Shown here: positions 1-64,000 of the stretch, one piece after another | How the letters are laid out: each line of letters starts with the position of its first letter | Position numbering within the stretch: the stretch's first letter is position 1 | From: Acetivibrio sp. | GTDB lineage: Bacteria; Bacillota; Clostridia; Lachnospirales; Lachnospiraceae | Length of the DNA: 64,000 nt | Assembly (NCBI GenBank): GCA_036658435.1 | Contig: JAVXEO010000004.1 | Location: forward strand, 120-64,119 | Direction of reading: 5' to 3' | Position numbers and translations under genes: made by a program | Notes under the pieces: generated by a model | What the model was told of the DNA's origin: nothing | What the model saw: the letters and a program-made list of their open reading frames with translations, nothing else | Database searches by the model: none

Positions 1-405
1 TACTTTCTCTCCCATCTGTCCAATGGTTACCGAGCCAACCGGAATCAAATGTACCACCGAGTCTTCCTTTTCTTTTTGTTTCAAATATTGAATCATTTCC
101 ACGTTATCAATCACAGGGTTTGTATTGGGCATGGGACAAACGCTGGTAAATCCACCTTTTGCCGCCGCCATGGAACCCGTTTTAATGGTTTCTTTATACT
201 CAAATCCCGGCTCTCTAAAATGTACATGAAGATCTATAAATCCGGGCATTACATAGCATCCTTCTGCATCGATTACTTTATCGGCCTTATCAGAAAGTGC
301 GTTTCCTACCTTTTTAATTAAGTTATCTTCCATTAGGAGGTCAAAACATCCATCTTTTCCAGATGCAGGGTCCAAAATATGTCCATTTTTTATTATTGTT
401 TTCAT
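1..405 (-). CDS. pyrC: Dihydroorotase, N-terminal part (gene continues off the left edge)
   Basis: My translation of the minus strand from ATG 405-403 gives MKTIIKNGHILDPASGKDGCFDLLMEDNLIKKVGN...GFIDLHVHFREPGFEYKETIKTGSMAAAKGGFTSVCPMPNT. This shows the DxHVHxR metal-binding motif and MPNT typical of dihydroorotases. SD AAGGTGG lies upstream. It is not in the ORF track because it is open at the edge. Confidence 0.85.
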   Translation of the reverse strand, partial: MKTIIKNGHILDPASGKDGCFDLLMEDNLIKKVGNALSDKADKVIDAEGCYVMPGFIDLHVHFREPGFEYKETIKTGSMAAAKGGFTSVCPMPNTNPVIDNVEMIQYLKQKEKEDSVVHLIPVGSVTIGQMGEKV

Positions 406-424
406 AGAGTCCCACCTTTTAAGC

Positions 425-820
425 CTAGTCTTCCGCCTTTAAAAAATCTTCCAAGACTTTATCATTTTCAATATATTCCTCAAATTTGTCTCTGGTAATC
501 CACTTTGCATCACTTAAATCCTCTGATAAAATGACGGTGTCCTCTTCTGCTATACACTCATAAGCAATTCCTACTTTATGCGTATCACCTACCATAAAAG
601 ACCACACGTACATAATCCGATTGATTTCTGCACTAATCCCTGTTTGTTCTTCTATGCAGCGAAGCACTGCTGCATCTGGAGACTCTCCATGTTCTACATT
701 TCCGTCTACAAACTGCCATTGGTAAGGATTGGAAATGCAATCGTCATACCATTTTGCTACAATTAAAAACTTATCATTACTTTTTACAATTCCTTTTACT
801 AATAATTTACAATTTTCCAT
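425..820 (-). CDS. NUDIX-fold hydrolase (Nudix box partly non-canonical)
   Basis: Nudix box GNVEHGESPDAAVLRCIEEQTGI fits Gx5Ex7R.U.EE.GU, with C and Q replacing two glutamates. The track ORF starts at a TTG (835). ATG at 820 is preceded by GGAGG at 8 nt, so I use it. Confidence 0.75.
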   Translation of the reverse strand: MENCKLLVKGIVKSNDKFLIVAKWYDDCISNPYQWQFVDGNVEHGESPDAAVLRCIEEQTGISAEINRIMYVWSFMVGDTHKVGIAYECIAEEDTVILSEDLSDAKWITRDKFEEYIENDKVLEDFLKAED

Positions 821-861
821 AATTTTCGCCTCCAATTTATTGTATCAGTTCAAAATAAAAA

Positions 862-2184
862 TTACAAATCTTTTTTTATCTTGGAAAACCATTCCTTTAT
901 CTCTTTTTCATATCCATTGTTGGATAATTGATAAAAAGTTCTTCCCTCTAAATTATCCGTTAAGTACTGTTGTTTCACATAATGATTTTCATAATCGTGT
1001 GGATACTTATATCCGATCCCGTGTCCCAGTTCTTTTGCACTTCCATAATGTGCATCCATTAAATGTGGAGGAATCTTTCCGGTTTCTTCTTCCTTTACAA
1101 CACGCATTGCCTCTGCGATGGCATTTACCGCTGAATTGCTTTTAGGTGCACAGGCCACATAGGTGACTGCCTGGGCCAGTATAATCTGTGATTCCGGCAT
1201 TCCAATTCTTTCCACTGCCTGGGCCGCAGCAGTGGCTACTACCAATGCATTTGGATCTGCATTGGATACATCTTCTGCAGCACAAATCATAATTCTTCTC
1301 GCTATAAACGTAATATCTTCTCCTGCGTACAGCATACGCGCAAGATAGTAAACCGCTGCATCCGGATCCGAACCCCTCATGCTTTTAATAAAAGCGGATA
1401 TGGTGTCATAGTGATTGTCTCCTTTTTTATCGTATCCCAATACCCTTTTTTGGATACACTCCGAAGCCGTTTCCTTGGTAATGTGAATTCGCTCATCCGG
1501 GCTTCTCTCTGTGGTTAAAATTCCCAGCTCGATTGCATTTAATGCAGCTCTTGCATCTCCGTTGCAGATATCTGCCAAAAATTCCAGTGCATCCTCTTCG
1601 ATTATCCCTTTGTACGCTCCCAGTCCCTTTTCTACGTCCTCCACTGCACGATGCAGTAGTTTTTTTATGTCTTTCTTTTCCAAGGGCTTTAACTCAAATA
1701 TAATGGAACGTGATAGAAGTGCCCTATTTACCTCAAAATAAGGATTTTCCGTTGTTGCACCAATCAATATAATGGTTCCGTCTTCTACGAAGGGGAGGAG
1801 ATAATCCTGCTGTCCTTTGTTAAAACGATGAATTTCATCAATAAACAAAATTGTCTTTTTACCATACATACCCGAAATTTCTTTTGCTTTTTTAATGACT
1901 TCTTCCATATCTTTTTTTCCGGATGCGGTTGCATTAATCTGGGTAAACTCTGCACTGGTGGTGTTGGCAATTACTTTTGCAAGGGTTGTTTTTCCGGTTC
2001 CCGGTGGCCCGTAAAAAATAATCGAACTCAATTTATCGGCTTTGATGGCACGATATAACAGTTTGTCTTTCCCTATAATGTGTTCCTGTCCTACGACTTC
2101 TTCTAATGTAGTGGGACGAAGTCTGCTTGCCAGTGGTGATTCCTTATCCATATTTTTTTCTCTCATATATTCAAATAAATCCAT
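862..2184 (-). CDS. rarA: Replication-associated recombination protein A (AAA+ ATPase, MgsA/RarA family)
   Basis: 440 aa. Walker A GPPGTGKTTLA, Walker B ILFIDEIHR, and a C-terminal MgsA-type helical domain (YDxISAFxKSxRGSDPDAAxYYLARM). Confidence 0.9.
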   Translation of the reverse strand: MDLFEYMREKNMDKESPLASRLRPTTLEEVVGQEHIIGKDKLLYRAIKADKLSSIIFYGPPGTGKTTLAKVIANTTSAEFTQINATASGKKDMEEVIKKAKEISGMYGKKTILFIDEIHRFNKGQQDYLLPFVEDGTIILIGATTENPYFEVNRALLSRSIIFELKPLEKKDIKKLLHRAVEDVEKGLGAYKGIIEEDALEFLADICNGDARAALNAIELGILTTERSPDERIHITKETASECIQKRVLGYDKKGDNHYDTISAFIKSMRGSDPDAAVYYLARMLYAGEDITFIARRIMICAAEDVSNADPNALVVATAAAQAVERIGMPESQIILAQAVTYVACAPKSNSAVNAIAEAMRVVKEEETGKIPPHLMDAHYGSAKELGHGIGYKYPHDYENHYVKQQYLTDNLEGRTFYQLSNNGYEKEIKEWFSKIKKDL

Positions 2185-2216
2185 TGTTCTGCCTTTCTTA
2201 TCTTCTTGTTCATCTC

Positions 2217-2867
2217 TTATAGTAAACGTATTTTTCCACCCATCCGGGCAAAAAATACTTCTTTTTCCATTTCAAGTTTTGCCCTTCCTGCCGTTGCTTC
2301 GGTTATTTTTTTTTCAAAGGCTGCGCATTCCCCGTCCGGTACTATAACATATAGTTTAACGGTCTCGGTATACTCTGTATCCAAAGCGGTTAATTCCATC
2401 TGCTCCAAAGTATACTGTATTTTTCCAATTTCACTGTAATCGGTTCTTAAACTGTATTTTTTTCCAGGGCACTTTTCTATAATCTGACTATTGGCAAGTC
2501 CCTCCTGTGCTGCTTTTCCATAAGCTCTCACAAGACCACCGGTTCCCAACAGGGTTCCTCCAAAATATCTGGTTACAATCACCACACTATTATGAATCTC
2601 TTCTCCAAGAAGTACATCTAATATGGGCCTTCCCGCCGTTCCTGAAGGTTCTCCATCGTCACTGCATCTTTGTATTTGCTGCTGTTCTCCCAATACATAG
2701 GCAAAGCAATGGTGGGTCGCATCCCCATATTTTTTACGAATAAATGCAATCTTTGCGATTGCTTCTTCCTCTGATGCAATTGGAAAAACTTCGGCAATAA
2801 ATCTGGATTTTTTTTCTATAATCGTATTTTCTCCACCAGAATATATAATTTTGTATTTTTCTTCCAT
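2217..2867 (-). CDS. YigZ / IMPACT-family protein (UPF0029)
   Basis: 216 aa. KKSRFIA...HHCFAYV...DDGEPSGTAGxPIL is characteristic of the IMPACT N-terminal domain. Confidence 0.75.
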   Translation of the reverse strand: MEEKYKIIYSGGENTIIEKKSRFIAEVFPIASEEEAIAKIAFIRKKYGDATHHCFAYVLGEQQQIQRCSDDGEPSGTAGRPILDVLLGEEIHNSVVIVTRYFGGTLLGTGGLVRAYGKAAQEGLANSQIIEKCPGKKYSLRTDYSEIGKIQYTLEQMELTALDTEYTETVKLYVIVPDGECAAFEKKITEATAGRAKLEMEKEVFFARMGGKIRLL

Positions 2868-3044
2868 AAAGTGGCAACCCTTTCTATAAGATTATCTGTA
2901 CTTATCTATCTTATCCATAGTATACCAAAGGTTTTCTTGAATGGCAAAGTTGTATTCAAAGATTTTCTTCTTTATTTCGTTTAAATTGTTTGGTATAATC
3001 TAATTTAAGGGTTTTGTATTTATTCGAAACCAAGGAGGTGCATT

Positions 3045-5759
3045 ATGAATTATAGTAAGAAAGGAACGGTTAATAAGCAGAAACGCTTGAAGTCAAACAA
3101 ACACCGTCTATTATCCAAAGCCGGCGTTTCTTTTTTTCGAGCTTTTATTATCTTTTTTGTAGTTTGTTGTATTGTAGGTGTCTTTGCCGGTGTTGGCGTT
3201 TTAAAAGGAATCATTGATAACGCTCCAAGCATTGATTCCATTGACGTTTCTCCCGATGGATTTGTTACCACCCTTTATTATTCCAATGGTAAGGAAAGCC
3301 AGCAGCTGATTGGGTCCAATGCAAACCGTGTTTACGCTACCTTAGATGAAATACCTGAAGTTGTTTATAACTCCTTTATCGCCATTGAAGACCGTCGTTT
3401 TTGGGAACATAATGGCATTGATGTAAGAGGTATTCTTCGTGCTTTCAGTGAAGTTTTAAAAAGCGGGGGATTGGATTCCGGTGCCAGTACTTTGACACAG
3501 CAATTATTAAAGAATCAAGTATTTAATGGTGGCTCTGAAAAAACAATAGGTGACAAAATAGAACGAAAAATTCAGGAGCAATATTTAGCCGTGAAGTTAG
3601 AAGACAAGCTTGCTGAAGGTTCTGACCGGCAGCATGCTAAAGAATTAATTTTAGAATATTATTTAAATACCATCAATCTTGGGCAGAATACACTGGGTGT
3701 CCAGGCTGCATCCAACCGTTATTTCAACAAAAGTGTCAGTGATCTTACTCTTTCTGAAGCAACGGTAATTGCCGGGGTTACCCAAAATCCCGCTCGTCTC
3801 AACCCCATTACCCATCCGGAAGACAATGCCGAAAAGAGACAGGTTATTCTTAATTACATGGAGGAACAGGGCTATATCAGCTCCGCAGAGAAGGAAGAAG
3901 CCATTCAGGATGACGTTTATTCCCGTATTCAGCTAATCAATGATGAGCAGTATTCCAGTTCTACTGCCTCTGTAAACAGTTACTTTGATGACGCTCTCAT
4001 TGATGATGTTATCCGGGATTTTCAAACCGAATTAGGCTATACGGAGGCCCAGGCTGTAAATATGTTATACCGGGGCGGTCTCCAGATTTATACCACCCAA
4101 AGTCAAAAAATTCAAAAAATATGCGATGATGTTTTCTCGGATGAGTCTTTATATCCCAAAAACTCCGAATGGGCACTCACTTATCGTTTATCAATTATGA
4201 ATAAAAAAGGCGAAGAACATCATTACTCTGAGAATAATTTGGCAAATTATTTTATTTATGAAAAAGGAAATGCTTCCTTTGATTTGTATTTTGATAAAAA
4301 AGAAGATGCCGAACCTTACATTGAAGAATATCGAAATTATCTTTTGAAAAAAAGTGATGAAGTTACCGGTGAAGTCATAAATTATGTCATTCAGCCTCAG
4401 GTTTCCTTTGTTCTTATGAATCAAAGTACCGGAAAAGTTCTTGCCATGATTGGTGGACGCGGTGAAAAAACGGCAAGCCGTACGCTCAATCGTGCCACCG
4501 ATTCTACCAGACAGCCCGGTTCTGTTTTTAAAGTTGTTTCCACTTATCTGCCGGCACTGGATACAAAAAAAATGACACTGGCTTCCGTTCAGGATGATAG
4601 TAAATTCTTCTATCCCGGTACAACAAAGCAAGTCAAAAACTGGAATGGAGAAACTTATAATGGTCTTACTACCCTTCGCCAGGGCATTGTAAAGTCTATG
4701 AATGTAGTTACCGTTAAGACACTTGTGGATGTAACTCCCCAGGTTGCCTATGACTATCTATTAAAGCTTGGGTTTTCAACCGTATATGATAATTATGTAG
4801 ACAGTGATGGCAAGATTTACTCCGATATTCAATATCCAACGGCCCTTGGTGGACTCACCAAAGGCGTTACAAACTTTGAATTAACCGCTTCTTTTGCCAC
4901 CATAGCCAATAAGGGGATTTATACAGAACCAACCCTTTATACCAAAGTATTGGACCATGACGGAAATGTTCTCCTTGATAAGCGGCCGGAGAAACGTCAG
5001 GTAATAAAAGAGTCCACGGCCTGGCTCTTAACAAATGCCATGGAAGACGTAATCAAATCCGGTACCGGTACACGCGTCCGATTTGATCAGATCGCCATGC
5101 CGGTAGCCGGAAAAACCGGAACCACTTCCAATAACATTGATACCTGGTTCGTAGGCTATACCCCTTACTATACCGCCGGCATCTGGTCCGGTTATGATAG
5201 CAATAAATCCCAGCGTGAAACCGGTTATCATAAAGATTTGTGGAAGGCAGTCATGCAGGAAATTCATAAAAAGACGAAAAAAGAATATAAGGAATTTACT
5301 ATGCCAAATAGTATATCCACCGCTAGGATTTGTACAAAATCCGGTAAGCTGGCAGTGGATGGCCTGTGTAATTCTACTTCCCGGATTGAATATTTTGATG
5401 TGAATACTCTTCCAAAAGAAAAGTGTGATGCCCATGTGAAATATCGTATTTGTAAAGCATCCGGTGAACTTGCAGGCGAATATTGTCCAAAAGATCAGGT
5501 AGAAGAAAAAGTTTTCCTAATAAAGGAAGAAACCGGTCATACCGCAGATTCTCCCTACGCTATTTCTGCAGACCAGTTCGTAAATACCTGTGGCATACAC
5601 ACCAAACCTCAGGAGAAAGAGCCAAAACCGGATACTATGATTCCATTACCAGAGGATTTAATGCCGAATACACCCCCGCCAGATTCCTCTTCCCCGGATT
5701 TCTCGCCTTCTCCTCCCCCTTCTCCATCTGTAGAGGAGTCTCCGGTACCCGAAGAGTAA
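3045..5759 (+). CDS. Class A penicillin-binding protein (glycosyltransferase + transpeptidase, PBP1A type) with Pro/Ser-rich C-terminal tail
   Basis: 904 aa with an N-terminal membrane anchor. GT51 motif EDRRFWEHNGID. Transpeptidase motifs SVFK, SMN, KTGTT. SD AAGGAGG before the ATG. Confidence 0.9.
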   Translation: MNYSKKGTVNKQKRLKSNKHRLLSKAGVSFFRAFIIFFVVCCIVGVFAGVGVLKGIIDNAPSIDSIDVSPDGFVTTLYYSNGKESQQLIGSNANRVYATLDEIPEVVYNSFIAIEDRRFWEHNGIDVRGILRAFSEVLKSGGLDSGASTLTQQLLKNQVFNGGSEKTIGDKIERKIQEQYLAVKLEDKLAEGSDRQHAKELILEYYLNTINLGQNTLGVQAASNRYFNKSVSDLTLSEATVIAGVTQNPARLNPITHPEDNAEKRQVILNYMEEQGYISSAEKEEAIQDDVYSRIQLINDEQYSSSTASVNSYFDDALIDDVIRDFQTELGYTEAQAVNMLYRGGLQIYTTQSQKIQKICDDVFSDESLYPKNSEWALTYRLSIMNKKGEEHHYSENNLANYFIYEKGNASFDLYFDKKEDAEPYIEEYRNYLLKKSDEVTGEVINYVIQPQVSFVLMNQSTGKVLAMIGGRGEKTASRTLNRATDSTRQPGSVFKVVSTYLPALDTKKMTLASVQDDSKFFYPGTTKQVKNWNGETYNGLTTLRQGIVKSMNVVTVKTLVDVTPQVAYDYLLKLGFSTVYDNYVDSDGKIYSDIQYPTALGGLTKGVTNFELTASFATIANKGIYTEPTLYTKVLDHDGNVLLDKRPEKRQVIKESTAWLLTNAMEDVIKSGTGTRVRFDQIAMPVAGKTGTTSNNIDTWFVGYTPYYTAGIWSGYDSNKSQRETGYHKDLWKAVMQEIHKKTKKEYKEFTMPNSISTARICTKSGKLAVDGLCNSTSRIEYFDVNTLPKEKCDAHVKYRICKASGELAGEYCPKDQVEEKVFLIKEETGHTADSPYAISADQFVNTCGIHTKPQEKEPKPDTMIPLPEDLMPNTPPPDSSSPDFSPSPPPSPSVEESPVPEE

Positions 5760-5780
5760 GGTAGTTCTATAGATAATAAA

Positions 5781-5830
5781 AATGGTACTCGTAACGTTTA
5801 AAGCAGAACATTACGAGTACCATTTTCTAT
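5781..5830 (+). terminator. Intrinsic terminator after the PBP gene
   Basis: Perfect 14-bp stem AATGGTACTCGTAA (5781-5794) / TTACGAGTACCATT (5811-5824), followed by TTTTCT. Confidence 0.7.
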
Positions 5831-5831
5831 A

Positions 5832-5853
5832 TTTAAAAAGCAGCCGGCTGCTT
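5832..5853 (-). terminator. Short hairpin terminator after spoVAE (minus-strand sense)
   Basis: AAGCAG-CCGG-CTGCTT hairpin 7 nt after the spoVAE stop. A T-run follows on the minus strand. Confidence 0.5.
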
Positions 5854-5859
5854 GGATTT

Positions 5860-6216
5860 TTATTCTTTAAGCTTTGGATTAAATAAAAGTGAAGCAAGGT
5901 AGCTAAAAATAAGTGCCGCGGAAATTCCTACTGCCGATGCGGTAAATCCTCCTTTAAATATTCCTAAAAATCCCTCTCCATCCACTGCCTTTTTTACGCC
6001 CTGAAACAAGGTATTTCCAAAACCAATCAAAGGAACTCCTGCACCTGCTCCTGCCCAATCTGCAAAGGGCTGATAGATTCCCACTGCACCCAGAAATCCT
6101 CCAAGGCATACCAGTAAAACCATAATTCTTCCAGGCATTAGCTTTGTCTTATCCATTAAAATCTGCACCAGCATACAAATAGTTCCACCAATTAAAAAGG
6201 CTCGAACATAGTCCAT
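5860..6216 (-). CDS. spoVAE: Stage V sporulation protein AE (SpoVAEB-type membrane protein)
   Basis: 118 aa, polytopic. Last gene of the spoVA block, directly after spoVAD with a stop/start overlap. Confidence 0.85.
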   Translation of the reverse strand: MDYVRAFLIGGTICMLVQILMDKTKLMPGRIMVLLVCLGGFLGAVGIYQPFADWAGAGAGVPLIGFGNTLFQGVKKAVDGEGFLGIFKGGFTASAVGISAALIFSYLASLLFNPKLKE

Positions 6217-7250
6217 TACACCACCTCCAAAACAATACCATGAGCGATGGAAGGAACGGAGTTTCCTTCATTAAAACTTACCGTAGACAACAAAGCTCCC
6301 GTTGGTACAAAAAGAACTTTTTTCCATTGTTCTTTTCTCATCTTGTGAAGAATATAGCCCGTCAGAGTAATGGCACTGCATCCACATCCACTTCCTCCGG
6401 AATGGGTATCCTGCTCTTTCGGGTCAAAAATCTCAATGCCGCAGTCCATATGGTTTTCTCTAATATGATATCCTCTTTCCTGTAAAATATCCAATAGAAT
6501 TTCCTGTCCTACCAGTCCTAAATCACCGGTTATAATTTTATCATATTCGGTGGGTCTGCAATTAAAATCAAGAAAATGCTGATAAATTAATTCTGCCGCA
6601 GCGGGTGCCATGCAGGCTCCCATATTCATAGAATCCTTTACTCCATAATCCACTATTTTTCCTGTTGTGACTCCCGTGATGGCAATATTGACTCCTGTCT
6701 TTCTTTTATCTTTACTTATAATAATTGCGCCGCTTCCGGTAACCGTCCAGGTAGCTGCCAGGGGTCTTTGACTTCCATACCCCAGCGGAAAACGAAATTG
6801 CTTTTCAGCACTTCCAAAATGACTGGAGGTAATGGCAATTACCCGGTTGGCATATTCTGCAGCCACCAGCATCGCTCCAAGAGAAGCGGATTCTCCCATT
6901 GTTGAGCAGGCCCCATATAATCCAAATAAAGGGATTTCATAATTTTCCATACCAAACGATGTTGCGATCAATTGCCCTAACAAATCCCCTCCTAAGAGAT
7001 AACGAATATCTTTGGGTTCCAGTTTTGCTTTTTTCAATACCCCTGCAATGGCTCTTGACTGCAAAATACTTTCCCCTTCTTCCCATGTTTTTCCTCCGCA
7101 CATGGGTTCTTCCTCTATTTCGTCAAAGTAGCCTCCTAAAGGCCCCTCCCCTTCCTTTTTTCCGGCAATGGAGCTTTCTTCCAGTATAAAAGGTGGATTT
7201 AAAAATGCAAGACTCTGCTTCCCCACTTGTTTTCCATGAAACATAATCAC
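6216..7250 (-). CDS. spoVAD: Stage V sporulation protein AD (thiolase-fold, DPA-binding)
   Basis: 344 aa. Thiolase/KAS-III-like fold signature (GACSTMGES, GGSGCGCSA) and position between spoVAC and spoVAE. Confidence 0.9.
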   Translation of the reverse strand: MIMFHGKQVGKQSLAFLNPPFILEESSIAGKKEGEGPLGGYFDEIEEEPMCGGKTWEEGESILQSRAIAGVLKKAKLEPKDIRYLLGGDLLGQLIATSFGMENYEIPLFGLYGACSTMGESASLGAMLVAAEYANRVIAITSSHFGSAEKQFRFPLGYGSQRPLAATWTVTGSGAIIISKDKRKTGVNIAITGVTTGKIVDYGVKDSMNMGACMAPAAAELIYQHFLDFNCRPTEYDKIITGDLGLVGQEILLDILQERGYHIRENHMDCGIEIFDPKEQDTHSGGSGCGCSAITLTGYILHKMRKEQWKKVLFVPTGALLSTVSFNEGNSVPSIAHGIVLEVV

Positions 7251-7256
7251 TACCTC

Positions 7257-7745
7257 CTATAAAATTTTTAAAATCCAGTAAATAAGTCCATACACCCAGC
7301 TTGAAAATATTCCATATAAAATAACCGGCCCTGCAATGGTAAATATTTTACATCCGATTCCAAAAATCTGTCCCTCTTTTTTGAACTCTATGGCGGATGC
7401 GGCAACGGAATTGGCAAATCCTGTAATGGGAACAATGGTGCCCGCACCTCCATATTTTGCTATTTTAGGGTAAATTTGAAGTCCGGTAAGGAGTACACTA
7501 AGGAAAACAAGGACAATTATATTATAAGCTCCGGCCCTTTCTTTATTCATTCCCATACTTATAAAGGAATTTATAAAAAACTGCCCCAGCACACAAATAC
7601 TTCCTCCAATCCAAAATGCATGAAACATGTTCCTTAATAAATTATGGGTGGGGGTTATTTCTTTTACATATTCATTATATTTTTCATCTCTTTTGTCTTT
7701 ATTTTTTTCTTTTAATACCTCAGAAATAGTAACCTTATTTTTCAT
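7257..7745 (-). CDS. spoVAC: Stage V sporulation protein AC
   Basis: 162 aa membrane protein. Conserved PITGFANSVAASAIEFKKEG region typical of SpoVAC, plus synteny. Confidence 0.9.
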   Translation of the reverse strand: MKNKVTISEVLKEKNKDKRDEKYNEYVKEITPTHNLLRNMFHAFWIGGSICVLGQFFINSFISMGMNKERAGAYNIIVLVFLSVLLTGLQIYPKIAKYGGAGTIVPITGFANSVAASAIEFKKEGQIFGIGCKIFTIAGPVILYGIFSSWVYGLIYWILKIL

Positions 7746-7777
7746 CTTCCACTCCTATCTATTTTATCTTCCCAGCT

Positions 7778-8185
7778 TTACAGAAATTGATAGAAAGCTC
7801 CCAGTCCCTTTCCTAACGCAATGGAAAGTATAATCCATGCCATTCCATATTTTATTCCCACTCGCTCTGCAAAAACAGGAATGACATCCAAAACTTCTGC
7901 AAGGGACATCGCTAAGCAGCCTACATAAATTCCCGAAAATATTCCATAAGTTACAAGTCCAAGTATCCCCATCTTAGGGTGAAATTCAAAAATCAAAATT
8001 AGATTTCCCAGTGTTCCTCCCCAAATAATAGCATTTTCATAGAGTTTAATATTTTTTACTGTGTTTGTTCGATCGGCAAGTCTTGGAAATACTCCTATTT
8101 TTGTAATAAAAGCAAAAATACCTCCTCCTACTGCAAAGCCACCCGAAATTCCAATCACCACTAATAAAATATATTTAATTAGCAT
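7778..8185 (-). CDS. spoVAB: Stage V sporulation protein AB
   Basis: 135 aa polytopic membrane protein in the spoVAB position. Overlaps the spoVAA stop by 11 nt. Confidence 0.7.
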   Translation of the reverse strand: MLIKYILLVVIGISGGFAVGGGIFAFITKIGVFPRLADRTNTVKNIKLYENAIIWGGTLGNLILIFEFHPKMGILGLVTYGIFSGIYVGCLAMSLAEVLDVIPVFAERVGIKYGMAWIILSIALGKGLGAFYQFL

Positions 8186-8813
8186 CTAACGTTTTCCCTT
8201 CTCTTGCAGCCATTTTTATTTTTGCTTTATTTTTATCCGTTTCAAAAGTTCGCATCTCTATTTGAATCGGTGTTGGATCATCTTGTAAATGTTTTTTGGA
8301 AAAATGATGGAAAAAAATTAAAATGCCCAATGTTAACCCCCCTGAATAACTGATCTCCAATATTTTAAGGGAATTTTCCGGAGTTCCCAGTACCAGTGTG
8401 TAAATTTTTTGGAAAAGTTGCAGAACACTCACATCTGTATTAAATGTCATAATAGAAAAGGCGGCTCCAAAAAATGCCGTTACTATTACAAATGCTGTTT
8501 TTAAATATTCCATCCATTTTTTTTTGCTTTTTGGAATTCGATATTCCACTATAAAATCCGTTTCCCCAAGGTTAACAATTTCAATTCCATGGGCATACCC
8601 ATGAATTTCCTCCATTATCTTAAGTATGGAAACGGCAATGTCCCTGTCCCCTTCTTTTTCTGTTATAAGAATCCGCTTTGATAAATCTTTTATTAAATTT
8701 TTATCCTCTCCATATATTTTTACAACATCCCCCAGTAATATTTTTTTATTACTTACGGTAACACACTGTTCTGCTTTTAGGTAAAGTATTCGAGTATTCA
8801 TACCTGATACCAT
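8175..8813 (-). CDS. spoVAA: Stage V sporulation protein AA
   Basis: 212 aa. Soluble N-terminal domain plus C-terminal TM helices. First gene of the spoVA block downstream of sigF. Confidence 0.7.
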   Translation of the reverse strand: MVSGMNTRILYLKAEQCVTVSNKKILLGDVVKIYGEDKNLIKDLSKRILITEKEGDRDIAVSILKIMEEIHGYAHGIEIVNLGETDFIVEYRIPKSKKKWMEYLKTAFVIVTAFFGAAFSIMTFNTDVSVLQLFQKIYTLVLGTPENSLKILEISYSGGLTLGILIFFHHFSKKHLQDDPTPIQIEMRTFETDKNKAKIKMAAREGKTLDAN

Positions 8814-8947
8814 TTCCCTTCCATTGGCTGTGCTTCCACCAATACCCCTTCATATCTATCATCTGCTCTATATTCTTTTACTGCAAAAAAAATAAGGCCG
8901 ATTAACACAAGTGAGAAGGCAAGAACCCATAAAAACTTTTTCTTCAT
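8798..8947 (-). CDS. Unannotated 49-codon membrane ORF between sigF and spoVAA
   Basis: Read codon by codon: MKKKFLWVLAFSLVLIGLIFFAVKEYRADDRYEGVLVEAQPMEGKWYQV, then TGA. SD AGGTGGTG lies 7 nt before the ATG. One N-terminal TM helix. The stop overlaps the spoVAA start by 16 nt. Too short for the ORF track. Confidence 0.4.
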   Translation of the reverse strand: MKKKFLWVLAFSLVLIGLIFFAVKEYRADDRYEGVLVEAQPMEGKWYQV

Positions 8948-9017
8948 AAACAACACCACCTGATTAATTTAACCTTATTATTTGTATTTTCACTCTTTCT
9001 ATACCACTAAATTTAAT

Positions 9018-9731
9018 TTATAAATGACTTCGCATCCTTTTTAGTATTTTTTTTTCCAAACGGCTTACCTGTACCTGGGATACTCCTAATTTTTTTGCCA
9101 CTTCTGTTTGGGTTTTATCTTCATAATAGCGCAAGGTAATTAATTCCCTTTCTTCTTCCTCCAAAAGTTCTAATAACTGTTCCATTAACATATGATTTAC
9201 GATACATTCACTTTCGTCTTGTTTAGCCGGAAGTTTATCCTCTAATGTAATTTCACTTCCTTCTCCCTGGTATATGGTTTTATAAATAGATTCCACTTCA
9301 ACATTTGCTTCCAAAGCCAGCACCACATCTTCTAGGGAAAGTTCTGCATCTTTTGCCACTTCATTTAAAGTTGCATCTCTTCCCAGTGAGAAAGCAAGTT
9401 TTTCCATAGAACGTTTTACTTTCCATCCATTTTCTTTTATGGAACGACTCATTTTTATCATACCATCATCCCTTAGAAACCGCTTTATTTCCCCACTTAT
9501 CATGGGCACTGCATAGGTAGAAAATTTCACTTCAAAACTTATGTCAAATTTATCAATAGCCTTCATTAATCCAATGCTGCCAATTTGAAATAAATCCTGT
9601 GTCTCGTATCCACGATTTGAAAATCTGCGTACAATACTCCAGACCAGTGCCATATTCTGTAAAATAAGCTGTTCTCTTGCTTGTTTATTTCCTCCTTGTG
9701 CATCCACGATTAACCCTTTTACATCATCCAT
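9018..9731 (-). CDS. sigF: Sporulation sigma factor SigF
   Basis: 237 aa sigma-70 family protein with regions 2, 3 and 4. Lies immediately downstream of spoIIAA-spoIIAB. Confidence 0.9.
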   Translation of the reverse strand: MDDVKGLIVDAQGGNKQAREQLILQNMALVWSIVRRFSNRGYETQDLFQIGSIGLMKAIDKFDISFEVKFSTYAVPMISGEIKRFLRDDGMIKMSRSIKENGWKVKRSMEKLAFSLGRDATLNEVAKDAELSLEDVVLALEANVEVESIYKTIYQGEGSEITLEDKLPAKQDESECIVNHMLMEQLLELLEEEERELITLRYYEDKTQTEVAKKLGVSQVQVSRLEKKILKRMRSHL

Positions 9732-9751
9732 TTTTTACCTCACCTTTAATT

Positions 9752-10186
9752 TCACTTCTCTGATTTACCCCCTATCATTTTTTTCATTCGTATTTTAGTT
9801 CCCTCATTTATCTTGGATTCTACCTCTAAACTATCCATAAACGTTTCCATAAACACAAAACCCATTCCGGAGCGTTCCCACTCCGGCCTTGTCGTGTAAA
9901 GAGGTTCCTTTGCTTTCTCAATATCATCAATTCCAATGCCCTGGTCACTTACTTCCACAATAAATTCTTGATGTTCCGCCGCACAGGTAATTTGTATTTT
10001 TCCTTCTTTTTTCCCGTATCCGTGTATGATGGAATTGGTAACCGCCTCCGATACCGCCGTTTTGATATCCGCAATTTCTTCAATGGTTGGATTCAGCCGT
10101 GCTGCAAATGCTGCAACTACCATTCTTGCAAAACTCTCGTTCTGTGATTTACTTTCAAACTCCAAAAACATTTCATTCCCACTCAT
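9752..10186 (-). CDS. spoIIAB: Anti-sigma F factor (serine kinase) SpoIIAB
   Basis: 144 aa HATPase_c-type protein (EAVTNSIIHGY, DQGIGI, GMGF). Confidence 0.9.
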   Translation of the reverse strand: MSGNEMFLEFESKSQNESFARMVVAAFAARLNPTIEEIADIKTAVSEAVTNSIIHGYGKKEGKIQITCAAEHQEFIVEVSDQGIGIDDIEKAKEPLYTTRPEWERSGMGFVFMETFMDSLEVESKINEGTKIRMKKMIGGKSEK

Positions 10187-10203
10187 ACTTATCTTTCCCC
10201 CTT

Positions 10204-10560
10204 TTACAATGCTTCTAAAGCTTCCTTTACCGTATTATATTTCTCTATCATCTTATAGATACCGGATAATCTAAAAATGCGGTCAACCGAAGGGTTTACC
10301 GATGTTACCGCAACTTTTCCTCCGGTGAAATTTACCTTTTTATATCGTCCCATAATCATACCGATTCCTGAACTATCCATAAAATTTACCCCTGCAAAAT
10401 CAAAAATAATATGTTTCATATTCTCTCTGTCCATTCGTTTATCTGCCTGTTCCCGTAGTGCTGCCACGCTGTGGTGGTCTAATTCCTGCCGCATATAGAT
10501 AATCAAACATTGTTTCATTGTTTGAAAGCTTACATCCTCTGGACCCGCTTCTTTTTTCAT
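10204..10560 (-). CDS. spoIIAA: Anti-sigma F factor antagonist SpoIIAA (STAS domain)
   Basis: 118 aa STAS protein with the phosphorylatable DSSGIG motif. Confidence 0.9.
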   Translation of the reverse strand: MKKEAGPEDVSFQTMKQCLIIYMRQELDHHSVAALREQADKRMDRENMKHIIFDFAGVNFMDSSGIGMIMGRYKKVNFTGGKVAVTSVNPSVDRIFRLSGIYKMIEKYNTVKEALEAL

Positions 10561-10671
10561 TTCTTAATTCCTTCCTTTTTTCATTTTCTATAAAAAAATC
10601 CCCATGATACCATACAGGAATTGCCTGTTTTATATCATAAGGATTTTCTTTCGTATTTATGTAGTTTTTAT

Positions 10672-12054
10672 TTACTGTTCTCCAATTTCCACCAAACGTC
10701 TTTTTGCATCCGTTACACGGTCAGAATCCGGATACTCATTTATAATCTTATTATAATATTCTTTTGCTTTCTCATATTCACCCAGACGGTGATAGGCTCG
10801 GCCCATAAAATAAATTGCTTTTACATTATTGGAATCCATGGTAATGGCCCGTTCTAAGATAACAATTGCGTCTTCATACTTCCCACGGTTATAAAGAACA
10901 CGTCCCTCTTCTGCCGTACCTTCCGCTGCGTCCGCAAACGTACTTTCTTTAATTATTTTGTAAATTTCCTTCGCCTTTACATTCTCAATTGCACTGGGTT
11001 TTACCTGTGCTAATTCCTTTGCAGCATGGATCTTATCTCCATCTATATAGTACTGAATCGCAGAATAGAAGTTATCATATACCTTCTTATCCATCCTTTT
11101 TTCTTTTAATTGGTTTAATTCTTTTTCCAAGGATTTCATTTGCGTTTTCAGAGTCTCGTTTTCGTTTTCCAATTGGGTGCCCTGAATGCTCTGTACCGCC
11201 ATTTCATCGCTATATTTTTTAAACTGTTCCTCATACTGAGACGCAATGCTCTTTTTTGCCGTTGGTACAATTAAAAAATAGACCACACAAACGCCTAAAA
11301 TTGCACCAATTAGTAAGTTCAAATACGGCCAAAAGTTAAACTTTTCTTCCTTATAGGAACCTTGGCTAAACGTCTGTGGACTGAGATTCTGTTCCTGAAA
11401 TGTTCCGGCATGGTCACTGGATAACTTCTCACCGGAATTAGTAAAGGTTCCTGGTAAGGAATCCATATATTTCAAGGTCAATGTATTATTTCTATCAATT
11501 TTATTTGCTTTTGAAAGACATTTTGCAGCTTTTCTATTGTCTCCTGCCTTCATATATAAAAGTGCCAGCAACTGATAGCTTCGAATGAATTTAGGGTTTA
11601 AGCTGCTTACTTTTTCAAGCTGCATAATGGCCAGATCTTCATTTCCCTGTTTTGCATAAGTTAATGCACTATTATACTTTTTAATGGTTTGGTTTATACT
11701 CTCCAAGCTGGATGCATTCTTTTGAATCTGGTTCATGTAATTATCTGCTGGATTGTCATCATTTTGGAAGTTTTTGCTGAGAACCCACTGGCTTAAGGCT
11801 TCCACCACTTCTCCCATTTCATAGTATACCAAACCCAGGAGATTTCTGGCTGCTGTATTCTTTTTATTCAGTCGAAGACTATTTTCCAGGGAAGCTGCCG
11901 CTCCGGACAGATCTCGGACTTTTGCCTTTTCCAGCCCAACATTGTAATACATATTGGAGGCACTGACTGCTCTTTTATATACCGTTAAATCTTGTCCACA
12001 ATCACATCTTGTATTATGGTAAGATATTTCTTTCCCGCAAACCGGACAAATCAT
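10672..12054 (-). CDS. Zinc-ribbon / TPR-repeat membrane protein
   Basis: 460 aa. N-terminal CPVCG...CDCG zinc ribbon, TPR-like repeats, one central TM helix (LNLLIGAILGVCVVYFLIV), a coiled coil, and more TPRs at the C-terminus. Confidence 0.75.
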   Translation of the reverse strand: MICPVCGKEISYHNTRCDCGQDLTVYKRAVSASNMYYNVGLEKAKVRDLSGAAASLENSLRLNKKNTAARNLLGLVYYEMGEVVEALSQWVLSKNFQNDDNPADNYMNQIQKNASSLESINQTIKKYNSALTYAKQGNEDLAIMQLEKVSSLNPKFIRSYQLLALLYMKAGDNRKAAKCLSKANKIDRNNTLTLKYMDSLPGTFTNSGEKLSSDHAGTFQEQNLSPQTFSQGSYKEEKFNFWPYLNLLIGAILGVCVVYFLIVPTAKKSIASQYEEQFKKYSDEMAVQSIQGTQLENENETLKTQMKSLEKELNQLKEKRMDKKVYDNFYSAIQYYIDGDKIHAAKELAQVKPSAIENVKAKEIYKIIKESTFADAAEGTAEEGRVLYNRGKYEDAIVILERAITMDSNNVKAIYFMGRAYHRLGEYEKAKEYYNKIINEYPDSDRVTDAKRRLVEIGEQ

Positions 12055-12287
12055 TCCGCTGCCTCCTACTTGTTCTTTATTTCTTTTAGCATATCACGAA
12101 TTATATCATTTACATCTGTAGAATCATTCTTATATATGGCATCTTCTGCCTGCTCAATTTCTAAACTAGGCTGAAATTTTTCTATTTCTTCATCAAAATT
12201 AATCATCCGTACCTCCTAATATTTGCGTATACTCATCATACTCAAAATATGCAGTAAATGCAATAAAATCCTTTCGTCAGGAATCGA

Positions 12288-13673
12288 CTAAATATTAGCC
12301 TTAAATTCAATTTCATTGGCTTTTTTAAAGTAAGTTACATTATAATTTTCAGATTCCATCATTTTTGTTACTCCATTAATGGATACTTTACTTCCTCTGT
12401 AAATACTTTTTAAAACAACCAGTCTTGCCGTAGTAGAATTTTCGATTTTTAGTTTTGTATTTTTCAGTTCATTTTGTAAGCTAGAAACTACCGCATCCTT
12501 TTCTATCTTTATTCGCATAAGATGAAGTTTCTTTTCTGCTAAATCCGGATTGTTTCCTTTTTCCAGAATCTTATTGATTTGCATAATTCCGGTTTCCAAT
12601 CGATTTATTTCGTTTAGTGTATCATCATATTTTTCTTTTACTTTATTCATATGTTCATATATTTCTTTATCAACACCCAGTATTATTTCTGTTTTTACTT
12701 CTGACATATTTCCAATAATGGTGGCTTCTACTCTTTGAATAGCTGCAATCGAGCCGCCTACAATGATACCTTTTTTACCGGATACGATTATACTTTGTTC
12801 TGACATCATATGGCAGTTTAAGATGGCATTTGCTTTTATACTGCCTTTGGCATAAATAGTTGTCTGTTCAAAGAATTTACCGGAAACATCTCCACCGGCC
12901 CGAATTTCTCCTCTTCCGCTTCCCTGCATTCCATTCTTTAGAATAACATCTTTTCCTGCAATCAGCTGGGCACCCTCAACATGTCCATTTATGGTAATAT
13001 TTCCTCTTGCTGTAATTACCATTCCCGTCACAACCGTTCCCCGAACAAATACATCTCCTGCGAAATTAATATTTCCGGTAATTATGGTAACGTCCCCATC
13101 TATGGTTATCATGTTTAAAACATTAAGACGCTCATTTTCGTACTCAACCTTTCCGGTTAGAAGGGACGTATAGACTTTTTTGTCTTCCGATATGGCAAAT
13201 CCTTTTCCTTTTAATGGAGTAAGTTCTCTTCCTGTTTTTGCTAAAATTGGTTTTCCAAATACATCAACTCCATTACTTCCCGGCTCTGCAGGTTTATAAT
13301 GTACAATTTCTGCTCCCTCTTCTACGGCTGCAACATCCTGCATATTTCCATAGTCTACCGATCCATCCGGCAAAATTCTGGGTTTCTTATCTTTCACAAT
13401 CTGAAATAAAAACTGATATTCTCCATCTTTTCCATCCTGTACCGGAGTGCCTTCCGCTACCAGGGTTTCTGCAAAGTAGTCTTTTGTCTCAATTAATGCC
13501 TGAAGTACTTCTTCTTTGATTCCCTCCAGCACCCCATTTTTTTCAAGAAGCTCTTTTAGGTCCTTCACCTCATAGGACTCGTCTAAACTAGGTGGACACA
13601 GACTAAGAAACGCCTGGGTTCCATCTTCTGATATCTTAACCGTGGAATGGTTTGTTTCTATATTAATTGCCAT
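12288..13673 (-). CDS. FapA-like (DUF342) protein
   Basis: 461 aa. Central Gly/Val/Ile-rich beta-helix-like repeats (GDVTIITGNINFAGDVFVRGTVVTGMVITARGNITINGHVEG...) and a C-terminal coiled coil, as in flagellar-assembly-protein-A/DUF342 proteins. Confidence 0.7.
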   Translation of the reverse strand: MAINIETNHSTVKISEDGTQAFLSLCPPSLDESYEVKDLKELLEKNGVLEGIKEEVLQALIETKDYFAETLVAEGTPVQDGKDGEYQFLFQIVKDKKPRILPDGSVDYGNMQDVAAVEEGAEIVHYKPAEPGSNGVDVFGKPILAKTGRELTPLKGKGFAISEDKKVYTSLLTGKVEYENERLNVLNMITIDGDVTIITGNINFAGDVFVRGTVVTGMVITARGNITINGHVEGAQLIAGKDVILKNGMQGSGRGEIRAGGDVSGKFFEQTTIYAKGSIKANAILNCHMMSEQSIIVSGKKGIIVGGSIAAIQRVEATIIGNMSEVKTEIILGVDKEIYEHMNKVKEKYDDTLNEINRLETGIMQINKILEKGNNPDLAEKKLHLMRIKIEKDAVVSSLQNELKNTKLKIENSTTARLVVLKSIYRGSKVSINGVTKMMESENYNVTYFKKANEIEFKANI

Positions 13674-13689
13674 ATATCCACCTCTTTCT

Positions 13690-16353
13690 TTATTTTTTCA
13701 AATTGTTTAAACGTTCCGTGACTTGTTCCATCATATTGGTATATTTTTCAAGCTTTGCTTTTTCTTCTTCTATTTTTTCCTTCGGTGCTTTACTTACAAA
13801 ACGCTCATTGGAAAGCATTCCCTTTACACGTTTTAATTCTCCTTCTAAACGTATCTTTTCTTTCTCCAAACGTTCTATTTCTTTTGAGAGATCAACCAGT
13901 TCTGCAAAAGGCATATAAATTATAGCTCCATGAATCACCGTTGAAACCGCATCCTCTGGAATATCTGACTTATCCTTTTTCACAAGAACCTCGCTTGCAT
14001 ATCCAAGGGCTGAAAAGAATACATTATTTTCCTTGAATGTGTTTCGAATATTTTCATCTTCTGAAACAACGATTACCGTAGCCTTCTTGCTTGGGGGTAC
14101 ATTCATTTCTGCCCGTACATTACGAATTCCTTTTACGGCTGTTTTAATCATCTCTACCGCTGCTTCTTCTTTCTCAAAATTATATTTTTCCTGATACAGC
14201 GGCCACTGGGATATCATAATGGATTCTTCTTCCTCTTGTAAGGTACAAAAAATCTCTTCGGTAATAAATGGCATATAAGGGTGCAAAAGCTTTAAAGATT
14301 GAATTAATACAGACTTTAACGTCCATAGCGCTGCCCCTCTTGTTTCATCTTTATCATTATATAACCTTGGCTTTACCATTTCAATATACCAGTCACAAAA
14401 TTCTTCCCAAATAAAATCATAAACCTTCTGTACCGCAATTCCCAGTTCGAAATCTTCCATATTATCCGTAACTTCTTTTATAAGTTTGTTTACCTTGGAT
14501 AATATCCATTGATCTGCCTGGGTAAATCCCTCTTCCTTTGGTTCCGCTTTATCAAGATTCATCATAATAAAACGGGAGGCATTCCATACCTTATTGGCAA
14601 AGTTTCGACTTGCTTCCACACGCTCTATATAAAATCTCATGTCGTTTCCAGGTGCATTTCCGGTAATCAGAGTAAATCGAAGGGCATCGGCACCAAACTT
14701 TGAAATAATTTCCAAAGGATCAATCCCGTTACCAAGAGACTTGCTCATCTTTCTTCCTTCTGAATCACGAATTAGTCCATGAAAAAGAACGGTATCAAAT
14801 GGTTTTTCTCCCATATGTTCATATCCGGAAAACACCATGCGGATAACCCAGAAGAAAATAATATCATAGCCGGTTACCAGTACATTGGTAGGATAAAAGT
14901 ACTCCAGTTCCTCTGTTTTTTCCGGCCATCCTAAGGTGGAAAATGGCCAAAGTGCAGAGCTAAACCAAGTATCCAGCGTATCTTCATCCTGAGTCAAATG
15001 CCCGTAACCACATTTTGGACAAATCTCCGGTTTTTGGGAAGCTCTTGCAACTACAACTTCACCGCATTTATCACAATAGTATGCCGGAATTCTATGTCCC
15101 CACCATAATTGTCTGGATATACACCAATCGCGTATATTATCGGTCCAATTAAAATAAGTTTTTTTCATTCTTTCGGGTATTAACTGAATTTCTCCACTCT
15201 TAACCGACTCCACCGCAGGTTGAATCAGATCCTCCATTTTTACAAACCACTGTTGCTTAATCATAGGTTCTATCGTTGTTCCGCAACGGTCATGAGTCCC
15301 TACATTATGGGAGTGATCCACTACTTTAACCAAAAGACCGGCTTCCTCTAAGTCTTTTACCATAACTTTTCTGGCTTCGTAACGGTCCATCCCTGCATAT
15401 TTTCCACCCTTTTCATTGATGGTGGCATCATCATTCATAATATTAATTTCCGGAAGATTGTGTCTTTTTCCAACTTCAAAATCGTTTGGATCATGTGCCG
15501 GTGTAATCTTAACAACACCGGTTCCAAATTCTTTATCTACATAGGAGTCTGCAACTACCGGAATCTCTCTGTTGACAAGTGGCAGCACCACCATCTTTCC
15601 TATTAAATCCTGATAACGTGGATCCTCTGGATGTACAGCAACTGCCGTATCTCCAAGAAGAGTTTCCGGCCTTGTGGTTGCGATTTCTACGAATTGTCCT
15701 TCTTCTCCTGCAATAGGATACTTAATATGCCAAAAATGGCCTGCCTGTTCTTCATGTTCTACTTCCGCATCCGAAATAGAAGTCTGACAAACCGGACACC
15801 AGTTAATGATTCTGGAACCCTTATATATCCTGTCTTTTTCATATAATTTCACAAAAACTTCTTCTACTGCTTTTGAACAGCCCTCATCTAAAGTAAAGCG
15901 TTCTCTGTCCCAATCACAGGAAGAACCCAGTTTTTTCAACTGTTCTACAATGGTTCCGCCGTATTCTTCTTTCCACTCCCAGGTTCTTTTTAAAAAGCCT
16001 TCTCTTCCAAGCTCTTCCTTATCGATTCCTTCTTCTTTTAACTGATTCATAACTTTTACTTCTGTAGAAATACTTGCGTGGTCCGTACCGGGAAGCCATA
16101 GCGCTTCATATCCCTGCATTCTTTTAAATCGAATTAAAATATCCTGCATAGTCTCATCCAGAGCATGCCCCATATGCAGCTTTCCCGTAATATTGGGAGG
16201 GGGAATCACAATCGTAAACGGTTTCTTATTTTTATTTACTTCCCCATGAAAGTATTTCTTTTTTATCCATTTTGCATATAATCGATCTTCTATTTCATTT
16301 GGATCATATGTTTTTTCCAATTCTTTTTTCATTTTAATACCCATGCCTTTCAA
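13690..16353 (-). CDS. valS: Valine--tRNA ligase
   Basis: 887 aa. HIGH-type motif [18 protein letters not shown], and a C-terminal coiled coil. The track start is a TTG (16353). ATGs at 16344 and 16332 ([11 protein letters not shown]...) are equally possible. Confidence 0.95.
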
Positions 16354-16426
16354 TTTTTCTTACATTTGTGACTGTTTCCTGCCGCAATCGCAAATTCAAT
16401 CTATAGCCTTCGCTATCATAACTACA

Positions 16427-16455
16427 AGATTAGATAAAAAGTTCCCTCTTGTCAA
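16427..16455 (-). promoter_or_regulatory. Candidate sigma-A promoter for valS
   Basis: Minus strand reads TTGACA (16455-16450), 17 nt, TAATCT (16432-16427). The -10 is weak. Confidence 0.3.
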
Positions 16456-16470
16456 GTATTTTTCATAAGC

Positions 16471-17637
16471 TTATAAATTCAGGTCGTAGTTTCTTAAAGT
16501 ATCCATAACCTCGTCTCTCATTTTTTTGTTTTCATCCACAAATTCTTGAATTTCTTTTTTATTTTGTGCGTAAGTCTTATTATTATAGTCTAGGTTGTCC
16601 CGAAGTTTCTGTCGCCTGATATTCAGACGATGACGCACCTCTACCATTTCTCTTTTGTCGTTAATGGCCTCTGCCTGGTATAACCAGATTTCCCCATCTG
16701 AAATCTGGTATTTCTTTAACTCGCAAAGGAGTAAATCTTTTGCTTCCTTTAATTTTTCTGTATTTAATTCATATTTTTTTTCATTTTCCCTTGCTATTAA
16801 AAATTGTTTCCATATATATTCCAATTCGGTGGAACTACTCACATCAAATTTCTCATAAGCATATTCTAAAAGACTCATATTGTTTACATACTTAATTTTT
16901 ACTTTATTTAAAAGTCTAATGGCCTTATGCAATTTTCTACCAACTAACTGCATATCCTGACGGTTTTGATTTGCCTGTATAAAAATATAAAATCCTATGA
17001 TTGCTGCTAATACAATTGTTAAAAGGAAAGGAATTGCCATACTCTCTTCAAATGCCAAAGACAGTACCATCATTAGTGCAAACACGCTAATCACTAATAC
17101 CGCCATTGTTGTCACGGTCTTCTTTAAAAATGCCTGCTTTTCAATTAATTCTTCCTGCTCAAAAAGCAAGGCTCCCTTTTCTCCCTCTAAATGATACAAA
17201 TCCCCTTTAATAATACCATTATAACTCTCATTTCCACGCATGGTCTTTAATTCTTCTGCAATCTCTTTCCCCTGCTTCTCCAACATGCTTCTCTGCTGAC
17301 TGGTAATTTTTTCATCTTTTCCTTTATACTTTTCTCTTTCTTTTGTATAAAGAGTGATGTTTTCTGCTGCCTTTTCTATCACTTCTCGTTCATCCGAAGG
17401 AATCATATCGATTTTTTGAATATCTGTTAAATAAGAACTAACAATATGATATTCCCCCTTCATTTCTTCTATTTGGCGCTTTATTTCTACCATTTGCTCG
17501 CAGCAATCCACTACGTTTGTAATACTAACGGCTTTCTGTGGCTGTACTTCCTGTACCGTTTTGAGAACTTCTTCTTTCTGTAATGGAGTCCCCATTTTTT
17601 TTACTGATTTCTTAGAAAATCTTTTAAACAAGCCCAT
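16471..17637 (-). CDS. Hypothetical coiled-coil protein with central two-helix membrane hairpin (operon gene D)
   Basis: Long open frame. Start placed at ATG 17637 (MGLFKRFSKK...), preceded by AGGAAG at 9 nt and overlapping the stop of gene C by 14 nt. The track start at 17685 has no SD. Two adjacent TM helices (MAVLVISVFALMMVLSLAF / IPFLLTIVLAAIIGFYIFI) are flanked by heptad-rich segments. I recognise no family. Confidence 0.7.
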   Translation of the reverse strand: MGLFKRFSKKSVKKMGTPLQKEEVLKTVQEVQPQKAVSITNVVDCCEQMVEIKRQIEEMKGEYHIVSSYLTDIQKIDMIPSDEREVIEKAAENITLYTKEREKYKGKDEKITSQQRSMLEKQGKEIAEELKTMRGNESYNGIIKGDLYHLEGEKGALLFEQEELIEKQAFLKKTVTTMAVLVISVFALMMVLSLAFEESMAIPFLLTIVLAAIIGFYIFIQANQNRQDMQLVGRKLHKAIRLLNKVKIKYVNNMSLLEYAYEKFDVSSSTELEYIWKQFLIARENEKKYELNTEKLKEAKDLLLCELKKYQISDGEIWLYQAEAINDKREMVEVRHRLNIRRQKLRDNLDYNNKTYAQNKKEIQEFVDENKKMRDEVMDTLRNYDLNL

Positions 17638-18433
17638 TTTTATACTCTTCCTTCCATTTTGCAATGATTGCATAAAGATTTTCATAATAGATATCCACTT
17701 TTCCTTCTTCTTTCAATACATCCATTTCGGAAAGCTTCTGGTAAATGTCCAAGTGCTCTGCCTCTAGCATCGTCTCTTCTATTTTATTTAATAGCACTTC
17801 CTGACTTTTCTCTTGTTCCGAAAGATCCTTCTTCGTTAATTTCACACAAAATAAATAGGCCAATAGGGAATCCCGGCTCTTATTCTCTTGATATGCTTCT
17901 TCAAAGGTATTCGCTGCATCCATATAAGAGGAGGAATACAATTTTGTAATTCCCATATTATGTAAAACATTTCCTTTGAAAAGTTCCGATGTTTTTTCTG
18001 TTTTTACACGTTCCAATATTTCATTGTAAACCTTTGCTGCATGAAAATAATTTCCATTCTTTAAAAAATTATCCCCCCGTAACTTGTTTCTCTCTAGTTC
18101 GTTTACCTTTGCAAGTTTATCCATGGTTTTTATTAAATCTTTAATTTCCTGCTCTTCGTAATAATCTGTACTGCATAAAATGGTTACTACCATATCTTTT
18201 AAAGTCTCTTTTTGATGAAGCATCTTCTTTAGTTTATTTGCGGTTACCGGCATATTCCATTCCTTTTCTATAAAATCCATTAGTTCCAGTGTGAAATCCC
18301 TGCTAGAAAGGGTATAGATATTATTATATATATAGTAACACAATTCTTCCATTGAATAAACTTTCGTACTCGTAAGAGGAAAAAGAAAGGGTGTTTTTGA
18401 AATATTACCGGTACACAATATTAATTTTCCCAT
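17624..18433 (-). CDS. Hypothetical TPR-like helical protein (operon gene C)
   Basis: 269 aa, no signal peptide or TM helix. TPR-like pairs (GDNFLKNGNYFHAAKVYNEILE; GNVLHNMGITKLYSSSYMDAANTFEEAYQ). SD AGGAGA overlaps the stop codon of gene B. Confidence 0.7.
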   Translation of the reverse strand: MGKLILCTGNISKTPFLFPLTSTKVYSMEELCYYIYNNIYTLSSRDFTLELMDFIEKEWNMPVTANKLKKMLHQKETLKDMVVTILCSTDYYEEQEIKDLIKTMDKLAKVNELERNKLRGDNFLKNGNYFHAAKVYNEILERVKTEKTSELFKGNVLHNMGITKLYSSSYMDAANTFEEAYQENKSRDSLLAYLFCVKLTKKDLSEQEKSQEVLLNKIEETMLEAEHLDIYQKLSEMDVLKEEGKVDIYYENLYAIIAKWKEEYKNGLV

Positions 18434-18444
18434 TCACTATTCTC

Positions 18445-19710
18445 CTATATCTCCAGTCTTTTTTCCCAGATTCGGTTGGTAGAGGGTGCGTAGTCACCAA
18501 ACCCTTTATCTTTTATGGTTACAATGCAGGTTCTTATGTCTTCAAAATGAAAAGAAACCTCGAATCGCTCCATTCTTTTCCCACGTTTTGGCATATCTTC
18601 CAAGGTAATTACCCGAACTGTTTCCACTTTTTTCATAGGATCGAATATGTTTAGCTGCAATTCATCCTCTTCGTCAAAAATCAGGCAGATTTTGCTTTCG
18701 GCTTCTTTCCAATAAGTTCCCGTGGATATTACTTCTGTCTTCTGAACTTTTCCATCTCTATATAAACAAAGAGAAATGCTTTTTTCCAATATTCCTTCCC
18801 CTAAAAGTGTAAACTTCTCTTTGAATTCCTCCGTATTCATGTATCTTGCACTATAACAGGCACCATGTGTATAGATATTGGGTCCCCTAAATCCCCGTTT
18901 TCCCCTGCATAGTTCCTGAAGCACCCGGTCTGACCAATTCGACAAAAAACCTTCTCCTACAAAGTAAAGCGTTGAGATGCTTTGTTTATTAAGAATTTTT
19001 CCAGCAAAGCCCAGAAAATGTTCTGTAAGCGTTTCATATTCTCTATGTTCAAGCATTTCATAAGTAATTTCCTTTGTGCCTTCTCTTTTTTCCAGTCCAA
19101 TTAACATGGGCCGTACTTTGCGGTTAATATGTATTTGATAATACATCATCCCCTTTTTGGAATAATCAAACAATGCAACGTCCTGACTCCACAGTTCTCT
19201 CTTCTGGTTCAGAGCATAGTACAAATAACTTTGACTATGTTCCTGAACAAAGGCACGATTTTTTTCAATTCCCATATGCTCCAATGCTTTATAGATCATT
19301 TCTACTAAAAACAAATTCATTTCTTCCAAGGTTACTACAATTTTATGAATCCTATTGTCTCCATAATATTTTTGTAAAAGCAAAAGGGTTTTTCTAAAAT
19401 ACTTTTCCAAAATAACGCTGCCATCAAAGACGGAATCATAAATAACAAAAGATTCCTTTCTTTTAATTTGTTCCAATATATTATCTATTAAAATACCATC
19501 CTCATGTTCTGCCATCATACAGGCATCTTCACCAAAGAGCCATTCTCGCTTTGTCTCGGTCACTCCCAAAGTAGTAGGAATAAAGTGATAGTTTTCGCCT
19601 GTCGTTCCACCAATTGTTTCAATTACGCCAGTCACCGGATGGAAACAACTGATTTGTGAATATTGATTTCCCAAATCAAACCCTATATCCAGGTCTTTAT
19701 TTTTTTCCAT
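18445..19710 (-). CDS. Divergent, truncated Hsp70-like protein: actin-fold NBD plus SBD-beta-like domain, degenerate phosphate loops (operon gene B)
   Basis: 421 aa. DIGFDLGNQYSQIS compares with Hsp70 IGIDLGTTNS. VALFDYSKKGMMY compares with DLGGGTFD. LYFVGEGFLSNW compares with ILVGGQTRMP. The C-terminal ERFEVSFHFEDIRTCIVTIKDKGFG compares with [24 protein letters not shown]. There is no lid and no EEVD tail. SD GGAG at 8 nt. Confidence 0.7.
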   Translation of the reverse strand: MEKNKDLDIGFDLGNQYSQISCFHPVTGVIETIGGTTGENYHFIPTTLGVTETKREWLFGEDACMMAEHEDGILIDNILEQIKRKESFVIYDSVFDGSVILEKYFRKTLLLLQKYYGDNRIHKIVVTLEEMNLFLVEMIYKALEHMGIEKNRAFVQEHSQSYLYYALNQKRELWSQDVALFDYSKKGMMYYQIHINRKVRPMLIGLEKREGTKEITYEMLEHREYETLTEHFLGFAGKILNKQSISTLYFVGEGFLSNWSDRVLQELCRGKRGFRGPNIYTHGACYSARYMNTEEFKEKFTLLGEGILEKSISLCLYRDGKVQKTEVISTGTYWKEAESKICLIFDEEDELQLNIFDPMKKVETVRVITLEDMPKRGKRMERFEVSFHFEDIRTCIVTIKDKGFGDYAPSTNRIWEKRLEI

Positions 19711-19750
19711 TTTCTGCTCTCCATCCTTTCTATATGCCGGTCATAAACAT

Positions 19751-22700
19751 TTATAATATTTTTATAAGTGTTTTCCCTGCGTATTTAATTTTTGCATAAT
19801 ATTTCATTAAAGCCAACATTGTTTTTTCGTCCTGCATTTCCTTTGCTGTAAGCATTAAATTTAACAGTTCAAACATACTTTCATTGGATTCTTCATTCCC
19901 TGCATTTTTCATATCCACACGAACGCTTTCGGTAATAATTTCTTCTTTTCCGTTGTCTTCTGAAATATAGTACTGAAGGACCTCATCTTGAAAAAGGAGA
20001 AATTTGATTACATGAATGCCATAATAGCTGTCTTCCATTGTTTCCGTTATAAAGGATTCCCTGTTTTCCCCGTTCTCTCTAAAGTAGTGAATTTTAACAC
20101 TGTTTTTCGGATTGCATTTATATTCTACAAAGTAATGACTGCGAATTTCTAAAGGAAGTGTCATTCTGTCAGAAAATTTCTTGTAACAGGGAAGAAGAAT
20201 TCCCCGCTCTGTCATTTTCTTTATCTGCTTTTCACAAAATGCAAGTTCTTCCTGGGCAAGTGTTTCCTGTCCACTATAATAAAATAATAAGGCTAAGATA
20301 CAAACCGTACTTTCCTCAAAGCAATTCTCTTTTTTTAATAGTTCAAATATTTCAGGATGAACAATCCGTTCATTTAAAAGGTATTTATATGCGTTGTAGC
20401 ATAAGAAAGCTTTTATAATGGTTGGGTCTCCTCCTTTGTTATAATAGGAGTGAAATACATCATAGGCAGTCATTACATAGCTTTCCCCAAATAACATTTG
20501 ACCAAGAAGTTTTTCTTCTAACCCATAGGTATCTAGCTGAAAGTTTTGTGCACAATTCCACAGCTGCAGAAGCATCTTGGTACTTCCCTCAAAGTGCTCC
20601 ATTAAATAGCAAAGGATTATCTCATTATATTTTCCTTCCTGAAATAAGTAAAAAGCAAGATCTAATTGAAACTTATTTTTTATTTTGTGTCCGTTCTTTT
20701 CTATTTCCTCTGTGCAAAAACGAATCAACTGATTTGTTGGAATTCCATCAAATCCATATTCCCGAAGTGAAAATACTGTTTTTTCATAAAGTTCATGTAT
20801 CATGCAATAAGAAATAGCCTTAGAACGAAAATCCGGTTTCAAAAGATCAAAATCTGCAATAAGAAGCATTTCTTTTAATGCCTCATTTTCCATAGCCTCA
20901 AAGTAATAAGAAATCAATCTTTCATAGCATCTTCCTTTATAATAATTTTTGAATCCCGGCAATAAAATACATCTTCTTTGTACATAAATGGAATACTCGT
21001 TGTTTTTTTGATATTTATCTATTTTCTCAAATAAATTCATCATCAGCATGGGACTATTTTTACATACCTCATAGCACTTTTGTGCCAATCCATGAATATG
21101 CAGCAGTTCCGTTAATTGGAATGAAATACTTTCTCCATAGCGGTTTCCATTTTTATCTATAAATACAATGCTTGGAGATTCTGTAAAAACTTGGATATAT
21201 CCAATTCCATCCTTTAAAAGAGTGTACTCTTCCTTTTCCATTTCTTTATGTGAAACATAAACGCCTATTATATTTTCATTGGTGCAAACCAATTTATGGC
21301 GAAACATAATTTCTGAAAGTGCCGGAGAAATTCCTTCCTTCACCTCTTCTAGTTGAATAAACTCCTGATAAAGTACGGACAGATTTTCATCCATTCTTTC
21401 TTCCTTAATCTGTTCGATTGTAAATTTCTGCATTTTCTTGTGATAAAGAAGATATGTGTTTTTATCTTTATTTTTATTTTTTACTATGTAGGCATAGAGA
21501 TAAGCCTTTTTTTCCCAAGTGAGATTATTATCATATTGGAAAAAAAGAAGAAGGGAGGAGGGAATTTTTTTCTGATAATCTTCCGGCATGGTATATAAAT
21601 AATATTCATATAAATTTTCTATCTTTAAATTTTCTTCTTCCCCCAAGGAAAACCATGGGAAATATTTTGCATCCTTTTTTTTATTTTGAATGAGTATCTT
21701 ACAAATACTAAATAATATTTCTTTACTTTTCGTATGGTCATAAAGAGCAAATAAAGGTTTTAGAATCCAAAAATCAGCCTTTCCTTCCTGTTCTGCTGTA
21801 AAGCAATACAGATCAATTAACTCCTGGTTTAAACAATTCATTCGGATTCCCCAGCTTAAAACCCGTAACAGTACCGGTGCAAAAGCTTCCCTTGCTCTTT
21901 TGTCATTCTGTAAGCAAAGACAGGCTTCATAATAGAGAACCGGACTATTGACTCCTTTTTCTAGTTTGCCTTCAATATCCTTCCACATTTTTTCGCTATT
22001 TCTATCATAATCCCCATCTAAATACAATAAAAACCACAGCATCTGCCATTTATCAAATCCGTTCTCATAATAAGTGCGAATACTGGAAGCTGCCTCTTCA
22101 ATGTATTCCTTCTTTTTGGTATATAAAGCGCGTAAATACAGAAAAGATGAATAAAACAGTATCGATTCTTCTTTCATGGCCTCTTGATTTTCTTCCATAT
22201 CTTTTATAACATCTTCTGCCAGTGGCTGGTGATCCATAATATAATAGTGAAGTTTCAAAAGCTTGTGTTCCCAGAAAGAATGGGTCTCTTTTCCATTTTT
22301 TATAATCGCAGACAGTTCTGCAATATATTGATCTGGTGCAATTTGATTGGTTCTTAAGTTCAAATAATTCTGAAAGAAAATAAGAATCTGTTCTTTCCTT
22401 TTTCGTTGTTCTTCGTGCTTTTTCTTAGGAAGCACCGAAACACTCACCGTTACTTCCATAGTGGAAAATATGGTCTGTATTGTGATTCTGCCAAAATTAT
22501 TTCCCTTTCGTAAAAAAGAAGCATCTACCAAAAATTCCAAATCAAAAGAATTACCAATAAAATCTTTTGTTGTAATTTCCTTCTTTTCTAAAACTAAAAA
22601 TGGAGCATCCCCCTCTATTTGAATCTTTTCATAACCCCAGTTGTCCTTCATTATTGTTATTTTGTCTGCAAAATTAGTGAGACATTTTGTGTATAAAAGT

Positions 22701-23293
22701 TCCGTCCGGTCTACCGTAATATTGATTTTGGACTTTTTTTGTATTGCAATTAAGAATTCTTCGAGTGCAACATTCCTATCCTTTCCTTTGATTAAGCTGG
22801 CATAAAGGGTTTTCAGATGTTCTTCTTTTAAAAATATTCGTCCAAAATCTCTGGTTTCAAAAAGCTGTAGTGCTTCTTCCCAATCACTTTGTGCAAGGTT
22901 AGCAAAATGAAATAAATCCTTGATTTTCCCTAGCGATGTCTGTCCATACGCTTCCGTTACTTCTATTGAAATTGGAAGGTTAACCTCTCCGCAGCAGCTG
23001 ACAATAAAAAGTTTTCCCTTGCTTTTTTCACCGGCTATGGCTTTTTTGGCATCAAAACGGTATTGGATTTCATTGGTTTTTCCGTTAAACATAGGATTTA
23101 TAATATGTAGTTCCGGTAAAGAAGAATAGACAATTCCCTTCATTTTCTTTTCCTGTTCATTTGAAATCCATAAACTTCCCGTAGCCACTGAACCAATTTC
23201 TGCTATAATCGAAATTTGTTCTTCAGACAATAAAATTTCCGGTAATTCATATTCAAAATTTTCCTTTGCCAAACGTTTTATTTTCTCTCTCAC
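19751..23293 (-). CDS. Hypothetical 1180-aa cytoplasmic protein: N-terminal beta-sandwich domains plus long alpha-helical repeat region (operon gene A)
   Basis: Single uninterrupted 3.5-kb frame with GTG start preceded by GGGAGGA at 8 nt. No signal peptide or TM helix. The first ~290 aa have an alternating beta-strand pattern (GSLWISN..., KGKLFIVSCCGEVNLPISIEV, GRITIQTIFSTMEVTVSVSV). The rest is helix-rich and rich in Y/F/L/K/E. I have an unverified memory that similar Clostridia proteins are listed only as DUF families. Confidence 0.75.
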   Translation of the reverse strand: MREKIKRLAKENFEYELPEILLSEEQISIIAEIGSVATGSLWISNEQEKKMKGIVYSSLPELHIINPMFNGKTNEIQYRFDAKKAIAGEKSKGKLFIVSCCGEVNLPISIEVTEAYGQTSLGKIKDLFHFANLAQSDWEEALQLFETRDFGRIFLKEEHLKTLYASLIKGKDRNVALEEFLIAIQKKSKINITVDRTELLYTKCLTNFADKITIMKDNWGYEKIQIEGDAPFLVLEKKEITTKDFIGNSFDLEFLVDASFLRKGNNFGRITIQTIFSTMEVTVSVSVLPKKKHEEQRKRKEQILIFFQNYLNLRTNQIAPDQYIAELSAIIKNGKETHSFWEHKLLKLHYYIMDHQPLAEDVIKDMEENQEAMKEESILFYSSFLYLRALYTKKKEYIEEAASSIRTYYENGFDKWQMLWFLLYLDGDYDRNSEKMWKDIEGKLEKGVNSPVLYYEACLCLQNDKRAREAFAPVLLRVLSWGIRMNCLNQELIDLYCFTAEQEGKADFWILKPLFALYDHTKSKEILFSICKILIQNKKKDAKYFPWFSLGEEENLKIENLYEYYLYTMPEDYQKKIPSSLLLFFQYDNNLTWEKKAYLYAYIVKNKNKDKNTYLLYHKKMQKFTIEQIKEERMDENLSVLYQEFIQLEEVKEGISPALSEIMFRHKLVCTNENIIGVYVSHKEMEKEEYTLLKDGIGYIQVFTESPSIVFIDKNGNRYGESISFQLTELLHIHGLAQKCYEVCKNSPMLMMNLFEKIDKYQKNNEYSIYVQRRCILLPGFKNYYKGRCYERLISYYFEAMENEALKEMLLIADFDLLKPDFRSKAISYCMIHELYEKTVFSLREYGFDGIPTNQLIRFCTEEIEKNGHKIKNKFQLDLAFYLFQEGKYNEIILCYLMEHFEGSTKMLLQLWNCAQNFQLDTYGLEEKLLGQMLFGESYVMTAYDVFHSYYNKGGDPTIIKAFLCYNAYKYLLNERIVHPEIFELLKKENCFEESTVCILALLFYYSGQETLAQEELAFCEKQIKKMTERGILLPCYKKFSDRMTLPLEIRSHYFVEYKCNPKNSVKIHYFRENGENRESFITETMEDSYYGIHVIKFLLFQDEVLQYYISEDNGKEEIITESVRVDMKNAGNEESNESMFELLNLMLTAKEMQDEKTMLALMKYYAKIKYAGKTLIKIL

Positions 23294-23312
23294 TCCGGGG
23301 TTCCTCCCATAT

Positions 23313-23340
23313 TTGCTTTTTTATAAAAAAACGATATAAT
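23313..23340 (+). promoter_or_regulatory. Candidate divergent promoter of the cobD-like gene
   Basis: TTGCTT (23313-23318), 16 nt, TATAAT (23335-23340). It sits back-to-back with the -10 of the opposite promoter. Confidence 0.4.
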
Positions 23341-23344
23341 AGTA

Positions 23345-23374
23345 ATTATAACACTGTAACCCTAGAACATTCAA
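23345..23374 (-). promoter_or_regulatory. Candidate sigma-A promoter of the four-gene operon
   Basis: Minus strand reads TTGAAT (23374-23369), 18 nt, TGT-TATAAT (extended -10, 23350-23345), about 45 nt upstream of the GTG start. Confidence 0.5.
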
Positions 23375-23402
23375 CACTTTAGGAAAGGATTCTACACATA
23401 AA

Positions 23403-24500
23403 ATGATAAAATTAAAAGAACATTTTCATGGAAGTGACCTAGAACAGATAGAAGCTTCCTATGGTATAAAAAAAGAGGACATTGTTAGTTTTGCTGCCAA
23501 TGTAAATCCTCTTGGTATTTCCAGCCAGCTTCGTGAAACCTTGGTCTCTCATATTGATGCCATTACAAGTTATCCGAATCGTGATTACACGCCTTTGCGG
23601 AAGGCCATTGCTGAATATATTCATGCCGATTTTGAAGCCATACTGGTGGGAAATGGTTCCACCGAACTAATCTCTTTGTTTATCCAGTGCCTTCACCCTG
23701 ACAAAACGCTGATTCTCGGTCCAACTTATTCCGAATATGAAAGAGAAGTTTCCATAGAAAATGAAAGTGGAAGCTGTCAATACTATGCATTAAAAGAAGA
23801 GCAGAATTTTGTTCTGGATGTACCGGATTTTCTTACTCACTTAAGTCCAAATTTGGATTTGGTTATTCTTTGTAATCCAAACAACCCTACTTCTTCTTAC
23901 ATTTCTACCTCACAGATGAAACAAATTTTAACCGCTTGCAAAAGAAATCACACCTTTGTATTAGTAGACGAAACCTATGTGGAATTTACCGAAAAAATAG
24001 AGGAAATTTCTTCGGTTTCTTTAACCGGTACCTATGATAATCTGATAGTTTTACGTGGTATCTCTAAGTTTTTTGCAGCTCCCGGTCTTCGTCTTGGTTA
24101 TGCGGTTTGCAACAATCCCGATTTGCTTTTTCTGATCCATGAGAAAAAAAATCCATGGACCATTAATAGTCTGGCTGCTATTGCCGGTGAAATTATGTTT
24201 AAAGACAGCCATTATATTGAGGAAACAAAAGCTCTCATCTTCCAGGAGAGAACCCGTATTGTAGCTTTATTGCAGGAAATTCCCTTTCTTAAGGTATATC
24301 CGCCTAGTGCTAATTTTGTTTTAGTTCGCATCTTAAAAAAAGAAATCACTGCAGAGGATATTTTTGAAACTGCCATAAAAAAAGGATTGATGATACGGGA
24401 TTGTTCCACTTTTCCGTTTTTGGATGAACGTTATTTCCGTTTTTGCTTCATGAAGCCGGAGCAAAATGACAGCCTTCTTTCTGTTTTAAAAGATTTATAA
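23403..24500 (+). CDS. cobD: PLP-dependent class I/II aminotransferase-fold enzyme, threonine-phosphate decarboxylase (CobD)-like
   Basis: 365 aa. HGSD...FAANVNPLG...YPNRDY..., LRGISKFFAAPGLRLGY (PLP lysine) and RDCSTFPFLDERYFRFCF align motif-for-motif with my memory of Salmonella CobD. A HisC-family aminotransferase cannot be excluded. Confidence 0.65.
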   Translation: MIKLKEHFHGSDLEQIEASYGIKKEDIVSFAANVNPLGISSQLRETLVSHIDAITSYPNRDYTPLRKAIAEYIHADFEAILVGNGSTELISLFIQCLHPDKTLILGPTYSEYEREVSIENESGSCQYYALKEEQNFVLDVPDFLTHLSPNLDLVILCNPNNPTSSYISTSQMKQILTACKRNHTFVLVDETYVEFTEKIEEISSVSLTGTYDNLIVLRGISKFFAAPGLRLGYAVCNNPDLLFLIHEKKNPWTINSLAAIAGEIMFKDSHYIEETKALIFQERTRIVALLQEIPFLKVYPPSANFVLVRILKKEITAEDIFETAIKKGLMIRDCSTFPFLDERYFRFCFMKPEQNDSLLSVLKDL

Positions 24501-24507
24501 AGAAAAT

Positions 24508-24552
24508 ACAGAAGGGCTAAGTTACATGAAAAAGGCAGCTTAGCTCTTCTGT
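24508..24552. terminator. Hairpin between convergent cobD-like and nrdD genes
   Basis: 14-bp stem ACAGAAGGGCTAAG / CTTAGCTCTTCTGT with one G-U pair and a 17-nt loop. A T-rich tail (ATTTTCTTT) follows in the minus-strand sense. Confidence 0.55.
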
Positions 24553-24568
24553 AAAATTTTGTTATTTC

Positions 24569-26878
24569 TTATAGTAATTCTACATATTGTTTGATGTTTT
24601 GTACGGATACATGACTGTCTGCTTTTTCTCCATTAAGAACAAGCAATGTGGGTGCCTGTCGAATTCCATACTTTTTGACCATATCTGCATTTTCTTCTGC
24701 TAAGGCTGTTTCATAGGGAACTTTGGCATTATCTAATATATTTTTTGCCGTTTTACAGTTTGGGCAAGTTTTTGTTACAATTAAAATTCGTTTTATTTTC
24801 ACTTGCGTTTTTTCTATATTGTATAGTTTACGTTCTTTAAATTCCTGACTCTTGCCTGCGTTCCAGTTTTGAACCGGTCTGTAATACCCGGTAATACGGC
24901 TATATACCTCTGTTTTTACGCCACATTCCGGACAAATATAGTGTTCTCCCGGAATATAACCATGTTCTTTACAGATGGAATACGTTGGAGAAATGGTATA
25001 ATATGGCAAACGATAGTTTTCTGCAATTTTTTTAACCAAGTTTGCCGCTGCCTTCCAGGAGGGAAGTTTTTCTCCTAAGAAAGCATGAAATACCGTGCCT
25101 GATGTATACAGGGTCTGGAGTTCATCCTGAATATCCAATGCTTCGAAAATATCATCTGTAAAGCCAACCGGAAGATTGGTACTATTGGTATAGTATGGTG
25201 TTTCATTGTCCTCGCAGGCCGTCTTTATATCTGGAAACTGCTCTACATCGTGCTTTGCCAAACGATAGGTTGTCGATTCCGCCGGAGTTGCCTCTAAGTT
25301 GTACAAATCACCATATTTTTCCTGATAATCAGAGAGTCGATCCCTCATATGATTCAATACTTCTTTTGCAAACTTCTGCGTCTTTTCGCTGGTCATATCT
25401 GCCTGTAGCCAGTTTGCATTCAAACCCACTTCATTCATGCCAATTAAACCAATCGTTGAAAAATGATTGTCAAAGCTTCCAAGATAACGTTTCGTATAAG
25501 GGTAGAGCCCCTCATTTAATAATTTTGATATAATCGTTCTCTTTGTCTTTAATGATCTTGCTGAAATATCCATCATTTTATTTAATCGGCGGTAAAAATC
25601 AGCCTCGTTCTCTGAAAGATATGCAATTCTAGGTAAGTTAATGGTAACAACACCAACGGATCCTGTACTTTCACCACTTCCAAAAAAGCCACCGGATTTT
25701 TTTCGAAGTTCCCGAAGATCAAGGCGTAAACGGCAGCACATGCTTCTTACATCGTTTGGTTCCATTTCACTATTAATATAATTAGAAAAATAAGGAGTTC
25801 CATATTTTGATGTCATTTCAAACAACAGCTTATTATTCTCTGTTTCAGACCAGTCAAAATCCTTTGTAATGGAGTAAGTAGGAATGGGGTATTGGAATCC
25901 GCGTCCATTGGCGTCTCCTTCTATCATGGTCTCGATAAACGCTTTGTTTATCATATCCATTTCCTTTTTACAGTCTTTATACTTAAAGTTCATTTCTTTT
26001 CCACCTACAATAGCATTTTGCTCTGCTAAATCACTTGGAATGGTCCAATCCAGCGTAATATTGGAAAAAGGTGCCTGCGTTCCCCAGCGACTTGGAATAT
26101 TTACTCCATAGATAAAGGATTCAATGCAATTTTTCACCTGATTGTAGGAAAGATTATCTTTCTTTACAAAAGGGGCCAGATAGGTATCAAAAGAAGAAAA
26201 TGCCTGGGCTCCTGCCCATTCGTTTTGCATGATACCAAGAAAGTTAACCATTTGGTTGCAGAGGCTGGCTAAGTGTGCTGCCGGTTTTGAAGTAATCTTT
26301 CCGGTAACTCCCCCAAGCCCTTCCTGAATCAATTGTTTTAAGGACCAGCCTGCACAGTATCCTGTAAGCATGGATAAATCATGAATATGTATTTCTGCAT
26401 TTCTATGAGCATTTGCAATTTCTTCATCGTATATTTCAGAAAGCCAGTAATTGGCTGTAATTGCGCCGGAGTTGCTTAATATCAGTCCACCCACAGAATA
26501 GGTGACCGTAGAGTTCTCCTTTACACGCCAATCGGATAAATGTACATAATTATCCACAATTTCCTTATAGTCTAAAATCGTAGACTTCATATTTCTAATT
26601 TTTTCCCTTTGTTTCCGGTATAAGATATAGGCTTTGGCAACGTCGGCATAACCAGACTGTTCCAATATTGCTTCTGCACTATCTTGTATGTCTTCCACAT
26701 GAACCAGTGAATTTTTAATATGTGGTTCATAATGTGCTGTTGTTTTTAAAGCAAGAAGGTCTACAATACTCTGATTGTACTGCTTATTTTGCGCTTCAAA
26801 CGCTTTCATTATTGCTTCGCTGACCTTTTTCAAATCAAATTCTACAATTTTTCCATCTCTTTTTACTACCTGATACAT
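24569..26878 (-). CDS. nrdD: Anaerobic ribonucleoside-triphosphate reductase (class III) with fused C-terminal thioredoxin-fold (CPNC) domain
   Basis: N-terminal ATP-cone (MYQVVKRDGKIVEFDLKKV). C-terminal Zn-ribbon CPECG and glycyl-radical motif RITGYY. About 77 extra residues follow, with a CPNC redox motif. Start moved to ATG 26878 (GGAGG at 9 nt). The track's 11-codon extension lacks an SD. Confidence 0.9.
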   Translation of the reverse strand: MYQVVKRDGKIVEFDLKKVSEAIMKAFEAQNKQYNQSIVDLLALKTTAHYEPHIKNSLVHVEDIQDSAEAILEQSGYADVAKAYILYRKQREKIRNMKSTILDYKEIVDNYVHLSDWRVKENSTVTYSVGGLILSNSGAITANYWLSEIYDEEIANAHRNAEIHIHDLSMLTGYCAGWSLKQLIQEGLGGVTGKITSKPAAHLASLCNQMVNFLGIMQNEWAGAQAFSSFDTYLAPFVKKDNLSYNQVKNCIESFIYGVNIPSRWGTQAPFSNITLDWTIPSDLAEQNAIVGGKEMNFKYKDCKKEMDMINKAFIETMIEGDANGRGFQYPIPTYSITKDFDWSETENNKLLFEMTSKYGTPYFSNYINSEMEPNDVRSMCCRLRLDLRELRKKSGGFFGSGESTGSVGVVTINLPRIAYLSENEADFYRRLNKMMDISARSLKTKRTIISKLLNEGLYPYTKRYLGSFDNHFSTIGLIGMNEVGLNANWLQADMTSEKTQKFAKEVLNHMRDRLSDYQEKYGDLYNLEATPAESTTYRLAKHDVEQFPDIKTACEDNETPYYTNSTNLPVGFTDDIFEALDIQDELQTLYTSGTVFHAFLGEKLPSWKAAANLVKKIAENYRLPYYTISPTYSICKEHGYIPGEHYICPECGVKTEVYSRITGYYRPVQNWNAGKSQEFKERKLYNIEKTQVKIKRILIVTKTCPNCKTAKNILDNAKVPYETALAEENADMVKKYGIRQAPTLLVLNGEKADSHVSVQNIKQYVELL

Positions 26879-27019
26879 ACTGATCATCCTCCAAAAAAAT
26901 CTGTATTTCATGAAAATTTCTACTTATTACAGTAGCATACATACTTTTTATTGTCAACTTAAATACCACATATAGTGCCTGTTTTTTTATTTTCAACTAA
27001 ATGTTGAAAAACGCCCATT

Positions 27020-27718
27020 TTATCTTACTCCTCGTAATTCTACATTTGTGGAACAATCAAGTAGAATTTTTTTGAATTCTTTCATTTTTTTCGGTTCGAT
27101 CTCATGTAAATTGGGGTTTATCAGCATTCCTGAATTTTCAAATGCCTGAAGAAAATATTTTTTTGCTCCCCGAATCCATTTTCCAATTTCTTTAATTTCT
27201 TTTTCTGTATGAAATTCTCTTACCAAAGTTGTTCGAAACTCATATGCAACCTCATTCTCCATTAAAAAAGCAACACTTTTTTCAATACCGGAAATATCGA
27301 AATTGGGAATGCCTATGGTTTCTCCATAACGCTGTTTTGCATTTTTTATGTCCATGGCTACGTAGTCAATTAGATTTTCTTTTACAAGTTCTTTTAATTT
27401 TTCAGGAAACGTACCGTTGGTGTCCAGCTTGACTAAGTATCCCATACTTTTAATCTTATATAGGAAGTCTCCAATCTCTTTTTGCAATAAGGGTTCCCCC
27501 CCTGTAATACACACCCCATCTAAAATGCCCTTTCTTTTTTCCAGAAATGTAAAAATCTCCTGTTCCGAAAGCAAAGGAGTTTCCTCTGTTTTCAAAACAA
27601 GAGATGCATTGTGGCAAAAAGGACATCTCAGATTGCAACTTTTCGTAAATATGGTGCAGCAAACCTTATCCGGATAATCCAATAAGGATGTTTTTTGTAT
27701 GCCTCCAATTTCTATCAT
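27020..27718 (-). CDS. nrdG: Anaerobic ribonucleotide reductase activating protein (radical SAM)
   Basis: 232 aa. CNLRCPFCHN radical-SAM cluster motif and GGEPLL. Lies directly upstream of nrdD. Confidence 0.9.
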   Translation of the reverse strand: MIEIGGIQKTSLLDYPDKVCCTIFTKSCNLRCPFCHNASLVLKTEETPLLSEQEIFTFLEKRKGILDGVCITGGEPLLQKEIGDFLYKIKSMGYLVKLDTNGTFPEKLKELVKENLIDYVAMDIKNAKQRYGETIGIPNFDISGIEKSVAFLMENEVAYEFRTTLVREFHTEKEIKEIGKWIRGAKKYFLQAFENSGMLINPNLHEIEPKKMKEFKKILLDCSTNVELRGVR

Positions 27719-27742
27719 TTTATACCTATACCTCTGCTTGTT

Positions 27743-29404
27743 TTATTTTACGGTAACTTTACATTTTGCCTTTTTTACAGTGTTTCCATCGATTGCAGTC
27801 ACTGTAATGGTGGTGGTTCCTTTGTTCTTTGCTGCCACATTTCCCGAAGAGGAAACCTTTGCCACTTTGGGATTACTGGTATCGTAGACAATACTGGCAT
27901 ATGCATTGGACTCTTTTATGGCTGCTTCTAATCGGAATTTTTCTCCCTTTTTCAAGGTCTTTTTTGTCGTTGATAACTTTATCCCGGTGAGCTTTGGTAC
28001 TACTATTTTTTCTGTATAAACCTGTTCGTTTCCTAAGGAATCTCTTAAATACACGGTATATTCTGTGGTTTCTTTTATGGTTTTTGTTGTTTTATTTTCC
28101 TTCCATTCAAAGGCTTCCCCTTTCTCTCCCTGTTGAAAATAAGAGAGATCCTGGTTGCCTTTTGCATAGCGCAGGGTTAACGTATCCTTCATGGGATTTT
28201 CAATTGTCACATGGCACTTCTTATAATTTGAGTAGGGAAGGTCCGTAACTTCTGTTTGAACCGAAGCCATCATTCCTTTATAGGACATTGCTCCATATAC
28301 ATCAAGAAAAGCCCCATCCCGTACTTTGGAACACAAGGCATCCACTTTCCTGCTTCCGCCTAGTATCATTTTTTTAATTACATTTGCCGGTAAATTTCCA
28401 TAGTAGGAAGCAATCATTGCTGCCGTTCCGGTAACAAATGGAGCCGCCATAGAAGTGCCCGTTTCTTTTACATAGCGGCCCAGGGGAGTATGTTCCTCAT
28501 CTACATAAGCGCTTACAATAGAGGTGCCCGGTGCAGCAATGTCTACGTACTGGTTGCTATAGCAGGAACTGCTGTCCAATTGTCCCGTATTGTTGGTATT
28601 GGCAACCGTTATTATATTGTCCAGCTGATACCCAGCCGGATACACCGGTGACTTAGAAATGTCGTATCCCTGCATATTGGTATCTTTTGTTCCATTCCCT
28701 GCAGCACAAACAAACAGCATCTTTGAATTCTTTATTGCCTTATAAAGAGCTTTGCTGTAATCTGAAGTTCCCAGACTCAGATTGCATATGGAAGCTCCAT
28801 TGTTTTCGGCATATTCAATGGCTTCTATTATCGCAGACATATTGCCTTCCCCTTCACTTCCAAGTGCCTTGCAACTCATAAGTTTTACCTTTGAATAGGC
28901 TGCTACTCCCGCAATTCCAATTCCATTATCTGCTACTGCACCTATAATTCCCGCTACATGGGTTCCATGAATGTCTGCATATAATCCTGTTTTTGAAGAT
29001 TTTTCATAATTGCAGATTTCAGCATTCCCATCTACAAAATTCCAGCCATAATAATCTCCTTCGTATCCGTTTTCATCATTATCCAGAGAACTGTCCATAA
29101 CCTCATCTTCATTCACCCACATATTGGGGGCTAAATCTGCATGCAAATAGTCAATTCCCGTATCTATAATTGCAACTGTAACTTCATTTTCTGCATCCTT
29201 TGATAGCTTCCATGCTTCCTCGATGTTTATATTTTCTATGAGGTCATAATATGCCCACTGTAAATTACTGAATTTATCCTGGGTTACCAAGGTTCTGACC
29301 TTACAGGTTTCTGTTTCCTTTGCCAATGCATGAGGTGTATATCCATTCCACTGAAATAACAAGATCAAGCACAGTAAGCTGCTTACCATTCTTTTTTTGT
29401 TCAT
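27743..29404 (-). CDS. Secreted S8 (subtilisin-family) serine peptidase with C-terminal Big_2-like Ig domain
   Basis: 553 aa with a signal peptide. Catalytic triad motifs AIIDTGID, HGTHVAGIIG, GTSMAAPFVTG. C-terminal YDTSNPKVAKVSSSGNVAAKNKGTTTITVTA is typical of a bacterial Ig-like (group 2) domain. Confidence 0.85.
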   Translation of the reverse strand: MNKKRMVSSLLCLILLFQWNGYTPHALAKETETCKVRTLVTQDKFSNLQWAYYDLIENINIEEAWKLSKDAENEVTVAIIDTGIDYLHADLAPNMWVNEDEVMDSSLDNDENGYEGDYYGWNFVDGNAEICNYEKSSKTGLYADIHGTHVAGIIGAVADNGIGIAGVAAYSKVKLMSCKALGSEGEGNMSAIIEAIEYAENNGASICNLSLGTSDYSKALYKAIKNSKMLFVCAAGNGTKDTNMQGYDISKSPVYPAGYQLDNIITVANTNNTGQLDSSSCYSNQYVDIAAPGTSIVSAYVDEEHTPLGRYVKETGTSMAAPFVTGTAAMIASYYGNLPANVIKKMILGGSRKVDALCSKVRDGAFLDVYGAMSYKGMMASVQTEVTDLPYSNYKKCHVTIENPMKDTLTLRYAKGNQDLSYFQQGEKGEAFEWKENKTTKTIKETTEYTVYLRDSLGNEQVYTEKIVVPKLTGIKLSTTKKTLKKGEKFRLEAAIKESNAYASIVYDTSNPKVAKVSSSGNVAAKNKGTTTITVTAIDGNTVKKAKCKVTVK

Positions 29405-29446
29405 TTTCTACCTCCATTTCCTATCACAAAGATCGGATGGGGAATT

Positions 29447-30304
29447 TTATAATATCCTTAATTCTTTTGCCGACCGTATCCAATACTCTTCCGGTGGATT
29501 TCCTTCTGTATCCAGATTTTTTTCCATAACAGCCAGGTCATATGCTCTTTTCGCACATAACGGCCCCATATTTTCCCCTATTTCCATTGATTTTAAAATA
29601 CACTGTGGCCATACATAAGCATACTGCAAAAGGCTGCTTTTTGCAAACCAGCGATTCACTTTCTCATAAGAAAAGGGAATGCTTAAAAATTGTGCTTTCC
29701 ATTCCTCCCTTTCCCAGGTAAGATATGCCATATTTGCTTTTTTTTGTACACCAATAGCAACCCCAACGGAACCGGGATTGATAATTACTTTTCCGGCATG
29801 TTCATACTGCATCTGCCGGTGCGTATGTCCTGCTACTATATATTTTTCTTTTGATTCTTCCAGATGCTTCTTTGTGTTGTCTTTTCCCGCATCTAAAAGT
29901 TCTCTGGAAGAGGAAATAGAACCATGTACCAGACGAAGAGCTTCTGTACCTTCTATTTTTAAAACCACAGTAGAATCCATGCTTTCGAACCACTCTAAAT
30001 CTTTTTTTGTTAGATTTTCATAGGTGTAGAGAAGGCTTCCCTTATAAGAGGAACATCTCCAGTTCTTTTCATAGCCATCTCGATAATTCAGGAAATATTC
30101 TTCACGATTTCCACGTATCATCCAGGTTGGCATTTGTTTTTTCAACTGATAAATCTTCTCTAAAGTGAGTTGTGGTTCTGGGCAGTCACTGACATAATCT
30201 CCCAGAAACACAACTCCATCTACCGGGTTTTTTTCAATGTAGGCAAGGCAAGCCTCAAAGGCAACGATATTGCTATGAATATCACTCATTACTGCAAGCT
30301 TCAT
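29447..30304 (-). CDS. Metallophosphoesterase family protein
   Basis: 285 aa. MPP motifs MSDIHSN, GDYVSD, GNRE, GHTH. Confidence 0.8.
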   Translation of the reverse strand: MKLAVMSDIHSNIVAFEACLAYIEKNPVDGVVFLGDYVSDCPEPQLTLEKIYQLKKQMPTWMIRGNREEYFLNYRDGYEKNWRCSSYKGSLLYTYENLTKKDLEWFESMDSTVVLKIEGTEALRLVHGSISSSRELLDAGKDNTKKHLEESKEKYIVAGHTHRQMQYEHAGKVIINPGSVGVAIGVQKKANMAYLTWEREEWKAQFLSIPFSYEKVNRWFAKSSLLQYAYVWPQCILKSMEIGENMGPLCAKRAYDLAVMEKNLDTEGNPPEEYWIRSAKELRIL

Positions 30305-30313
30305 TTTAATAAC

Positions 30314-30685
30314 CTACATCATTTTTCCGCATTTATTGCAAAAAGAAGAACCTTGTGAAACGGTGTTTCCACAATCGGAGCAAATGGTGCCACCCTTATT
30401 TTGTGCAATTGCCTCTTTTGCTGCTTCCATTCTTTTTTTTGATTTTTCTATTTTTTCAACACAGGAAGAAAACTCGGATCCTAAAAGTTCCAGGATTTCT
30501 TCGTCCTCTTTACAGCTGCGATAAAGCAATTCCCCCAGCATATGATATTGATTATCAATTTTTCCATTTTCTGATAGTATAATCCCATGCTGTTTTGCTG
30601 AATCGGAGGCATCTTTGGTCATCTTTACAATTTCACTTCCCATATTCGAAAGTTCTTCACCCATTTTATTAAATATATCCACCAT
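30314..30685 (-). CDS. Zinc-ribbon domain protein
   Basis: 123 aa. Helical N-terminus and a C-terminal CSDCG...CNKCG ribbon. Confidence 0.6.
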   Translation of the reverse strand: MVDIFNKMGEELSNMGSEIVKMTKDASDSAKQHGIILSENGKIDNQYHMLGELLYRSCKEDEEILELLGSEFSSCVEKIEKSKKRMEAAKEAIAQNKGGTICSDCGNTVSQGSSFCNKCGKMM

Positions 30686-30713
30686 ACTAACTCCTTTCTA
30701 TGGACAAAATATA

Positions 30714-31997
30714 TTATCCGCGCAAAATAATATCTTCTCTTCCCGGTCCATTGGATACCATTGTAATAGGGAATTCAATTTGTTCTTCTACAAATTCGAT
30801 ATATTTTCTGCAGTTTTCCGGTAGTTCATCATAATTTTTAATTCCACGAATGTCACAATTCCATCCAGGCAATACCTGAATCACCGGTTTTGCCTTTTCC
30901 AAAAGAGTTGTAGTTGGAAAGTCTGTACTTACTTTTCCATTTATTTCATAGCCTGTACATACCGGAATCTCTTTTAAATATCCAAGAACATCTAGTACGG
31001 TAAATGCCACATCGGTTGTTCCCTGCAAGCGGCAGCCATACTTAGAAGCAACGCAGTCAAACCATCCCATACGTCTTGGGCGTCCTGTTGTTGCTCCGTA
31101 CTCTCCTCCATCGCCGCCTCGTCTTCTGAGTTCGTCGGCTTCTTCCCCGAAAATCTCACTGACAAAAGCGCCGCCACCAACTGCACTGGAATACGCTTTA
31201 CACACCGTAATGATTTTTTTAATTTCGTAAGGAGGAATTCCGGCCCCGATGGCTCCATAAGCAGCCAGAGTAGAAGAAGAAGTGACCATTGGATAAATCC
31301 CATGATCCGGATCCTTCAAGGTTCCAAGTTGTCCTTCTAGCAGTATTTCTTTTCCTTCTTTGATTGCCTTCCATAAATAACTGGAAACATCACACACATA
31401 AGGTGCAATCATTTCTCTATATTCAAGGAGCGTACAAAGTAATTCTTCCGGTTTTAATGCCGGTTTGTGATATAGATGTTCCAAAATAACATTTTTTTGT
31501 TCACAAATGCGCTCTGTTTTTTCTTTTAATCCTTCTTCATCAAATAGTTCACTGACCTGGAATCCAATTTTAGCATATTTATCCGAATAAAATGGTGCAA
31601 TTCCTGATTTGGTAGAACCAAATGATTTTCCGCCTAATCTTTCTTCTTCATATTCATCAAAAAGGATATGATATGGCATTACTATCTGTGCCCGGTCTGA
31701 AACCAAAATCTTTGGTGTTGGGACTCCTCTGTCAACAATTGACTGAATTTCCTTGAATAAAACCGGAATATTCAAAGCGACTCCATTACCTATCACGCTG
31801 GTTGTATGATTGTAAAATACCCCTGACGGTAAGGTATGCAATGCAAATTTACCGTAATTGTTTACGATGGTATGTCCTGCATTTGCTCCACCTTGAAATC
31901 TTACTATAATATCAGCTTCCTTTGCCATCATATCGGTGATTTTACCCTTACCTTCATCACCCCAGTTAGCTCCTACCACTGCTTTTACCATATTCAA
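30714..31997 (-). CDS. purA: Adenylosuccinate synthase
   Basis: 427 aa. GDEGKGK P-loop, GNGVA, and TTGRPRRxGW motif. Confidence 0.95.
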   Translation of the reverse strand: MNMVKAVVGANWGDEGKGKITDMMAKEADIIVRFQGGANAGHTIVNNYGKFALHTLPSGVFYNHTTSVIGNGVALNIPVLFKEIQSIVDRGVPTPKILVSDRAQIVMPYHILFDEYEEERLGGKSFGSTKSGIAPFYSDKYAKIGFQVSELFDEEGLKEKTERICEQKNVILEHLYHKPALKPEELLCTLLEYREMIAPYVCDVSSYLWKAIKEGKEILLEGQLGTLKDPDHGIYPMVTSSSTLAAYGAIGAGIPPYEIKKIITVCKAYSSAVGGGAFVSEIFGEEADELRRRGGDGGEYGATTGRPRRMGWFDCVASKYGCRLQGTTDVAFTVLDVLGYLKEIPVCTGYEINGKVSTDFPTTTLLEKAKPVIQVLPGWNCDIRGIKNYDELPENCRKYIEFVEEQIEFPITMVSNGPGREDIILRG

Positions 31998-32029
31998 AAC
32001 CTCCTACATATTCTATATTACCGCAATAT

Positions 32030-32058
32030 ATTATAGCATACCTCCGGTTATAAGTAAA
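32030..32058 (-). promoter_or_regulatory. Candidate purA promoter
   Basis: Minus strand reads TTTACT (32058-32053), 17 nt, TGC-TATAAT (32035-32030). Confidence 0.45.
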
Positions 32059-32069
32059 ATAGTTAATTA

Positions 32070-32111
32070 TTTCAAAAATGCCCCACTTTGTAAAAAGTAA
32101 AGTGGGGCATT
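32070..32111 (-). terminator. Intrinsic terminator after the MCP gene
   Basis: 13-bp stem AATGCCCCACTTT (32077-32089) / AAAGTGGGGCATT (32099-32111). A T-run follows in the minus-strand sense, and one also follows on the plus strand. Confidence 0.7.
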
Positions 32112-32121
32112 CTCTTTTTTT

Positions 32122-34239
32122 CTATTCCTTTTTCAATAAAATAAACTTATCTACCAATTCCTGCAAAAGTCTTGACTGTGCTGCCAGCTCTTCACTGCTA
32201 GCCGAACTTTCCTCTGCCATGGCTGTATTCTCTTCTATAACACTTGCAATCTGCTCCACTGCCTGGGCAATCTGATCGAGTGCCGTTGCCTGTGTTCCCG
32301 ATGCCGTTGATATTTCATCAATGCTTGTAATTAGGCCTTGTGCCTTAACTGCAGATTTCTGAAGCATTTCTGCTGCTTTATCTGCCAATCTTTTTCCGTT
32401 TTCCACCGCTTTGATGGAATTTGCAATCAGGGTTGTGGAACTTTTTGCTGCCTCGGCACTCTGGTTTGCCAATGCACCTACTTCATTTGCAACAACGGCG
32501 AACCCTTTTCCTGCCTCTCCGGCTCTGGCTGCTTCTATCGAAGCATTTAAAGACAATAAGTTTGTCTGGGATGCAATGTCATCAATGGTATTAATAATAT
32601 GACTGATTTCATTGGAGCTTGCCGTAATCAGGTTCATGGCCTCTACCATTTCTCTCATTTGCTCATTTGTATCTTGTATTTCTTCCCCTACCTCTTTTAC
32701 TATCTTATTTGCAGTTCCTGCATTCTCGGCATTTCTATCCACTTCACCGGAAACACTGGTAACCGTTGCCTGCAATTCTTCAATGGAACTTGCCTGATCT
32801 GTGGCTCCTTCTGTTAAAGACTGGGCTCCCTCTGCTATTTGTCCTGCGCTGTCTGCTACCATAGCCGAGGAATTGTTAATTTGAGAAAGAGTATCTGAAA
32901 TTTTCACAAGAAAATATTCCAAAGAGCTCTTAATTCCCGAGAATTCTCCTACATACTCAACATTTGGCCTTAAATCGAAATTTCCTTTTGACATTTCTTC
33001 CATGCCCCGGGATAAGTCATTTACGATTCCACGAAGGGTCATCACCGTACTTTTAAATGCATTTTCCAACTTGCCGATTTCATCTTGATTTTCTGCCTTT
33101 AATTCAATTTCAAAATCACCTTTTGACAGTTTCTCTGCCGCTTCTACCACTGCATAAATTGGATGAATGAATTTTTTAATCAGCATTGCCATAGCTACAA
33201 CCAGAATAACTAAAATAACCAAAGATAAGCTGACCATCCACATACTCAGACTGCTTACATCTTTGTTTAAGTCTGATTTTTCCAAAGCACTGGCCGCCCA
33301 CCAGGTTTCGTTAGCAGCAATTACCGGATAGTAAAATCGTGACACTTTCTTACCACTGTCTTTCAGCGTTTCTACTGAAAAAGGTTTTCCTTTTTCAATT
33401 TCCTTTTTTATCTTTCCATATTGCTTTTCGCCAAGTAAATCCCTTTGATTCTGACCTGCGTACTCATCAGACTCACTGTCATAAATAAACACACCCTCCG
33501 ACGTCAAAACATTGGCAAACATAGTAGGATACTTTTCATCGGATGTTTTTATTTTGTCAAAATTGCTTATATTAATATCCACCGATATAACACCTTGAAC
33601 GGTTCCTTTGTAAATAATAGGATAGGATACAGAGACCATCTTAATTCCATTGTATTCATATGGTTTGGTAAAGCATGCTTTTTGGCTTTCTTTGGCATTC
33701 ATATAAAATTCTTCTTTACTAAACTCCTGGTAAGTACCAAAAATAGCCACTGCTTTCCTTTTTGCGTCTTCTACATTTACGTAAATACCATAATCCGAAA
33801 GAGAAGGATCAAAACATTTTGGTTCAAAGAAAAGTCCCATTCCTTCAATGTCTGCATTATTCGCAACTACAGACCAGGCATTGTTCAGAAAATATTTTTC
33901 AAGCTCGCCATTTAGATTCTCTATCGGCACTTTGTATGCTTTACTTATTTTCTTTTCACCTACATATCCATCTTTTTCATACGTGATAAACTGCTCATCT
34001 ATGTAACTTTGTAAATTTTTTGCAATATCCGTTGCATTGGATAAAATAGACTGTACCATGACACCATTTTGTGCCGCAATACCTGAAAATTCTCCATCAA
34101 TGGCATTCACCACGGATTTTCTTGCCACCGTTAAGCTAAATAGCACTAACACCGTCAGCATTGCTGTTAGCAAGGTTCCCACTGCAAAAGAGGTTTTTGT
34201 TGACAAGCTCCAATCTCGAAATTTTTTCTTTTGCTTCAT
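32122..34239 (-). CDS. Methyl-accepting chemotaxis protein (Cache-type periplasmic sensor, HAMP, MA domain)
   Basis: 705 aa. Two TM helices flank a ~300-aa extracellular domain, followed by HAMP. The highly conserved signalling hairpin reads [32 protein letters not shown]. Confidence 0.9.
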
Positions 34240-34276
34240 TATATTAATCTCCTTCTTTCCAAAACATATTTATTTT

Positions 34277-34305
34277 ATTTTATCTCTTTTTTATACGGTA
34301 GTCAA
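34277..34305 (-). promoter_or_regulatory. Candidate MCP promoter
   Basis: Minus strand reads TTGACT (34305-34300), 17 nt, TAAAAT (34282-34277). Confidence 0.45.
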
Positions 34306-34370
34306 TTATTTTTCTCTTATTCGTAAATTTATTTTCCTTATTTGTGTTGTTTTGCATCCTTTTGTGTTTT

Positions 34371-34400
34371 TATGTAATGGGAACACTTTCCTATTACATA
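34371..34400. repeat. 13-bp imperfect inverted repeat without a U-tract
   Basis: TATGTAATGGGAA-CACT-TTCCTATTACATA with one mismatch, 20 nt beyond the GGDEF-EAL stop. On either strand it has T's 5' and A's 3', so it does not look like a canonical terminator. Confidence 0.4.
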
Positions 34401-34419
34401 AAAAAGGATATCGTATCTT

Positions 34420-36321
34420 TCACGACATCCTTTCGCCAAGCTCTTTTTTTAGGAGAATAACCAGCTGCTTTAACTCCTGATTTTCTTTTTCCAGTGCAAA
34501 TTCTCTCTCTTTTTCCCTTGTAACGTCATTAATTGCCGCATAAAATAAAACCCTGTGCTTATCTCCTGTGAAATATCGTATCTTTGTATGCAGCCAGAGT
34601 AATTTCCCATTTTTACAAATTCGCCGAAAAAGACCTTCTGTTATTTCTTTGGTTTCCAGCGCCTGGAGATACATATTTTGTATAATTTCTTGATCTTCTT
34701 CATAAATTCGGCTTTCAAGAGGAACTTCACTTTGGTAATATTCTTCCCGGGTTTCTCCTATCATATCAAAATAGCTGTCATTCAAGCGAATGGCTTCAAT
34801 ATGTCCCTTGCTGTATTCATAGATTCCAACGGCACTTATCATGCTGTTAAACATAGCATTAACCGGTGCCGTAGGATCCCAGACTGCATCCATTGACATG
34901 GGTTCTTCCAGATTATCATAAGTATAAGGACCGGACTCTTCCATACGTTCCAAATAAATTTCATATTCATCAATCGGCATTGGTTTTGCATAATAATACC
35001 CTTGTGCAATGGTGCATCCAATACTGCGCAAAAAATCAACCTGCTCTTTGGTTTCCACCCCTTCTGCAATACAGGCCAGCTTCAGCCACTTTGCCATTCG
35101 CACCACCGATGCAAGAATATTACCTCCCCTTGCCATCTTATCTTCCCCTGATAAAAATATAAGATCCAGTTTTAAGATATCCACAACCGCTTCCTTAAGC
35201 ATATTAAGGGAAGAATATCCACTTCCGAAATCGTCCATAAGCACGGTAAATCCATACTTCTGCAAGCGTTCCATAACGCTAATCAAAAGATTCTGGCTAT
35301 CTGAATATGCACTTTCTGTTATCTCAAGTTCCAACAGTTTAACCGGCAAATCATACTTTTCTACCATTCCAATTATTGTATCACATAGCTTTGGATTGTA
35401 TAAATTAATTCTTGAAACATTTACCGAAATTGGATGAGGATGCTTACCTTCATCAAGCCATTTTCGAATCAGCTTACAGGATTCTTCCCATACATAGGCA
35501 TCTAACTTCATGATTAAGCCATTTCGTTCAAAAATAGGAATAAAATCCCCTGGAAATATCATCCCTCTTTTGGGATAATTCCAGCGAACCAATACTTCTG
35601 CTGCCACGGGTACTCCTGTTTGAATGTTGCATTGTGGCTGCAGGTATATAACAAACTGTTTTTCTAAAAGTGCCGTTGCCATCTGGTTTACAATTTCTTG
35701 TTCCCAAAGCATGGCTTTTCTCAGATTTTCATCATAATAAGCGTATCTTTTTATATAGTTTCCTTTAATGGTACGAATGGCAAGGTTGGTTCGGTCACAC
35801 ATAAGATTGATTGGCATATCATGATTTTTAATAACATACATTCCAAAATAAGGTACAATTTCAAAATCAATCTCATATTCCGAAAGTATCTTTTCAATAT
35901 AATCAATCATTTTCATGTCATTATCTTCACTGTAAACAAAGCAAATATAAAAAATATCGGCTTCCGTTCTTCCAAACGTAATAAGGGGATTCATACTTAG
36001 CTTATAGCGCAGCTTATCCCCTATATATCGAAGGAGCTTATCTCCCTCTTCACGTCCCCAAAGTTCATTAATAATCTTAAAACGTTCAATATCCATACGA
36101 AGCATAACAAACTGCATCTGTCTGTTATCAAGAAGCATCTTTTTGGTTTCTGCATAAAAGGTCGTTCGATTGTAAAGACCAGAAACCGTATCATATCGCT
36201 TATAAAACTCCAACTCAAGTTTTAATGACTTGCATTTCTTTTCTTCTAATAGTAGTTCTTGCCGCAATTCCACTTCCTTACTATCTTTTTCTTGCTTTCC
36301 CATATGCCTTCCCCCAAACAT
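34420..36321 (-). CDS. c-di-GMP signalling protein: degenerate GGDEF + intact EAL + C-terminal PAS
   Basis: The GGDEF site reads EADIF (GRTEADIFY). The EAL domain keeps EVL, NVSR, ELEITES, DDFGSGYSSL, KLD, EGVET, QGYY. A PAS-like C-terminus follows. Start uncertain: the track ATG 36348 overlaps a TGCTATACT -10-like element, so ATG 36321 (AGAGGAA upstream) or 36303 is more likely. Confidence 0.85.
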   Translation of the reverse strand: MFGGRHMGKQEKDSKEVELRQELLLEEKKCKSLKLELEFYKRYDTVSGLYNRTTFYAETKKMLLDNRQMQFVMLRMDIERFKIINELWGREEGDKLLRYIGDKLRYKLSMNPLITFGRTEADIFYICFVYSEDNDMKMIDYIEKILSEYEIDFEIVPYFGMYVIKNHDMPINLMCDRTNLAIRTIKGNYIKRYAYYDENLRKAMLWEQEIVNQMATALLEKQFVIYLQPQCNIQTGVPVAAEVLVRWNYPKRGMIFPGDFIPIFERNGLIMKLDAYVWEESCKLIRKWLDEGKHPHPISVNVSRINLYNPKLCDTIIGMVEKYDLPVKLLELEITESAYSDSQNLLISVMERLQKYGFTVLMDDFGSGYSSLNMLKEAVVDILKLDLIFLSGEDKMARGGNILASVVRMAKWLKLACIAEGVETKEQVDFLRSIGCTIAQGYYYAKPMPIDEYEIYLERMEESGPYTYDNLEEPMSMDAVWDPTAPVNAMFNSMISAVGIYEYSKGHIEAIRLNDSYFDMIGETREEYYQSEVPLESRIYEEDQEIIQNMYLQALETKEITEGLFRRICKNGKLLWLHTKIRYFTGDKHRVLFYAAINDVTREKEREFALEKENQELKQLVILLKKELGERMS

Positions 36322-36397
36322 ACAAATATATTCCTCTAAGTATAGCATTCTTTTTCATACAAAACAAGCATCCGGAATGAATTTTTTCCCCCTTAAA

Positions 36398-37831
36398 TTA
36401 CACCGTTATCTTTACATTTACTCCCATCAGTTCTTTGTTTGTATCAAGAATTGGCTGTATTATTTCTTTTAAAAATAATTCCACCTGTTCTTTGGAACAA
36501 CCAATATATTTCTTTGGATCCATGGCTTTTTTCAAGTCCTCTGTTGTCATATGAAATGATTCATCTTGGGCAATTCTCTCAAGAAGGTCGTTTTCCAGTC
36601 CTTTTTCTTTTACATTTCTTCCGGCTTCCATAGAAAGTGTACGGATTTTTTCATGAAGTTCCTGACGATCTCCTCCCCTTTTAACTGCATCCATCATAAT
36701 ATTTTCTGTTGCCATAAAAGGAAGTTCTCCCATCAGTCGTTTTTCAATTACCTTTGGATAAACCACCAATCCATCTACTACATTTAAGCATAGATCTAAA
36801 ATTCCATCGGTACCAAGAAATCCTCCCGGTATGGAAAGTCTTTTATTGGCAGAGTCATCCAGCGTTCTTTCAAACCACTGGGTTGCTGATGTTATAGCCG
36901 GATTGAGTGCTTCTATCATAACATAACGGGAAAGAGAAGCAATTCTTTCGCTTCGCATGGGATTTCTTTTGTATGCCATTGCAGAGGAACCAATCTGGCC
37001 TTTTTCAAAAGGTTCTTCTACTTCTTTTAAATGCTGAAGTAAACGGATATCATTTGACATTTTATGAGCGCTTGCTGCAATACCTGCTAAAACATTCGCA
37101 ACACGGGTATCCACTTTTCTGGAATAGGTTTGTCCGGATACCGGATAACACGCTGTAAATCCCATTTTTTGCGCAATCATAGGGTCTATTTTATTTACAA
37201 TCTGTTGGTTTCCATCAAACAATTCAAGAAAAGATGCCTGGGTTCCAGTCGTTCCCTTAGAGCCTAGTAATTTAAGCCCGGATAACACAAAATCCAGGTC
37301 CTCAAGGTCCAGGCAAAATTCCTGCATCCAAAGAGTGGCTCTTTTTCCAACGGTAGTTGGCTGTGCAGGCTGAAAATGCGTAAAAGCCAAGGTTGGTAAA
37401 TCTTTATATTTATCTGCAAAAATAGAAAGTTCTGCCAATACATTCACTAATTTCTTCTTAATCAGTAAAAGTGCTTCCTTCATAATAATGATATCGGTAT
37501 TATCTCCCACATAGCAGGAAGTTGCCCCAAGATGAAGGATTCCTTTTGCCTTTGGGCACTGTACTCCATAAGCGTAAACATGACTCATCACATCATGTCT
37601 TACTTCTTTCTCTCTTTCTTTTGCCACCTGGTAATTAATATCTTCCGCATGTTCTTTTAACTCTGCAATTTGTTCTTCCGTAATGGGAAGCCCCAATTCT
37701 TTTTCTGTTTCCGCTAAAGCAATCCAAAGTTTTCTCCAGGTTCGAAACTTCATATCCGGTGAAAATATATATTGCATTTCTGCACTGGCGTAGCGCTCTG
37801 AAAGTGGGCTTTGGTATTTATCTGTACTCAT
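36398..37831 (-). CDS. purB: Adenylosuccinate lyase
   Basis: 477 aa. Fumarate-lyase signature GSSAMAYKRNP. Confidence 0.95.
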   Translation of the reverse strand: MSTDKYQSPLSERYASAEMQYIFSPDMKFRTWRKLWIALAETEKELGLPITEEQIAELKEHAEDINYQVAKEREKEVRHDVMSHVYAYGVQCPKAKGILHLGATSCYVGDNTDIIIMKEALLLIKKKLVNVLAELSIFADKYKDLPTLAFTHFQPAQPTTVGKRATLWMQEFCLDLEDLDFVLSGLKLLGSKGTTGTQASFLELFDGNQQIVNKIDPMIAQKMGFTACYPVSGQTYSRKVDTRVANVLAGIAASAHKMSNDIRLLQHLKEVEEPFEKGQIGSSAMAYKRNPMRSERIASLSRYVMIEALNPAITSATQWFERTLDDSANKRLSIPGGFLGTDGILDLCLNVVDGLVVYPKVIEKRLMGELPFMATENIMMDAVKRGGDRQELHEKIRTLSMEAGRNVKEKGLENDLLERIAQDESFHMTTEDLKKAMDPKKYIGCSKEQVELFLKEIIQPILDTNKELMGVNVKITV

Positions 37832-37863
37832 AGCTGTCTCCTGACTTTTATTGTTTTATGGGT

Positions 37864-39312
37864 CTATTTTTCATAATTCCCACGAATATTCTGTTTTGGT
37901 GGAGCAATTGGATATTTTCCCGAAAAGCAGGCATCACAGTATCCTCTGTCTCCTCCAATTAGTTCATGCAGACGTTCCCCATCTAAATATCCCAAAGAAT
38001 CTGCACCCAGCATTTTACATATTTCATCCACTGTATTGTTATGTGCAATCAATTGGTCACAAGATGGCACATCCGTTCCAAAATAGCACGGATAGAGAAA
38101 CGGTGGTGAACTAATTCTTACATGAACCTGTGTGGCTCCTGCATTTTTAAGCATTCTCACAATACGTTCGCTGGTAGTCCCACGTACAATGGAATCATCA
38201 ATCATAACCACTCTTTTTCCATTGACTACTTCTTTTAATACATTTAATTTAATCCGAACAGAGGATTCCCTCTCTGACTGCTTTGGTTTAATAAAGGTTC
38301 TGCCAACATAACTATTTTTAATAAATGCCATTCCATAGGGGATTCCTGTTTCCTCTGCAAAACCCATGGCGGCTACATTTCCGGAATCCGGAACACCTAC
38401 CACAATGTCTGCCTCTGCAGGATACATCTGGGCTAATATCTTTCCTGCCATGATTCTGGAACGGTACACGCTGACATTGTCAATAAAACTATCCGGTCTT
38501 GCAAAATAAATATATTCAAAAATACATTTTGCAACCTTTTCCTGGCAAAGAGTCGTGTCTGAATGAATGCCTGAGCCATCCAGTGTTACAATTTCCCCCG
38601 GAAGAACATCCCGCACAAAGTCCGCATTCACTGCGTCCAAAGCGCAGCTTTCTGATGCAAGAAAATAAGTATTTTCCCTTTTTCCAATGCAAAGGGGCCG
38701 GAAACCAAAGGGGTCTCTAGCTCCAATTAATTTTCGCGGGCTCATAATAACAAGGGAATAGGCCCCCGCCAGCTTTTTCATGGCATTTTTTACGGCTTCT
38801 TCCACGCTCTTTGTTTGAAGGCGTTGTCTTGCAATATGGTAGGCAATGACCTCGGTATCAATGGTTGTTTGAAAAATTGCGCCGGTATACGAAAGTTCCT
38901 CCCGAAGCTCCAGTGCATTAATAAGATTTCCATTATGAGCAATTCCCAAGGTTCCCTTTACATAGTTTAATACCAAAGGTTGGGTATTTTCAATGGAGCT
39001 GGCTCCTGCAGTAGAATAACGCACATGTCCAACTCCAATATTTCCATTTAACTTCTCCAGTGCTTCCTCTGAGAAGACCTCGTTAACCAGTCCCATTCCT
39101 TTGCAGGAATTCACCACTCCCTTGGGTCCCTGGGTATCACTCACTGCAATTCCACAGCTTTCCTGTCCTCTGTGCTGAAGGGAAAACAATCCATAATAAA
39201 TAGAAGAGGCTACATCTTCTTTATTGTCAATCGAATAGGCACCAAAGACTCCACATTCTTCATGGAGTCCTCCTTCCATAAACGCATCCCTTTTATTATA
39301 CATACAATCCAA
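37864..39312 (-). CDS. purF: Amidophosphoribosyltransferase
   Basis: N-terminal nucleophile CGVFG and PRPP motif [13 protein letters not shown]. The true start is probably an internal ATG (39303 or 39279), because the track start overlaps the purC stop. Confidence 0.95.
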
Positions 39313-40015
39313 TCCTTTTTGACACTTCTATGTAGGCATCCTCTACTTTACCCATATCCCTGCGAAAACGATCCTTATCTAATTTTGTCTGCGTTTTGCT
39401 GTCCCAGAATCTGCAGGTATCCGGTGAAATCTCATCTGCCAGTATAATCTGTCCTTGATAACGTCCAAACTCTACTTTGAAATCAATAAGATCAATTCCA
39501 CATTCTTTAAAAAATGTCAAAAGGAAGTTATTTATTTTAAATACAAGTTCTGTAATTCGGTCAATTTCTTCCTGGGTTGCTGCCCCAATTGCAATGGCAT
39601 GATAATCATTAATCAATGGGTCCCCCAAGGCATCATCTTTATAACTAAACTCTAAGGTAGGTGCAATAAGTTTGGTTCCCTCTTTTATTCCCAGTCTTTT
39701 TGAAAAGCTTCCCGCCGCAACGTTACGGATAATGACTTCCAAAGGAACGATTTCAACTTTTTTTACAGCCGTTTCTCTTTCATTTAATTCCTCAATAAAA
39801 TGCGTGGGCACCCCTTCTTTTTCAAGCATTTGAAAAATATAATTGGTCATACGATTATTAATGGACCCTTTTCCTAAAATAGTTCCTTTTTTTTCTCCAT
39901 TAAAAGCAGTTGCATCATCCTTATAGTCAACAATCAAAACATCTTCCTTATCTGTAGTGAATACTTTCTTTGCTTTTCCTTCGTAAAGTAGATTTAACTT
40001 TTTCAATATGCACAC
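39296..40015 (-). CDS. purC: Phosphoribosylaminoimidazole-succinocarboxamide synthase
   Basis: 239 aa. [12 protein letters not shown]-terminus and SAICAR synthetase motifs. The start is either GTG 40015 or TTG 40006. Confidence 0.95.
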
Positions 40016-40059
40016 CTATCCTTTTCTATGATTCTTTGTCCTGTTTAAACTACTCTTTC

Positions 40060-40087
40060 ATTATAAACAACCACTTTTTTTTGACAA
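40060..40087 (-). promoter_or_regulatory. Candidate promoter of purC-purF-purB
   Basis: Minus strand reads TTGTCA (40087-40082), 16 nt, TATAAT (40065-40060). This leaves only a ~45-nt leader. Confidence 0.5.
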
Positions 40088-40090
40088 TAG

Positions 40091-40114
40091 ATTTACTTAT
40101 TAAATTTACTTATT
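40091..40114. repeat. Tandem direct repeat ATTTACTTATT (two copies, 13-bp period) just upstream of the pur -35
   Basis: Exact 11-mers at 40091-40101 and 40104-40114. Confidence 0.6.
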
Positions 40115-40205
40115 CCATTCATAATTAAAAAGCAGTCTTTTCATCAAGCCCACCGCTTTCCTTAAAAATAGCATAGACAAATCTAAAAGTCAATGTGGTA
40201 TTTTC

Positions 40206-40235
40206 TTGACAAATCCCTTCATCCTGTTCTATACT
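40206..40235 (+). promoter_or_regulatory. Candidate sigma-A promoter of the mgtE leader
   Basis: TTGACA (40206-40211), 18 nt, TATACT (40230-40235), about 230 nt upstream of the mgtE ATG. Confidence 0.55.
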
Positions 40236-40268
40236 TAGCCTTGGATACATAAGTATTATAAAGACTTT

Positions 40269-40305
40269 CACGCCATCAGAGGGCGTGTTTTGTTGTGTTT
40301 ATTTT
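40269..40305 (+). terminator. Terminator-like hairpin early in the mgtE leader
   Basis: CACGCC-ATCAGAG-GGCGTG followed by TTTTGTTGTGTTTATTTT. It is plus-strand specific and lies about 30 nt after the predicted TSS. Confidence 0.5.
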
Positions 40306-40308
40306 CGT

Positions 40309-40400
40309 AAGAAGAAAGGATGGTGAGGATATGGTTCCTGACAGTAGTCACTGGCAAAGTATAGATACACCTGGGCCCTGCCCTCATCTTCTTTTTTTGC
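40309..40400 (+). promoter_or_regulatory. Second structured leader element ending in a T-run (possible attenuator or riboswitch expression platform)
   Basis: AAGAAGA (40309-40315) and TGAGG (40324-40328) can pair with CCTCA (40382-40386) and TCTTCTT (40387-40393), followed by TTTTT. The element contains GGTGAGG and CTGCCC strings reminiscent of M-box segments but is much too short for a full M-box. Confidence 0.35.
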
Positions 40401-40464
40401 TTATAATTGCATAGAGATTGTATTTATACTTTGCTGATTCTTTTAAACAATAGGAGGCAAAGTT

Positions 40465-41796
40465 ATGACCAAAAAAATTATTACTTCACTTCTACAGGAA
40501 AAAAAGTTTGGGGAATTGAAACATATTCTTTCCGTTCTAAATGAAGTAGATTTAGCTGTTATTTTGGAAGATTTAGATGAAAAAGAGATGGTTATGATTT
40601 TTCGTTTAATTGATAAAACCCAAGCGGCTGCTACTTTTTCCTATATGAGTGCAAAAATGCAGGAAATCTTAATCGCTGCATTTACTGAAAAAGAACTCAA
40701 AGAAATATTAGATGACATGTTTCTTGACGATACGGCCGATCTTTTAGAGGAAATGCCGGCAAATGTAGTAGAACGAATTTTAAGTGTAACGGATTTTGCT
40801 ACCCGGGCTTCCATTAATACGTTGCTTAATTATCCGGAGGACAGTGCCGGAAGTATTATGACGGTAGAATACGTGGATTTAAAGAAATCCATGACGGTGC
40901 AGGAATCCATTTCAAAGATAAAAAGCGTCGGTATTAATAAAGAAACGATTTATACCTGTTATGTTATGGAATCCAAACGCTTGATTGGTATCGTTTCTGC
41001 AAAAGATCTGCTGCTTTCCGATGCAGACGTAAAAATCGAAGATCTAATGGAAACCAATATTATATTTACCAATACCCACGATGACCAGGAAGAAGTTGCC
41101 AAACTTTTTCAAAAATATGGATTTATGGCCATTCCTGTTGTGGATACCGAACACTTTATGGTGGGAATTATCACCTATGATGATGCTATGAATGTTTTAC
41201 AGGATGAGATTGATGAAGATATCGCCATGATGTCCGGTATTGTTCCAAGCGAAGATTCTTATTTTGGAACTTCCGTTTTTGCACATGCCAAAGGACGTAT
41301 TGCATGGCTCCTTGTGTTAATGCTTTCTGCAACCATAACCGGAACCATTATCAGCCGATATTCTGCTGCATTTTCTGCGATTCCCCTTTTAGTTTCCTTC
41401 ATTCCTATGTTAATGGACACCGGAGGAAACTGCGGCTCCCAAAGTTCAACTTTAATTATTCGTGGACTGGCACTGGATGAAATTAAGCTCTCCGATTTTC
41501 TCAAAGTTGCCTTTAAAGAGCTTCGGATTGCCCTTTTGGTAAGTTTTACGCTGGCTGTTGTAAATGGTATTCGAATTTTCATTATGTACCGAGATCCTAC
41601 CATGGCTCTCCTTGTATCACTTTCTTTAATTGCAACGGTGATTATGGCTAAGCTCATAGGATGTCTTCTTCCTATGCTTGCTACAAAATGTAAAGTGGAT
41701 CCGGCAATTATGTCAGCTCCCCTCATCACCACTTTAGTTGATACTTGTTCCATCCTCATTTACTTTCAAATTGCAACGCATTTATTTTCCCTATAA
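40465..41796 (+). CDS. mgtE: Magnesium transporter MgtE
   Basis: 443 aa. MgtE N-domain, CBS pair, and five C-terminal TM helices with the GGNxGxQ motif (DTGGNCGSQSS). Confidence 0.95.
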   Translation: MTKKIITSLLQEKKFGELKHILSVLNEVDLAVILEDLDEKEMVMIFRLIDKTQAAATFSYMSAKMQEILIAAFTEKELKEILDDMFLDDTADLLEEMPANVVERILSVTDFATRASINTLLNYPEDSAGSIMTVEYVDLKKSMTVQESISKIKSVGINKETIYTCYVMESKRLIGIVSAKDLLLSDADVKIEDLMETNIIFTNTHDDQEEVAKLFQKYGFMAIPVVDTEHFMVGIITYDDAMNVLQDEIDEDIAMMSGIVPSEDSYFGTSVFAHAKGRIAWLLVLMLSATITGTIISRYSAAFSAIPLLVSFIPMLMDTGGNCGSQSSTLIIRGLALDEIKLSDFLKVAFKELRIALLVSFTLAVVNGIRIFIMYRDPTMALLVSLSLIATVIMAKLIGCLLPMLATKCKVDPAIMSAPLITTLVDTCSILIYFQIATHLFSL

Positions 41797-41821
41797 TTTA
41801 AAATAATACCTGGGAAAACAG

Positions 41822-42520
41822 TTATACCCGAAGCATTCGATATCCAACCCCAACATGAGTCTGAATATATTGAGGGGAAGCCGGATCTCTTTCTATCTTC
41901 TTACGAAGCGTTGCCATAAACACTCGTAGGGATGCCACATCATTATCCCATGCGGTACCCCAGATTTTATGAGTAATAAAGGTATGAGTTAAAACTTTCC
42001 CGGTATTTTGAGCCAGTAAACATAATAATTTATATTCAATGGGCGTCAGGTGTAATTCTTCTTCTTTCATAAATACACACCCTGCAGAGTAATCAATTTT
42101 TAAATCTCCATTGATAAATACAGCATTCTCTTTTCCGGAATCCGATACCATATAATTGAGTCTTCGAAAGGTAACCCGAAGTCTTGCGAGAAGTTCTTCC
42201 ACCGAAAATGGTTTTGTTAAATAGTCATCTGCACCGGCATCCAGTGCATCAATTTTATCCCGATCTTCACTTCTGGCACTAATCACAATAATAGGTACCT
42301 GGGACCAGGAGCGAATTTTTCGGATAATTTGGATACCATCCATGTCCGGAAGTCCTAAATCCAAAAGAACCACATCCGGATTATGAGAAACGGCCTCTAA
42401 TATGGCTGTTTCTCCTGTTGGTGCTGTATGGAATTTATAATTTTGTGTTTCCAGGGTTGTTGAAATCAGGTTTCTAACAGCCGGATCATCTTCTACCACC
42501 AGTATAAGGGGTTTATTCAT
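41822..42520 (-). CDS. kdpE: OmpR-family response regulator, KdpE-like
   Basis: 232 aa. REC domain (DDxxx...DLGLPDMDG) plus a winged-helix domain. Overlaps the kdpD stop by 8 nt. Confidence 0.85.
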   Translation of the reverse strand: MNKPLILVVEDDPAVRNLISTTLETQNYKFHTAPTGETAILEAVSHNPDVVLLDLGLPDMDGIQIIRKIRSWSQVPIIVISARSEDRDKIDALDAGADDYLTKPFSVEELLARLRVTFRRLNYMVSDSGKENAVFINGDLKIDYSAGCVFMKEEELHLTPIEYKLLCLLAQNTGKVLTHTFITHKIWGTAWDNDVASLRVFMATLRKKIERDPASPQYIQTHVGVGYRMLRV

Positions 42521-45236
42521 GTAATATTACCTCCTCTGCAATTAGCGTAAACTCAAAAACCGTACCTTTGGGAACGTTATCTCTTACGCAAATGGTTCCT
42601 CCGTGTGCAATTATAATGGATTTACATAAAGCAAGTCCCAGACCAAGGCTTCTTCGGCTATCTGCAATTTTTGCCCCAGCCGTATAAAACATATCAAATA
42701 TCTTTTCTTTGTCTTCTTTCAAAATACCCTCTCCATTGTCCGAAATATCTACTACCACTTTATCTTCCCTTTTTTTTATATCTATTATGATTTGAGAATT
42801 TTTTGGTGTATATTTAATGGCATTATCCACCATGTTTATAATAACCTGGACAATTAAACGAGCATCCATTTTTGCCAAAATAAAGTCTTCGGATTCTTTG
42901 ACTATAATTTCATGCTCCGTGCTTTTTCGATTAATATGAGAAAGGGCTTCCGAAACCACTTCCTCCATAAGCTCTGCCGTTAAATTCAAGTTCATTGAGC
43001 CATCTTCGATTCTGGTAACCGACAATAAATTTTCTACCAGATTAATAAGCCACAAGGAATCATCATATATATCCGTGTAAAGCATCTGCCTTTTTTCTCT
43101 ACCTATGGCATCTCCGTTGGAAAATAAAATACCGGCATTTCCTGAAATTGACGTTAGTGGGGTTCGCAGGTCATGAGAAATTGACCGTAAAAGATTTGCC
43201 CGCAGCTGCTCATTTTTTGCCAGCACCGCTGCTTCCTCCCGGTCCCTGGCCGTCTGCTGGTTTTCCAGTGCCAGTGCACATTCCCCCAAAATAGAAAGCA
43301 CAATGCTATTTTCAAAGGAATCCAGTGGTGTTTCATGGACAGCAATACCAACAACGCCGTAAACCGTCTCATTGACTCGTACTGCAAGGTATAAACAGGC
43401 TACACTTCCTAACGTCTTAGTGGTTGCTCCTGCGTGTTTGTTATTTTTTAGCACCCATGCCGCAACGGCCCTCTCATTTTCTGAAAGGTAGCTCCCGGGT
43501 ATTTTTCTTTCTCCCGCTGCAAACACCATGGGTTCTCCCAAATCCTTGCTTTCCACCGGATAAAAAACAAGGTCTTTATTCATGAGTTTGGTAAGTTGAT
43601 TCGCCGTAACGGTTATAATTCCTGTTTTATCCTTTGCTTTTTGCAATAACTGGTTGGTTTCCAGCAAGACCTTTGTGTGATACCCGATTTGTGCCGATTG
43701 CTTGGCATTTTGTTTGATTTTAACTGCCAGGGTACTGGTTAAAAATGCAGAAATAAACATGATACAAAAAGTTGCCGGATAACCACTGCCATAGGCACTC
43801 AGGGTAAATTGCGGATCGGTAAAAAAGAAATTAAAAGTCAGTACGCTGATTACGGAAGAAATCAGACTATAGGCTCGCTGGGTCGTTATAATTGCTGTAA
43901 TTAATACACTGAGAATATAAATTGTAATAATATTGGCTTCACTGAAACCAAGTCTTGAAAAAATATAGCCAATCAAGGTTGCAAAAAATAACAGGGCAAA
44001 ACTTTTTATAACATCCAGTATAGAAAAATCAAATTGGGACCGCTTTATTCTTCTTAATTGATAGGCCTCTGTTTCCTGATTTGGAATAATATAAATGTCC
44101 AGATTAGGCGACACTGCATTTAACTGTTCTGTCAGGGACATTCTTCCAAATGCATATCTTCGCTTTGCATTATTCCTTCCTACTACAACCTTAGAGACAC
44201 TGGATAATCTTGCAAACTCTGCTATCTGAAATGCCACATCATCCCCATATACGGTTTCAATCTTTGCTCCAAGCTGCTCCGCCAATGCAGCATTGCTTTG
44301 CAATCTCTTTTTATCTTCTTCTCCCAGTGCTGCAAAATCTGTTGTTTCTACAAAAAGTGCGGTGAAGTTTCCCTTAAATGCATTTGCCATTCTAGCAGCT
44401 GTGCGAATGATTTTCTGATTGGTGGGAGACGAAGACAGGCACACCAGAATATGTTCATCCGTATAGTAGCTGCTGCCTTGGGCAATTCTTACTTTTTCTG
44501 ACATAATATTGATTCGGTCCGCGCATCGACGCAGAGCAATTTCCCGCAATGCCACCAGATTTTCTATACTGAAAAAATAATCCAGCCCCTTCTTTTCCTG
44601 ATTTTCTTTCCAAATATTTCCTCTATGCAACCGTTCCATCAGTTCCCCCGGTTCTATATCCACCAGGGCTACCTGCTCTGCATTATCAAAAATTCGATCG
44701 GGTATACGCTCCTGTATTCTAACCCCTGTAATGGAAGTAACAATATCGTTAAGGCTTTCAATATGCTGCACATTAACCGTGGTATACACATCCATTCCTG
44801 CTTTTAGAAGTTCCAAAATATCCTGATACCGCTTGGCATGACGGCATTCCACGGCATTGGTATGTGCCAGTTCGTCTACTAAAATGAGCTGGGGCTTTCG
44901 GGTGATTGCCGCGTCCAGATTAAACTCACTTAAACGGATTCCATTATATTCCATCTCTAAAACAGGAAGTTTCTCAAGTCCTTTTAAAAGATCCATAGTT
45001 TGGGGTCTTGTATGGGGTTCTACGTAACCCACCACCACATCCATTCCATGTCTCTTTGCCGAATGTGCTGCCTTAAGCATAGCATATGTTTTTCCTACGC
45101 CTGCTGCATATCCAAAAAATATCTTTAAGTGTCCCTGATTGTGAGTAATGGCTTCTCCTTGTATATTTTCAAGTCTCCCATCTGGATTTGTTCTTATTTC
45201 ATTCACCCTTTTATCCCTATCCTCCTGTATTTTCAC
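42513..45236 (-). CDS. kdpD: Sensor histidine kinase KdpD
   Basis: 907 aa. KdpD N-terminal P-loop domain (GYAAGVGKTYAM), a Usp-like domain, four TM helices, a GAF-like region, H-box SHDLRTPL, and an HATPase domain. Confidence 0.9.
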   Translation of the reverse strand: MKIQEDRDKRVNEIRTNPDGRLENIQGEAITHNQGHLKIFFGYAAGVGKTYAMLKAAHSAKRHGMDVVVGYVEPHTRPQTMDLLKGLEKLPVLEMEYNGIRLSEFNLDAAITRKPQLILVDELAHTNAVECRHAKRYQDILELLKAGMDVYTTVNVQHIESLNDIVTSITGVRIQERIPDRIFDNAEQVALVDIEPGELMERLHRGNIWKENQEKKGLDYFFSIENLVALREIALRRCADRINIMSEKVRIAQGSSYYTDEHILVCLSSSPTNQKIIRTAARMANAFKGNFTALFVETTDFAALGEEDKKRLQSNAALAEQLGAKIETVYGDDVAFQIAEFARLSSVSKVVVGRNNAKRRYAFGRMSLTEQLNAVSPNLDIYIIPNQETEAYQLRRIKRSQFDFSILDVIKSFALLFFATLIGYIFSRLGFSEANIITIYILSVLITAIITTQRAYSLISSVISVLTFNFFFTDPQFTLSAYGSGYPATFCIMFISAFLTSTLAVKIKQNAKQSAQIGYHTKVLLETNQLLQKAKDKTGIITVTANQLTKLMNKDLVFYPVESKDLGEPMVFAAGERKIPGSYLSENERAVAAWVLKNNKHAGATTKTLGSVACLYLAVRVNETVYGVVGIAVHETPLDSFENSIVLSILGECALALENQQTARDREEAAVLAKNEQLRANLLRSISHDLRTPLTSISGNAGILFSNGDAIGREKRQMLYTDIYDDSLWLINLVENLLSVTRIEDGSMNLNLTAELMEEVVSEALSHINRKSTEHEIIVKESEDFILAKMDARLIVQVIINMVDNAIKYTPKNSQIIIDIKKREDKVVVDISDNGEGILKEDKEKIFDMFYTAGAKIADSRRSLGLGLALCKSIIIAHGGTICVRDNVPKGTVFEFTLIAEEVILHE

Positions 45237-45273
45237 CGAAAAATTTCACCCGGCATTCCTTTTACTTTTCTTT

Positions 45274-45302
45274 ATTATATCCTTTCTTTCTTCTTCTGTC
45301 AT
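45274..45302 (-). promoter_or_regulatory. Candidate kdpD promoter
   Basis: Minus strand reads ATGACA (45302-45297), 17 nt, TATAAT (45279-45274). Confidence 0.4.
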
Positions 45303-45416
45303 TCTATTTTATTCGGTAAACTTCCTTTATCTAGTTTATTCTATTTTACTTTATTCTGCTTTAAAATGGCATTAAAACCTTTCTCTTAAAGGTTAAGATT
45401 GTATAAAGAAACTTTT

Positions 45417-47552
45417 TTATTCCATAGCTGCTGGAAGGGAAAGAATCACTTTAAATAAGTCTCCATCAATCTCCATTCGAAAACTTCCATGTTGTAACGC
45501 GATCAGACTATTGGCAATGCTCAGACCTAATCCACTGCCTTCCGAATTTCTGGATTCATCCCCACGTTTAAACCGCTCCATTAGTTCCTCTGCCTGAATA
45601 TTTAATTCATATGCAGAAATATTCTTCATTGTAAAGAAAACATTCCCGTCTTTTGTTTCTACCTCCATATAGACCCGGCTTCCACTCTGAGCATACTTCA
45701 CAACATTGGACAACAAGTTATCCAATACCCTCCAGGTTAGTCTTCCATCTGCTTTTACATAAGCTTCCGTTTCCGGTAATTTCATTCTTACCTCAAGCTC
45801 TGCTTTCTTTAGTTTTTCATCAAATTCACCCATTGCCTGACGTACAATTGCATTAAAATCAATCTTTTCCAGGTTAACCGGCATATCCCCGCTGGAAGCC
45901 TTGGCTGCTTCAAACAAATCGTTCGTTAAAACGGTAAGGCGTTGTGCTTTTCTATCAATGATATCAATATAACCTTTTACTGTTTCATTTTCTGTTTTTT
46001 CTTTCTTTAATAAATCCACATAGGTAACGATGGAGGTCAACGGCGTTTTTAAATCGTGGGAAACATTGGAAATCAGCTCTGATTTCAAGCGTTCCGAACG
46101 AAGTTCATTTGAAACTGCTGCATCCAGTCCCTGAGACAGGGTATTAATGTTTTCAGCCAATTCTTCCAAGATTCCTTCCTTATTTACTAATTGAATTTTG
46201 TAATCCAGCTGGCCTTCCTTAATTTTTTTTGTGCCTTCCGTTATTTCATTAAAGTCCCCCATATACTTGTAAATCAAGTAAATCAACAAAGCAATTACAA
46301 AAGGAGCTCCTACCCAGGTAGCACATAGTACAGGCAGCAAAACGGCTGCAATCAGTGCTCTTTTTGACAGTTTTCCTCTTTTCCATGATATACTGCACTT
46401 TTTAAATATATTTTTCAGAATTCGGAAGGAAATAAAGCCTTCCCAGAATTTTTTTGCCTTTACTCTTCTTATTTGTGACAATAAACAAAGTAATAGGACA
46501 CTTCCACTGGCTGCTAACCCTAACAAGGTTATTTTGAAAATCCACTCTTCTTTCACTTCTTTTTCCAGAATAGAATAGCTTAACATAAGAAAGCCCATTC
46601 CTGCCAGAATCCCAATTCCATACTCTGCTTCGGACCACAGTCGATCCCATGAATACAAATGCACTTCTTGTTCCTTTGGGCGCCTTCCTGTTGTTAATAC
46701 CAAGAAGCAGAAAGCAGCAAATCCAAGACAAATCAAAAATATTACAAGCTGAATGGTTTTTTCGGTTATTTCTTTTTTTGAACTCCACTCTCTTTCCTTT
46801 GCCTCATAAACCGACTGGGGCATGCCAATGTATACATTTTTTCCCTTCTCATTGTCTAAAATCGGATAATCAATATTTTCAATTCCTTTTAAATTACTTT
46901 GAACCTTTCCATTCTTTAAAATAGTTACATGCACGGGATACTTTCCATATCTCTCCTTTACTTGTTCTAGGTTCGCATCCTCACTTTCATATACAAAATC
47001 CTTTTGTTCTTTTACATAGTTTACATTGTCTTGATAGGTTTTTTCTTCTTTTTCCATATAGAGCTTCCGTACCTGCTCCTTTAGTTCCGGAAATGTTTTT
47101 AAGAATTTGGAAAATGTATATTCTTCCGTTTTATCTTTATCTTCGGAGGTTACATAAGGTTCTTCTTCCACATTCCAAACTTTTTCATAGGAAAAATAAA
47201 CATCATGCTCATAGCTTTCTATTATATTTGCTTTTTCGGTTCCTCTGGAATCTGCCCAGATTCTATAAGGCTCCTTAAGTATCTCTTCTATTTCTCGGTT
47301 TCTCTCTTGTAGCCCAAGTGCTTCCTTGCTTTCATAATCCATAATTTTATGCATTGCATGGGTATACTTACATATTTTGTCGTAAAGTAAATTACTATGG
47401 AGATAGTTCTCCGCATTCAATGTTCTTAAATCGATTCGATCTACATGACTCCAGTATAAAACTGCCACGCTCATTACACAGGCAAGCAATATACCGTATG
47501 CAATGCCCTTTGTATACCATTTTCTAGTTATATTTTTCAACTTTGTATCCAA
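45417..47552 (-). CDS. Sensor histidine kinase with large extracytoplasmic N-terminal domain
   Basis: 711 aa. A TM helix, a ~250-aa extracellular region, several TM helices, a HAMP-like region, H-box SHDLKTPLTSI, and an HATPase domain. Confidence 0.85.
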   Translation of the reverse strand: MDTKLKNITRKWYTKGIAYGILLACVMSVAVLYWSHVDRIDLRTLNAENYLHSNLLYDKICKYTHAMHKIMDYESKEALGLQERNREIEEILKEPYRIWADSRGTEKANIIESYEHDVYFSYEKVWNVEEEPYVTSEDKDKTEEYTFSKFLKTFPELKEQVRKLYMEKEEKTYQDNVNYVKEQKDFVYESEDANLEQVKERYGKYPVHVTILKNGKVQSNLKGIENIDYPILDNEKGKNVYIGMPQSVYEAKEREWSSKKEITEKTIQLVIFLICLGFAAFCFLVLTTGRRPKEQEVHLYSWDRLWSEAEYGIGILAGMGFLMLSYSILEKEVKEEWIFKITLLGLAASGSVLLLCLLSQIRRVKAKKFWEGFISFRILKNIFKKCSISWKRGKLSKRALIAAVLLPVLCATWVGAPFVIALLIYLIYKYMGDFNEITEGTKKIKEGQLDYKIQLVNKEGILEELAENINTLSQGLDAAVSNELRSERLKSELISNVSHDLKTPLTSIVTYVDLLKKEKTENETVKGYIDIIDRKAQRLTVLTNDLFEAAKASSGDMPVNLEKIDFNAIVRQAMGEFDEKLKKAELEVRMKLPETEAYVKADGRLTWRVLDNLLSNVVKYAQSGSRVYMEVETKDGNVFFTMKNISAYELNIQAEELMERFKRGDESRNSEGSGLGLSIANSLIALQHGSFRMEIDGDLFKVILSLPAAME

Positions 47553-48222
47553 CGCCCCACACCACCTTTAAGTATTTTGGTTCTTTCGCATTAATTTCAA
47601 TTTTTTCCCGAATTCTACGCACATGCACGGATACGGTATTTTCCGGATTAAAAGAGGGTTCTTTCCACACATTTTCATAAATCTGCTCAATGGAATATAC
47701 TCTCCCTGCATTTTTCAGCAGAAATTCCAGAATTCCAAACTCTACCGGTGTTAATTTTACACTTTCGCCGTCCACGGTTACTTCTCTTGTCTGTCCATTG
47801 AGACTAAGACCACCTGAGTTATAAACGCCCTCCCTTTTTACAATTTCCATGCTGCCAAGATCAGCATAACGCCGCAGCAGACTTTTCACTCTTGCAATCA
47901 ATTCCAAGGGATTAAAAGGTTTTGTCACATAATCATCCGCACCCATATTGAGACCCATAATCTTATCATAGTCTTCGCTTTTTGCAGATAACATAAGAAT
48001 GGGAAGATTTCTTTTCTCCCGAATCTTAAGGGTTGCCCTTATTCCATCCATCTTTGGCATCATGATGTCCATGATAATTAAATGAAATTCCTGTTCCTCC
48101 ACTATTTGAAGAGCCTGAATGCCATCATAGGCCTTCACAACCTCATACCCTTCATTGGTCAAATAAATATCGATTGCATCCGCAATTTCCCTTTCATCAT
48201 CACACACTAATATTCGAAACAT
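47524..48222 (-). CDS. OmpR-family response regulator
   Basis: 232 aa. REC domain plus winged helix (VSVHVRRIREKIE). Its 3' end overlaps the cognate kinase start by 29 nt. Confidence 0.9.
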   Translation of the reverse strand: MFRILVCDDEREIADAIDIYLTNEGYEVVKAYDGIQALQIVEEQEFHLIIMDIMMPKMDGIRATLKIREKRNLPILMLSAKSEDYDKIMGLNMGADDYVTKPFNPLELIARVKSLLRRYADLGSMEIVKREGVYNSGGLSLNGQTREVTVDGESVKLTPVEFGILEFLLKNAGRVYSIEQIYENVWKEPSFNPENTVSVHVRRIREKIEINAKEPKYLKVVWGVGYKVEKYN

Positions 48223-48456
48223 TTTTTACTTCTCCTCCTTTTCTCGTTTTCTCGTTTTTTTTGCGGATCTTTCTTACATAGAATAGTATATCGAATCTAT
48301 CTTAAGAAAGTCCCACTCTATTTCCTAAGATTTTCTTAATACTGTATGTTCCCTTTTATTCATTTCCCGTATTGTAATCTTTTTTTATTTTTGCTATACT
48401 TTATTACAGTAGTACACTGTTAAAGAAGCTAATATATTTATTCAAGGAGGACAATC

Positions 48457-49683
48457 ATGGATTATAGAACCTATTTAAGAAACTATCCGGATACAAATGG
48501 ACGTTTTGGCCCTTATGGCGGAGCTTATCTTCAGGAAGAACTGATTCCGGCATTTGAGGAAATATCCGAAGCCTATCAGACAATCTGCCATTCTTCACAG
48601 TTCATCAATGAGCTTCGAAGAATACGTAAAGAATTTCAAGGTCGCCCTACTCCGGTCTATCATTGCGAGCGTCTATCTTCCTATGTGGGTGGTGCACAGA
48701 TCTATTTAAAAAGGGAAGATTTGAATCATACCGGTGCCCATAAGTTAAATCATTGTATGGGAGAAGGACTTTTAGCAAAATTTATGGGTAAAAAGCGTCT
48801 CATTGCCGAAACCGGTGCCGGGCAGCACGGCGTTGCCTTAGCCACAGCGGCTGCCTTCTTTGGCATGGAATGTGAAATCCACATGGGGGAGGTTGACATT
48901 GCCAAGCAGGCTCCCAATGTGACTCGTATGAAGATACTGGGAGCTACTGTCGTTCCCGTTACACATGGTCTTAAGACCTTAAAAGAAGCGGTAGATTCTG
49001 CTTTTGCATCCTATGCAAAAAATTATAAAGATTCCATATACTGTATTGGATCTGCTTTAGGTCCACATCCATTTCCATTAATGGTTCGTGATTTTCAGGC
49101 AGTCATTGGCTATGAAGCAAAAGACCAGTTCAAAGAAATGACCGGTCTGCTGCCGGATGTAATCTGTGCCTGCGTTGGGGGTGGGAGTAACTCCATTGGA
49201 CTTTTTGTTCCTTTTTTGGAAGAGCCGGTTGATATTGTAGGCATTGAGCCTTTGGGAAGAGGAACGACTCTTGGTGATCATGCAGCTTCTATGTCTTATG
49301 GAGAAAAAGGAATTATGCATGGTTTTGAAAGTATTATGCTAAAAGATGCAAAAGGAGAGCCTGCACCGGTGTATTCTATTGCCAGTGGACTTGACTATCC
49401 TTCGGTTGGTCCGGAACACGCTTTTCTTCACGATCTTGGTCGTGTACAATACGACACGGCAAGTGATGAAGAAGCCATGGAAGCCTTTTTCCTTCTCTCC
49501 CGTCTGGAAGGTATTATACCTGCTCTGGAAAGTTCTCACGCCGTTGCCTATGCTATGCGAAAAGCAAAGGAGATGAAACAAGGTTCTATTTTAGTGAACT
49601 TAAGCGGACGAGGCGATAAGGATGTTGACTATGTTGTGGAACATTATGGATACGGGGAGGCATACAAACCCTTATCTAAGTAA
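48457..49683 (+). CDS. trpB: Tryptophan synthase beta-chain-like PLP enzyme (stand-alone)
   Basis: 408 aa. [37 protein letters not shown] (PLP lysine), [27 protein letters not shown]. No other trp genes are in the window. Confidence 0.85.
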
Positions 49684-49694
49684 ATAAGAACAGA

Positions 49695-49737
49695 AAACCC
49701 CGCCTTGCTGGCTTTTACAGTCAGCAAGGCGGGGTTT
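49695..49737. terminator. Bidirectional hairpin between convergent trpB and the 5'-nucleotidase gene
   Basis: 16-bp perfect stem AAACCCCGCCTTGCTG / CAGCAAGGCGGGGTTT with an 11-nt loop. Confidence 0.65.
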
Positions 49738-49756
49738 CCTGTTCCTATTTATGTAG

Positions 49757-52084
49757 TTATTTCTTTGTTACTTTTTTTGTTACTTTCTTTGTTTTAACAA
49801 CTACACCTTCTTTGTTGCAATAATACTTCACTTTACCTACGGTTATCCATTTGGATATTGCTAATTCACCGGACTTTGTTGCAAAATATTTTTTACCATT
49901 TACTTTTACTAACTTGTTTGTAACAATCTTTCCGGTTCCTTTTGTTGTGTAATAACGTGCCCCGTCTGTTTCAACGAAAGAACCTCTTACAACTTCTCCT
50001 GTCTTTCCAACAATATATTTGTTTCCTTTTTCTGTAGCAACAATTGCGGATACATATTTTTCACCTTTTTCATTCAGAATAAAGCGTTTTCCATCCTCTG
50101 TCTTAACAACAGCATCTGCTATTTTTTTACCATCTTCTGTATAGAAGAATCCATCTTTGTTTTCCTTTGCGATAACTGCTTTTGTATCCATCTTAACTTT
50201 TACTGTTTCTTTTACTTCAACTTCAACATTACCCGTGGTTTTGCTTTCTTCCGGCTTTGGCGTTGGTGTTGGTGTTGGTACTGATGGTATAACGTTTGGC
50301 GTTCCCGGATTGGATTCCTCTACTACTCTGTCAATAATAGTTGGCGTTGTTGTAACCTTTAATTTGCCATTATTGGCTGCGGCTTCTTTCTTTAAAGCAT
50401 TAATAAAGCTTAGATTATCAATGACAGGGTCTGTCCCATTCGTAGCTTCCCTTGATTTAAGGGCTTTAAATGGAGATTCGCCCCCTAAAGTTTTATCCCC
50501 AGTATAGGTTGCAATAAATTCATTGGTACATACAATCATTTTCGTATCGGCTTTTTCTTTCCAAACTCCATTTGAATAAACTACTTTATCGCCTATCTCT
50601 ATGGTATCTACTACGTCATTCGTATAATAAACCGTAGCTCCACCAATTCTAAAGTCTAAGAACTTACCACCATAAGGAGTGGTTGATTCATATCCGGCAC
50701 CCGTTCTTCCATAGTTCATGATATCCAGGAAAGCCTTATAGGTTATTTCAAAGGTTGGAAGCTTGTTATCAAATGGTGCCATATTGTATATGTCACCCTG
50801 GGTAACCATCTTTGATTCTCCTGTAAACTTAATTTCATCACGAATACCACCTGCATTTGTAATGGATACATCCGCTCCGGTTGCTTTGTTCATCAGCTCT
50901 GTCATCCAGGTTCCTGCCGTAGAGGACTGCTTATTGCCCGCAATGGGATCTTTTGTAATCTGTGTAGTAATGCTTCCCAGTTCTGCTGTCAATATAGGAG
51001 CAACACTATTATATGCAAGTTCACTAATTTTGACAATTTTTTGGTCTAATTTAGTGTTGTTTGGTGTATTGTAAAGATCAGGTCCTGCTTTTGTAATATC
51101 AACTGTCTTTAGAGCGTTTGCTGCTACTACTGTCTTACCATTTTCTACCGTAAAGGTAAGATCTATACGTGCAGCTGCTCTTGCCTGATTCTTTGGCTGG
51201 GCATAAGCCACACCATTTGCTGTCTTTCCATCTACACTTCTATGAGTATGACCACCAAGAACGGCATCAATTGCTGTACCTTGATTTAATTTTTCCGCAA
51301 CTACCTTTGCTTCTGCATGTACTAAAAGCACCGATGCATCAATGGTACCTGCAGCTTCTAATGCTTTTGCTGTTGCTTCCATTTCCTTTAATTTCTCTTC
51401 TTTAATTTCGTAACCTGCAAATCTAGCTGCCATTACATCTTTTGAATAATCATCTACATATCCAAAAATAGCAACCTCAAATTCCTTTTTGGTACCATCA
51501 GTACCTTTAAGATATTTCGTAACAATTGCACAGTCTGTGGCATATTTAATACGGTTTTCCGTTCCTTTTTCATAGATATTGCCACAAACTACAGGGGTTA
51601 TACCTGTGCCGGTTACCGTTCCACTAAGATTATAGCCTTTAATGGTTCCATCATCATCATTTACTGCATCAATTCCCCAGTCAAATTCATGATTTCCAAG
51701 TCCTACTGCATCGTATCCCATAGCATCGTAAGCTGCTCTTAAAGCTGCGCCGCTTGCTAAATTAGAAATGGGATTACCCTGGTAGATATCTCCACCATCC
51801 AGCAATAATGCGCCACCGGTTGCAGTTGCACCATATGTATTTCTTAACTCGTTAACCAAGTTTGAAATATACGCCATACGGTATTGATATGTATCCTTGT
51901 TTCCCGATGATACATCCATTAAGAATCCATGGACATCCGATGTTTCTACAATTGGTAAAGTATAAACTACCTTGGTTGCTGCAGCAGTAGCACTTACGCT
52001 CCCAAACTGCAAACCGCCTACTGCTAGCATAATGGCCATAGCAAATGCGATTATTTGTTGTTTCCCTCTCTTGAAACTTAACAT
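49757..52084 (-). CDS. Secreted bifunctional metallophosphatase / 5'-nucleotidase with Pro/Thr linker and C-terminal cell-wall-binding-type repeats
   Basis: 775 aa with a signal peptide. Calcineurin-type motifs (DVHG, GGDIYQGN, GNHEFD, GGHTH) and a 5'-nucleotidase C-domain. A VPTPTPTPKPEE linker is followed by ~20-aa repeats (GKKYFATKSGELA, GKVKYYCNKEGVV...). Confidence 0.85.
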   Translation of the reverse strand: MLSFKRGKQQIIAFAMAIMLAVGGLQFGSVSATAAATKVVYTLPIVETSDVHGFLMDVSSGNKDTYQYRMAYISNLVNELRNTYGATATGGALLLDGGDIYQGNPISNLASGAALRAAYDAMGYDAVGLGNHEFDWGIDAVNDDDGTIKGYNLSGTVTGTGITPVVCGNIYEKGTENRIKYATDCAIVTKYLKGTDGTKKEFEVAIFGYVDDYSKDVMAARFAGYEIKEEKLKEMEATAKALEAAGTIDASVLLVHAEAKVVAEKLNQGTAIDAVLGGHTHRSVDGKTANGVAYAQPKNQARAAARIDLTFTVENGKTVVAANALKTVDITKAGPDLYNTPNNTKLDQKIVKISELAYNSVAPILTAELGSITTQITKDPIAGNKQSSTAGTWMTELMNKATGADVSITNAGGIRDEIKFTGESKMVTQGDIYNMAPFDNKLPTFEITYKAFLDIMNYGRTGAGYESTTPYGGKFLDFRIGGATVYYTNDVVDTIEIGDKVVYSNGVWKEKADTKMIVCTNEFIATYTGDKTLGGESPFKALKSREATNGTDPVIDNLSFINALKKEAAANNGKLKVTTTPTIIDRVVEESNPGTPNVIPSVPTPTPTPKPEESKTTGNVEVEVKETVKVKMDTKAVIAKENKDGFFYTEDGKKIADAVVKTEDGKRFILNEKGEKYVSAIVATEKGNKYIVGKTGEVVRGSFVETDGARYYTTKGTGKIVTNKLVKVNGKKYFATKSGELAISKWITVGKVKYYCNKEGVVVKTKKVTKKVTKK

Positions 52085-52162
52085 TATTCTACCTCCGTTT
52101 ATTTTTTTTGATACGAATACAGTGTACCTCTTTTTCCTTCTTTTTACAATCTTATTTTAAAA

Positions 52163-52202
52163 AAAGACAATTTGTAAATATAAAATTTTACAAATTGTCT
52201 TT
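52163..52202 (-). terminator. Intrinsic terminator after the upstream 5'-nucleotidase gene
   Basis: 16-bp perfect stem AAAGACAATTTGTAAA / TTTACAAATTGTCTTT, followed on the minus strand by a T-run. Confidence 0.7.
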
Positions 52203-52209
52203 TTCTCAT

Positions 52210-53910
52210 TTATTTAATCGTAAGTCTTCCTTCTCCTGAAAGGTTTGAATATTCTTTGCTTACTTCACCTTTTAAGTTTTCGGTTAAGTATTTGATTAAC
52301 AGTTCATTATCTCCAACGGTATCATCTTTAAGAACTTTGTCATTCATAAACATGGTATAACCATCTCCGCCATTTCTTAAAGTATAATTGATTCCTGCTA
52401 ATACATATTTTTTCTTAAGGTCTAATTTCTCATATTTTTTTGTTTTACTGTTTAATACCATAACTTCTGTTACACGGTATTTTCCATTTACGCTCTTGAA
52501 CATTCCTTTTTCATCTTTTTTAACAGAAGATGGAATGGAAGGGTCGATGGTGTATTTCATTCCGGAAACATGTAAAAATCCACCATTCTCTTCTGGATAA
52601 AGACTTGCGCCCATTTCCAGTGCATCTTTCAGCTGTTGTCCGGTTGCCTGTACGGTACAACCCATATTACCAAATGGGAATACGGTAATCAAACTGTCAT
52701 ATGTAATGTCCCCTGCAGGGATGTCAGCACGGATACCACCACCATTCATAATGGCTACATCCGCTTCTAATACGTTACGAAGTGCATCCGCACAGAAGTC
52801 ACCAAGGTTTGTCTCTGCATTACGGACTGCACGTTTTTTACCATCCGGAGCCATGGTGGTTAATTTGAATTCTGTTTTACCAATTACTTTTCCTGTCTGC
52901 TCTTTTAACTTCGCTTTTTCAGCAGCAATATACTCTTTTACATCTTTATCCGTCTTGGTATAACTTTTTAAGGATACTAAGTCTGTGGTTATTTTTCCGT
53001 CTTCCGCAATAACAAGTTTTCCAATGTTATTAAACTTACTTCCGGTTGAAGAAGAAACCACTTCTTTACCATCTTTATTCTTTACCAGGGTGGATGCAAA
53101 TGTACTATGAGAATGTCCGTCTAATAATATATCGATACCGGTTGTATTCTCTATAACACCGGTAGAAGTCCATTCCGGTATGGTTGCTCCGTCTATTCCC
53201 AGATGAGCAAGAGCTACAACGTAATCAGCACCTGCTTTTCTAGCTACATTTACTGTTTTTTGTACACGGGCAAATAACTGTTTTCCTGTCTTGTCTTCAG
53301 AAAAGCTATAGATATATTTTCCGTTTTCATCCTGGAAAAAGGTAGGGGTTGATTTTGTAAAGGATTCCGGTGTAGAAATTCCAACAAAAGCTACTTTTTT
53401 ATCACCATATTTTTTCATGGTATAAGAAGGATATACTGCCTTTTTTGTCTCTAAGTCCATATAGTTACAGCTTACTACTTTTGCTTGAAACTTATTTGTT
53501 AACATTCTTAATTGTTCAATTCCATAATCAAATTCATGATTGCCAAGGGTGGTAACATCATATCCAACCTGATTCATAATATCAATGATGGTCTCTCCTT
53601 TGGATAAAGCGCCCATGGTAGCACCTTGAATAAAGTCTCCATTGGATACTAAGGCTACATTACTTGTCTTTTCTAACATATCTTTCTTTAAGGCTGCAAT
53701 ACTTGCGTATCCATCCACTGCACAATGTACGTCATTGTCATAAAGAATAACGATATCCCCCTGTGCTACTCCGTCCGCTGGACCCTTTACGGCAATCACC
53801 GGAATTTCCTCTGCCTGTAAAGACTGTGCCGGAATACCGGACATACCCAGTAACAGAGCGACTGCAAGGACTACAGATAACACTTTTTGTAACTTCTTTG
53901 ATACTTTCAT
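52210..53910 (-). CDS. Secreted bifunctional metallophosphatase / 5'-nucleotidase (UshA-like)
   Basis: 566 aa with a signal peptide. Motifs DVHC, NGDFIQG, GNHEFD, GHSH, and a 5'-nucleotidase C-terminal domain. Confidence 0.85.
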   Translation of the reverse strand: MKVSKKLQKVLSVVLAVALLLGMSGIPAQSLQAEEIPVIAVKGPADGVAQGDIVILYDNDVHCAVDGYASIAALKKDMLEKTSNVALVSNGDFIQGATMGALSKGETIIDIMNQVGYDVTTLGNHEFDYGIEQLRMLTNKFQAKVVSCNYMDLETKKAVYPSYTMKKYGDKKVAFVGISTPESFTKSTPTFFQDENGKYIYSFSEDKTGKQLFARVQKTVNVARKAGADYVVALAHLGIDGATIPEWTSTGVIENTTGIDILLDGHSHSTFASTLVKNKDGKEVVSSSTGSKFNNIGKLVIAEDGKITTDLVSLKSYTKTDKDVKEYIAAEKAKLKEQTGKVIGKTEFKLTTMAPDGKKRAVRNAETNLGDFCADALRNVLEADVAIMNGGGIRADIPAGDITYDSLITVFPFGNMGCTVQATGQQLKDALEMGASLYPEENGGFLHVSGMKYTIDPSIPSSVKKDEKGMFKSVNGKYRVTEVMVLNSKTKKYEKLDLKKKYVLAGINYTLRNGGDGYTMFMNDKVLKDDTVGDNELLIKYLTENLKGEVSKEYSNLSGEGRLTIK

Positions 53911-54025
53911 AATACATTCCTCTCTTTCTTTTAAATAATTGTACTTTTATTTTAACATTTTTAGATAATATTACAAGTCTTTCTTTACTATTTTCACGGT
54001 TAATCTTTCATCTGGCGGTAGTGTA

Positions 54026-54922
54026 TCATCCACCGGAATTTTCCGACAAAAAACACTGTAGTGCCCCCATTAAGTTTGCATCGTTTCCAAATTCACAAGC
54101 AACTACTTCTGCCTGTGGTATTGGATAGGGGCAGGCTGCATACATAGCCTGTAAGTTCTTTTTTATATACGCAATCAGCATCGGCTGGTTACCAATTCCT
54201 CCACCAATAGCAAATCTTTCCGGATCTAATATTGTCTGTAAATTAAATATCTGCACCGCTATTTCTTTTGTATACTGTTCCAAACATTCTCTCGCCTCTT
54301 CCTCCCCACGGTTCACTGCTTCAAATACCATTTCTCCATTCACTTTGGCTGGATCCATTCCTTTTTTTTCTGCAAATAGTTTGCATAGATACGGGGTTCC
54401 TCCACGATTTCCCCATACCGTATCATAGGAAGGCATTCCATCCCGCAAGGTTGTAATATACGATACTTCCCCTGCGGAAAAATGCTTTCCTTTATGCAGT
54501 TTATGATCTTTTATAAAAGCTCCACCTATCATAGTCCCTAAAATAATTGCAAATCCATCGGCTGTATCCTTTAAGCTTCCTAAGGCAGCCTCTGCCATTG
54601 CCGCACACTTTGCATCATTTTCTATATGTATTTTCACCGGACACCGCTTATATAAACTTTGGCAGAAATAAAAATCATCATTATATCTTAAGGCACCACC
54701 CATGATGCAATAGCCCTGATCGGAATCAATAATGCCCGGCATTGCAATTGCAATTCCCTCTATATTGGGAAATTCATCATATAAACGACCAATGGCTTCT
54801 ATGAGCTGCTGGCGGTCTTCTTTTGGTGTGTTCACTTTTCCTCTGGCATAAATTTTTTGATCTTCCCCCATGCAGGCATACTTCATTGCCGTGCCTCCAA
54901 TATCAATTACCAATATCTTCAT
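54026..54922 (-). CDS. ROK-family sugar kinase
   Basis: 298 aa. N-terminal ILVIDIGGTAMK ATP-binding loop and ROK-type GGAxxxG, GHxxxxG-like motifs. It has no HTH, so I call it a kinase rather than a repressor. Confidence 0.8.
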   Translation of the reverse strand: MKILVIDIGGTAMKYACMGEDQKIYARGKVNTPKEDRQQLIEAIGRLYDEFPNIEGIAIAMPGIIDSDQGYCIMGGALRYNDDFYFCQSLYKRCPVKIHIENDAKCAAMAEAALGSLKDTADGFAIILGTMIGGAFIKDHKLHKGKHFSAGEVSYITTLRDGMPSYDTVWGNRGGTPYLCKLFAEKKGMDPAKVNGEMVFEAVNRGEEEARECLEQYTKEIAVQIFNLQTILDPERFAIGGGIGNQPMLIAYIKKNLQAMYAACPYPIPQAEVVACEFGNDANLMGALQCFLSENSGG

Positions 54923-54944
54923 ATGTGCATTCTCCTTACCCGTT

Positions 54945-55622
54945 CTAACAGCTGCTCATAGTAATTCCTTCACCCGTCAAATTTTCAAAGTCACTTATAA
55001 ATACATCAACTGCCGAGGTAATGGCTTGATTTTTCACGAATCCTTCTATAATATCCGGTGCAGCCGTAGAGGCACCAATTCCATATTTACATAGTTCCAG
55101 TACCTGTTGGGAATTTTTAAAACTTGCAGCCAGTACTTCTGTAGGCAAGTCATTTTTTTTGAAAATATCATGCATGTTTTTTGCAATCTGGATTCCATCA
55201 TATCCCATATTATCGATTCGATTAATATAGGGTGCTGCATAGGCAGCACCACTTTTTCCGGCAAGAAATGCTTGCATCGGTGTATAAATCGCAGTCGCTG
55301 TAATTAAAATTCCTTGTTTATGCAAAGATTTCATGGCTTTGAAACCTTCTTTAATCGATGGCACCTTTACATAGGTATTTTTTCCAAGTTCTTCTACTAT
55401 TCGTTGGGCATCCTCTATCATTCCTTCTGCTTTATCTGCCACCACCTGCACATGAAGTTCTGCTTCTTCTCCAATAAACTCTCGAATCTCTTTTAGCACT
55501 TCATAAGGCTTTCTTCCACTCTTGGCAAGGATGGATGGATTGGTTGTAACTCCATCTATAGGATAATATTCATATATTTTTTTAATATTTTCTAAGTTTG
55601 CATCATCAATAATTAATTTCAT
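54945..55622 (-). CDS. Fructose-6-phosphate aldolase / transaldolase-family (FSA/TalC-type) aldolase
   Basis: 225 aa. MKLIIDDANLENIKK...IDGVTTNPSIL, and a Schiff-base lysine context YVKVPS, as in E. coli FsaA/FsaB. Confidence 0.85.
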   Translation of the reverse strand: MKLIIDDANLENIKKIYEYYPIDGVTTNPSILAKSGRKPYEVLKEIREFIGEEAELHVQVVADKAEGMIEDAQRIVEELGKNTYVKVPSIKEGFKAMKSLHKQGILITATAIYTPMQAFLAGKSGAAYAAPYINRIDNMGYDGIQIAKNMHDIFKKNDLPTEVLAASFKNSQQVLELCKYGIGASTAAPDIIEGFVKNQAITSAVDVFISDFENLTGEGITMSSC

Positions 55623-55649
55623 TTCATTCGTTCCTTTCGTTTTTGCTTT

Positions 55650-58055
55650 CTATAGTGTTTGTTCCGTTCGTTCTATAATGTCATCCTGTGTCTTTTTAGA
55701 AAGTACGTTAAAAAATGCACTATAACCTGCCACACGTACAATTAAATCTCTATGTTTCTCCGGATGAACCTGGGCATCCATTAAGGTTTCTCTGCTTACT
55801 ACATTAAACTGAACATGATATCCGTGGAGTTTATTGAAAAAAGTGCGAAGAAGCAGGATCAATTTTTCCTTATTTTCCTTTTTCTCTAACATCTGGGGGG
55901 TTACTTTTTGGTTTAAAAGAACACCTCCTGTAATTTCTTCTGTGGGAAGTTTGGAAACACTCTTAAATACAGCTGTGGGTCCATTTTGGTCGGCTGCATG
56001 GCTTGGAGAGCATCCTTCTGCCAATGGTTCCCCACTTTTACGTCCATCGGGAGTAGCCAAAGTTCCTGCTCCCTGTGGTACATTTGCCGAAATAGAAGAA
56101 GTTCCTGCATAATACGTACCTCCAATGGGTCCTCTTCCATAGCGGGTATTATGATATTTCTTCATTTCATCAATATAGGTATTATACGCATCCACCACCA
56201 GTTGGTCCACATAATCATTATCATTTCCATACTTTGGAGCCTCTTGGAGCATTTCTTGAATCTTTTCATTCCCTTCACCCACAAAATCTGCTTGTAAGGC
56301 TTCCCATAGCTGCAATGGGGTTATTCTTTTCTCTTCAAAAACCACTTTTTTTATTGCGGCAAGGGAGTCTGCCAAGTTCGCAATTCCTACCTGAAGGTCG
56401 CTGATAAAATCATAAACCGCACCGCCTTCTTTCATATTCAGCCCACGTTCAATACAGTCATCTGTTAATGCCGAACAAAGAATATCCGCTGTGTTTTCTT
56501 CTAATACCATATCACAAGTTGCATCAATTATCGTACACTGACGGCACATTTCCCGAATTACCTTATCCCAGCATTCCATCACTTGGGTAAAGGAAGTAAA
56601 ATCTTTAAAATGTCCGATTCCTTCACATAACTTTATTCCGGAACTTAAATCGACGCCATCGTTCATAGCCAGTAAAAGCGCCTTTGGAAAATTCAGGAAA
56701 CTCATTCCCGTACAACGATAACCCCATTTTCCGGGAACTGCTGTTTCTACGCACCCAATTGCACTATAATTATAAGCATCTTCTTTTTTTACTCCCTTTT
56801 GAATAAAGCTTGGAATAATCACTTCATCATCGTTAAATGCCGGCATTCCAAATCCGCATTTTACAACCTCTATACATTCTTTCATGAATTCTTCGGTTAA
56901 ACCACGATGGTATCGAACCGTTAAGTTTGGCTGGGTGAGGTGGCATTTTGCCACACTCTTTAAAATCAGCCAGGACATGGCATTCACTGCATCTTTACCG
57001 TCGATTGTCTGTCCTGCAATCGTCACATTCTGATAAAGAGGGGATCCTGCTGAAAACTGTGTGTGGCTCCAAGAACGAATTTTATTAATGGTATATGTTT
57101 TCATCCAAAGATTGGTCATAAGTTCACAGGCTTCTTCTTCTGAAATGGCTCCGCTTTTTAAATCGGCTTCGTAATATGGATTTAGGTATTGGTCCATTCT
57201 GCCATAGGACAAGCTGTGTCCGTTGGATTCAATCTGTAGAATCAAATGAACCATCCATAAACTTTGAACCGCTTCTCTAAAATTTCCAGCTGGTTCATAG
57301 GGTACCTTTTTTAGTATTCTTTCCATTTCAAGAAGTTCCCCTTTTCGCTTTTCATCCGTTTCGGTATCTGCCATCTTCTTTGCAAGTTCTGCATAACGGA
57401 TTGCAAAATTCTTGATTCCTTCTATTATAATTAAAATGGCTCTATAAAAGTAACTTTTATGAATGTTCTGATAGTCTGTCAAATCCAGTGCATTTAATTT
57501 TTCCTCAGCCCGTCTCTCATAATCCTTTAGTCCTACCTTTAGCATTTTTTCGTAGTCTACGGCACAATGGGCATCTCCTGAGGTAATATTTCCTTCTGAC
57601 TTAATAATTCCAAGATCATAATATAATTTAGAGTGTGGAGGAAAAGCAGCCAGACCTTTATCAAATATTGTATTGTTTTCCCAAAATGGACCAATATCGC
57701 GTAATTTTTGTTTGTTTTCTTCGGTAATGTAAAATACATCCCCGTCACGGTTTTCAAATTCATCCAGTTCATCCAGGACCCACTTCATTGCATACTCCGG
57801 AAATATAGGAGCACTCCGATTGGAGGATGCCTGATTTCCTGCAATCATGGTCTGGGGTTCAATAAAGATGCTCATGTGTTCTAATACACTTTGAAGCATC
57901 CTGGCTCTTTTAATGGCCAAAGGCTGGTTTTGATTTTCCTTATAGACCTGGGTAGTAATCATGGCTCGCTCCACGCAAACCTGTGGCTTTGCATGGATTA
58001 GTGTCTCTCTAAATTCTTCCATCCTGGGTGTCAATTCACCAAAATATTTTTTCAT
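55650..58055 (-). CDS. Glycyl radical enzyme, PFL2/glycerol-dehydratase (eliminase) clade, YbiW/PflD-like
   Basis: 801 aa. Glycyl radical motif RVAGYSAFF near the C-terminus. The active-site loop is GCVE (single Cys plus Glu), not the CC of true pyruvate formate-lyase. Confidence 0.9.
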   Translation of the reverse strand: MKKYFGELTPRMEEFRETLIHAKPQVCVERAMITTQVYKENQNQPLAIKRARMLQSVLEHMSIFIEPQTMIAGNQASSNRSAPIFPEYAMKWVLDELDEFENRDGDVFYITEENKQKLRDIGPFWENNTIFDKGLAAFPPHSKLYYDLGIIKSEGNITSGDAHCAVDYEKMLKVGLKDYERRAEEKLNALDLTDYQNIHKSYFYRAILIIIEGIKNFAIRYAELAKKMADTETDEKRKGELLEMERILKKVPYEPAGNFREAVQSLWMVHLILQIESNGHSLSYGRMDQYLNPYYEADLKSGAISEEEACELMTNLWMKTYTINKIRSWSHTQFSAGSPLYQNVTIAGQTIDGKDAVNAMSWLILKSVAKCHLTQPNLTVRYHRGLTEEFMKECIEVVKCGFGMPAFNDDEVIIPSFIQKGVKKEDAYNYSAIGCVETAVPGKWGYRCTGMSFLNFPKALLLAMNDGVDLSSGIKLCEGIGHFKDFTSFTQVMECWDKVIREMCRQCTIIDATCDMVLEENTADILCSALTDDCIERGLNMKEGGAVYDFISDLQVGIANLADSLAAIKKVVFEEKRITPLQLWEALQADFVGEGNEKIQEMLQEAPKYGNDNDYVDQLVVDAYNTYIDEMKKYHNTRYGRGPIGGTYYAGTSSISANVPQGAGTLATPDGRKSGEPLAEGCSPSHAADQNGPTAVFKSVSKLPTEEITGGVLLNQKVTPQMLEKKENKEKLILLLRTFFNKLHGYHVQFNVVSRETLMDAQVHPEKHRDLIVRVAGYSAFFNVLSKKTQDDIIERTEQTL

Positions 58056-58089
58056 GGGTTTTCATCCTTTCGTATAAAAGAGTCTTCTG

Positions 58090-58150
58090 TTTCATTCGTA
58101 ATTTTATAATAATTCATTTCTAATTAATTGTCAATAGTTTTCATTCGTAA
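58090..58150. repeat. Exact 12-bp direct repeat TTTCATTCGTAA (two copies) in the divergent GRE/activase promoter region; candidate DeoR operator
   Basis: Copies at 58090-58101 and 58139-58150, 49 bp apart, inside a 166-bp intergenic region. Confidence 0.5.
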
Positions 58151-58158
58151 ATGTTTTG

Positions 58159-58187
58159 TTTACATTAGTAACAAAAAGTGGTATATT
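58159..58187 (+). promoter_or_regulatory. Candidate promoter of the activase gene
   Basis: TTTACA (58159-58164), 17 nt, TATATT (58182-58187). Confidence 0.4.
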
Positions 58188-58221
58188 ATAAACAATCACA
58201 TTATTTCAGGAGGAAATCTAT

Positions 58222-59115
58222 ATGGAAGGAATTCTATTTAATATTCAAAAATTCAGTCTCCACGATGGTCCCGGTATTCGAACGGTTGTATTTTTTAAAG
58301 GTTGTCCTTTAAAATGTAAGTGGTGTGCAAATCCAGAAAGTCAGAGTTCTAAAACACAGGTTCTCTGGGAAGAAGAAAAATGCCGTAAATGCCGTATCTG
58401 CGTTCAAAGCTGTAATTTTTCTGCCCTTTCTTTTAAAGGAGATTCCATATACATTGATGATTCCCTTTGCTCTAGCTGCAGGCAGTGTATCTCTTTATGT
58501 CCCGGACATGCCCTTTCCTTAGAGGGGGAATATAAAACCGTTTCTGAGGTTGTTCGTGTTTGCCTCCAGGATAAGGACTTTTATGAAGAAAGTAATGGCG
58601 GCGTTACTCTTTCCGGTGGAGAAGCCCTTATGCAGCCTGCTTTTGCTATGGAGCTATTAATCGAATTAAAAAAGCAGCATATTCACACCGCCATAGAAAC
58701 AACCGGATTTGCTTCCTCTTCTATTTTTGATGAGGTAACTTCTTATGCGGACTTGCTTTTATTTGATGTAAAGCATTGGGATGATCTTTTGCATCGAGAA
58801 GGCACCGGCGTATCCAATGTTCCCATTCTGCATAATTTAAAAGCGGCTCTTGCTTCCGGAAAAAACGTTTTACCCCGAATTCCCGTTATTCCTCAATTTA
58901 ATGATTCTTTAGAGGATGCAGCCGCCTTTTCTGACTGTTTACTTAAAGCAGGGGCAAGTGAAGTGCAGCTCCTTCCTTTTCATCAATTTGGTGAAAAAAA
59001 ATATTCCATGTTGGGAAAACCTTACCCTTATAAAGACATATCTGCTTTTCATGAAGAAGATTTAATGGAGTTTCAGCAGGTTTTCTTATCTCATGGAATA
59101 CATGCTTTCTTTTGA
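58222..59115 (+). CDS. Glycyl-radical enzyme activating protein (radical SAM with two auxiliary 4Fe-4S motifs)
   Basis: 297 aa. CPLKCKWCANPE radical-SAM motif plus ferredoxin-like CRKCRICVQSC and CSSCRQCISLCP. Confidence 0.9.
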   Translation: MEGILFNIQKFSLHDGPGIRTVVFFKGCPLKCKWCANPESQSSKTQVLWEEEKCRKCRICVQSCNFSALSFKGDSIYIDDSLCSSCRQCISLCPGHALSLEGEYKTVSEVVRVCLQDKDFYEESNGGVTLSGGEALMQPAFAMELLIELKKQHIHTAIETTGFASSSIFDEVTSYADLLLFDVKHWDDLLHREGTGVSNVPILHNLKAALASGKNVLPRIPVIPQFNDSLEDAAAFSDCLLKAGASEVQLLPFHQFGEKKYSMLGKPYPYKDISAFHEEDLMEFQQVFLSHGIHAFF

Positions 59116-59173
59116 AATTGTAAAAATAATTTTTTTATGGTATATTGAAAATTAAGAAATGAGGGAGCCCTTT

Positions 59174-59938
59174 ATGAAAAATAGATTTAATCAAATATTA
59201 GAGATGTTAACCGATGAAAATAAAATAGAAGTTTCCCTGCTAGCTCAACGGTTACAGGTGTCTCAAGTCACCATTCGTAAAGATTTGGATGTTTTAGAAA
59301 GCAGAGGCATTATTAAACGGGAACATGGTTTTGCCGTTCTTCGAAGTATGGACGATATCAATGGAAGAATTGGTTACCACTATGAAGCCAAACGCCAAAT
59401 TGCACGGAAGGCCTCTGAAATGGTTCAAAATGGGGATACGATTCTCATTGAAAGTGGAAGTTGCTGTGCCCTCCTTGCAGAAGTTTTAGTTTCCCAAAAA
59501 AAAGACCTGACTCTCCTTACGAACAGTGCCTTTATCTCTGATTATATTCGTTGTAAATCTGATTTTCAAATTGTATTGCTTGGAGGGATTTATCAACAGG
59601 ACTCCCAGGTTTTAGTTGGTCCCATGATTCGCCAGTGCATAGAAAATTTTTATGTTGATTTGTTTTTTATCGGAACCGATGGTTATTCCTCTAAAACCGG
59701 ATTTACCAATCGAGATCAGCTGCGGGCACAAGCGGTTCGGGATATGGCATCACAAGCTGAAAAAGTTATTGTATTAACAGAAAGCAGTAAGTTTTCCAAG
59801 CATGGCATTGTTCCTTTGAACCTGAAAGAACAGGTTAAAATGGTCATTACGGATGAACATATCCAAGGGGATACTCTCACGGAATTAGAGCAGCGTGGTA
59901 TCCAAGTTATTACCACCCCCATCACGAATGATATCTAG
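59174..59938 (+). CDS. DeoR/GlpR-family transcriptional regulator
   Basis: N-terminal HTH (VSLLAQRLQVSQVTIRKDLDVLE) plus a sugar-phosphate-binding DeoR C-domain. ATG 59174 has GAGGGAG at 6 nt, whereas the track ATG 59159 has no SD. TGGTATATT, an extended -10, lies at 59138-59146. Confidence 0.85.
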   Translation: MKNRFNQILEMLTDENKIEVSLLAQRLQVSQVTIRKDLDVLESRGIIKREHGFAVLRSMDDINGRIGYHYEAKRQIARKASEMVQNGDTILIESGSCCALLAEVLVSQKKDLTLLTNSAFISDYIRCKSDFQIVLLGGIYQQDSQVLVGPMIRQCIENFYVDLFFIGTDGYSSKTGFTNRDQLRAQAVRDMASQAEKVIVLTESSKFSKHGIVPLNLKEQVKMVITDEHIQGDTLTELEQRGIQVITTPITNDI

Positions 59939-59987
59939 CGGATTCAAAGAAGGTGCCACCAGTTTCCTGTGGCACCTTCTTATTTTT

Positions 59988-62900
59988 CTATTTGGGTTCT
60001 TTCTTATATAAAAAGTTTTCCATAGTCTGATATAAAAGCGTTGGTTCAATTGGTTTGGCAAGGTGTGCATTCATTCCTGCCGCCTTTGTTTTTTCTATGT
60101 CCTCTTCAAAAGCATTTGCCGTCATTGCAATAATGGGAATCGTCTCCGCATCGGACTTACGCATTTGGCGAATGGATTTTGCAGCGGTTATGCCATCCAT
60201 CACCGGCATACGGATATCCATCAAAATAGCGTCATAGTATCCATCCTCTTTTTGGGCAAAGGTTTCAATTGCCCGGAGTCCATTTTCTGCTACCTCCACT
60301 TCCAAGTGTTTTGCGTTCAATAATTTTTTTGCAACCTCTATATTGAGTAGATGATCTTCCACAAGCAAAATGCGTTTTCCTGTGAAATCATATTCCTTTG
60401 GATTCACTTCCTTTATTTTATGATCCTTTTCACTGTAAATTTTTTCGAAAGCCGTGGAAAGAGAAGACTTAAACAAAGGTTTGGATATCAGCATATTAAC
60501 ACCGGCCTGTTTGGCTTCTACTTCAATGGTCGCCCAGTCATAGGCCGTCATAATGATAATGGTAACCTCCGGTCCTACTATTTTTCGAATTTCACGGGTG
60601 GTTTCGATTCCATCCATGTCCGGCATTTTCCAGTCTACAAGAATAACGTCATAAAATTCTTTCTTTTTCCATTTTCTTCGTACGATTTCCACCGCCTTTG
60701 CTCCGGAAACCACATATTCTGCCTGCATACTCATATCGGCCAATACCTGTTTTGTATGCTGGCAAATAATAATATCATCATCCACAACCAATGCTTTTAG
60801 TTTTTCAAAATGAAGATGGGATTTCAGTCGTTCTGTCTGTTTTGTTTTTTCTGAAATTCCCAGTTTAATTTCAATCACAAACTCACTGCCTACACCCTTA
60901 ATGCTATTGACACTAATTTTTCCCCCCATTAAATCCACTAAGTTTTTACAGATTGCAAGTCCCAATCCGGTTCCTCCATAAGACATCTCTGCCAAACCTG
61001 CATGGTCCTGCTCAAATGGTTCAAAAATCTTAGGAAGAAACTCCTCGCTTATTCCAACTCCTGTATCGTTTATGGTAAATTTTATAGCAGCATCTTCTTG
61101 TCCTATTTTTTCCTGGTGAACGATAAATTGAACTTTTCCACCTTTGTTCGTAAATTTAATTGCATTGGAAATGATGTTAATCAGTACCTGCTGCAGTTTC
61201 ATTGCATCTCCAATGTATTCATCCTCCGTAAAGCTTGTAAGGATAGCATCATAATCAACTCCCTTTTGCTGTGCTTGTGTATGGCAAATACTATTAATTC
61301 CATTTATAAACTCTTCAAAAGGAATTTTATCATGATGAATAAATATCTTTCCACTTTCAATTCTAGACATATCTAAAATATCATTAATAAGCGATAGTAA
61401 AAAACGTGCGGATATTCCGATTTTAGATAAATACTCCGACATCTGTACCGGGTCATTTATGCAGCCCGCAGCCAAAGTGGACATTCCAATAATGGTGTTC
61501 ATAGGTGTCCGAATTTCATGGCTCATGCGGGAGAGAAATTCTGATTTTGCAGCGTTTGCCTGTTGGGCCGCTAACAGTGCATCTTTCAGTACTTCATTTT
61601 TTCGTTGTTCCTCATTATCAATGTCGGTAATGTCGGTTCGAGTCAAAATGATTCTCTTTCTGGATTGATCCAGGTAAGTAGACTGCAGTTTCTTTCGGCT
61701 GATGCTGCCATCGGACTCCTTAACATGACAGTATGTAGTATAAATATCTTGTTTTTCCAATTGTTCAGCCAAATTCCGGTAAGACAACTCATGAATATTT
61801 TTTTCTATCTCTTCTTTGGGCAAATACATTCTTGCGTAGTTCTCCACTTCCTTTTCATAGCTGCTGCTATAAAAGGAAGGTAGGGCCGTTTTTCCCACCG
61901 CCTTCGCATAAAGGCTATAGGAATTCGTAGTACCATCCAGCAGTGCCATATAATCATAGTCCATATTTACTACCGCATTCACAAGCTGATTTTCCGTCTT
62001 TTTCTGATCAATATCCGAAGCATAGATATAAGCTTCAACATCTCCATTTTTAGGGTTTAAAAACATGTCCAAATCTATTTTAATCCAAAATAGCATATTG
62101 TTTCCAAAGTCAACATAGGATTCCTGGCTAAAACTTGTTTTTCCCTCATTATAAGATTTAAGGAGATTTTCTCTATTAAATATTTTCTGATATTCCTCTA
62201 ACTCCTGAGCATCTGCATGGGTGGCATATTCATGGGCAAAAAAATCATCCACGGTTCCATTTCCCTGAAAACTGTGAATGATAGAAAGCTTGCTTTGACC
62301 ATCTTCGCAGATATTTTGTGTTAAATTCATTTTATAGGAGCCAATGACATCCTGGTTATGTATTTTTCTCCATTTAATTTCCTCATCATAGCGTTCTTCT
62401 AATCGAACCCGTTCTGTAATATCAATGGCTGTTCCAATCGCTTTGAAGGGGTTTCCTTTGCTATCATAAATTGCCGTATAGGAAATTTCATACCACCACC
62501 ATACATCCTGGTCTTCATTCCGCCATCGTCCCATGCTTTTTGCAGTTTTTTCTCCGGAAAAAATCTTATCAAACATTGCATTGAGTGCCGGATAATCCTC
62601 TGGATTCAGTGGGCTTCCCTCTTTTTTAAATACTTCCGGAACATTATGAATTATGCTGACATCATCAAAAGTCTTAATATGTGTGGAATTATTAAAATCA
62701 TAAATGGTATGGCTCTCAACATCAAACATCCAAAGAGTAACTCCACATTGCTTTGCCGCCTGCGCATAATTTTCAGCAAGGCTTTTATATTCTGTAATAT
62801 TTTCAGCAATTCCAATTGCACTGGCCGGTCTGCCCTCTTCATCAAAAGTGAGCATATATTGGATTTTTTTCCAAATAATGTTTCCCTGTTCCACCACCTG

Positions 62901-63167
62901 TATTTCGCTGACAATCTGAGGGACTCCCTTCTTTACTTTTTCATGGATTTCCATCCATTTTTTTATACTGTCTTTATAAATAAGTCCTCTATCTACAAGG
63001 TTTTGAGGAAAATTGTCCCAAGATTTTGCTGTTTTTAGTTCCTCCATAACATTCAATCCGGAAGTTCCTTTGTCTGTCACGGGATTATATGTCCAATATT
63101 GAATTCCACACTGTTTTAAAATTGTGGTAGTTACCTCATTTGTGTTTAAATTATTATTTTCTTCCAT
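59988..63167 (-). CDS. Cytoplasmic hybrid sensor histidine kinase (multiple PAS, HisKA, HATPase, two receiver domains)
   Basis: 1059 aa with no TM helix. PAS-like repeats, H-box SHEIRTPMN and an HATPase domain, then two REC domains (VDWKMPDMDG; LMDIRMPVMDG). Confidence 0.9.
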   Translation of the reverse strand: MEENNNLNTNEVTTTILKQCGIQYWTYNPVTDKGTSGLNVMEELKTAKSWDNFPQNLVDRGLIYKDSIKKWMEIHEKVKKGVPQIVSEIQVVEQGNIIWKKIQYMLTFDEEGRPASAIGIAENITEYKSLAENYAQAAKQCGVTLWMFDVESHTIYDFNNSTHIKTFDDVSIIHNVPEVFKKEGSPLNPEDYPALNAMFDKIFSGEKTAKSMGRWRNEDQDVWWWYEISYTAIYDSKGNPFKAIGTAIDITERVRLEERYDEEIKWRKIHNQDVIGSYKMNLTQNICEDGQSKLSIIHSFQGNGTVDDFFAHEYATHADAQELEEYQKIFNRENLLKSYNEGKTSFSQESYVDFGNNMLFWIKIDLDMFLNPKNGDVEAYIYASDIDQKKTENQLVNAVVNMDYDYMALLDGTTNSYSLYAKAVGKTALPSFYSSSYEKEVENYARMYLPKEEIEKNIHELSYRNLAEQLEKQDIYTTYCHVKESDGSISRKKLQSTYLDQSRKRIILTRTDITDIDNEEQRKNEVLKDALLAAQQANAAKSEFLSRMSHEIRTPMNTIIGMSTLAAGCINDPVQMSEYLSKIGISARFLLSLINDILDMSRIESGKIFIHHDKIPFEEFINGINSICHTQAQQKGVDYDAILTSFTEDEYIGDAMKLQQVLINIISNAIKFTNKGGKVQFIVHQEKIGQEDAAIKFTINDTGVGISEEFLPKIFEPFEQDHAGLAEMSYGGTGLGLAICKNLVDLMGGKISVNSIKGVGSEFVIEIKLGISEKTKQTERLKSHLHFEKLKALVVDDDIIICQHTKQVLADMSMQAEYVVSGAKAVEIVRRKWKKKEFYDVILVDWKMPDMDGIETTREIRKIVGPEVTIIIMTAYDWATIEVEAKQAGVNMLISKPLFKSSLSTAFEKIYSEKDHKIKEVNPKEYDFTGKRILLVEDHLLNIEVAKKLLNAKHLEVEVAENGLRAIETFAQKEDGYYDAILMDIRMPVMDGITAAKSIRQMRKSDAETIPIIAMTANAFEEDIEKTKAAGMNAHLAKPIEPTLLYQTMENFLYKKEPK

Positions 63168-63483
63168 GTCGGCAGCTCCTTCCTAAATATGTAAGCTAGT
63201 CTTTCTTACTCTGCTTGGATATAAGCACATGTTTCTATTATAGCATAGTCTAACCATAAATAATTAACTTTTTTTTCATGACTTTTTAAAAACAGGGTGT
63301 TACAAATAGGGGTTTTGGCTAATGGTTACAGTGCCTCTGGGCAAATTGTGCAGCAATGTGTTTTTATTGTACAAACTTTTGGTTGACAGTCCATATTTAT
63401 TATATACTCCACCTAGTACTTGTGATATAATGTCGTGAAAAGATATTTTTTGTAAATTAATGCTTTATAAGGGAGAGTAGTAT

Positions 63484-64000
63484 ATGAAAAAAGAAGAATT
63501 GAATTTAGCGGATGCTATTTTGGCGGAACAAGAAAAGAATAAGTATGTTGTAATCGGTGTAACCTTGATGAATATAATTTTGGCAATTTCCTATTTTATT
63601 GAAGTTGTAAAAGGTGCTCGTTCCATGGCATCCTATTTAATAGTAGCAGTTGGGTGTTTATTTCCTACTATTATCTATTTGTTTATTTATTTCAGGAAAA
63701 AAGAATCCATAGGAGTTCGCTATATTACAACTATTGGTTTTTGCATATTATATGGTTATATTATGCTTACAACAAAAGAAAGTATTGCTTTTTGTTACAT
63801 ACTATTGATATTTACTTTATTGACAATATATGGTGATTTGAAATTATCATACAGTTGTAGTATTTATTCGGTACTTCTTAATATAGTAGTTGTAATCAAA
63901 AATATCGTTACCGTAGGCTTGACCCAGCAACAAATTACAGAATCGGAAATCATCATTGCCTGTGTTCTTCTTGCCTCAATATTTTCTATTATGGCAACCA
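63484..64000 (+). CDS. Polytopic membrane protein, N-terminal part (runs off the right edge); possibly the sensor module of a signalling protein
   Basis: I translated from ATG 63484 (GGGAG at 8 nt): MKKEELNLADAILAEQEKNKYVVIGVTLMNIILAISYFIEVVKG... The frame stays open for 172 codons to the window edge, with at least 5 hydrophobic helices. It is absent from the ORF track because there is no stop. Confidence 0.6.
   Translation, partial: MKKEELNLADAILAEQEKNKYVVIGVTLMNIILAISYFIEVVKGARSMASYLIVAVGCLFPTIIYLFIYFRKKESIGVRYITTIGFCILYGYIMLTTKESIAFCYILLIFTLLTIYGDLKLSYSCSIYSVLLNIVVVIKNIVTVGLTQQQITESEIIIACVLLASIFSIMAT

Follow-up and report, generated by a model that had tools for sequence, protein, structure and literature searches.

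A putative uncharacterised operon around a predicted lidless Hsp70-like protein in Lachnospiraceae

Introduction

What do four adjacent genes encode when one resembles Hsp70 but lacks the partners of a chaperone system, and do they belong together? The question arose from a 64,000-nt stretch of Acetivibrio sp. (assembly GCA_036658435.1, contig JAVXEO010000004.1, positions 120 to 64,119 of the forward strand), referred to here as the window. The initial annotation, made from the sequence alone, described four co-oriented genes, A to D, with a promoter only in front of A. It proposed a membrane-tethered scaffold or chaperone-like machine distinct from DnaK/DnaJ/GrpE. The description of the locus proved correct in every detail that could be checked. 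The proposed interpretation is supported by our analysis, with four caveats given below.

Gene organization and promoter

The four genes lie on the minus strand (Table 1). The gap between A and B is 40 nt and that between B and C is 11 nt. Each gene has its own Shine-Dalgarno sequence, and the GGAG of gene C overlaps the TAG stop of gene B. The reading frame of gene D is open at 16471–17685 (404 aa). However, about 70 orthologues begin at the same motif, MGLFKRF..., which places the start at the ATG at 17637, downstream of a GGAAGGAAGAG Shine-Dalgarno. The resulting protein is 388 aa, and its gene overlaps the stop of C by 14 nt.

The promoter-like site was found before A only, and no terminator-like site occurs on the minus strand inside the block. 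The promoter is identical in the -35, TG and -10 elements in the four closest orthologous loci, whose proteins are 48–57% identical. A strict pattern for the same extended -10 promoter is found upstream of A in 15 of 66 loci.

Table 1. Coordinates of the features in the window, with the basis of each assignment
Position	Strand	Feature	Basis
23345–23374	-	Sigma-A-type promoter with extended -10 (TTGAAT-18 nt-TGtTATAAT), inside the 109-nt divergent intergenic region in front of A	Consensus scan; conservation in orthologous loci
19751–23293	-	Gene A, 1180-aa cytoplasmic scaffold protein, GTG start; Pfam DUF5717_N plus DUF5717	Pfam E 2e-261 and 6e-86; AlphaFold2 model, pLDDT 87; no hydrophobic segment
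22433–23293	-	A residues 1–287: two Ig-like beta-sandwiches (20–124 and 192–287) flanking the most conserved helical insert (127–183; motifs KDLFHFxNLA and ALEEFLIAIHKK)	Secondary structure of the model; invariant columns; Foldseek
20174–22423	-	A residues 291–1040: two TPR-like alpha-solenoids (291–662 and 736–1040) separated by a small beta domain (665–729)	Model; Foldseek
19913–20137	-	A residues 1053–1127: C-terminal beta-sandwich, followed by terminal helices	Model
18445–19710	-	Gene B, 421 aa; Pfam DUF5716	Pfam E 8e-89
18814–19710	-	B residues 1–299: reduced Hsp70/actin-type nucleotide-binding domain	Profile against PDB DnaK; hhalign against E. coli DnaK; AlphaFold2 model, pLDDT 91; Foldseek
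18445–18813	-	B residues 300–421: hydrophobic linker (FTLL) plus complete eight-stranded Hsp70-type beta substrate-binding domain with an invariant KDKGFGE loop	Family alignment; profile against PDB DnaK; model; Foldseek
17624–18433	-	Gene C, 269 aa	Open reading frame
18134–18433	-	C residues 1–100: conserved N-terminal domain without family assignment (MGKLILC, EELCYYIY, ILCSxDYYxExEI)	Family alignment; no Pfam or PDB sequence match covers this part
17624–18133	-	C residues 101–269: TPR-like repeats (about 110–200) plus a C-terminal helical tail	Profile against PDB TPR proteins; TPR_2 hits
16471–17637	-	Gene D, 388-aa membrane protein: N-terminal motif, variable charged linker, conserved helical (coiled-coil-like) domain, two-helix hairpin, second conserved helical (coiled-coil-like) domain; both soluble arms predicted cytoplasmic	Start fixed by conservation; family alignment; hydropathy
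17605–17637	-	D residues 1–11: conserved hydrophobic-polybasic peptide (M-G/A-hydrophobic-hydrophobic-x-x-hydrophobic-K-K-K-K)	Position-specific composition in 71 sequences
16966–17133	-	D residues 169–224: transmembrane hairpin (two helices, 5-residue outer loop)	Kyte-Doolittle windows above 1.6 only here

Predicted folds of the four proteins

Proteins A and B are clear members of Pfam families that carry no function. A scores 869.9 and 288.7 bits (cut-off 25) and B scores 298 bits (cut-off 34.7). The initial annotation had described A as beta-sandwiches plus an alpha-solenoid, B as an Hsp70-type protein without lid and C as TPR-like, and these descriptions hold. Foldseek gives only domain-level matches for the model of A, all Ig-like or TPR-type, and no enzyme fold. 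The N-terminal part hits proteins of the ciliary central apparatus, the CEP192 SPD-2 domain and 2qsv, which we read as ASH/MSP/PapD-like Ig folds. The solenoids hit chains of the Ski2-3-8 complex, Pol II-PAF complexes and IFT-A, with a TM-score of 0.15 or less.

The Foldseek top 50 hits of B are nearly all Hsp70-family chains, including DnaK, BiP and Hsc70, with a best E of 8e-20 over both domains. Colinear profile matches to DnaK cover the N-terminus of the nucleotide-binding domain and beta-strands 6–8 of the substrate-binding domain. B shares with DnaK the domain order and the fold, together with the motifs GxDLG and KDKG-x-G. Nevertheless, B is about 90 residues shorter than the equivalent part of DnaK, subdomain IIB is largely missing, and Pfam HSP70 (PF00012) is not listed for B even at E 0.1. 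The protein ends at residue 421, immediately after the eighth strand, leaving no alpha-helical lid, and this is so in all unfused family members aligned. A conserved F-[TL]-L-L/FLxLxE segment lies between the two domains, at the place of the DnaK linker VLLLD; its docking role was not examined, so that its presence does not decide whether it works as an Hsp70 linker.

The catalytic positions of the Hsp70 ATPase appear substituted in B. The hhalign alignment with E. coli DnaK places Asp/Glu at Lys70, His/Tyr at Glu171, S-K-K (variable in the family) at the GGG of the phosphate-2 loop, Gly at Thr199 and a hydrophobic residue at Asp201. Only the equivalents of Asp8 and Asp194 are largely kept. 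The alignment has low probability and used a manually entered DnaK sequence, and the exact equivalences are therefore inferred. The phosphate-1 motif GFDLGN is kept, and Asp12 and the G-x-G adenosine motif are conserved. B could still bind and even hydrolyse nucleotide using other residues.

The TPR assignment of C rests on a profile match to PDB TPR proteins (E 8e-5) and on TPR_2 hits in 10 of 36 family members (best E 2.8e-10). The best profile hits are to designed TPR proteins, Rap/NprR-type regulators and kinesin light chain, with weak hits to the TPR domains of Sti1, FKBP51 and Tah1. The initial annotation had pointed to the TPR co-chaperones of eukaryotic Hsp70. In the Hop/Sti1, CHIP and FKBP51/52 type of co-chaperone for Hsp70/Hsp90, the TPR clamp binds an acidic EEVD-type tail. 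B ends in a conserved beta-strand, ...NRIWEKxIxL, without an acidic tail, and the analogy is therefore not backed by such a tail. C also has an extra conserved N-terminal domain of unknown fold.

A, B and C have no hydrophobic segment. The single hydrophobic stretch of D consists of two helices split by EESMA, with basic residues on both cytoplasmic sides. The N-terminal peptide of D has a median charge of +4 and is followed by an acidic linker, yet it shows no amphipathic-helix signal above shuffles. D has no Pfam or PDB relative, and its 1047 clusters are all named 'hypothetical'. No DnaJ or GrpE Pfam hit was found in A, C or D, and no HPD tripeptide occurs in any of the four proteins; partners elsewhere in the genome are not excluded.

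Co-conservation of the four genes

Loss of co-conservation in related genomes had been set out in advance as a result that would overturn the proposal. The four genes travel together in hundreds of Lachnospiraceae gut and environmental bacteria. The A-B-C-D order holds in all 80 species loci fetched, wherever the contig allows, which is more than chance. The position between a divergent aminotransferase and valS is fixed. The same four genes also occur in two distant loci, L084 and L085, with unrelated flanks of purine-biosynthesis or ABC-transporter genes, where B is about 27% identical. Gene order is thus conserved independently of the flanking genes.

Ten proteins of 703–737 aa are fusions of B and C, found in isolates such as Clostridium sp. 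KNHs205 and Butyrivibrio sp. NC3005. The fusions fall in at least six separate clades of a B-domain tree. D is absent next to the cluster in at least two lineages (loci L081 and L082/L083), so that the membrane tether is not universal and is dispensable, and the N-terminus of D cannot be the only ligand of B. In a lineage that lacks D, profile positions 185–341 are missing from A. In one Roseburia genome, A and C give only partial matches and D carries an internal stop, showing that the system is not essential everywhere.

A confident placement in a characterised pathway was a further outcome that the initial annotation had said would count against it. Profile and fold searches gave no such placement. 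The only family matches are DUF5716 and DUF5717, and nothing was found in NCBIfam, PADLOC, PHROGs or the literature searched. No copies were found on phage contigs or plasmids. The two Pfam families of A and B are already catalogued as DUFs, while C and D have no family at all. The linkage of the four genes, the Hsp70 relationship of B and the B-C fusions appear nowhere in the literature searched.

Independent expression of the genes was the remaining point named beforehand. There were no transcript data to consult, but the internal gaps are short, with medians of 32, 19 and 24 nt against 782 nt to valS, and together with the conserved single promoter they fit one transcript.

Discussion

The four genes are best explained as one conserved, apparently constitutively expressed and vertically inherited operon, whose products most likely assemble into a single cytoplasmic complex in Lachnospiraceae. 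We give this reading a probability of about 0.5. In this view, B is an Hsp70-derived protein that keeps the nucleotide-binding domain, hydrophobic linker and beta substrate-binding domain, but has lost the lid, most of subdomain IIB and, by inference, the canonical catalytic residues. B most likely acts as a slow or non-cycling peptide clamp or adaptor, not a DnaK-type foldase, and a chaperone-like activity is doubtful because the catalytic positions of the Hsp70 ATPase appear substituted. C would be the obligate direct partner of B, and A the large platform that carries them. D would tether the assembly to the cytoplasmic face of the membrane in most lineages, and its N-terminal peptide would either bind the membrane or be clamped by B. 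The B-C fusions speak for contact between B and C, the Ig-like and TPR-type matches without an enzyme fold for A as scaffold, and the single hairpin with two conserved arms for D as anchor. The fixed position between the aminotransferase and valS, the conserved sigma-A promoter and the lack of phage, plasmid, PADLOC or PHROG matches speak for a housekeeping role and vertical inheritance.

The operon anatomy, the co-conservation, the folds, the B-C fusions, the chromosomal and vertical inheritance, and the absence of J-domain and GrpE partners from the four proteins come directly from the analysis, although all structure is predicted and only the A and B monomers were modelled. Complex formation by A and D, the loss of ATPase cycling and the housekeeping role are inferred. 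No direct evidence shows that A or D binds B-C, physical interaction was not assayed, and no proteomic or phenotypic data exist. The cellular process served is not established; candidates are envelope or morphogenesis organisation, or membrane-proximal protein handling.

Among described systems, Ssz1 of the yeast ribosome-associated complex offers a parallel for B. Both are Hsp70-derived proteins with a truncated substrate-binding region, Ssz1 serves as a constitutive structural partner rather than a cycling chaperone, and the RAC structures 6sr6 and 7x3k are among the Foldseek hits of B. However, Ssz1 is eukaryotic and ribosome-bound, its partner is the J-protein Zuo1, whereas the partners of B are A, C and D, and nothing indicates common descent beyond the Hsp70 superfamily. 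The actin-fold proteins PilM and FtsA, which grip the N-terminal cytoplasmic peptide of the membrane partners PilN and FtsN, provide an analogy only. Here too an actin-superfamily protein is encoded next to a membrane protein with a short, conserved and basic N-terminal peptide. No homology to PilM, PilN, FtsA or FtsN was detected, the interaction is untested, and B is retained where D is absent.

A genuine ATP-driven specialised chaperone is less likely but is the strongest alternative. B would cycle between ATP and ADP states using non-canonical catalytic residues, A and/or C would replace the J-protein and the nucleotide-exchange factor, and D would position the machine at the membrane for a dedicated client, such as a membrane or secreted protein. 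The complete Hsp70 domain order with its linker (FTLL/FLxL) and all eight strands, the conserved phosphate-1 Asp and the G-x-G motif agree with it, and the loss of subdomain IIB would, by inference, make an exchange factor unnecessary. Yet the catalytic equivalents appear substituted across the family, there is no lid to trap clients, no partner carries a J-domain or HPD, and no candidate client gene is conserved next to the operon. A sporulation or germination complex is improbable. The genes lie a few kb upstream of spoIIAA-spoIIAB-sigF and the spoVA operon (spo genes at about 5.9–10.6 kb in the window), and many carriers, going by record names, belong to the spore-forming genera Anaerocolumna, Anaerosporobacter and Mobilisporobacter. 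Against this, the promoter is of the sigma-A type, not a sigma-E, F, G or K type, as the initial annotation had also read it in favour of vegetative expression. The cluster also occurs in Butyrivibrio and Roseburia, which are non-spore-forming, and at L084 and L085 it has the other neighbours described above. In the window, valS, a FapA-like gene and a TPR gene separate it from the spo genes.

An anti-phage or conflict system, with B as an NTPase-like sensor acting with the TPR protein, the large protein and D as membrane effector, is very unlikely. The superficial architecture of an ATPase-fold protein, TPR repeats, a large repeat protein and a small membrane protein fits, and in L084 the cluster lies next to a gene with a Pvc16_N domain. 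However, neither the four proteins nor four neighbours hit PADLOC-DB, PHROGs gave no match, no nuclease, protease, TIR or pore-former domain is present, and the fixed position across 80 species, the absence of mobile copies and the housekeeping-type promoter oppose it. That the genes are unrelated neighbours kept together only by shared ancestry is already disfavoured. All carriers belong to one bacterial lineage, so part of the synteny is inherited, and the aminotransferase and valS are also syntenic without any obvious functional link. Yet the order survives complete change of flanks, the gaps are operon-like, and B and C fused independently at least six times.

A more far-reaching and tentative possibility is that the operon encodes a previously unrecognised, lineage-specific machine, in which an Hsp70 fold has been converted into a catalytically silent structural clamp, permanently coupled to a TPR partner and mounted on the 1180-residue Ig/TPR platform at the membrane. 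The result would be a bacterial organising or cytoskeleton-like assembly, for example for envelope growth, cell shape or positioning of other machines, with no counterpart among described chaperone, division or secretion systems.

Lachnospiraceae are among the most abundant and health-relevant gut bacteria, yet their cell biology is largely inferred from Bacillus and Clostridioides. The present module is clade-wide, vertically inherited and apparently constitutively expressed, has no described function, and its B family alone comprises 1971 clusters at 50% identity. An Hsp70 paralogue stripped of its lid, of subdomain IIB and of its catalytic residues (the last by inference), and repeatedly fused to a TPR partner, is a natural experiment in turning a chaperone into something else. 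The B-C contact, D as membrane anchor and the N-terminal peptide of D as a ligand are concrete, testable hypotheses, and culturable carriers include Anaerocolumna, Velocimicrobium porci, Herbinix, Clostridium sp. KNHs205 and Butyrivibrio sp. NC3005. If a phenotype is found, two Pfam DUFs and two unclassified families would be annotated at once.

Organization of the four-gene block

The initial annotation described four co-oriented genes, here A to D, with a promoter in front of A only, and the sequence confirms this observation. The junctions are as it described them. A 40-nt spacer between A and B carries AAGGATGGAG before the ATG of B. The spacer between B and C is 11 nt, with the GGAG of C overlapping the TAG stop of B. 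The ATG of D at nt 17637 is preceded by GGAAGGAAGAG and overlaps the last codons of C by 14 nt. The public annotation of this contig (NCBI MAG 'Acetivibrio sp.', hypothetical protein RSB37_01315) calls a product of 400 residues for D. However, about 70 orthologues begin with the same M-G/A-hydrophobic-hydrophobic...KKKK motif, which places the conserved start at nt 17637. The positions of these and other features are collected in the table.

Features of the block and of other loci mentioned in the text. The window is the stretch under study; L001, L082 and L084 are loci of related genomes.
Feature	Sequence	Coordinates	Strand	Remarks
Gene A	window	19751-23293	minus	GTG start, 1180 aa
Start codon of A	window	23291-23293	minus	
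Gene B	window	18445-19710	minus	421 aa
Trp334 codon of B	window	about 18709-18711	minus	
Gene C	window	17624-18433	minus	269 aa
Open frame of gene D	window	16471-17685	minus	start at 17637 gives 388 aa
Promoter-like site	window	23374-23345		TTGAAT-18-TGtTATAAT
5' leader of A	window	23294-23344		
5' leader of A, conserved block	L001 (and equivalents)	6345-6432		
D-valS spacer	window	16354-16470		117 nt
FapA-like (DUF342) gene and TPR gene	window	10672-13673		TPR protein of 460 aa
nrdD	window	24569-26911		780 aa
Region of the XpaC-like (PF10112) and TelA-like genes	L082	14884-17173		
Region upstream of the A-B-C-D cluster	L084	1-5519		

No minus-strand terminator-like site lies inside the block. 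The -35, TG and -10 elements of the promoter-like site are identical in the four closest orthologous loci (L001-L004), although their proteins are only 48–57% identical, and a strict version of the motif recurs upstream of A in 15 of 66 loci, including distant ones. Downstream of the conserved -10, the 5' leader of A contains a block conserved in L001-L004 (TATCTGTATTTGTAATTATAC...TTTTT...AAATTGCAAAT), part of which is present in the window (ATTATA...GCAAAT). The block may be an operator or leader element. An Rfam search of the whole 64 kb returned no family above threshold, so no riboswitch or T-box is associated with the genes and none matches this leader. In Firmicutes, valS often has a T-box. 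The spacer between D and valS carries a TTGACA motif but no terminator-like site on the minus strand. Gene A starts with a weak codon in most species; among loci L001-L080, TTG is used in 37 and GTG in 10 of 68 loci, whereas B uses ATG in 66 of 70 loci and C in 75 of 78. This suggests conserved down-tuning or regulation of translation of the giant protein.

Properties of the four proteins

None of the four proteins has an HPD tripeptide, and A, B and C have no hydrophobic segment. D has a single hydrophobic stretch of 56 residues, split by EESMA, with basic residues on both sides.

Protein A is a full-length member of Pfam DUF5717_N plus DUF5717 (E 2e-261 and 6e-86). Its AlphaFold2 model, with a pLDDT of 87, shows a beta-sandwich (residues 20–124), a strongly conserved helical insert (127–183), a second beta-sandwich (192–287), an alpha-solenoid (291–662), a small beta domain (665–729), a second solenoid (736–1040), a third beta-sandwich (1053–1127) and terminal helices. 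Foldseek against the PDB gives only domain-level matches, all with TM-scores of 0.15 or less. The N-terminal sandwiches match proteins of the ciliary central apparatus, the CEP192 SPD-2 domain and 2qsv, which we read as ASH/MSP/PapD-like Ig domains, and the solenoids match chains of the Ski2-3-8 complex, Pol II-PAF complexes and IFT-A. No enzyme fold is present, and the A profile has no significant PDB relative by sequence (best E 0.34).

Protein B is DUF5716_C (E 8e-89). As a single sequence it found nothing in the PDB, but a profile of 36 family members hits DnaK colinearly. The matches cover the N-terminus of the nucleotide-binding domain (vGfDLGneySqis against vGIDLGTTNSVVS of DnaK) and strands 6–8 of the beta substrate-binding domain (...ikDKGFGe against ...AKDKGTGK). 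The model of B has a pLDDT of 91 and retrieves almost only Hsp70-family chains covering both domains, the best being DnaK 4ani at E 8e-20. The protein stops right after the eighth strand, so there is no lid. The nucleotide-binding domain is about 295 residues rather than about 380, and only about 25 residues occupy the place of subdomain IIB. An invariant tryptophan, Trp334, lies in an enlarged loop between strands 2 and 3 of the beta substrate-binding domain (AGTxWYE), where DnaK has only a short turn. The loop might occupy or cap the peptide cleft in place of the missing lid.

An hhalign comparison with E. coli DnaK places Asp12 of B, which is conserved, at Asp8 of DnaK, and Asp182, which is mostly kept, at Asp194. 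Lys70 is replaced by Asp/Glu, Glu171 by His/Tyr, Thr199 by the invariant Gly187, and Asp201 by a hydrophobic residue. The GGG of residues 196–198 corresponds to S-K-K in the window, which is variable in the family. These equivalences are inferred, since the alignment has low probability and its DnaK sequence was not taken from a database record; no native DnaK was present in the window or the fetched loci from which a better Hsp70 profile could be built. The G-x-G adenosine motif is invariant. The description of B as a degenerate Hsp70-like protein, made in the initial annotation, is therefore fair.

Protein C has a conserved N-terminal domain of about 100 residues with no detectable relatives (MGKLILC, EELCYYIY, ILCSxDYYxExEI), followed by TPR repeats. 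The family profile hits TPR proteins in the PDB at E 8e-5. A Pfam search with the whole family alignment gave only TPR, with TPR_2 matching 10 of 36 members (best E 2.8e-10).

Protein D has no relative in Pfam or the PDB; its family alignment gave only scattered sub-threshold Pfam hits. The family comprises 1047 clusters at 90% identity, and every name that a source gives among the 120 listed is 'hypothetical' or 'putative membrane protein'. The alignment shows an N-terminal hydrophobic-polybasic peptide, a charged linker of variable length, a conserved helical (coiled-coil-like) core (CEQIxExxxQIEEAKxEYxAVTSYLxDIQKID), the hairpin, and a second conserved helical (coiled-coil-like) arm (LLNKVKIKYVNN ... 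EMVEVRHRLNVRRQKLRERIDYN). The N-terminal peptide has a hydrophobic pair, a third hydrophobic residue and four lysines, followed by an acidic linker. We tested whether it could be an amphipathic helix. The mean hydrophobic moment was 0.343, against 0.358 for shuffled sequences, which gives no support, and the motif is described here only as hydrophobic plus polybasic.

Linkage and distribution of the genes

A pattern-based scan of one genome per species found B relatives in 232 species, which by name are all Lachnospiraceae or unclassified Clostridia; Velocimicrobium is confirmed as Lachnospiraceae. Absence of co-conservation in related genomes had been named beforehand as a reason to abandon the idea of a common system. 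The scan was limited to two peptide patterns, and in the best 80 loci, the only ones fetched, A, B, C and D are present in that order wherever the contig reaches. Median gaps are 32, 19 and 24 nt, whereas the gap from D to valS has a median of 782 nt. A divergent aminotransferase gene upstream and valS downstream are also mostly syntenic, which points to vertical inheritance. The FapA-like gene and the TPR gene, which sit between valS and spoIIAA-spoIIAB-sigF, are syntenic in many of the related loci as well. On the other side of the block, the window encodes an anaerobic ribonucleotide reductase NrdD that carries a C-terminal glutaredoxin/thioredoxin-like domain at residues 708–762 in addition to the ATP-cone.

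There are signs of decay or sequencing errors in the cluster of three loci. In L030 (Roseburia sp. AM59-24XD), A matches only residues 1–954, C only residues 1–140, and D has an internal stop. C in L024 (Anaeromicropila herbilytica) and D in locus L080 each carry one internal stop.

Two distant family members, with B about 27% identical, sit in wholly different neighbourhoods, one among purine-biosynthesis genes and one beside GntR and ABC-transporter genes. Both still have A-B-C-D, with C and D confirmed by family HMMs. In L084, the locus of one distant carrier, the cluster lies just downstream of several large unannotated genes and a Pvc16_N-domain gene, which suggests a contractile-injection-system-like cluster; a ribulose-phosphate epimerase gene lies in between.

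An exhaustive profile search counts 1971 B-family clusters at 50% identity. Nine of the top 150 representatives are 703–737 residues long, and all nine, together with the protein P0037, are end-to-end B-C fusions. They occur in cultured isolates and on many independent contigs. In a neighbour-joining tree of the B domain, which is a rough one, they fall into at least six separate clades, and each of five singletons has a much closer unfused relative (45–65% identity) than any fused one (28–37%). Repeated independent fusion is strong evidence that B and C act in direct contact.

D is not universal. The fusion-bearing locus L081 has GlpP where D would be, and the P0044 lineage (loci L082 and L083) has A-B-C followed directly by valS, with no D within 10 kb. 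In that lineage A is 1096 residues and lacks profile positions 185–341, which cover the second beta-sandwich and the first helices. This hints at where D might dock, but A in L081 is full length, so the hint is kept only as a weak lead. In L082, valS is followed by genes for an XpaC-like membrane protein and a TelA-like protein. Whether the XpaC-like protein is a cryptic D homologue was tested, and the D profile gave no match.

Interpretation as a proposed complex

Placement of the proteins in an already characterized pathway by profile searches was another outcome that had been named as overturning the idea. Scans of the four proteins against NCBIfam, PADLOC and PHROGs gave nothing meaningful, and A and B are members of Pfam DUF5717 and DUF5716, which carry no function, while C and D are unclassified. 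Full-text literature searches for these two family names and for the accessions PF18980, PF18984, PF18983 and IPR043770 returned nothing relevant, and neither did broader searches on Hsp70-like proteins in Lachnospiraceae and on atypical Hsp70 with TPR operons. The proposal of the initial annotation, a membrane-tethered scaffold or chaperone-like machine distinct from DnaK/DnaJ/GrpE, is supported, although the membrane tether is not universal and chaperone-like activity is doubtful.

The best-supported reading, to which we give a probability of about 0.5, is a single cytoplasmic assembly built on a pseudo-chaperone. In this view B and C form a tight pair, which rests on the fusions. That the pair is carried by the A platform is inferred from the invariable linkage and the all-scaffold architecture of A, and that D attaches the assembly to the inner face of the membrane in most lineages is inferred from linkage and topology. 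The Hsp70 fold of B is shown by the analysis, whereas the loss of the ATPase cycle is inferred; all structures are predictions, and no expression, interaction or phenotype data exist. B keeps a full beta substrate-binding domain and a conserved hydrophobic segment between the two domains, whose docking role as a linker was not tested, but lacks the lid and, by the inferred equivalences, the catalytic residues. It therefore most plausibly works as a static or slowly exchanging peptide clamp or adaptor, as Ssz1 does in the yeast ribosome-associated complex, rather than as a DnaK-type foldase. The N-terminus of D resembles both a DnaK-preferred peptide and short membrane-targeting sequences. B is retained where D is absent, so this peptide cannot be the only ligand of B. 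The cellular process served by the assembly was not identified.

A true ATP-driven specialized chaperone is an unlikely alternative, and the other readings are less likely still. A role specific to sporulation might be suggested by the spoIIA and spoVA genes, which lie 6–10 kb away. However, the promoter is a conserved sigma-A type, and the system occurs in Butyrivibrio and Roseburia, which are non-spore-forming genera. A defence-island or mobile-element reading is also unlikely, since no component matches PADLOC, PHROGs or NCBIfam models, and B has no relatives in a scan of phage contigs or a tblastn search of plasmids. A mobile-element origin was rejected on the latter ground.

B belongs to the Hsp70 structural superfamily, yet it departs from a DnaK-type chaperone in several defining features: the lid, the catalytic residues as inferred, the J-protein and GrpE partners, which are absent from the block although partners elsewhere in the genome cannot be excluded, and the Pfam HSP70 score. 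C is a TPR protein, but B has no EEVD tail. No described system has this composition. The Hsp70 family and the TPR fold are known, and what differs here is an Hsp70-family-based assembly with entirely non-canonical partners, which may possibly, though this is doubtful, be a categorically new cellular machine.

Follow-up and report, generated by a model that had tools for sequence, protein, structure and literature searches.

A lidless Hsp70-fold protein with an eroded nucleotide site in a conserved four-gene operon of Lachnospiraceae

The DUF5716 protein encoded in a 64,000-nucleotide stretch of Acetivibrio sp. DNA (contig JAVXEO010000004.1; here called the window) derives from Hsp70, with a fold that consists of an NBD, an interdomain linker and an SBD-beta domain, and it probably serves a membrane-tethered scaffold complex as a non-cycling binding subunit. 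Among ATP-driven chaperones Hsp70 is the archetype; the DUF5716 family would be an extreme repurposing of it, in which the NBD-linker-basket body has been kept while the lid, lobe IIB and the residues for ATPase activity have been shed, and it would provide a natural test of an Hsp70 body without a nucleotide cycle. This widespread bacterial family is tied to a conserved operon that encodes scaffold-type partners, and the present analysis offers a first structural hypothesis for four uncharacterised gene families, two of them without a Pfam entry, that are near-universal among the Lachnospiraceae, a dominant group of gut bacteria. Many bacterial DnaK-derived paralogues without an assigned role are listed in a 2026 review (PMC13580251). 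Searches of the literature gave nothing relevant on DUF5716 or DUF5717, on Hsp70-like proteins of Lachnospiraceae or on degenerate lidless DnaK-like proteins; DUF5716 is mentioned neither in that review nor in PMC8215388, and the sole text match to the name lay in a paper on another subject, mismatch-repair pathways and curcuma derivatives.

Results

Relationship to Hsp70

The gene is an intact ORF (Table 1), and its product is a full-length member of Pfam family DUF5716 (PF18980), with an E value of 7.7e-89 and a score of 298 bits against a cutoff of 34.7; the DUF5716_C model spans residues 123 to 420 only of the window protein. The Pfam entry is an uncharacterised catalogue family on which Hsp70 annotation was not seen. 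No NCBIfam model matched the window protein, and the Pfam HSP70 model (PF00012) matched neither this protein nor any of 40 DUF5716 members at an E value of ≤1. A family profile was required for the comparison, because a search of PDB sequences with the single DUF5716 sequence gave zero matches. With the family HMM, DnaK was the best match among PDB sequences, in two collinear pieces that correspond to the N-terminal part and to SBD-beta. Alignment of the family profile to DnaK, HscA, HscC and YegD with hhalign (E value of 1.6e-6; 387 columns) was collinear over the whole stretch between phosphate-1 and the final strands of SBD-beta, linker included, and paired query residues 6 to 405 with DnaK residues 2 to 494. 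The NBD-like domain alone aligned to the Hsp70 profile with an E value of 4.4e-5 (query residues 6 to 222 against DnaK 2 to 243), and an SBD-only profile picked DnaK 453 to 495. The hhalign matches to single E. coli sequences were too weak to show which of DnaK, HscA, HscC and YegD is nearest to the family; HscC ranked top (P of 0.0012), which is not a phylogenetic placement.

The structural comparison led to the same relatives. The AlphaFold (AF2) model had a pLDDT of 90.8 and a pTM of 0.83, and a Foldseek search of the PDB with this model returned DnaK as the best match (E value of 4e-20); the top 50 matches were all Hsp70 or Hsp110 proteins, aligned over approximately 500 to 540 columns that covered both domains, and included lid-deleted constructs of DnaK, BiP and mortalin. 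Identity to Hsp70s in the structural alignments was 10 to 16%. The preliminary description, which was made from the sequence of the window, had called the protein an Hsp70 homologue, and the structural and profile comparisons both agree with it. The motif strings that it quoted were all found in the translation at the expected positions, and its pairings with DnaK were reproduced by the profile alignment, except that the pairing of the adenosine motif is absent from the full-length alignment and was recovered only in a local sub-alignment of residues 236 to 310 (YFVGEGFLSNW with ILVGGQTRMPM, GKRGFRGPN with GKEPRKDVNP and THGACYSA with AIGAAVQG). The SBD-beta strand segment FEVSFHFEDIRTCIVTIKDKGFG occupies residues 383 to 405, and the SBD-beta end of the family has invariant D-x-G-F-G and N-R-I-W-E-K motifs with no lid after them.

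Table 1. Cassette genes, domains and motifs, in positions of the window
Feature	Position	Strand	Basis
Candidate sigma-70-like promoter, TTGAAT-18-TGnTATAAT	23345..23374	-	Consensus match 10/12, extended -10
Gene 1, DUF5717, 1180 aa, soluble	19751..23293	-	Pfam DUF5717_N/DUF5717 (PF18983, PF18984), E 2e-261 and 6e-86
Gene 2, DUF5716 protein, 421 aa, lidless Hsp70 fold	18445..19710	-	Intact ORF, ATG start
NBD-like domain, residues 1-295	18826..19710	-	NBD-only hhalign, secondary-structure order of AF2 model, residues 236-310 sub-alignment
Phosphate-1 hairpin GFDLGNQYSQ, residues 10-19 (DnaK GIDLGTTNSC)	19654..19683	-	Profile alignments
Segment aligned to DnaK catalytic Lys70, GILIDNILEQIKR	19459..19497	-	Profile alignments
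Connect-1 helix VQEHSQSYLYYAL, residues 155-167 (DnaK INEPTAAALAYGL)	19210..19248	-	hhalign
Phosphate-2 hairpin FDYSKKGMMY, residues 181-190 (DnaK YDLGGGTFD)	19141..19170	-	hhalign
Adenosine-motif equivalent YFVGEGFLSNW, residues 249-259 (DnaK ILVGGQTRMPM)	18934..18966	-	Local sub-alignment
Interdomain linker FKEKFTLLGEG (DnaK DVLLLDV)	18793..18825	-	hhalign and sub-alignment
SBD-beta-like sandwich, residues 307-421	18448..18792	-	Family HMM, Foldseek, hhalign, SBD-only profile
Gene 3, 269-aa TPR protein	17624..18433	-	Profile vs PDB: TPR proteins, best E 1.3e-4
Gene 4, 388-aa membrane protein	16471..17637	-	Hydropathy; start at conserved MGLF... with GGAAGGAAG ribosome-binding site

Erosion of the former nucleotide site

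Erosion was surveyed in an alignment of 114 DUF5716 family sequences, with DnaK numbering for the equivalent residues. The only catalytic or phosphate-binding residues kept across this set are the equivalents of D8 (D12, conserved in 98%) and D194 (residue 182, D or E in 88%). In phosphate-1, G10 and D12 are kept and the T11 and T12 positions hold N/D/E and D/E/Q, respectively, family-wide, so that acidic residues are present in the loop; in phosphate-2, the G196 to G198 positions (the GGG loop) are polar but variable, Gly stands at the T199 position and the D201 equivalent is replaced or variable. The loss of the TT pair and of the Gly-rich loop, first noticed in the window protein, recurs as replaced positions across the 114 sequences. 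The P143 position is variable, and the E171 position is S in 52% and N in 21% of the sequences; it lies in the connect-1 helix, the best conserved stretch of the family. K70, which in Hsp70 makes contact with the gamma-phosphate and has a stabilising effect on the transition state (PMC8215388), maps to L79 (family HMM) or D76 (hhalign), and no conserved Lys lies near this position in the 114 sequences. The preliminary description had taken LFGEDA for the catalytic-Lys region; that motif corresponds to DnaK LVGQPA (approximately residues 49 to 54) and not to K70, but the conclusion that the catalytic Lys is absent stands, because the whole stretch is without a conserved Lys. Normal ATPase motifs were not brought back by any better alignment.

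Residues still conserved at the old nucleotide site include S/T18 and Q19, together with G252 (100%) and G254 (94%) of the adenosine motif, and given these residues the former cleft may be a non-canonical ligand or metal site. Actin-fold proteins hold phosphate mostly via backbone amides, so that side-chain changes alone are no proof of lost binding; the pattern of replacements does suggest that ATPase activity has been lost. The family comprises 1974 clusters at 50% identity, with relatives in 238 species genomes, and its pairwise identity is 23 to 98% (mean, 40%); G10, W57, Q169, G252, G283, A284, W334, G403, F404 and G405 are invariant. The eroded state is common to this large family, which is evidently under purifying selection.

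Lobe IIB, which in Hsp70 provides GrpE binding and adenosine contacts, is mostly deleted: approximately 44 residues separate the adenosine strand from the phosphate-2 hairpin, compared with approximately 120 in DnaK, and the remnant in the AF2 model consists of one strand and two helices only. The hydrophobic interdomain linker is retained (FTLL versus DnaK 389-VLLL-392), with the family consensus [FY]-[LIV]-[FLI]-L and L303 at 86%. The protein stops 6 residues past W415, a conserved Trp in the last beta strand, and its C terminus (residue 421) corresponds approximately to DnaK residue 505; 97 of the 114 family members have a tail of 6 or 7 residues past the W415 position. Because the protein ends just past the last beta strand, the helical lid and C-terminal tail are absent, as had been proposed from the sequence of the window protein. 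The lobe IIB deletion and the retained linker, like the operon context, go beyond that earlier account.

The four-gene cassette

A search for related loci with 18 closer DUF5716 sequences found the relatives in 238 species genomes; 81 loci were examined, and the four-gene context was drawn from them as an operational definition. The order is DUF5717, DUF5716, the 269-aa TPR protein and a coiled-coil protein with two TM segments, in the same order and orientation in the related loci, where DUF5716 is accompanied by DUF5717 in 77, by the TPR protein in 79 and by the membrane protein in 71 of the 81; the window carries all four genes. These genes form an operon that is conserved across the Lachnospiraceae. 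DUF5717 and DUF5716 are separated by 40 nt, the DUF5716 stop and gene 3 by 11 nt, and genes 3 and 4 overlap by 14 nt. The candidate promoter lies upstream of DUF5717 and is followed by GGGAGG and a GTG start; it was the one promoter-like site found upstream, and terminator-like sites were not found on the minus strand. The interval between the cassette and valS contained no T-box or other RNA element.

The DUF5717 protein (AF2 model pLDDT, 87) has a pair of Ig-like (ASH/PapD-like) beta-sandwiches at its N terminus and also contains two long alpha-solenoids and two more beta domains. Foldseek matched it, with low TM-scores, to ASH-type domains (7sqc, 9fh8 and 2qsv) and TPR solenoids (Ski3, 4buj_F); no recognisable enzyme domain and no informative match among PDB sequences were found. 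The gene 3 protein has an N-terminal domain with an invariant M-G-K-L-I-x-C start and a TPR region at approximately residues 115 to 200; the N-terminal domain matched no PDB sequence and is novel. In 11 proteins of 703 to 737 aa, from at least 11 lineages, DUF5716 is fused at its C terminus to the TPR protein, and approximately 10 to 22 residues (mostly 13 to 20) link the end of DUF5716 to the G-[KR]-L-I motif. The gene 4 protein has a basic N terminus, a coiled coil, a two-helix TM hairpin (approximately residues 174 to 222) and a conserved helical C-terminal domain, and gave no Pfam, PDB or NCBIfam match. A profile search with it gave 723 matches, the best 120 of which are unnamed or called "hypothetical" or "putative membrane"; the few source-named matches among these 120 come from the same kind of organisms.

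No J-domain or GrpE proteins were found in the cassette or the neighbouring genes scanned; such partners may be encoded at other places of the genome. A defence-system or phage origin of the cassette was considered and rejected: for the four proteins PADLOC gave no matches and PHROGs gave noise only (E values of >0.03), and the non-defence, non-phage reading is supported because the surroundings are chromosomal housekeeping genes.

Discussion

We favour a pseudo-ATPase binding module over an unusual nucleotide cycle, a choice that sequence cannot settle. The ATP-driven chaperone cycle would have been given up and DUF5716 turned into a fixed binding or adaptor subunit, with its NBD-like and SBD-beta domains permanently docked; the pTM of the model and its best TM-scores, which are to docked-type DnaK states, are consistent with such docking. 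Physical links would join DUF5716 to the TPR protein and, probably, to the DUF5717 scaffold, and the gene 4 protein would hold the assembly at the cytoplasmic face of the membrane. DUF5717 and the TPR protein have scaffold-type folds only and the gene 4 protein supplies a TM hairpin; we infer from the cassette that a complex is formed and tethered to the membrane. On conserved adjacency alone, DUF5717 or the membrane protein may contact DUF5716.

A bolder version of this proposal, which we regard as distinctly unlikely, is that the cassette encodes a new membrane-tethered, Lachnospiraceae-specific machine in which what was once an Hsp70-client interaction has become a permanent structural joint. 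The SBD-beta of DUF5716, lidless and nucleotide-free, would clamp the invariant M-G-K-L-I-x-C peptide at the N terminus of the TPR partner, and the eroded NBD would be a docking platform for the 1180-aa Ig/TPR scaffold. NRLLLTG is the classic DnaK-binding peptide, and the start of the gene 3 protein resembles it; this segment may be the one held by the SBD-beta cleft, if any is.

It is conceivable, if somewhat unlikely, that DUF5716 instead still works as an Hsp70-type chaperone, dependent on nucleotide but with a non-canonical active site, and that it has one membrane client. Its dedicated co-chaperones would be the TPR protein and DUF5717, in place of J-proteins and GrpE, loosely like membrane-directed HscC with DjlB and DjlC. 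Such a chaperone would be consistent with the conservation of G10, D12, D/E182, S/T18, Q19, G252 and G254 at the former nucleotide site and with the retention of the interdomain linker, which is central to Hsp70 allostery. HscA and HscC work without GrpE and with dedicated membrane-anchored partners (PMC8215388), and TPR-like Sel1 proteins are also present in the E. coli hscC neighbourhood. However, K70 has no equivalent in DUF5716, which has also lost the Gly-rich loop together with E171, T199, D201 and the relay residue P143, and acidic residues sit in the phosphate-1 loop; furthermore, most of lobe IIB is missing, as is a lid that could trap a client, and the cassette and its scanned neighbours lack a J-domain protein.

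A role as a co-chaperone of canonical DnaK, through Hsp110-like NBD-NBD heterodimerisation, is highly improbable. A role of this kind has been proposed for DnaK paralogues that contain an NBD and have domains truncated or missing (PMC13580251), and DUF5716 keeps an NBD-like domain and the linker; however, the paralogues of that review keep a DnaK-like NBD, whereas none of the 40 DUF5716 members was matched by Pfam HSP70 and lobe IIB, as described above, is mostly lost. In addition, dnaK, dnaJ and grpE were not found beside DUF5716 in the loci examined, its partners are non-chaperone proteins, and its fusion partner is the TPR protein.

Assignment to another actin-fold family (MreB, ParM, FtsA, EutJ or PilM type), in which case the C-terminal beta domain would be unrelated, is barely tenable. 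The general ASKHA motif order is common to all such families, and the hhalign matches to single Hsp70 sequences are weak; however, the top 50 Foldseek matches are exclusively Hsp70 or Hsp110 and span both domains, the profile alignment stays collinear through the linker and SBD-beta to DnaK 494, with the SBD-only profile leading to DnaK 453 to 495, and the hhalign matches to E. coli MreB, FtsA, EutJ and EutA were short, non-collinear and non-significant (P of 0.02 to 0.25). The preliminary description had named an actin-like family without an SBD-like domain as the outcome that would overturn it; this was tested and effectively refuted, with no such family among the Foldseek top 50. Finally, the losses of catalytic motifs and domains resemble decay, but a non-functional relic of a duplicated dnaK is refuted because conservation is family-wide: the relatives, from 238 species genomes and 1974 clusters, have an intact ORF of approximately 420 aa, some positions are invariant, and conservation of the operon partners is strict.

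DUF5716 shares with DnaK, HscA and HscC the collinear phosphate-1, connect-1, phosphate-2, adenosine and C-terminal helix motifs of the NBD, the hydrophobic linker and the SBD-beta signature L-x-G-[LI]-P...R...[IV]-x-V-x-F...DK-x-x-G. Unlike these chaperones, it has lost the residues for catalysis and phosphate binding along with the lid, the tail and most of lobe IIB, and it is encoded in a distinct conserved four-gene operon with no J-protein or GrpE among the scanned neighbours.

DUF5716 resembles Ssz1/HSPA14, HSPA12A/B and Hsp110 in being Hsp70-derived and, presumably, in having given up the normal chaperone cycle. Nucleotide binding persists in those proteins, which are eukaryotic, have J-protein partners and retain a recognisable Hsp70 NBD complete with lobe IIB, whereas DUF5716 is a bacterial protein that has diverged much further and is partnered by TPR/Ig-solenoid and membrane proteins. 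HspA12A/B and HspA14/Ssz1 are without the alpha-helical lid, and Hsp110 has kept the lid and largely abandoned DnaJ, GrpE and substrate binding (PMC13580251). Atypical Hsp70s of this kind are subunits or regulators of larger complexes, such as Ssz1, which is a stable subunit in the ribosome-associated complex (RAC) (PMC13580251); the Ssz1 chains of RAC (6sr6 and 5mb9) were among the Foldseek matches to the DUF5716 model. YegD and many Myxococcus paralogues are likewise additional genes of the Hsp70 family in which the lid or SBD is shortened or deleted (PMC13580251). The myxobacterial DnaK derivatives have a conserved DnaK-like NBD, in contrast to the eroded NBD of DUF5716, and YegD has just an NBD and lacks the linker, basket and lid, the first two of which are kept in DUF5716.

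An Hsp70 relative hidden from routine annotation

The DUF5716 gene is an intact open reading frame with an ATG start, and all five motif strings of the preliminary description were found in its 421-amino-acid (aa) translation (residues 10-19, 155-167, 181-190, 249-259, and 383-405). Pfam DUF5716_C spans residues 123-420 (E value, 7.7e-89). The Pfam HSP70 model was not matched, and searches of NCBIfam and, with this single sequence, of the PDB sequences gave no matches; the likeness to Hsp70 is therefore hidden from routine annotation. Database entries labeled "MAG: Acetivibrio sp." are 100% identical to the window's own proteins.

Four independent lines of evidence identify DUF5716 as an Hsp70 relative. 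Of 47 homologues collected, 40 were aligned, and the resulting profile, compared with the PDB sequences, matched Mycobacterium tuberculosis DnaK best (E value, 0.05) in two collinear segments, one in the N-terminal phosphate-1 region and one in the strands of the beta-sandwich substrate-binding domain (SBD-beta; query 358-407 to DnaK 420-469). With the same alignment as input, AlphaFold2 yielded a high-confidence model (mean pLDDT, 90.8; pTM, 0.83). The top 50 Foldseek matches of this model in the PDB were exclusively Hsp70/Hsp110 chains, led by G. kaustophilus DnaK (4ani_C; E value, 4.3e-20; about 500-540 alignment columns), with lid-deleted constructs (5obu/5obv, 7a4u/7a4v, and 9blu) prominent among them. 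Finally, profile-profile comparison with an alignment of Escherichia coli DnaK, HscA, HscC, and YegD gave a probability of 90% and an E value of 1.6e-6 (387 columns; query 6-405 to DnaK 2-494).

The preliminary description had set against an Hsp70 origin another actin-fold family without an SBD-like domain. That reading fails, since alignments with E. coli MreB, FtsA, EutJ, and EutA were short, noncollinear, and nonsignificant and the split profiles agree with Hsp70: the nucleotide-binding domain (NBD) alone matched the Hsp70 profile (E value, 4.4e-5), and the SBD alone selected DnaK 453-495. The structural matches to Hsp70/Hsp110 cover both domains.

The motif pairings with DnaK proposed earlier were regained, the adenosine motif in a local subalignment only. 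LFGEDA, previously taken as the catalytic-Lys region, pairs with DnaK LVGQPA, and the K70 equivalent is L79 (PDB profile match) or D76 (profile-profile alignment); the earlier conclusion holds, as no Lys is conserved there across the family. Two features had been overlooked, a retained hydrophobic interdomain linker (FTLL; VLLL in DnaK) and the deletion of most of lobe IIB, which leaves ~44 residues between the phosphate-2 hairpin and the adenosine strand versus ~120 in DnaK.

Motif pairings between the window protein and DnaK
Region	Window protein	DnaK	Alignment
Phosphate-1	GFDLGNQYS	GIDLGTTNS	Profile-profile
Connect-1	VQEHSQSYLYYAL	INEPTAAALAYGL	Profile-profile
Phosphate-2	FDYSKKGMMY	YDLGGGTFD	Profile-profile
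SBD-beta strands	FEVSFHFEDIRTCIVTIKDKGFG	23-letter stretch	Profile-profile
Adenosine	YFVGEGFLSNW	ILVGGQTRMPM	Local subalignment
After adenosine	GKRGFRGPN	GKEPRKDVNP	Local subalignment
C-terminal NBD helix	THGACYSA	AIGAAVQG	Local subalignment

Family-wide loss of Hsp70 catalytic features

Apart from K70 and P143, the DnaK positions compared below have roles familiar from Hsp70 structure. In 114 DUF5716 sequences, drawn from the 40 aligned proteins and from 80 genomic loci, the loss of the phosphate-1 Thr pair and of the Gly-rich phosphate-2 loop extends beyond the window protein. In DnaK, K70 contacts the gamma-phosphate and stabilizes the transition state, and P143 is an allosteric relay (PMC8215388). 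Most members end 6 to 7 residues past the W415 position; therefore, the helical lid, already reported as absent here, is missing throughout the family.

DnaK positions and their DUF5716 equivalents in 114 sequences
DnaK	DUF5716
G6	G10, 100%
D8	D12, 98%
T11 / T12	N/D/E and D/E/Q
K70	Residues 72-84, without conserved Lys
P143 (allosteric relay)	Variable
E171	S 52% / N 21%
D194	D or E, 88%
G196-G198	Variable polar
T199	Gly, 86%
D201	Variable
G341	G252, 100%
Q343	G254, 94%

The most conserved stretches, S-Y-x-Y-Y-A-L-x-Q-K-x-E-L-W (residues 161-174), T-G-x-G-F...W...L-C-x-G-R-R-V-F-x-G-x-N-L-Y-x-x-G-A-C-Y (251-286), and D-K-G-F-G...N-R-I-W-E-K (401-417), form a pattern different from the Hsp70 catalytic signature. 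The family comprises 1974 clusters (50% identity; E value, <=1e-3), 717 of them at an E value of <=1e-30, with relatives in at least 238 species-level genomes and pairwise identities of 23% to 98%. Such breadth rules out decay; judged from these sequences, the eroded condition is a stable family state maintained by selection.

A conserved cassette and its products

The 80 loci retained are of Lachnospiraceae type by record title, many titles reading only Bacillota/Clostridiales or Clostridiaceae bacterium/Clostridium sp. MAG; named genera are Anaerocolumna, Anaerosporobacter, Velocimicrobium, Jutongia, Roseburia sp., and Anaeromicropila. By tblastn with the window's neighboring genes, the order DUF5717, DUF5716, 269-aa protein, ~390-aa protein is kept, the partners being present at 77, 79, and 71 of 81 loci, respectively; absences mostly coincide with contig ends near the DUF5716 gene. 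In the window, successive genes lie 40 nt apart, 11 nt apart, and overlapping by 14 nt; upstream of DUF5717 is a good match to a sigma-70-like promoter, and no minus-strand terminator-like site was found inside the cassette. In one MAG (CAYYGS01, uncultured Jutongia sp.), two contigs (loci L031 and L078) each carry a cassette, which could reflect a genuine duplication, a mixture of strains, or contamination during binning.

The modeled DUF5717 protein (1180 aa; pLDDT, 87) begins with a pair of Ig-like sandwiches and also contains two long alpha-solenoids and two more beta domains. Its Foldseek matches, all with low TM-scores, were ASH/PapD-like (ciliary central-apparatus 7sqc and 9ijj, CEP192 SPD-2, and 2qsv) or TPR superhelices such as Ski3; on this model it looks like a scaffold without an enzyme domain. 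The 269-aa protein contains a TPR region (top PDB profile matches, E values of 1e-4 to 1e-3) and a novel N-terminal domain with no informative match among PDB sequences. The fourth protein combines a basic N terminus and coiled-coil-like regions with a hydrophobic hairpin of two helices (~residues 174-222) and has no relatives in Pfam, NCBIfam, or the PDB; no transmembrane-like segment was found in the other three. Its mechanically called start is probably wrong, as homologues begin at a conserved basic MGLF.../MAFW... N terminus corresponding to the window ATG at 17637, with the ribosome-binding site GGAAGGAAG.

DUF5716 and the 269-aa protein are fused in 11 proteins of 703-737 aa, which is strong sequence evidence that the two act together physically. 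In most fusions the second part begins at residue 1 or 2 of the 269-aa protein, and a conserved G-[KR]-L-I motif lies ~10 to 22 residues past the DUF5716 end. The N terminus of the 269-aa protein, M-G-K-L-I-x-C, is invariant (I5 and C7, 100% in 73 sequences).

Proposed role of DUF5716

The DUF5716 fold is derived from Hsp70 and has lost its catalytic residues, lobe IIB, and lid while retaining the linker and beta-basket; its operon, with scaffold-type and membrane partners, is conserved, and fusion to the TPR partner is recurrent. We infer that DUF5716 runs no ATP hydrolysis cycle and would be a fixed binding or adaptor subunit of a complex, held by the fourth protein at the cytoplasmic membrane face. 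Speculatively, M-G-K-L-I-x-C, which resembles the DnaK model peptide NRLLLTG (PMC8215388), could be the segment gripped by the SBD-beta cleft. The main rival explanation, a specialized chaperone keeping a noncanonical nucleotide or metal site, draws on the conservation of G10, D12, S/T18, Q19, D/E182, G252, and G254. An Hsp110-like cochaperone of DnaK, a role proposed generically for DnaK paralogues (PMC13580251), fits the operon evidence poorly.

By fold and descent DUF5716 belongs to the Hsp70 superfamily; it is not an Hsp70 in the working sense, since it does not match the curated family model, has lost the catalytic residues and the lid, has an incomplete NBD, and is without J-protein or GrpE partners in the cassette and the neighboring genes scanned. 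Its closest analogues in behavior are Ssz1/HSPA14 (in RAC), HSPA12, and Hsp110, lidless or noncycling derivatives acting as subunits or regulators of complexes; also near are the bacterial DnaK "derivates," which are poorly understood (PMC13580251). The depth of NBD erosion and the partners set DUF5716 apart from all of these. Loosely analogous to the cassette is the E. coli K-12 hscC neighborhood (676000-688000), where a specialized Hsp70 lies with membrane-anchored and TPR-like partners (J-proteins DjlB and DjlC and two Sel1 proteins), together with two DUF1266 proteins. A literature search found no paper discussing DUF5716 or DUF5717, families known only as DUF entries; DUF5716 is relevant to the chaperone and pseudoenzyme fields and to gut-microbe biology.

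Genomic surroundings

The cassette lies among ordinary chromosomal genes (valS, an aminotransferase gene, nrdDG, spoIIAB/sigF, purB/purF, and signaling genes), and its products matched no defense or phage family models.

Coordinates of features in the window
Feature	Position	Strand	Remark
FapA/DUF342 protein, 460-aa TPR protein, SpoIIAB-like anti-sigma kinase, sigma-F-like sigma factor	9018..13673	-	Downstream of valS
valS	13690..16353	-	Adjoins cassette
Cassette-valS gap	16354..16470		117 nt
Fourth cassette gene, as called	16471..17685	-	Start 17685 mechanical
DUF5716 gene	18445..19710	-	Intact, 421 aa
NrdD	24569..26911	-	780 aa
NrdG-like radical-SAM activase	27020..27718	-	Follows NrdD
Tandem 5'-nucleotidase/metallophosphoesterase genes	49757..53910	-	

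Since the gap to valS is short and contains no minus-strand terminator-like site, and no Rfam family (e.g., T-box) was detected in 9000..25000, valS may be cotranscribed with the cassette; it lies downstream at 42 of 81 related loci. In the Anaerosporobacter-type loci L012-L016, ~4 kb of extra DNA (about 13450..17400) separates it from the fourth gene. Farther downstream, synteny is limited to closer relatives (FapA gene, 12/81 loci; 460-aa TPR gene, 20/81). In the 780-aa NrdD, an anaerobic ribonucleotide reductase, an additional domain resembling glutaredoxin/thioredoxin is present at the C terminus (residues 710-758; Pfam Glutaredoxin), and the larger of the tandem phosphoesterase genes has a C-terminal choline-binding-repeat match.

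Follow-up and report, generated by a model that had tools for sequence, protein, structure and literature searches.

A fused nrdD gene and its domains

The window, a stretch of genomic DNA of 64,000 nucleotides, carries a single unbroken reading frame of 780 residues on the minus strand that ends in YSRITGYYRPVQNWNAGKSQEFKERKLYNIEKTQVKIKRILIVTKTCPNCKTAKNILDNAKVPYETALAEENADMVKKYGIRQAPTLLVLNGEKADSHVSVQNIKQYVELL and a stop codon. Its product is the catalytic subunit of a class III (glycyl-radical) ribonucleotide reductase (RNR), a member of the NrdD family with a finger loop of the double-cysteine type. The protein matches PF13597 (NRDD) with 632.7 bits (E 7.8e-190, profile positions 1-562 of 562 covered), NF006126 with 1134.9 bits (cut-off 548) and TIGR02487 with 518.9 bits (cut-off 326.35). 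An initial annotation of this DNA had described such an enzyme, with a redoxin fused in frame after the motif RITGY and a short linker. Both statements hold; reading of the sequence revealed no stop codon between RITGY and the CPNC motif of the redoxin. The coordinates given there for the tail, 24569-24802, correspond to the stop codon and the last 77 codons of the frame, and the tail letters quoted match exactly. The features of the NrdD portion are as follows, with residues numbered according to the 780-residue frame.

24569..26911, minus strand: nrdD::redoxin open reading frame, 780 residues (open reading frame listing)
26880-26878, minus strand: ATG of Met12, the probable true start, giving a 769-residue product
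26603..26872, minus strand: ATP-cone (allosteric activity site), residues 14-103 (PF03477, 66.6 bits, E 3e-18; pLDDT 73-87)
24821..26518, minus strand: NRDD catalytic barrel and glycyl-radical domain, residues 132-697 (PF13597; aligns with T. maritima NrdD 4COI/4U3E and P. copri NrdD 8P23)
24923..24973, minus strand: putative zinc-ribbon ligands Cys647-x2-His650...Cys660-x2-Cys663 (CxxH...CxxC kept in fused and unfused MCCR relatives)
24884..24898, minus strand: glycyl-radical motif RITGY, residues 672-676, with Gly675 as the radical residue (invariant in the homologue alignment)
24794..24820, minus strand: short linker, residues 698-706, about 9-10 residues (pLDDT below 50 across residues 679-704)

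Met12, rather than the first codon of the frame, is probably the real start, since GGAGG is found 9 nt 5' of the ATG and homologues begin with MYQV. The zinc ribbon would bind metal, as NrdD glycyl-radical domains are known to have a Zn site. The linker is the shortest among those compared. Gly675 and Cys716 are separated by 41 residues, versus 51-79 (median 62) in 80 relatives. The full-length AF2 model has a pLDDT of 67, so the tail cannot be placed against the barrel and the model holds no docking information. An Rfam scan of positions 20000-32000 found no riboswitches or other RNA families.

The fusion recurs across genomes

NrdD proteins were said in the initial annotation to end, as a rule, 20-30 residues past the glycyl-radical motif. 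We found the C-terminus 22-27 residues past this motif in 12 unfused relatives and in the second NrdD of the host genome. A longer protein could be an artefact of a mis-join, a frameshift or an overlooked stop codon, with the redoxin being a separate gene. We consider the chance of this to be practically nil. All of the 80 best independently assembled species genomes and all of the 120 best protein clusters share this fusion in frame, which makes a mis-join or a missed stop very unlikely. Furthermore, the sequence at the junction has no start codon or ribosome-binding context dividing the NrdD core from the redoxin. How widespread the fusion might be was a question raised by the initial annotation; it was also detected in about 15% (roughly one in six) of 300 sampled Clostridia genomes. 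The architecture is common to hundreds of species.

A search for stand-alone homologues of the tail gave 588 matches among 1.84 billion representatives. No free-standing family was confirmed among the best 150 of these. Many were C-terminal fragments of fused NrdDs, with traces of QNWNDGK or RITGY ahead of the domain, and other such fragments nearly equal a fused tail (e.g. P0132 compared with P0020). Of 46 genomes with the fusion, only 9 were found to have an NrdD of the MGCR type as well. Hence, the fused enzyme is usually the sole class III RNR, which argues that it is a working RNR and not an accessory one.

The C-terminal domain has a predicted thioredoxin fold

Three features define the C-terminal domain.

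24572..24793, minus strand: predicted thioredoxin-fold domain, residues 707-780, 74 residues (Pfam, AF2, Foldseek and PDB profile search)
24755..24766, minus strand: redox motif Cys716-Pro717-Asn718-Cys719 (sequence), at the start of helix 1
24650..24652, minus strand: Pro754 (QAPT), at the cis-proline position of the thioredoxin fold (81 of 81 tails), just ahead of beta3

Modelled alone with AlphaFold2, the tail has a pLDDT of 96.2 and the fold order beta-alpha-beta-alpha-beta-beta-alpha (beta1 707-712, alpha1 717-728, beta2 734-737, alpha2 742-747, beta3 755-760, beta4 763-768 and alpha3 770-779). Foldseek aligned the model with thioredoxins (probability 1.00, TM 0.70-0.78), and a tail profile matched 194 PDB chains (Trx, Grx, NrdH or PDO). 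KaiB and SasA were also among the Foldseek matches. The tail alone scored above the cut-offs of the Pfam families Glutaredoxin (PF00462, 30.3 bits versus 22.9) and Thioredoxin_3 (PF13192, 28.8 bits versus 24.8). Taken together, the structure prediction and profile matches place the tail in the thioredoxin-fold superfamily, as a small domain of the Grx-like or Thioredoxin_3 type. This agrees with the thioredoxin/glutaredoxin-like character first assigned to it. In the same way, the CxxC placed at a beta-alpha start opens helix 1 of the AF2 model, and the APT candidate for the cis-proline is Pro754, which may well adopt the cis conformation.

Conversely, the term NrdH-like does not apply as family membership. 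The tail scored 22.2 bits with the NrdH-redoxin profile TIGR02194 (cut-off 85.75) and has neither CVQC nor WSGFRP. The classical thioredoxin profiles TIGR01068 (18.9 bits versus 96.8) and PF00085 (20.3 versus 23.5) were also below their cut-offs. Whereas classical thioredoxins have WCGPC and five strands, with an extra N-terminal beta-alpha unit, the tail has four strands and three helices in its 74 residues. Glutathione (GSH)-dependent glutaredoxins are marked by a CPYC-type site, a TVP context for the cis-proline and a GG-x-dD glutathione-binding motif. The tail reads CPNC, QAPT and NGEKAD and scored 18.8 bits with the glutaredoxin profile TIGR02181 (cut-off 90).

Residues Cys716, Pro717, Cys719 and Pro754 are unchanged in 81 of 81 aligned tails, and CPNC is present in 119 of the 120 best protein clusters. 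This invariance occurs despite an identity to relatives of only 31-51% for the tails; the cores are 74-86% identical. As judged from the alignments, the redox site of the tail is under selection and the rest of the tail drifts.

Active-site residues of the NrdD core

The residues relevant to the choice of reductant are listed below.

26354..26356, minus strand: Cys186, the beta-A cysteine, conserved and corresponding to T. maritima Cys125 (T. maritima alignment; invariant in the homologue alignment)
25730..25741, minus strand: finger loop Met391-Cys392-Cys393-Arg394 (MCCR, double-cysteine type, according to the motif classes of PMC9669993)
25292..25294, minus strand: Glu540 in NLEATPAE, equivalent to T. 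maritima Glu495 (T. maritima alignment; invariant in the homologue alignment)

The core thus has the marks of the NrdD2 subtype: two adjacent finger-loop cysteines, the beta-A cysteine and Glu540. T. maritima Glu495 has been put forward as the residue that donates the proton in NrdD of the thiol type. In our alignment, the position of Glu540 is occupied by Tyr in the MGCR paralogue of the host and by Leu in the formate-type NrdD of P. copri. Loss of the finger-loop methionine, the mark of strict thioredoxin-only clades (Burnim et al., 2022), was not observed; Met391 is kept and is invariant across the fused clade. In E. coli NrdD, this methionine forms a thiosulfuranyl radical during formate-dependent reduction (PMC9669993). 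According to Burnim et al., enzymes with MCCR and the glutamate could take either reductant (PMC9669993) and, by the same classes, retention of Met391 puts the fused enzyme in that group. The initial annotation had suggested an active-site comparison. On the alignments, the core carries a thiol-type signature (Cys186, MCCR and Glu540) in which the methionine of formate chemistry has also been kept.

Gene neighbourhood and redox partners

A gene for an activase lies directly upstream of nrdD.

27020..27718, minus strand: nrdG2-type activase, radical SAM (PF04055; TIGR02495 NrdG2, 215.2 bits versus a cut-off of 131.15)

An nrdG2 homologue is upstream in 56 of 80 related loci. Directly 3' of the fused nrdD, 51 of the 80 relatives have a gene resembling those for thioredoxin reductase (TrxR). 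This gene is on the same strand and within about 190 nt downstream at 50 of the 51 loci; at the remaining locus the distance is 466 nt. The encoded TrxR-like flavoproteins keep the redox motif C-A-[VTIL]-C intact, and in 37 of the 51 the NADPH-binding HRR motif is replaced by QNL or QDL. The assignment of these HRR-less proteins as Clostridium-type ferredoxin-dependent FFTRs is not supported; the nearest solved structures are ordinary TrxRs (261 bits) and the FFTR 6GNA scored only 127 bits. Beside the fused nrdD of the host there is no trxB, and the downstream gene is convergent and encodes a CobD-like aminotransferase. The 12 unfused MCCR relatives have the order nrdD then nrdG2, unlike the fused loci, and none of these 12 loci has an adjoining separate redoxin or trxB.

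The host genome encodes a single bona fide TrxB (contig C41, 377 bits versus a cut-off of 343), a Trx (contig C12), a second NrdD of the formate type (MGCR) and PFL, a source of formate. No class I or II RNR was found in this genome. PFL is encoded by 31 of 46 fusion-bearing genomes, compared with 179 of 300 overall. Hence, the fusion does not track a lack of formate, and we discarded the idea that it marks genomes without formate production. NrdR is encoded on contig C30. The nrdG-nrdD spacer has no match to the NrdR box consensus ACACWATATATWGTGT with up to 3 mismatches, and a CACTATATGTG element considered as an NrdR box is too short.

Proposed role of the fused domain

On balance, we favour a role for the tail as a disulfide reductant on a tether, which returns the active site to its reduced state, i.e. 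a built-in electron donor. We infer that electron transfer would, in all of its steps, run as follows. NrdG2 would put the radical on Gly675, and the thiyl radical that starts catalysis would be formed on Cys393 or Cys392. Cys186 and the second finger-loop cysteine would supply the two reducing electrons and Glu540 the proton, leaving an active-site disulfide, as in thioredoxin-dependent NrdD2 enzymes. The CPNC domain would re-reduce this disulfide, in its own subunit or in the partner subunit of the dimer, by thiol-disulfide exchange, standing in for free thioredoxin or for the cysteine pair that class I and II RNRs carry on their C-terminal tail. A low-molecular-weight thioredoxin reductase would then recharge the oxidised CPNC motif. 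In most relatives, this would be the product of the gene immediately 3' and, in the host, the single housekeeping TrxB.

Thiol-dependent turnover is suggested by Cys186, MCCR and Glu540, by the TrxR-like gene at 51 of 80 loci and by the strict conservation of the redox motif. The presence of TrxB in a host without a class I or II RNR, and the precedent of a Grx fused to a class I NrdB that acts as reductant (PMC6187632), are consistent with a tethered donor. Several observations point the other way: the linker, being the shortest seen, limits the reach of the domain, Met391 is kept, PFL is present and the host locus has no trxB. The thiol-dependent mode with a reductant in cis, as put forward in the initial annotation, is thus supported but not proven.

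Formate could instead be the turnover reductant, with Met391 and Cys186 taking part in thiosulfuranyl chemistry as in E. coli NrdD. The redoxin would then serve in maintenance, keeping the zinc-ribbon and active-site cysteines reduced for (re)activation by NrdG2 after oxidative insult. The invariance of Met391, the occurrence of PFL in the host and in 31 of 46 fusion-bearing genomes, and the tethering of the tail beside the zinc ribbon and glycyl-radical domain all fit such a role. Thioredoxin is also able to activate class III RNR from E. coli, according to work cited in PMC4390871. We nonetheless think maintenance unlikely. Glu540 and the second finger-loop cysteine, hallmarks of formate-independent reduction (PMC9669993), are invariant, whereas the true formate-type paralogue of the host lacks both. 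Moreover, a TrxR in the operon of 51 of 80 relatives suggests a stoichiometric flux of electrons and not occasional repair.

The tether also places the CPNC domain next to the oxygen-sensitive glycyl-radical domain, where it might sense redox state or form a protective cap. In its oxidised form, CPNC would report oxygen or disulfide stress and turn the enzyme off, or the domain would shield the glycyl radical, and no catalytic electrons would be supplied. Thioredoxin-fold domains do act as non-catalytic modules in other proteins, and the structural matches included KaiB and SasA. However, redox sensors with this fold often lack one of the two cysteines. Here, both cysteines and the cis-proline are invariant in 81 of 81 tails, and the TrxR encoded in the operon, its redox motif intact, speaks for redox cycling that is continuous. 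We regard a sensor or cap as highly improbable.

The tethered-reductant reading can be extended. Given the replacement of HRR in 37 of 51 TrxR-like proteins, we considered a line of electron supply independent of NADPH. The fused CPNC domain and the operon flavoprotein would form a self-contained electron line for class III RNR in anaerobic gut bacteria, needing neither NADPH nor formate and driven by ferredoxin, NADH or another donor. Such a line would parallel, in bacteria, the archaeal NrdD3/NrdH/ferredoxin-disulfide-reductase system. In the host, where the linker is minimal and a dedicated reductase is missing, a stripped-down version would run on housekeeping TrxB. We regard this extension as conceivable but doubtful.

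Comparison with known systems

The NrdD2 enzymes of Neisseria bacilliformis and T. maritima (4COI/4U3E) share with the fused NrdD a common glycyl-radical core, the beta-A cysteine, a double-cysteine finger loop and the active-site glutamate. NrdD2 enzymes are thioredoxin-dependent class III RNRs (Wei et al., 2014, through the accounts in PMC9669993, PMC4390871 and PMC11226230). In both cases, the expected reductant is a thioredoxin-fold protein recharged by TrxR, but it is covalently attached in the fused NrdD and free in NrdD2. The finger loops also differ (MCCR, with the methionine kept, versus SCCR), T. maritima NrdD has low sequence similarity to the fused enzyme (135 bits across residues 163-698), and the upstream activase of the NrdG2 type differs from that of NrdD2 systems.

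Rozman Grinberg et al. (2018; PMC6187632) list, in their Table S1, a glutaredoxin::NrdD fusion of subclass NrdDd from Lachnospiraceae bacterium TWA4 (WP_082039398.1). It too joins a class III catalytic subunit to a Grx-family domain in the Lachnospiraceae and, judged by the table entry, is probably of the same clade as the fused NrdD. That paper gives the entry only, with no information on how the domains are ordered, how the fusion is distributed, its operon context or its biochemistry, and we found no biochemical test of an NrdD::redoxin fusion in the literature. With one such fusion already in a 2018 supplementary table, the novelty of the architecture is modest.

The class I Grx::ATP-cone::NrdB of Facklamia ignava also has a redoxin attached to an RNR component, and its own fused glutaredoxin has been shown to serve that RNR as reductant (PMC6187632). 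In F. ignava, the redoxin sits at the N-terminus of the radical-generating subunit and is GSH-dependent and of the GrxC type. The Grx acts on the C-terminal cysteine pair of NrdA, whereas class III enzymes have no such pair. In class I and II RNRs, this C-terminal tail is likewise a dithiol on a flexible tether, which has been proposed to carry electrons into the active site. It is disordered or a zinc finger, has two cysteines and needs free Trx or Grx; conversely, the fused NrdD has what is predicted to be a complete folded redoxin.

Methanosarcina barkeri NrdD3, from work in 2015 by Wei et al., is said to have a separate NrdH-like redoxin and a ferredoxin:disulfide reductase, reportedly encoded nearby. 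A class III RNR would there have a small redoxin and a reductase of its own, as in the fused loci with TrxR. In M. barkeri, however, the redoxin is separate, the finger loop reads QCCR/A, with neither Met nor Glu, and the reductase is an Fe-S protein, not a flavoprotein TrxR. The system is named in Table 1 of PMC9176816.

Significance of the fusion

About one in six sampled Clostridia carry the fusion, usually as the sole class III RNR. Hence, the fused enzyme is probably a main dNTP route in many human and animal gut anaerobes. To our knowledge, use of thioredoxin has been shown for only one class III RNR, that of N. bacilliformis. The fusion bears on how thiol-dependent class III RNRs, which have no C-terminal cysteine tail of the class I/II kind, re-reduce their active-site disulfide. 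The attached redoxin provides a defined 1:1 system for cryo-EM and for trapping the mixed disulfide between redoxin and RNR. It also allows one to ask whether enzymes with MCCR and the glutamate run on thiols, formate or both. The host offers an unusually short tether and a formate-type NrdD in the same genome for comparison. It is a gut-type bacterium, and its fused enzyme is oxygen-sensitive and makes DNA building blocks.

The tail is fused in frame to NrdD

The gene, its domains and its neighbours are as follows (residues are those of the 780-aa ORF).

24569..26911, minus strand: fused nrdD, a single ORF of 780 aa
24884-24898, minus strand: RITGY glycyl-radical motif, read directly in the DNA
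24755-24766, minus strand: CPNC redox motif, read directly in the DNA
Residues 14-103: ATP-cone (Pfam)
Residues 132-697: complete NRDD domain (Pfam, E 7.8e-190)
Residues 708-762: Glutaredoxin/Thioredoxin_3 match (Pfam)
Directly upstream of fused nrdD, same strand: NrdG2-type activase (TIGR02495, 215 bits)
Downstream of fused nrdD, convergent: CobD/HisC-like aminotransferase gene

Reading the DNA, we found neither a stop codon nor a frame change between RITGY and CPNC. Hence, the in-frame fusion proposed in the initial annotation stands, and the tail quoted there is the ORF C-terminus (...YSRITGYYRPVQNWNAGKSQEFKERKLYNIEKTQVKIKRILIVTKTCPNCKTAKNILDNAKVPYETALAEENADMVKKYGIRQAPTLLVLNGEKADSHVSVQNIKQYVELL) letter for letter. 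The core matched NCBIfam model NF006126, 'ribonucleoside triphosphate reductase' (1134.9 bits), with the profile ending at residue 699. The longest ORF starts 11 codons upstream of the likely true start (window 26878-26911). Since GGAGG lies 9 nt upstream of Met12, and every homologue starts MYQV, Met12 is probably the true start. Within the nrdG-nrdD spacer (window 26881-27019) lie CACTATATGTG and the hexamer TTGACA. Allowing up to 3 mismatches, we found nothing in this spacer that matched the NrdR-box consensus; NrdR is encoded on contig C30 of the source genome.

The fusion is widespread and its redox motif invariant

We searched with residues 560-780. The matches listed comprised 120 clusters, mostly full-length (~770-820 aa) with 10 shorter, partial sequences, and all 120 covered 98-100% of the query. 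The finger-loop motif MCCR was present in every cluster and CPNC in 119, with CSNC in the other. Scanning a single genome for each species, we found relatives in at least 596 species. For the best 80 of these, tblastn matches reached residue 775-780 in nearly all cases, ending at 759-761 in two, and blastp matched the tail in 80 of 80 genomes. That the fusion was created by assembly is very unlikely given this recurrence of the tail across species genomes and clusters. Judged from these sequences, the fusion is no artefact, and is common.

The initial annotation had raised the question of how widespread the fusion is. Of 300 genomes sampled evenly from the same class as the source, 46 had the tail detectably fused, and in ~10 more the open frame was of suitable length. 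Organisms named in the species scan include Roseburia lenta, Pseudobutyrivibrio, Pseudoflavonifractor phocaeensis, Faecalibacterium and Anaerostipes, along with many Oscillospiraceae, Acutalibacteraceae and Lachnospiraceae. Several Lentisphaeria/Victivallaceae (loci L021, L022, L028, L050, L059 and L081) carry fused NrdDs 74-76% identical to those of Clostridia, which suggests transfer between phyla and recent horizontal transfer among gut anaerobes.

The 81 tails were only 31-51% identical to that of the window, versus 74-86% for the cores. Despite this divergence, Cys716, Pro717, Cys719 and Pro754 were invariant, bearing out the CxxC and candidate cis-Pro (APT) noted initially. The redox site is thus under selection.

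One 'Glutaredoxin:NrdD' fusion (Lachnospiraceae bacterium TWA4, WP_082039398.1, subclass NrdDd) was listed, without further study, in a supplementary table of Rozman Grinberg et al. (2018; PMC6187632). Hence, the existence of the fusion is already known. Public annotation names the fused proteins simply ribonucleoside triphosphate reductase, and we found no description of the breadth, operon partner or function of the fusion in the literature searched.

The tail is predicted to adopt a thioredoxin fold

The full-length AlphaFold2 model was weak overall (pLDDT 67; alignment of only 37 close homologues). Residues 707-779 scored 84-91, in the order beta-alpha-beta-alpha-beta-beta-alpha, and residues 679-704 scored below 50. 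We also modelled the tail alone from 81 aligned tails, translated from the window and 80 species genomes (pLDDT 96.2, pTM 0.84). Foldseek matched this model to thioredoxins, PDI a-domains and KaiB/SasA thioredoxin-like domains (probability 1.00, TM 0.70-0.78). A profile of the 81 tails matched 194 PDB sequences, led by Aquifex/Pyrococcus Grx-like protein disulfide oxidoreductases, an MJ0307-type small thioredoxin, thioredoxins and NrdH. The models therefore agree with the thioredoxin fold first proposed.

The narrower label, 'NrdH-like', did not hold at the level of family membership. Scanned alone, the tail exceeded the curated Pfam cut-offs for Glutaredoxin (30.3 bits) and Thioredoxin_3 (28.8 bits). 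NCBIfam gave only sub-threshold matches, to YruB-type Grx-like proteins, NrdH, Trx and MJ0307-type redoxins. We rejected assignment to NrdH, classical thioredoxin or glutathione-type glutaredoxin on these family cut-offs; the motifs are CPNC and QAPT, versus CVQC/WSGFRP, WCGPC or CPYC/TVP.

Against 1.84 billion representative proteins the tail gave 588 matches. The best 150 were largely fragments of fused NrdDs, and among them no free-standing gene family was confirmed. Four short predicted proteins (P0123, P0164, P0209 and P0218) join a TrxR-like N-terminal FAD-binding stretch (GGGPAG...) directly to an NrdD-type CPNC domain. They may represent genuine fusions of a TrxR fragment with a redoxin, or else gene calls that are chimeric or frameshifted where nrdD meets trxB.

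Active site and proposed role of the tail

We aligned the protein with Thermotoga maritima (Tm) NrdD. Cys186 aligns with Tm Cys125, M391-C392-C393-R394 with Tm S328-C-C-R331, and Glu540 (NLEATPAE) with Tm Glu495. Class III enzymes fall into two groups according to Burnim et al. (PMC9669993). MGCR marks the single-cysteine, formate group; the double-cysteine N. bacilliformis enzyme, with finger loop SCCR, used thioredoxin. Most double-cysteine enzymes are MCCR; since these retain the Met, either reductant is in principle possible for them (PMC9669993). The window's NrdD is MCCR with Glu, so the Cys/Glu signature singled out initially is present, and Met391 is kept as well. Twelve unfused relatives, 47-52% identical to the fused clade, share C186, MCCR and E540. 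In their loci nrdG2 comes after nrdD, and neither a redoxin gene nor trxB is close by. These proteins end 25-27 residues past the Gly, as the initial annotation expected of NrdD (~20-30); the source genome's second NrdD ends after 22.

In related loci, an nrdG2 homologue lies upstream in 56 of 80. A ~300-aa thioredoxin-reductase-like gene follows fused nrdD on the same strand in 51 of 80, usually 0-100 nt away (e.g. L065:6389-7291; L005:6381-7292); loci lacking trxB are mostly from Lachnospiraceae, like the window's. The C-A-[VTIL]-C redox motif is intact in all 51 proteins. The NADPH 2'-phosphate motif HRR occurs in only 13, with QNL or QDL in 37 and ECM in one; HRR loss is a mark of non-NADPH thioredoxin reductases (PMC5627308). 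Their closest solved relatives are ordinary TrxRs rather than the Clostridium ferredoxin-dependent FFTR.

Four lines of evidence lead us to infer that the tail is probably a tethered disulfide reductant, the best-supported reading: the signature of the active site, invariance of the redox motif, linkage to trxB and the precedent of a Facklamia Grx::NrdB fusion (PMC6187632). Each turnover would leave a Cys186-Cys392/393 disulfide, which Cys716/Cys719 would reduce. This pair would then be recharged by a TrxR, which is encoded in the operon in most relatives and would be the housekeeping TrxB in the source genome. We rate the fused enzyme a variant of the thiol-dependent class III RNR. The literature searched yielded no assays of any fused-clade member.

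The thiol mode with reductant in cis, as first proposed, is thus favoured with reservations: Met391 is retained, and the window's locus has no dedicated reductase. Furthermore, 41 residues separate Gly675 from Cys716, the shortest spacing seen (51-79, median 62, in 80 relatives), which limits the reach of the domain. Also weighing against the thiol mode, formate producers are not avoided by the fusion: PFL occurs in 31 of 46 fusion-bearing genomes versus 179 of 300 overall. A maintenance or activation role of the tail, with formate as turnover reductant, is unlikely, and a redox sensor very unlikely.

A second NrdD in the source genome

We found in the source genome a single bona fide TrxB (377 bits), one thioredoxin, PFL and NrdR, and neither a class I nor a class II RNR. 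A second class III RNR operon, at locus L001, lies on contig C2.

G000 C2:6689-8812 (L001 1495-3621), minus strand: second NrdD, 708 aa, MGCR, without redoxin tail
L001 899-1423: classical nrdG (174 aa), after second nrdD
L001 450-914: dut (dUTPase), after second nrdD

The second NrdD carries Tyr where the fused enzyme has Glu540, and its zinc ribbon is CxxC...CxxC. By these motifs, the organism has one formate-type and one thiol-signature enzyme. An MGCR-type NrdD was found in just 9 of 46 fusion-bearing genomes. In the window's own family, with 9 genomes sampled, the MGCR and fused types exclude each other, the source genome alone having both. Hence, the fused enzyme is normally the sole class III RNR of a genome. 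Specific to the window are the minimal linker, the absent partner reductase gene and the co-resident formate-type NrdD.

A PFL-like glycyl-radical enzyme (803-aa open frame, 216 bits to the PFL model) lies at window ~55665-57296 (G000:C4:55784-57415), minus strand. With a score far below the model cut-off, it is distinct from the true PFL, which contig C5 encodes. One uncultured Clostridia genome has a tandem pair, with a fused MCCR NrdD (L008:4001-6376, 791 aa) first and an MGCR-type NrdD (L008:6583-8745, 720 aa) after it.
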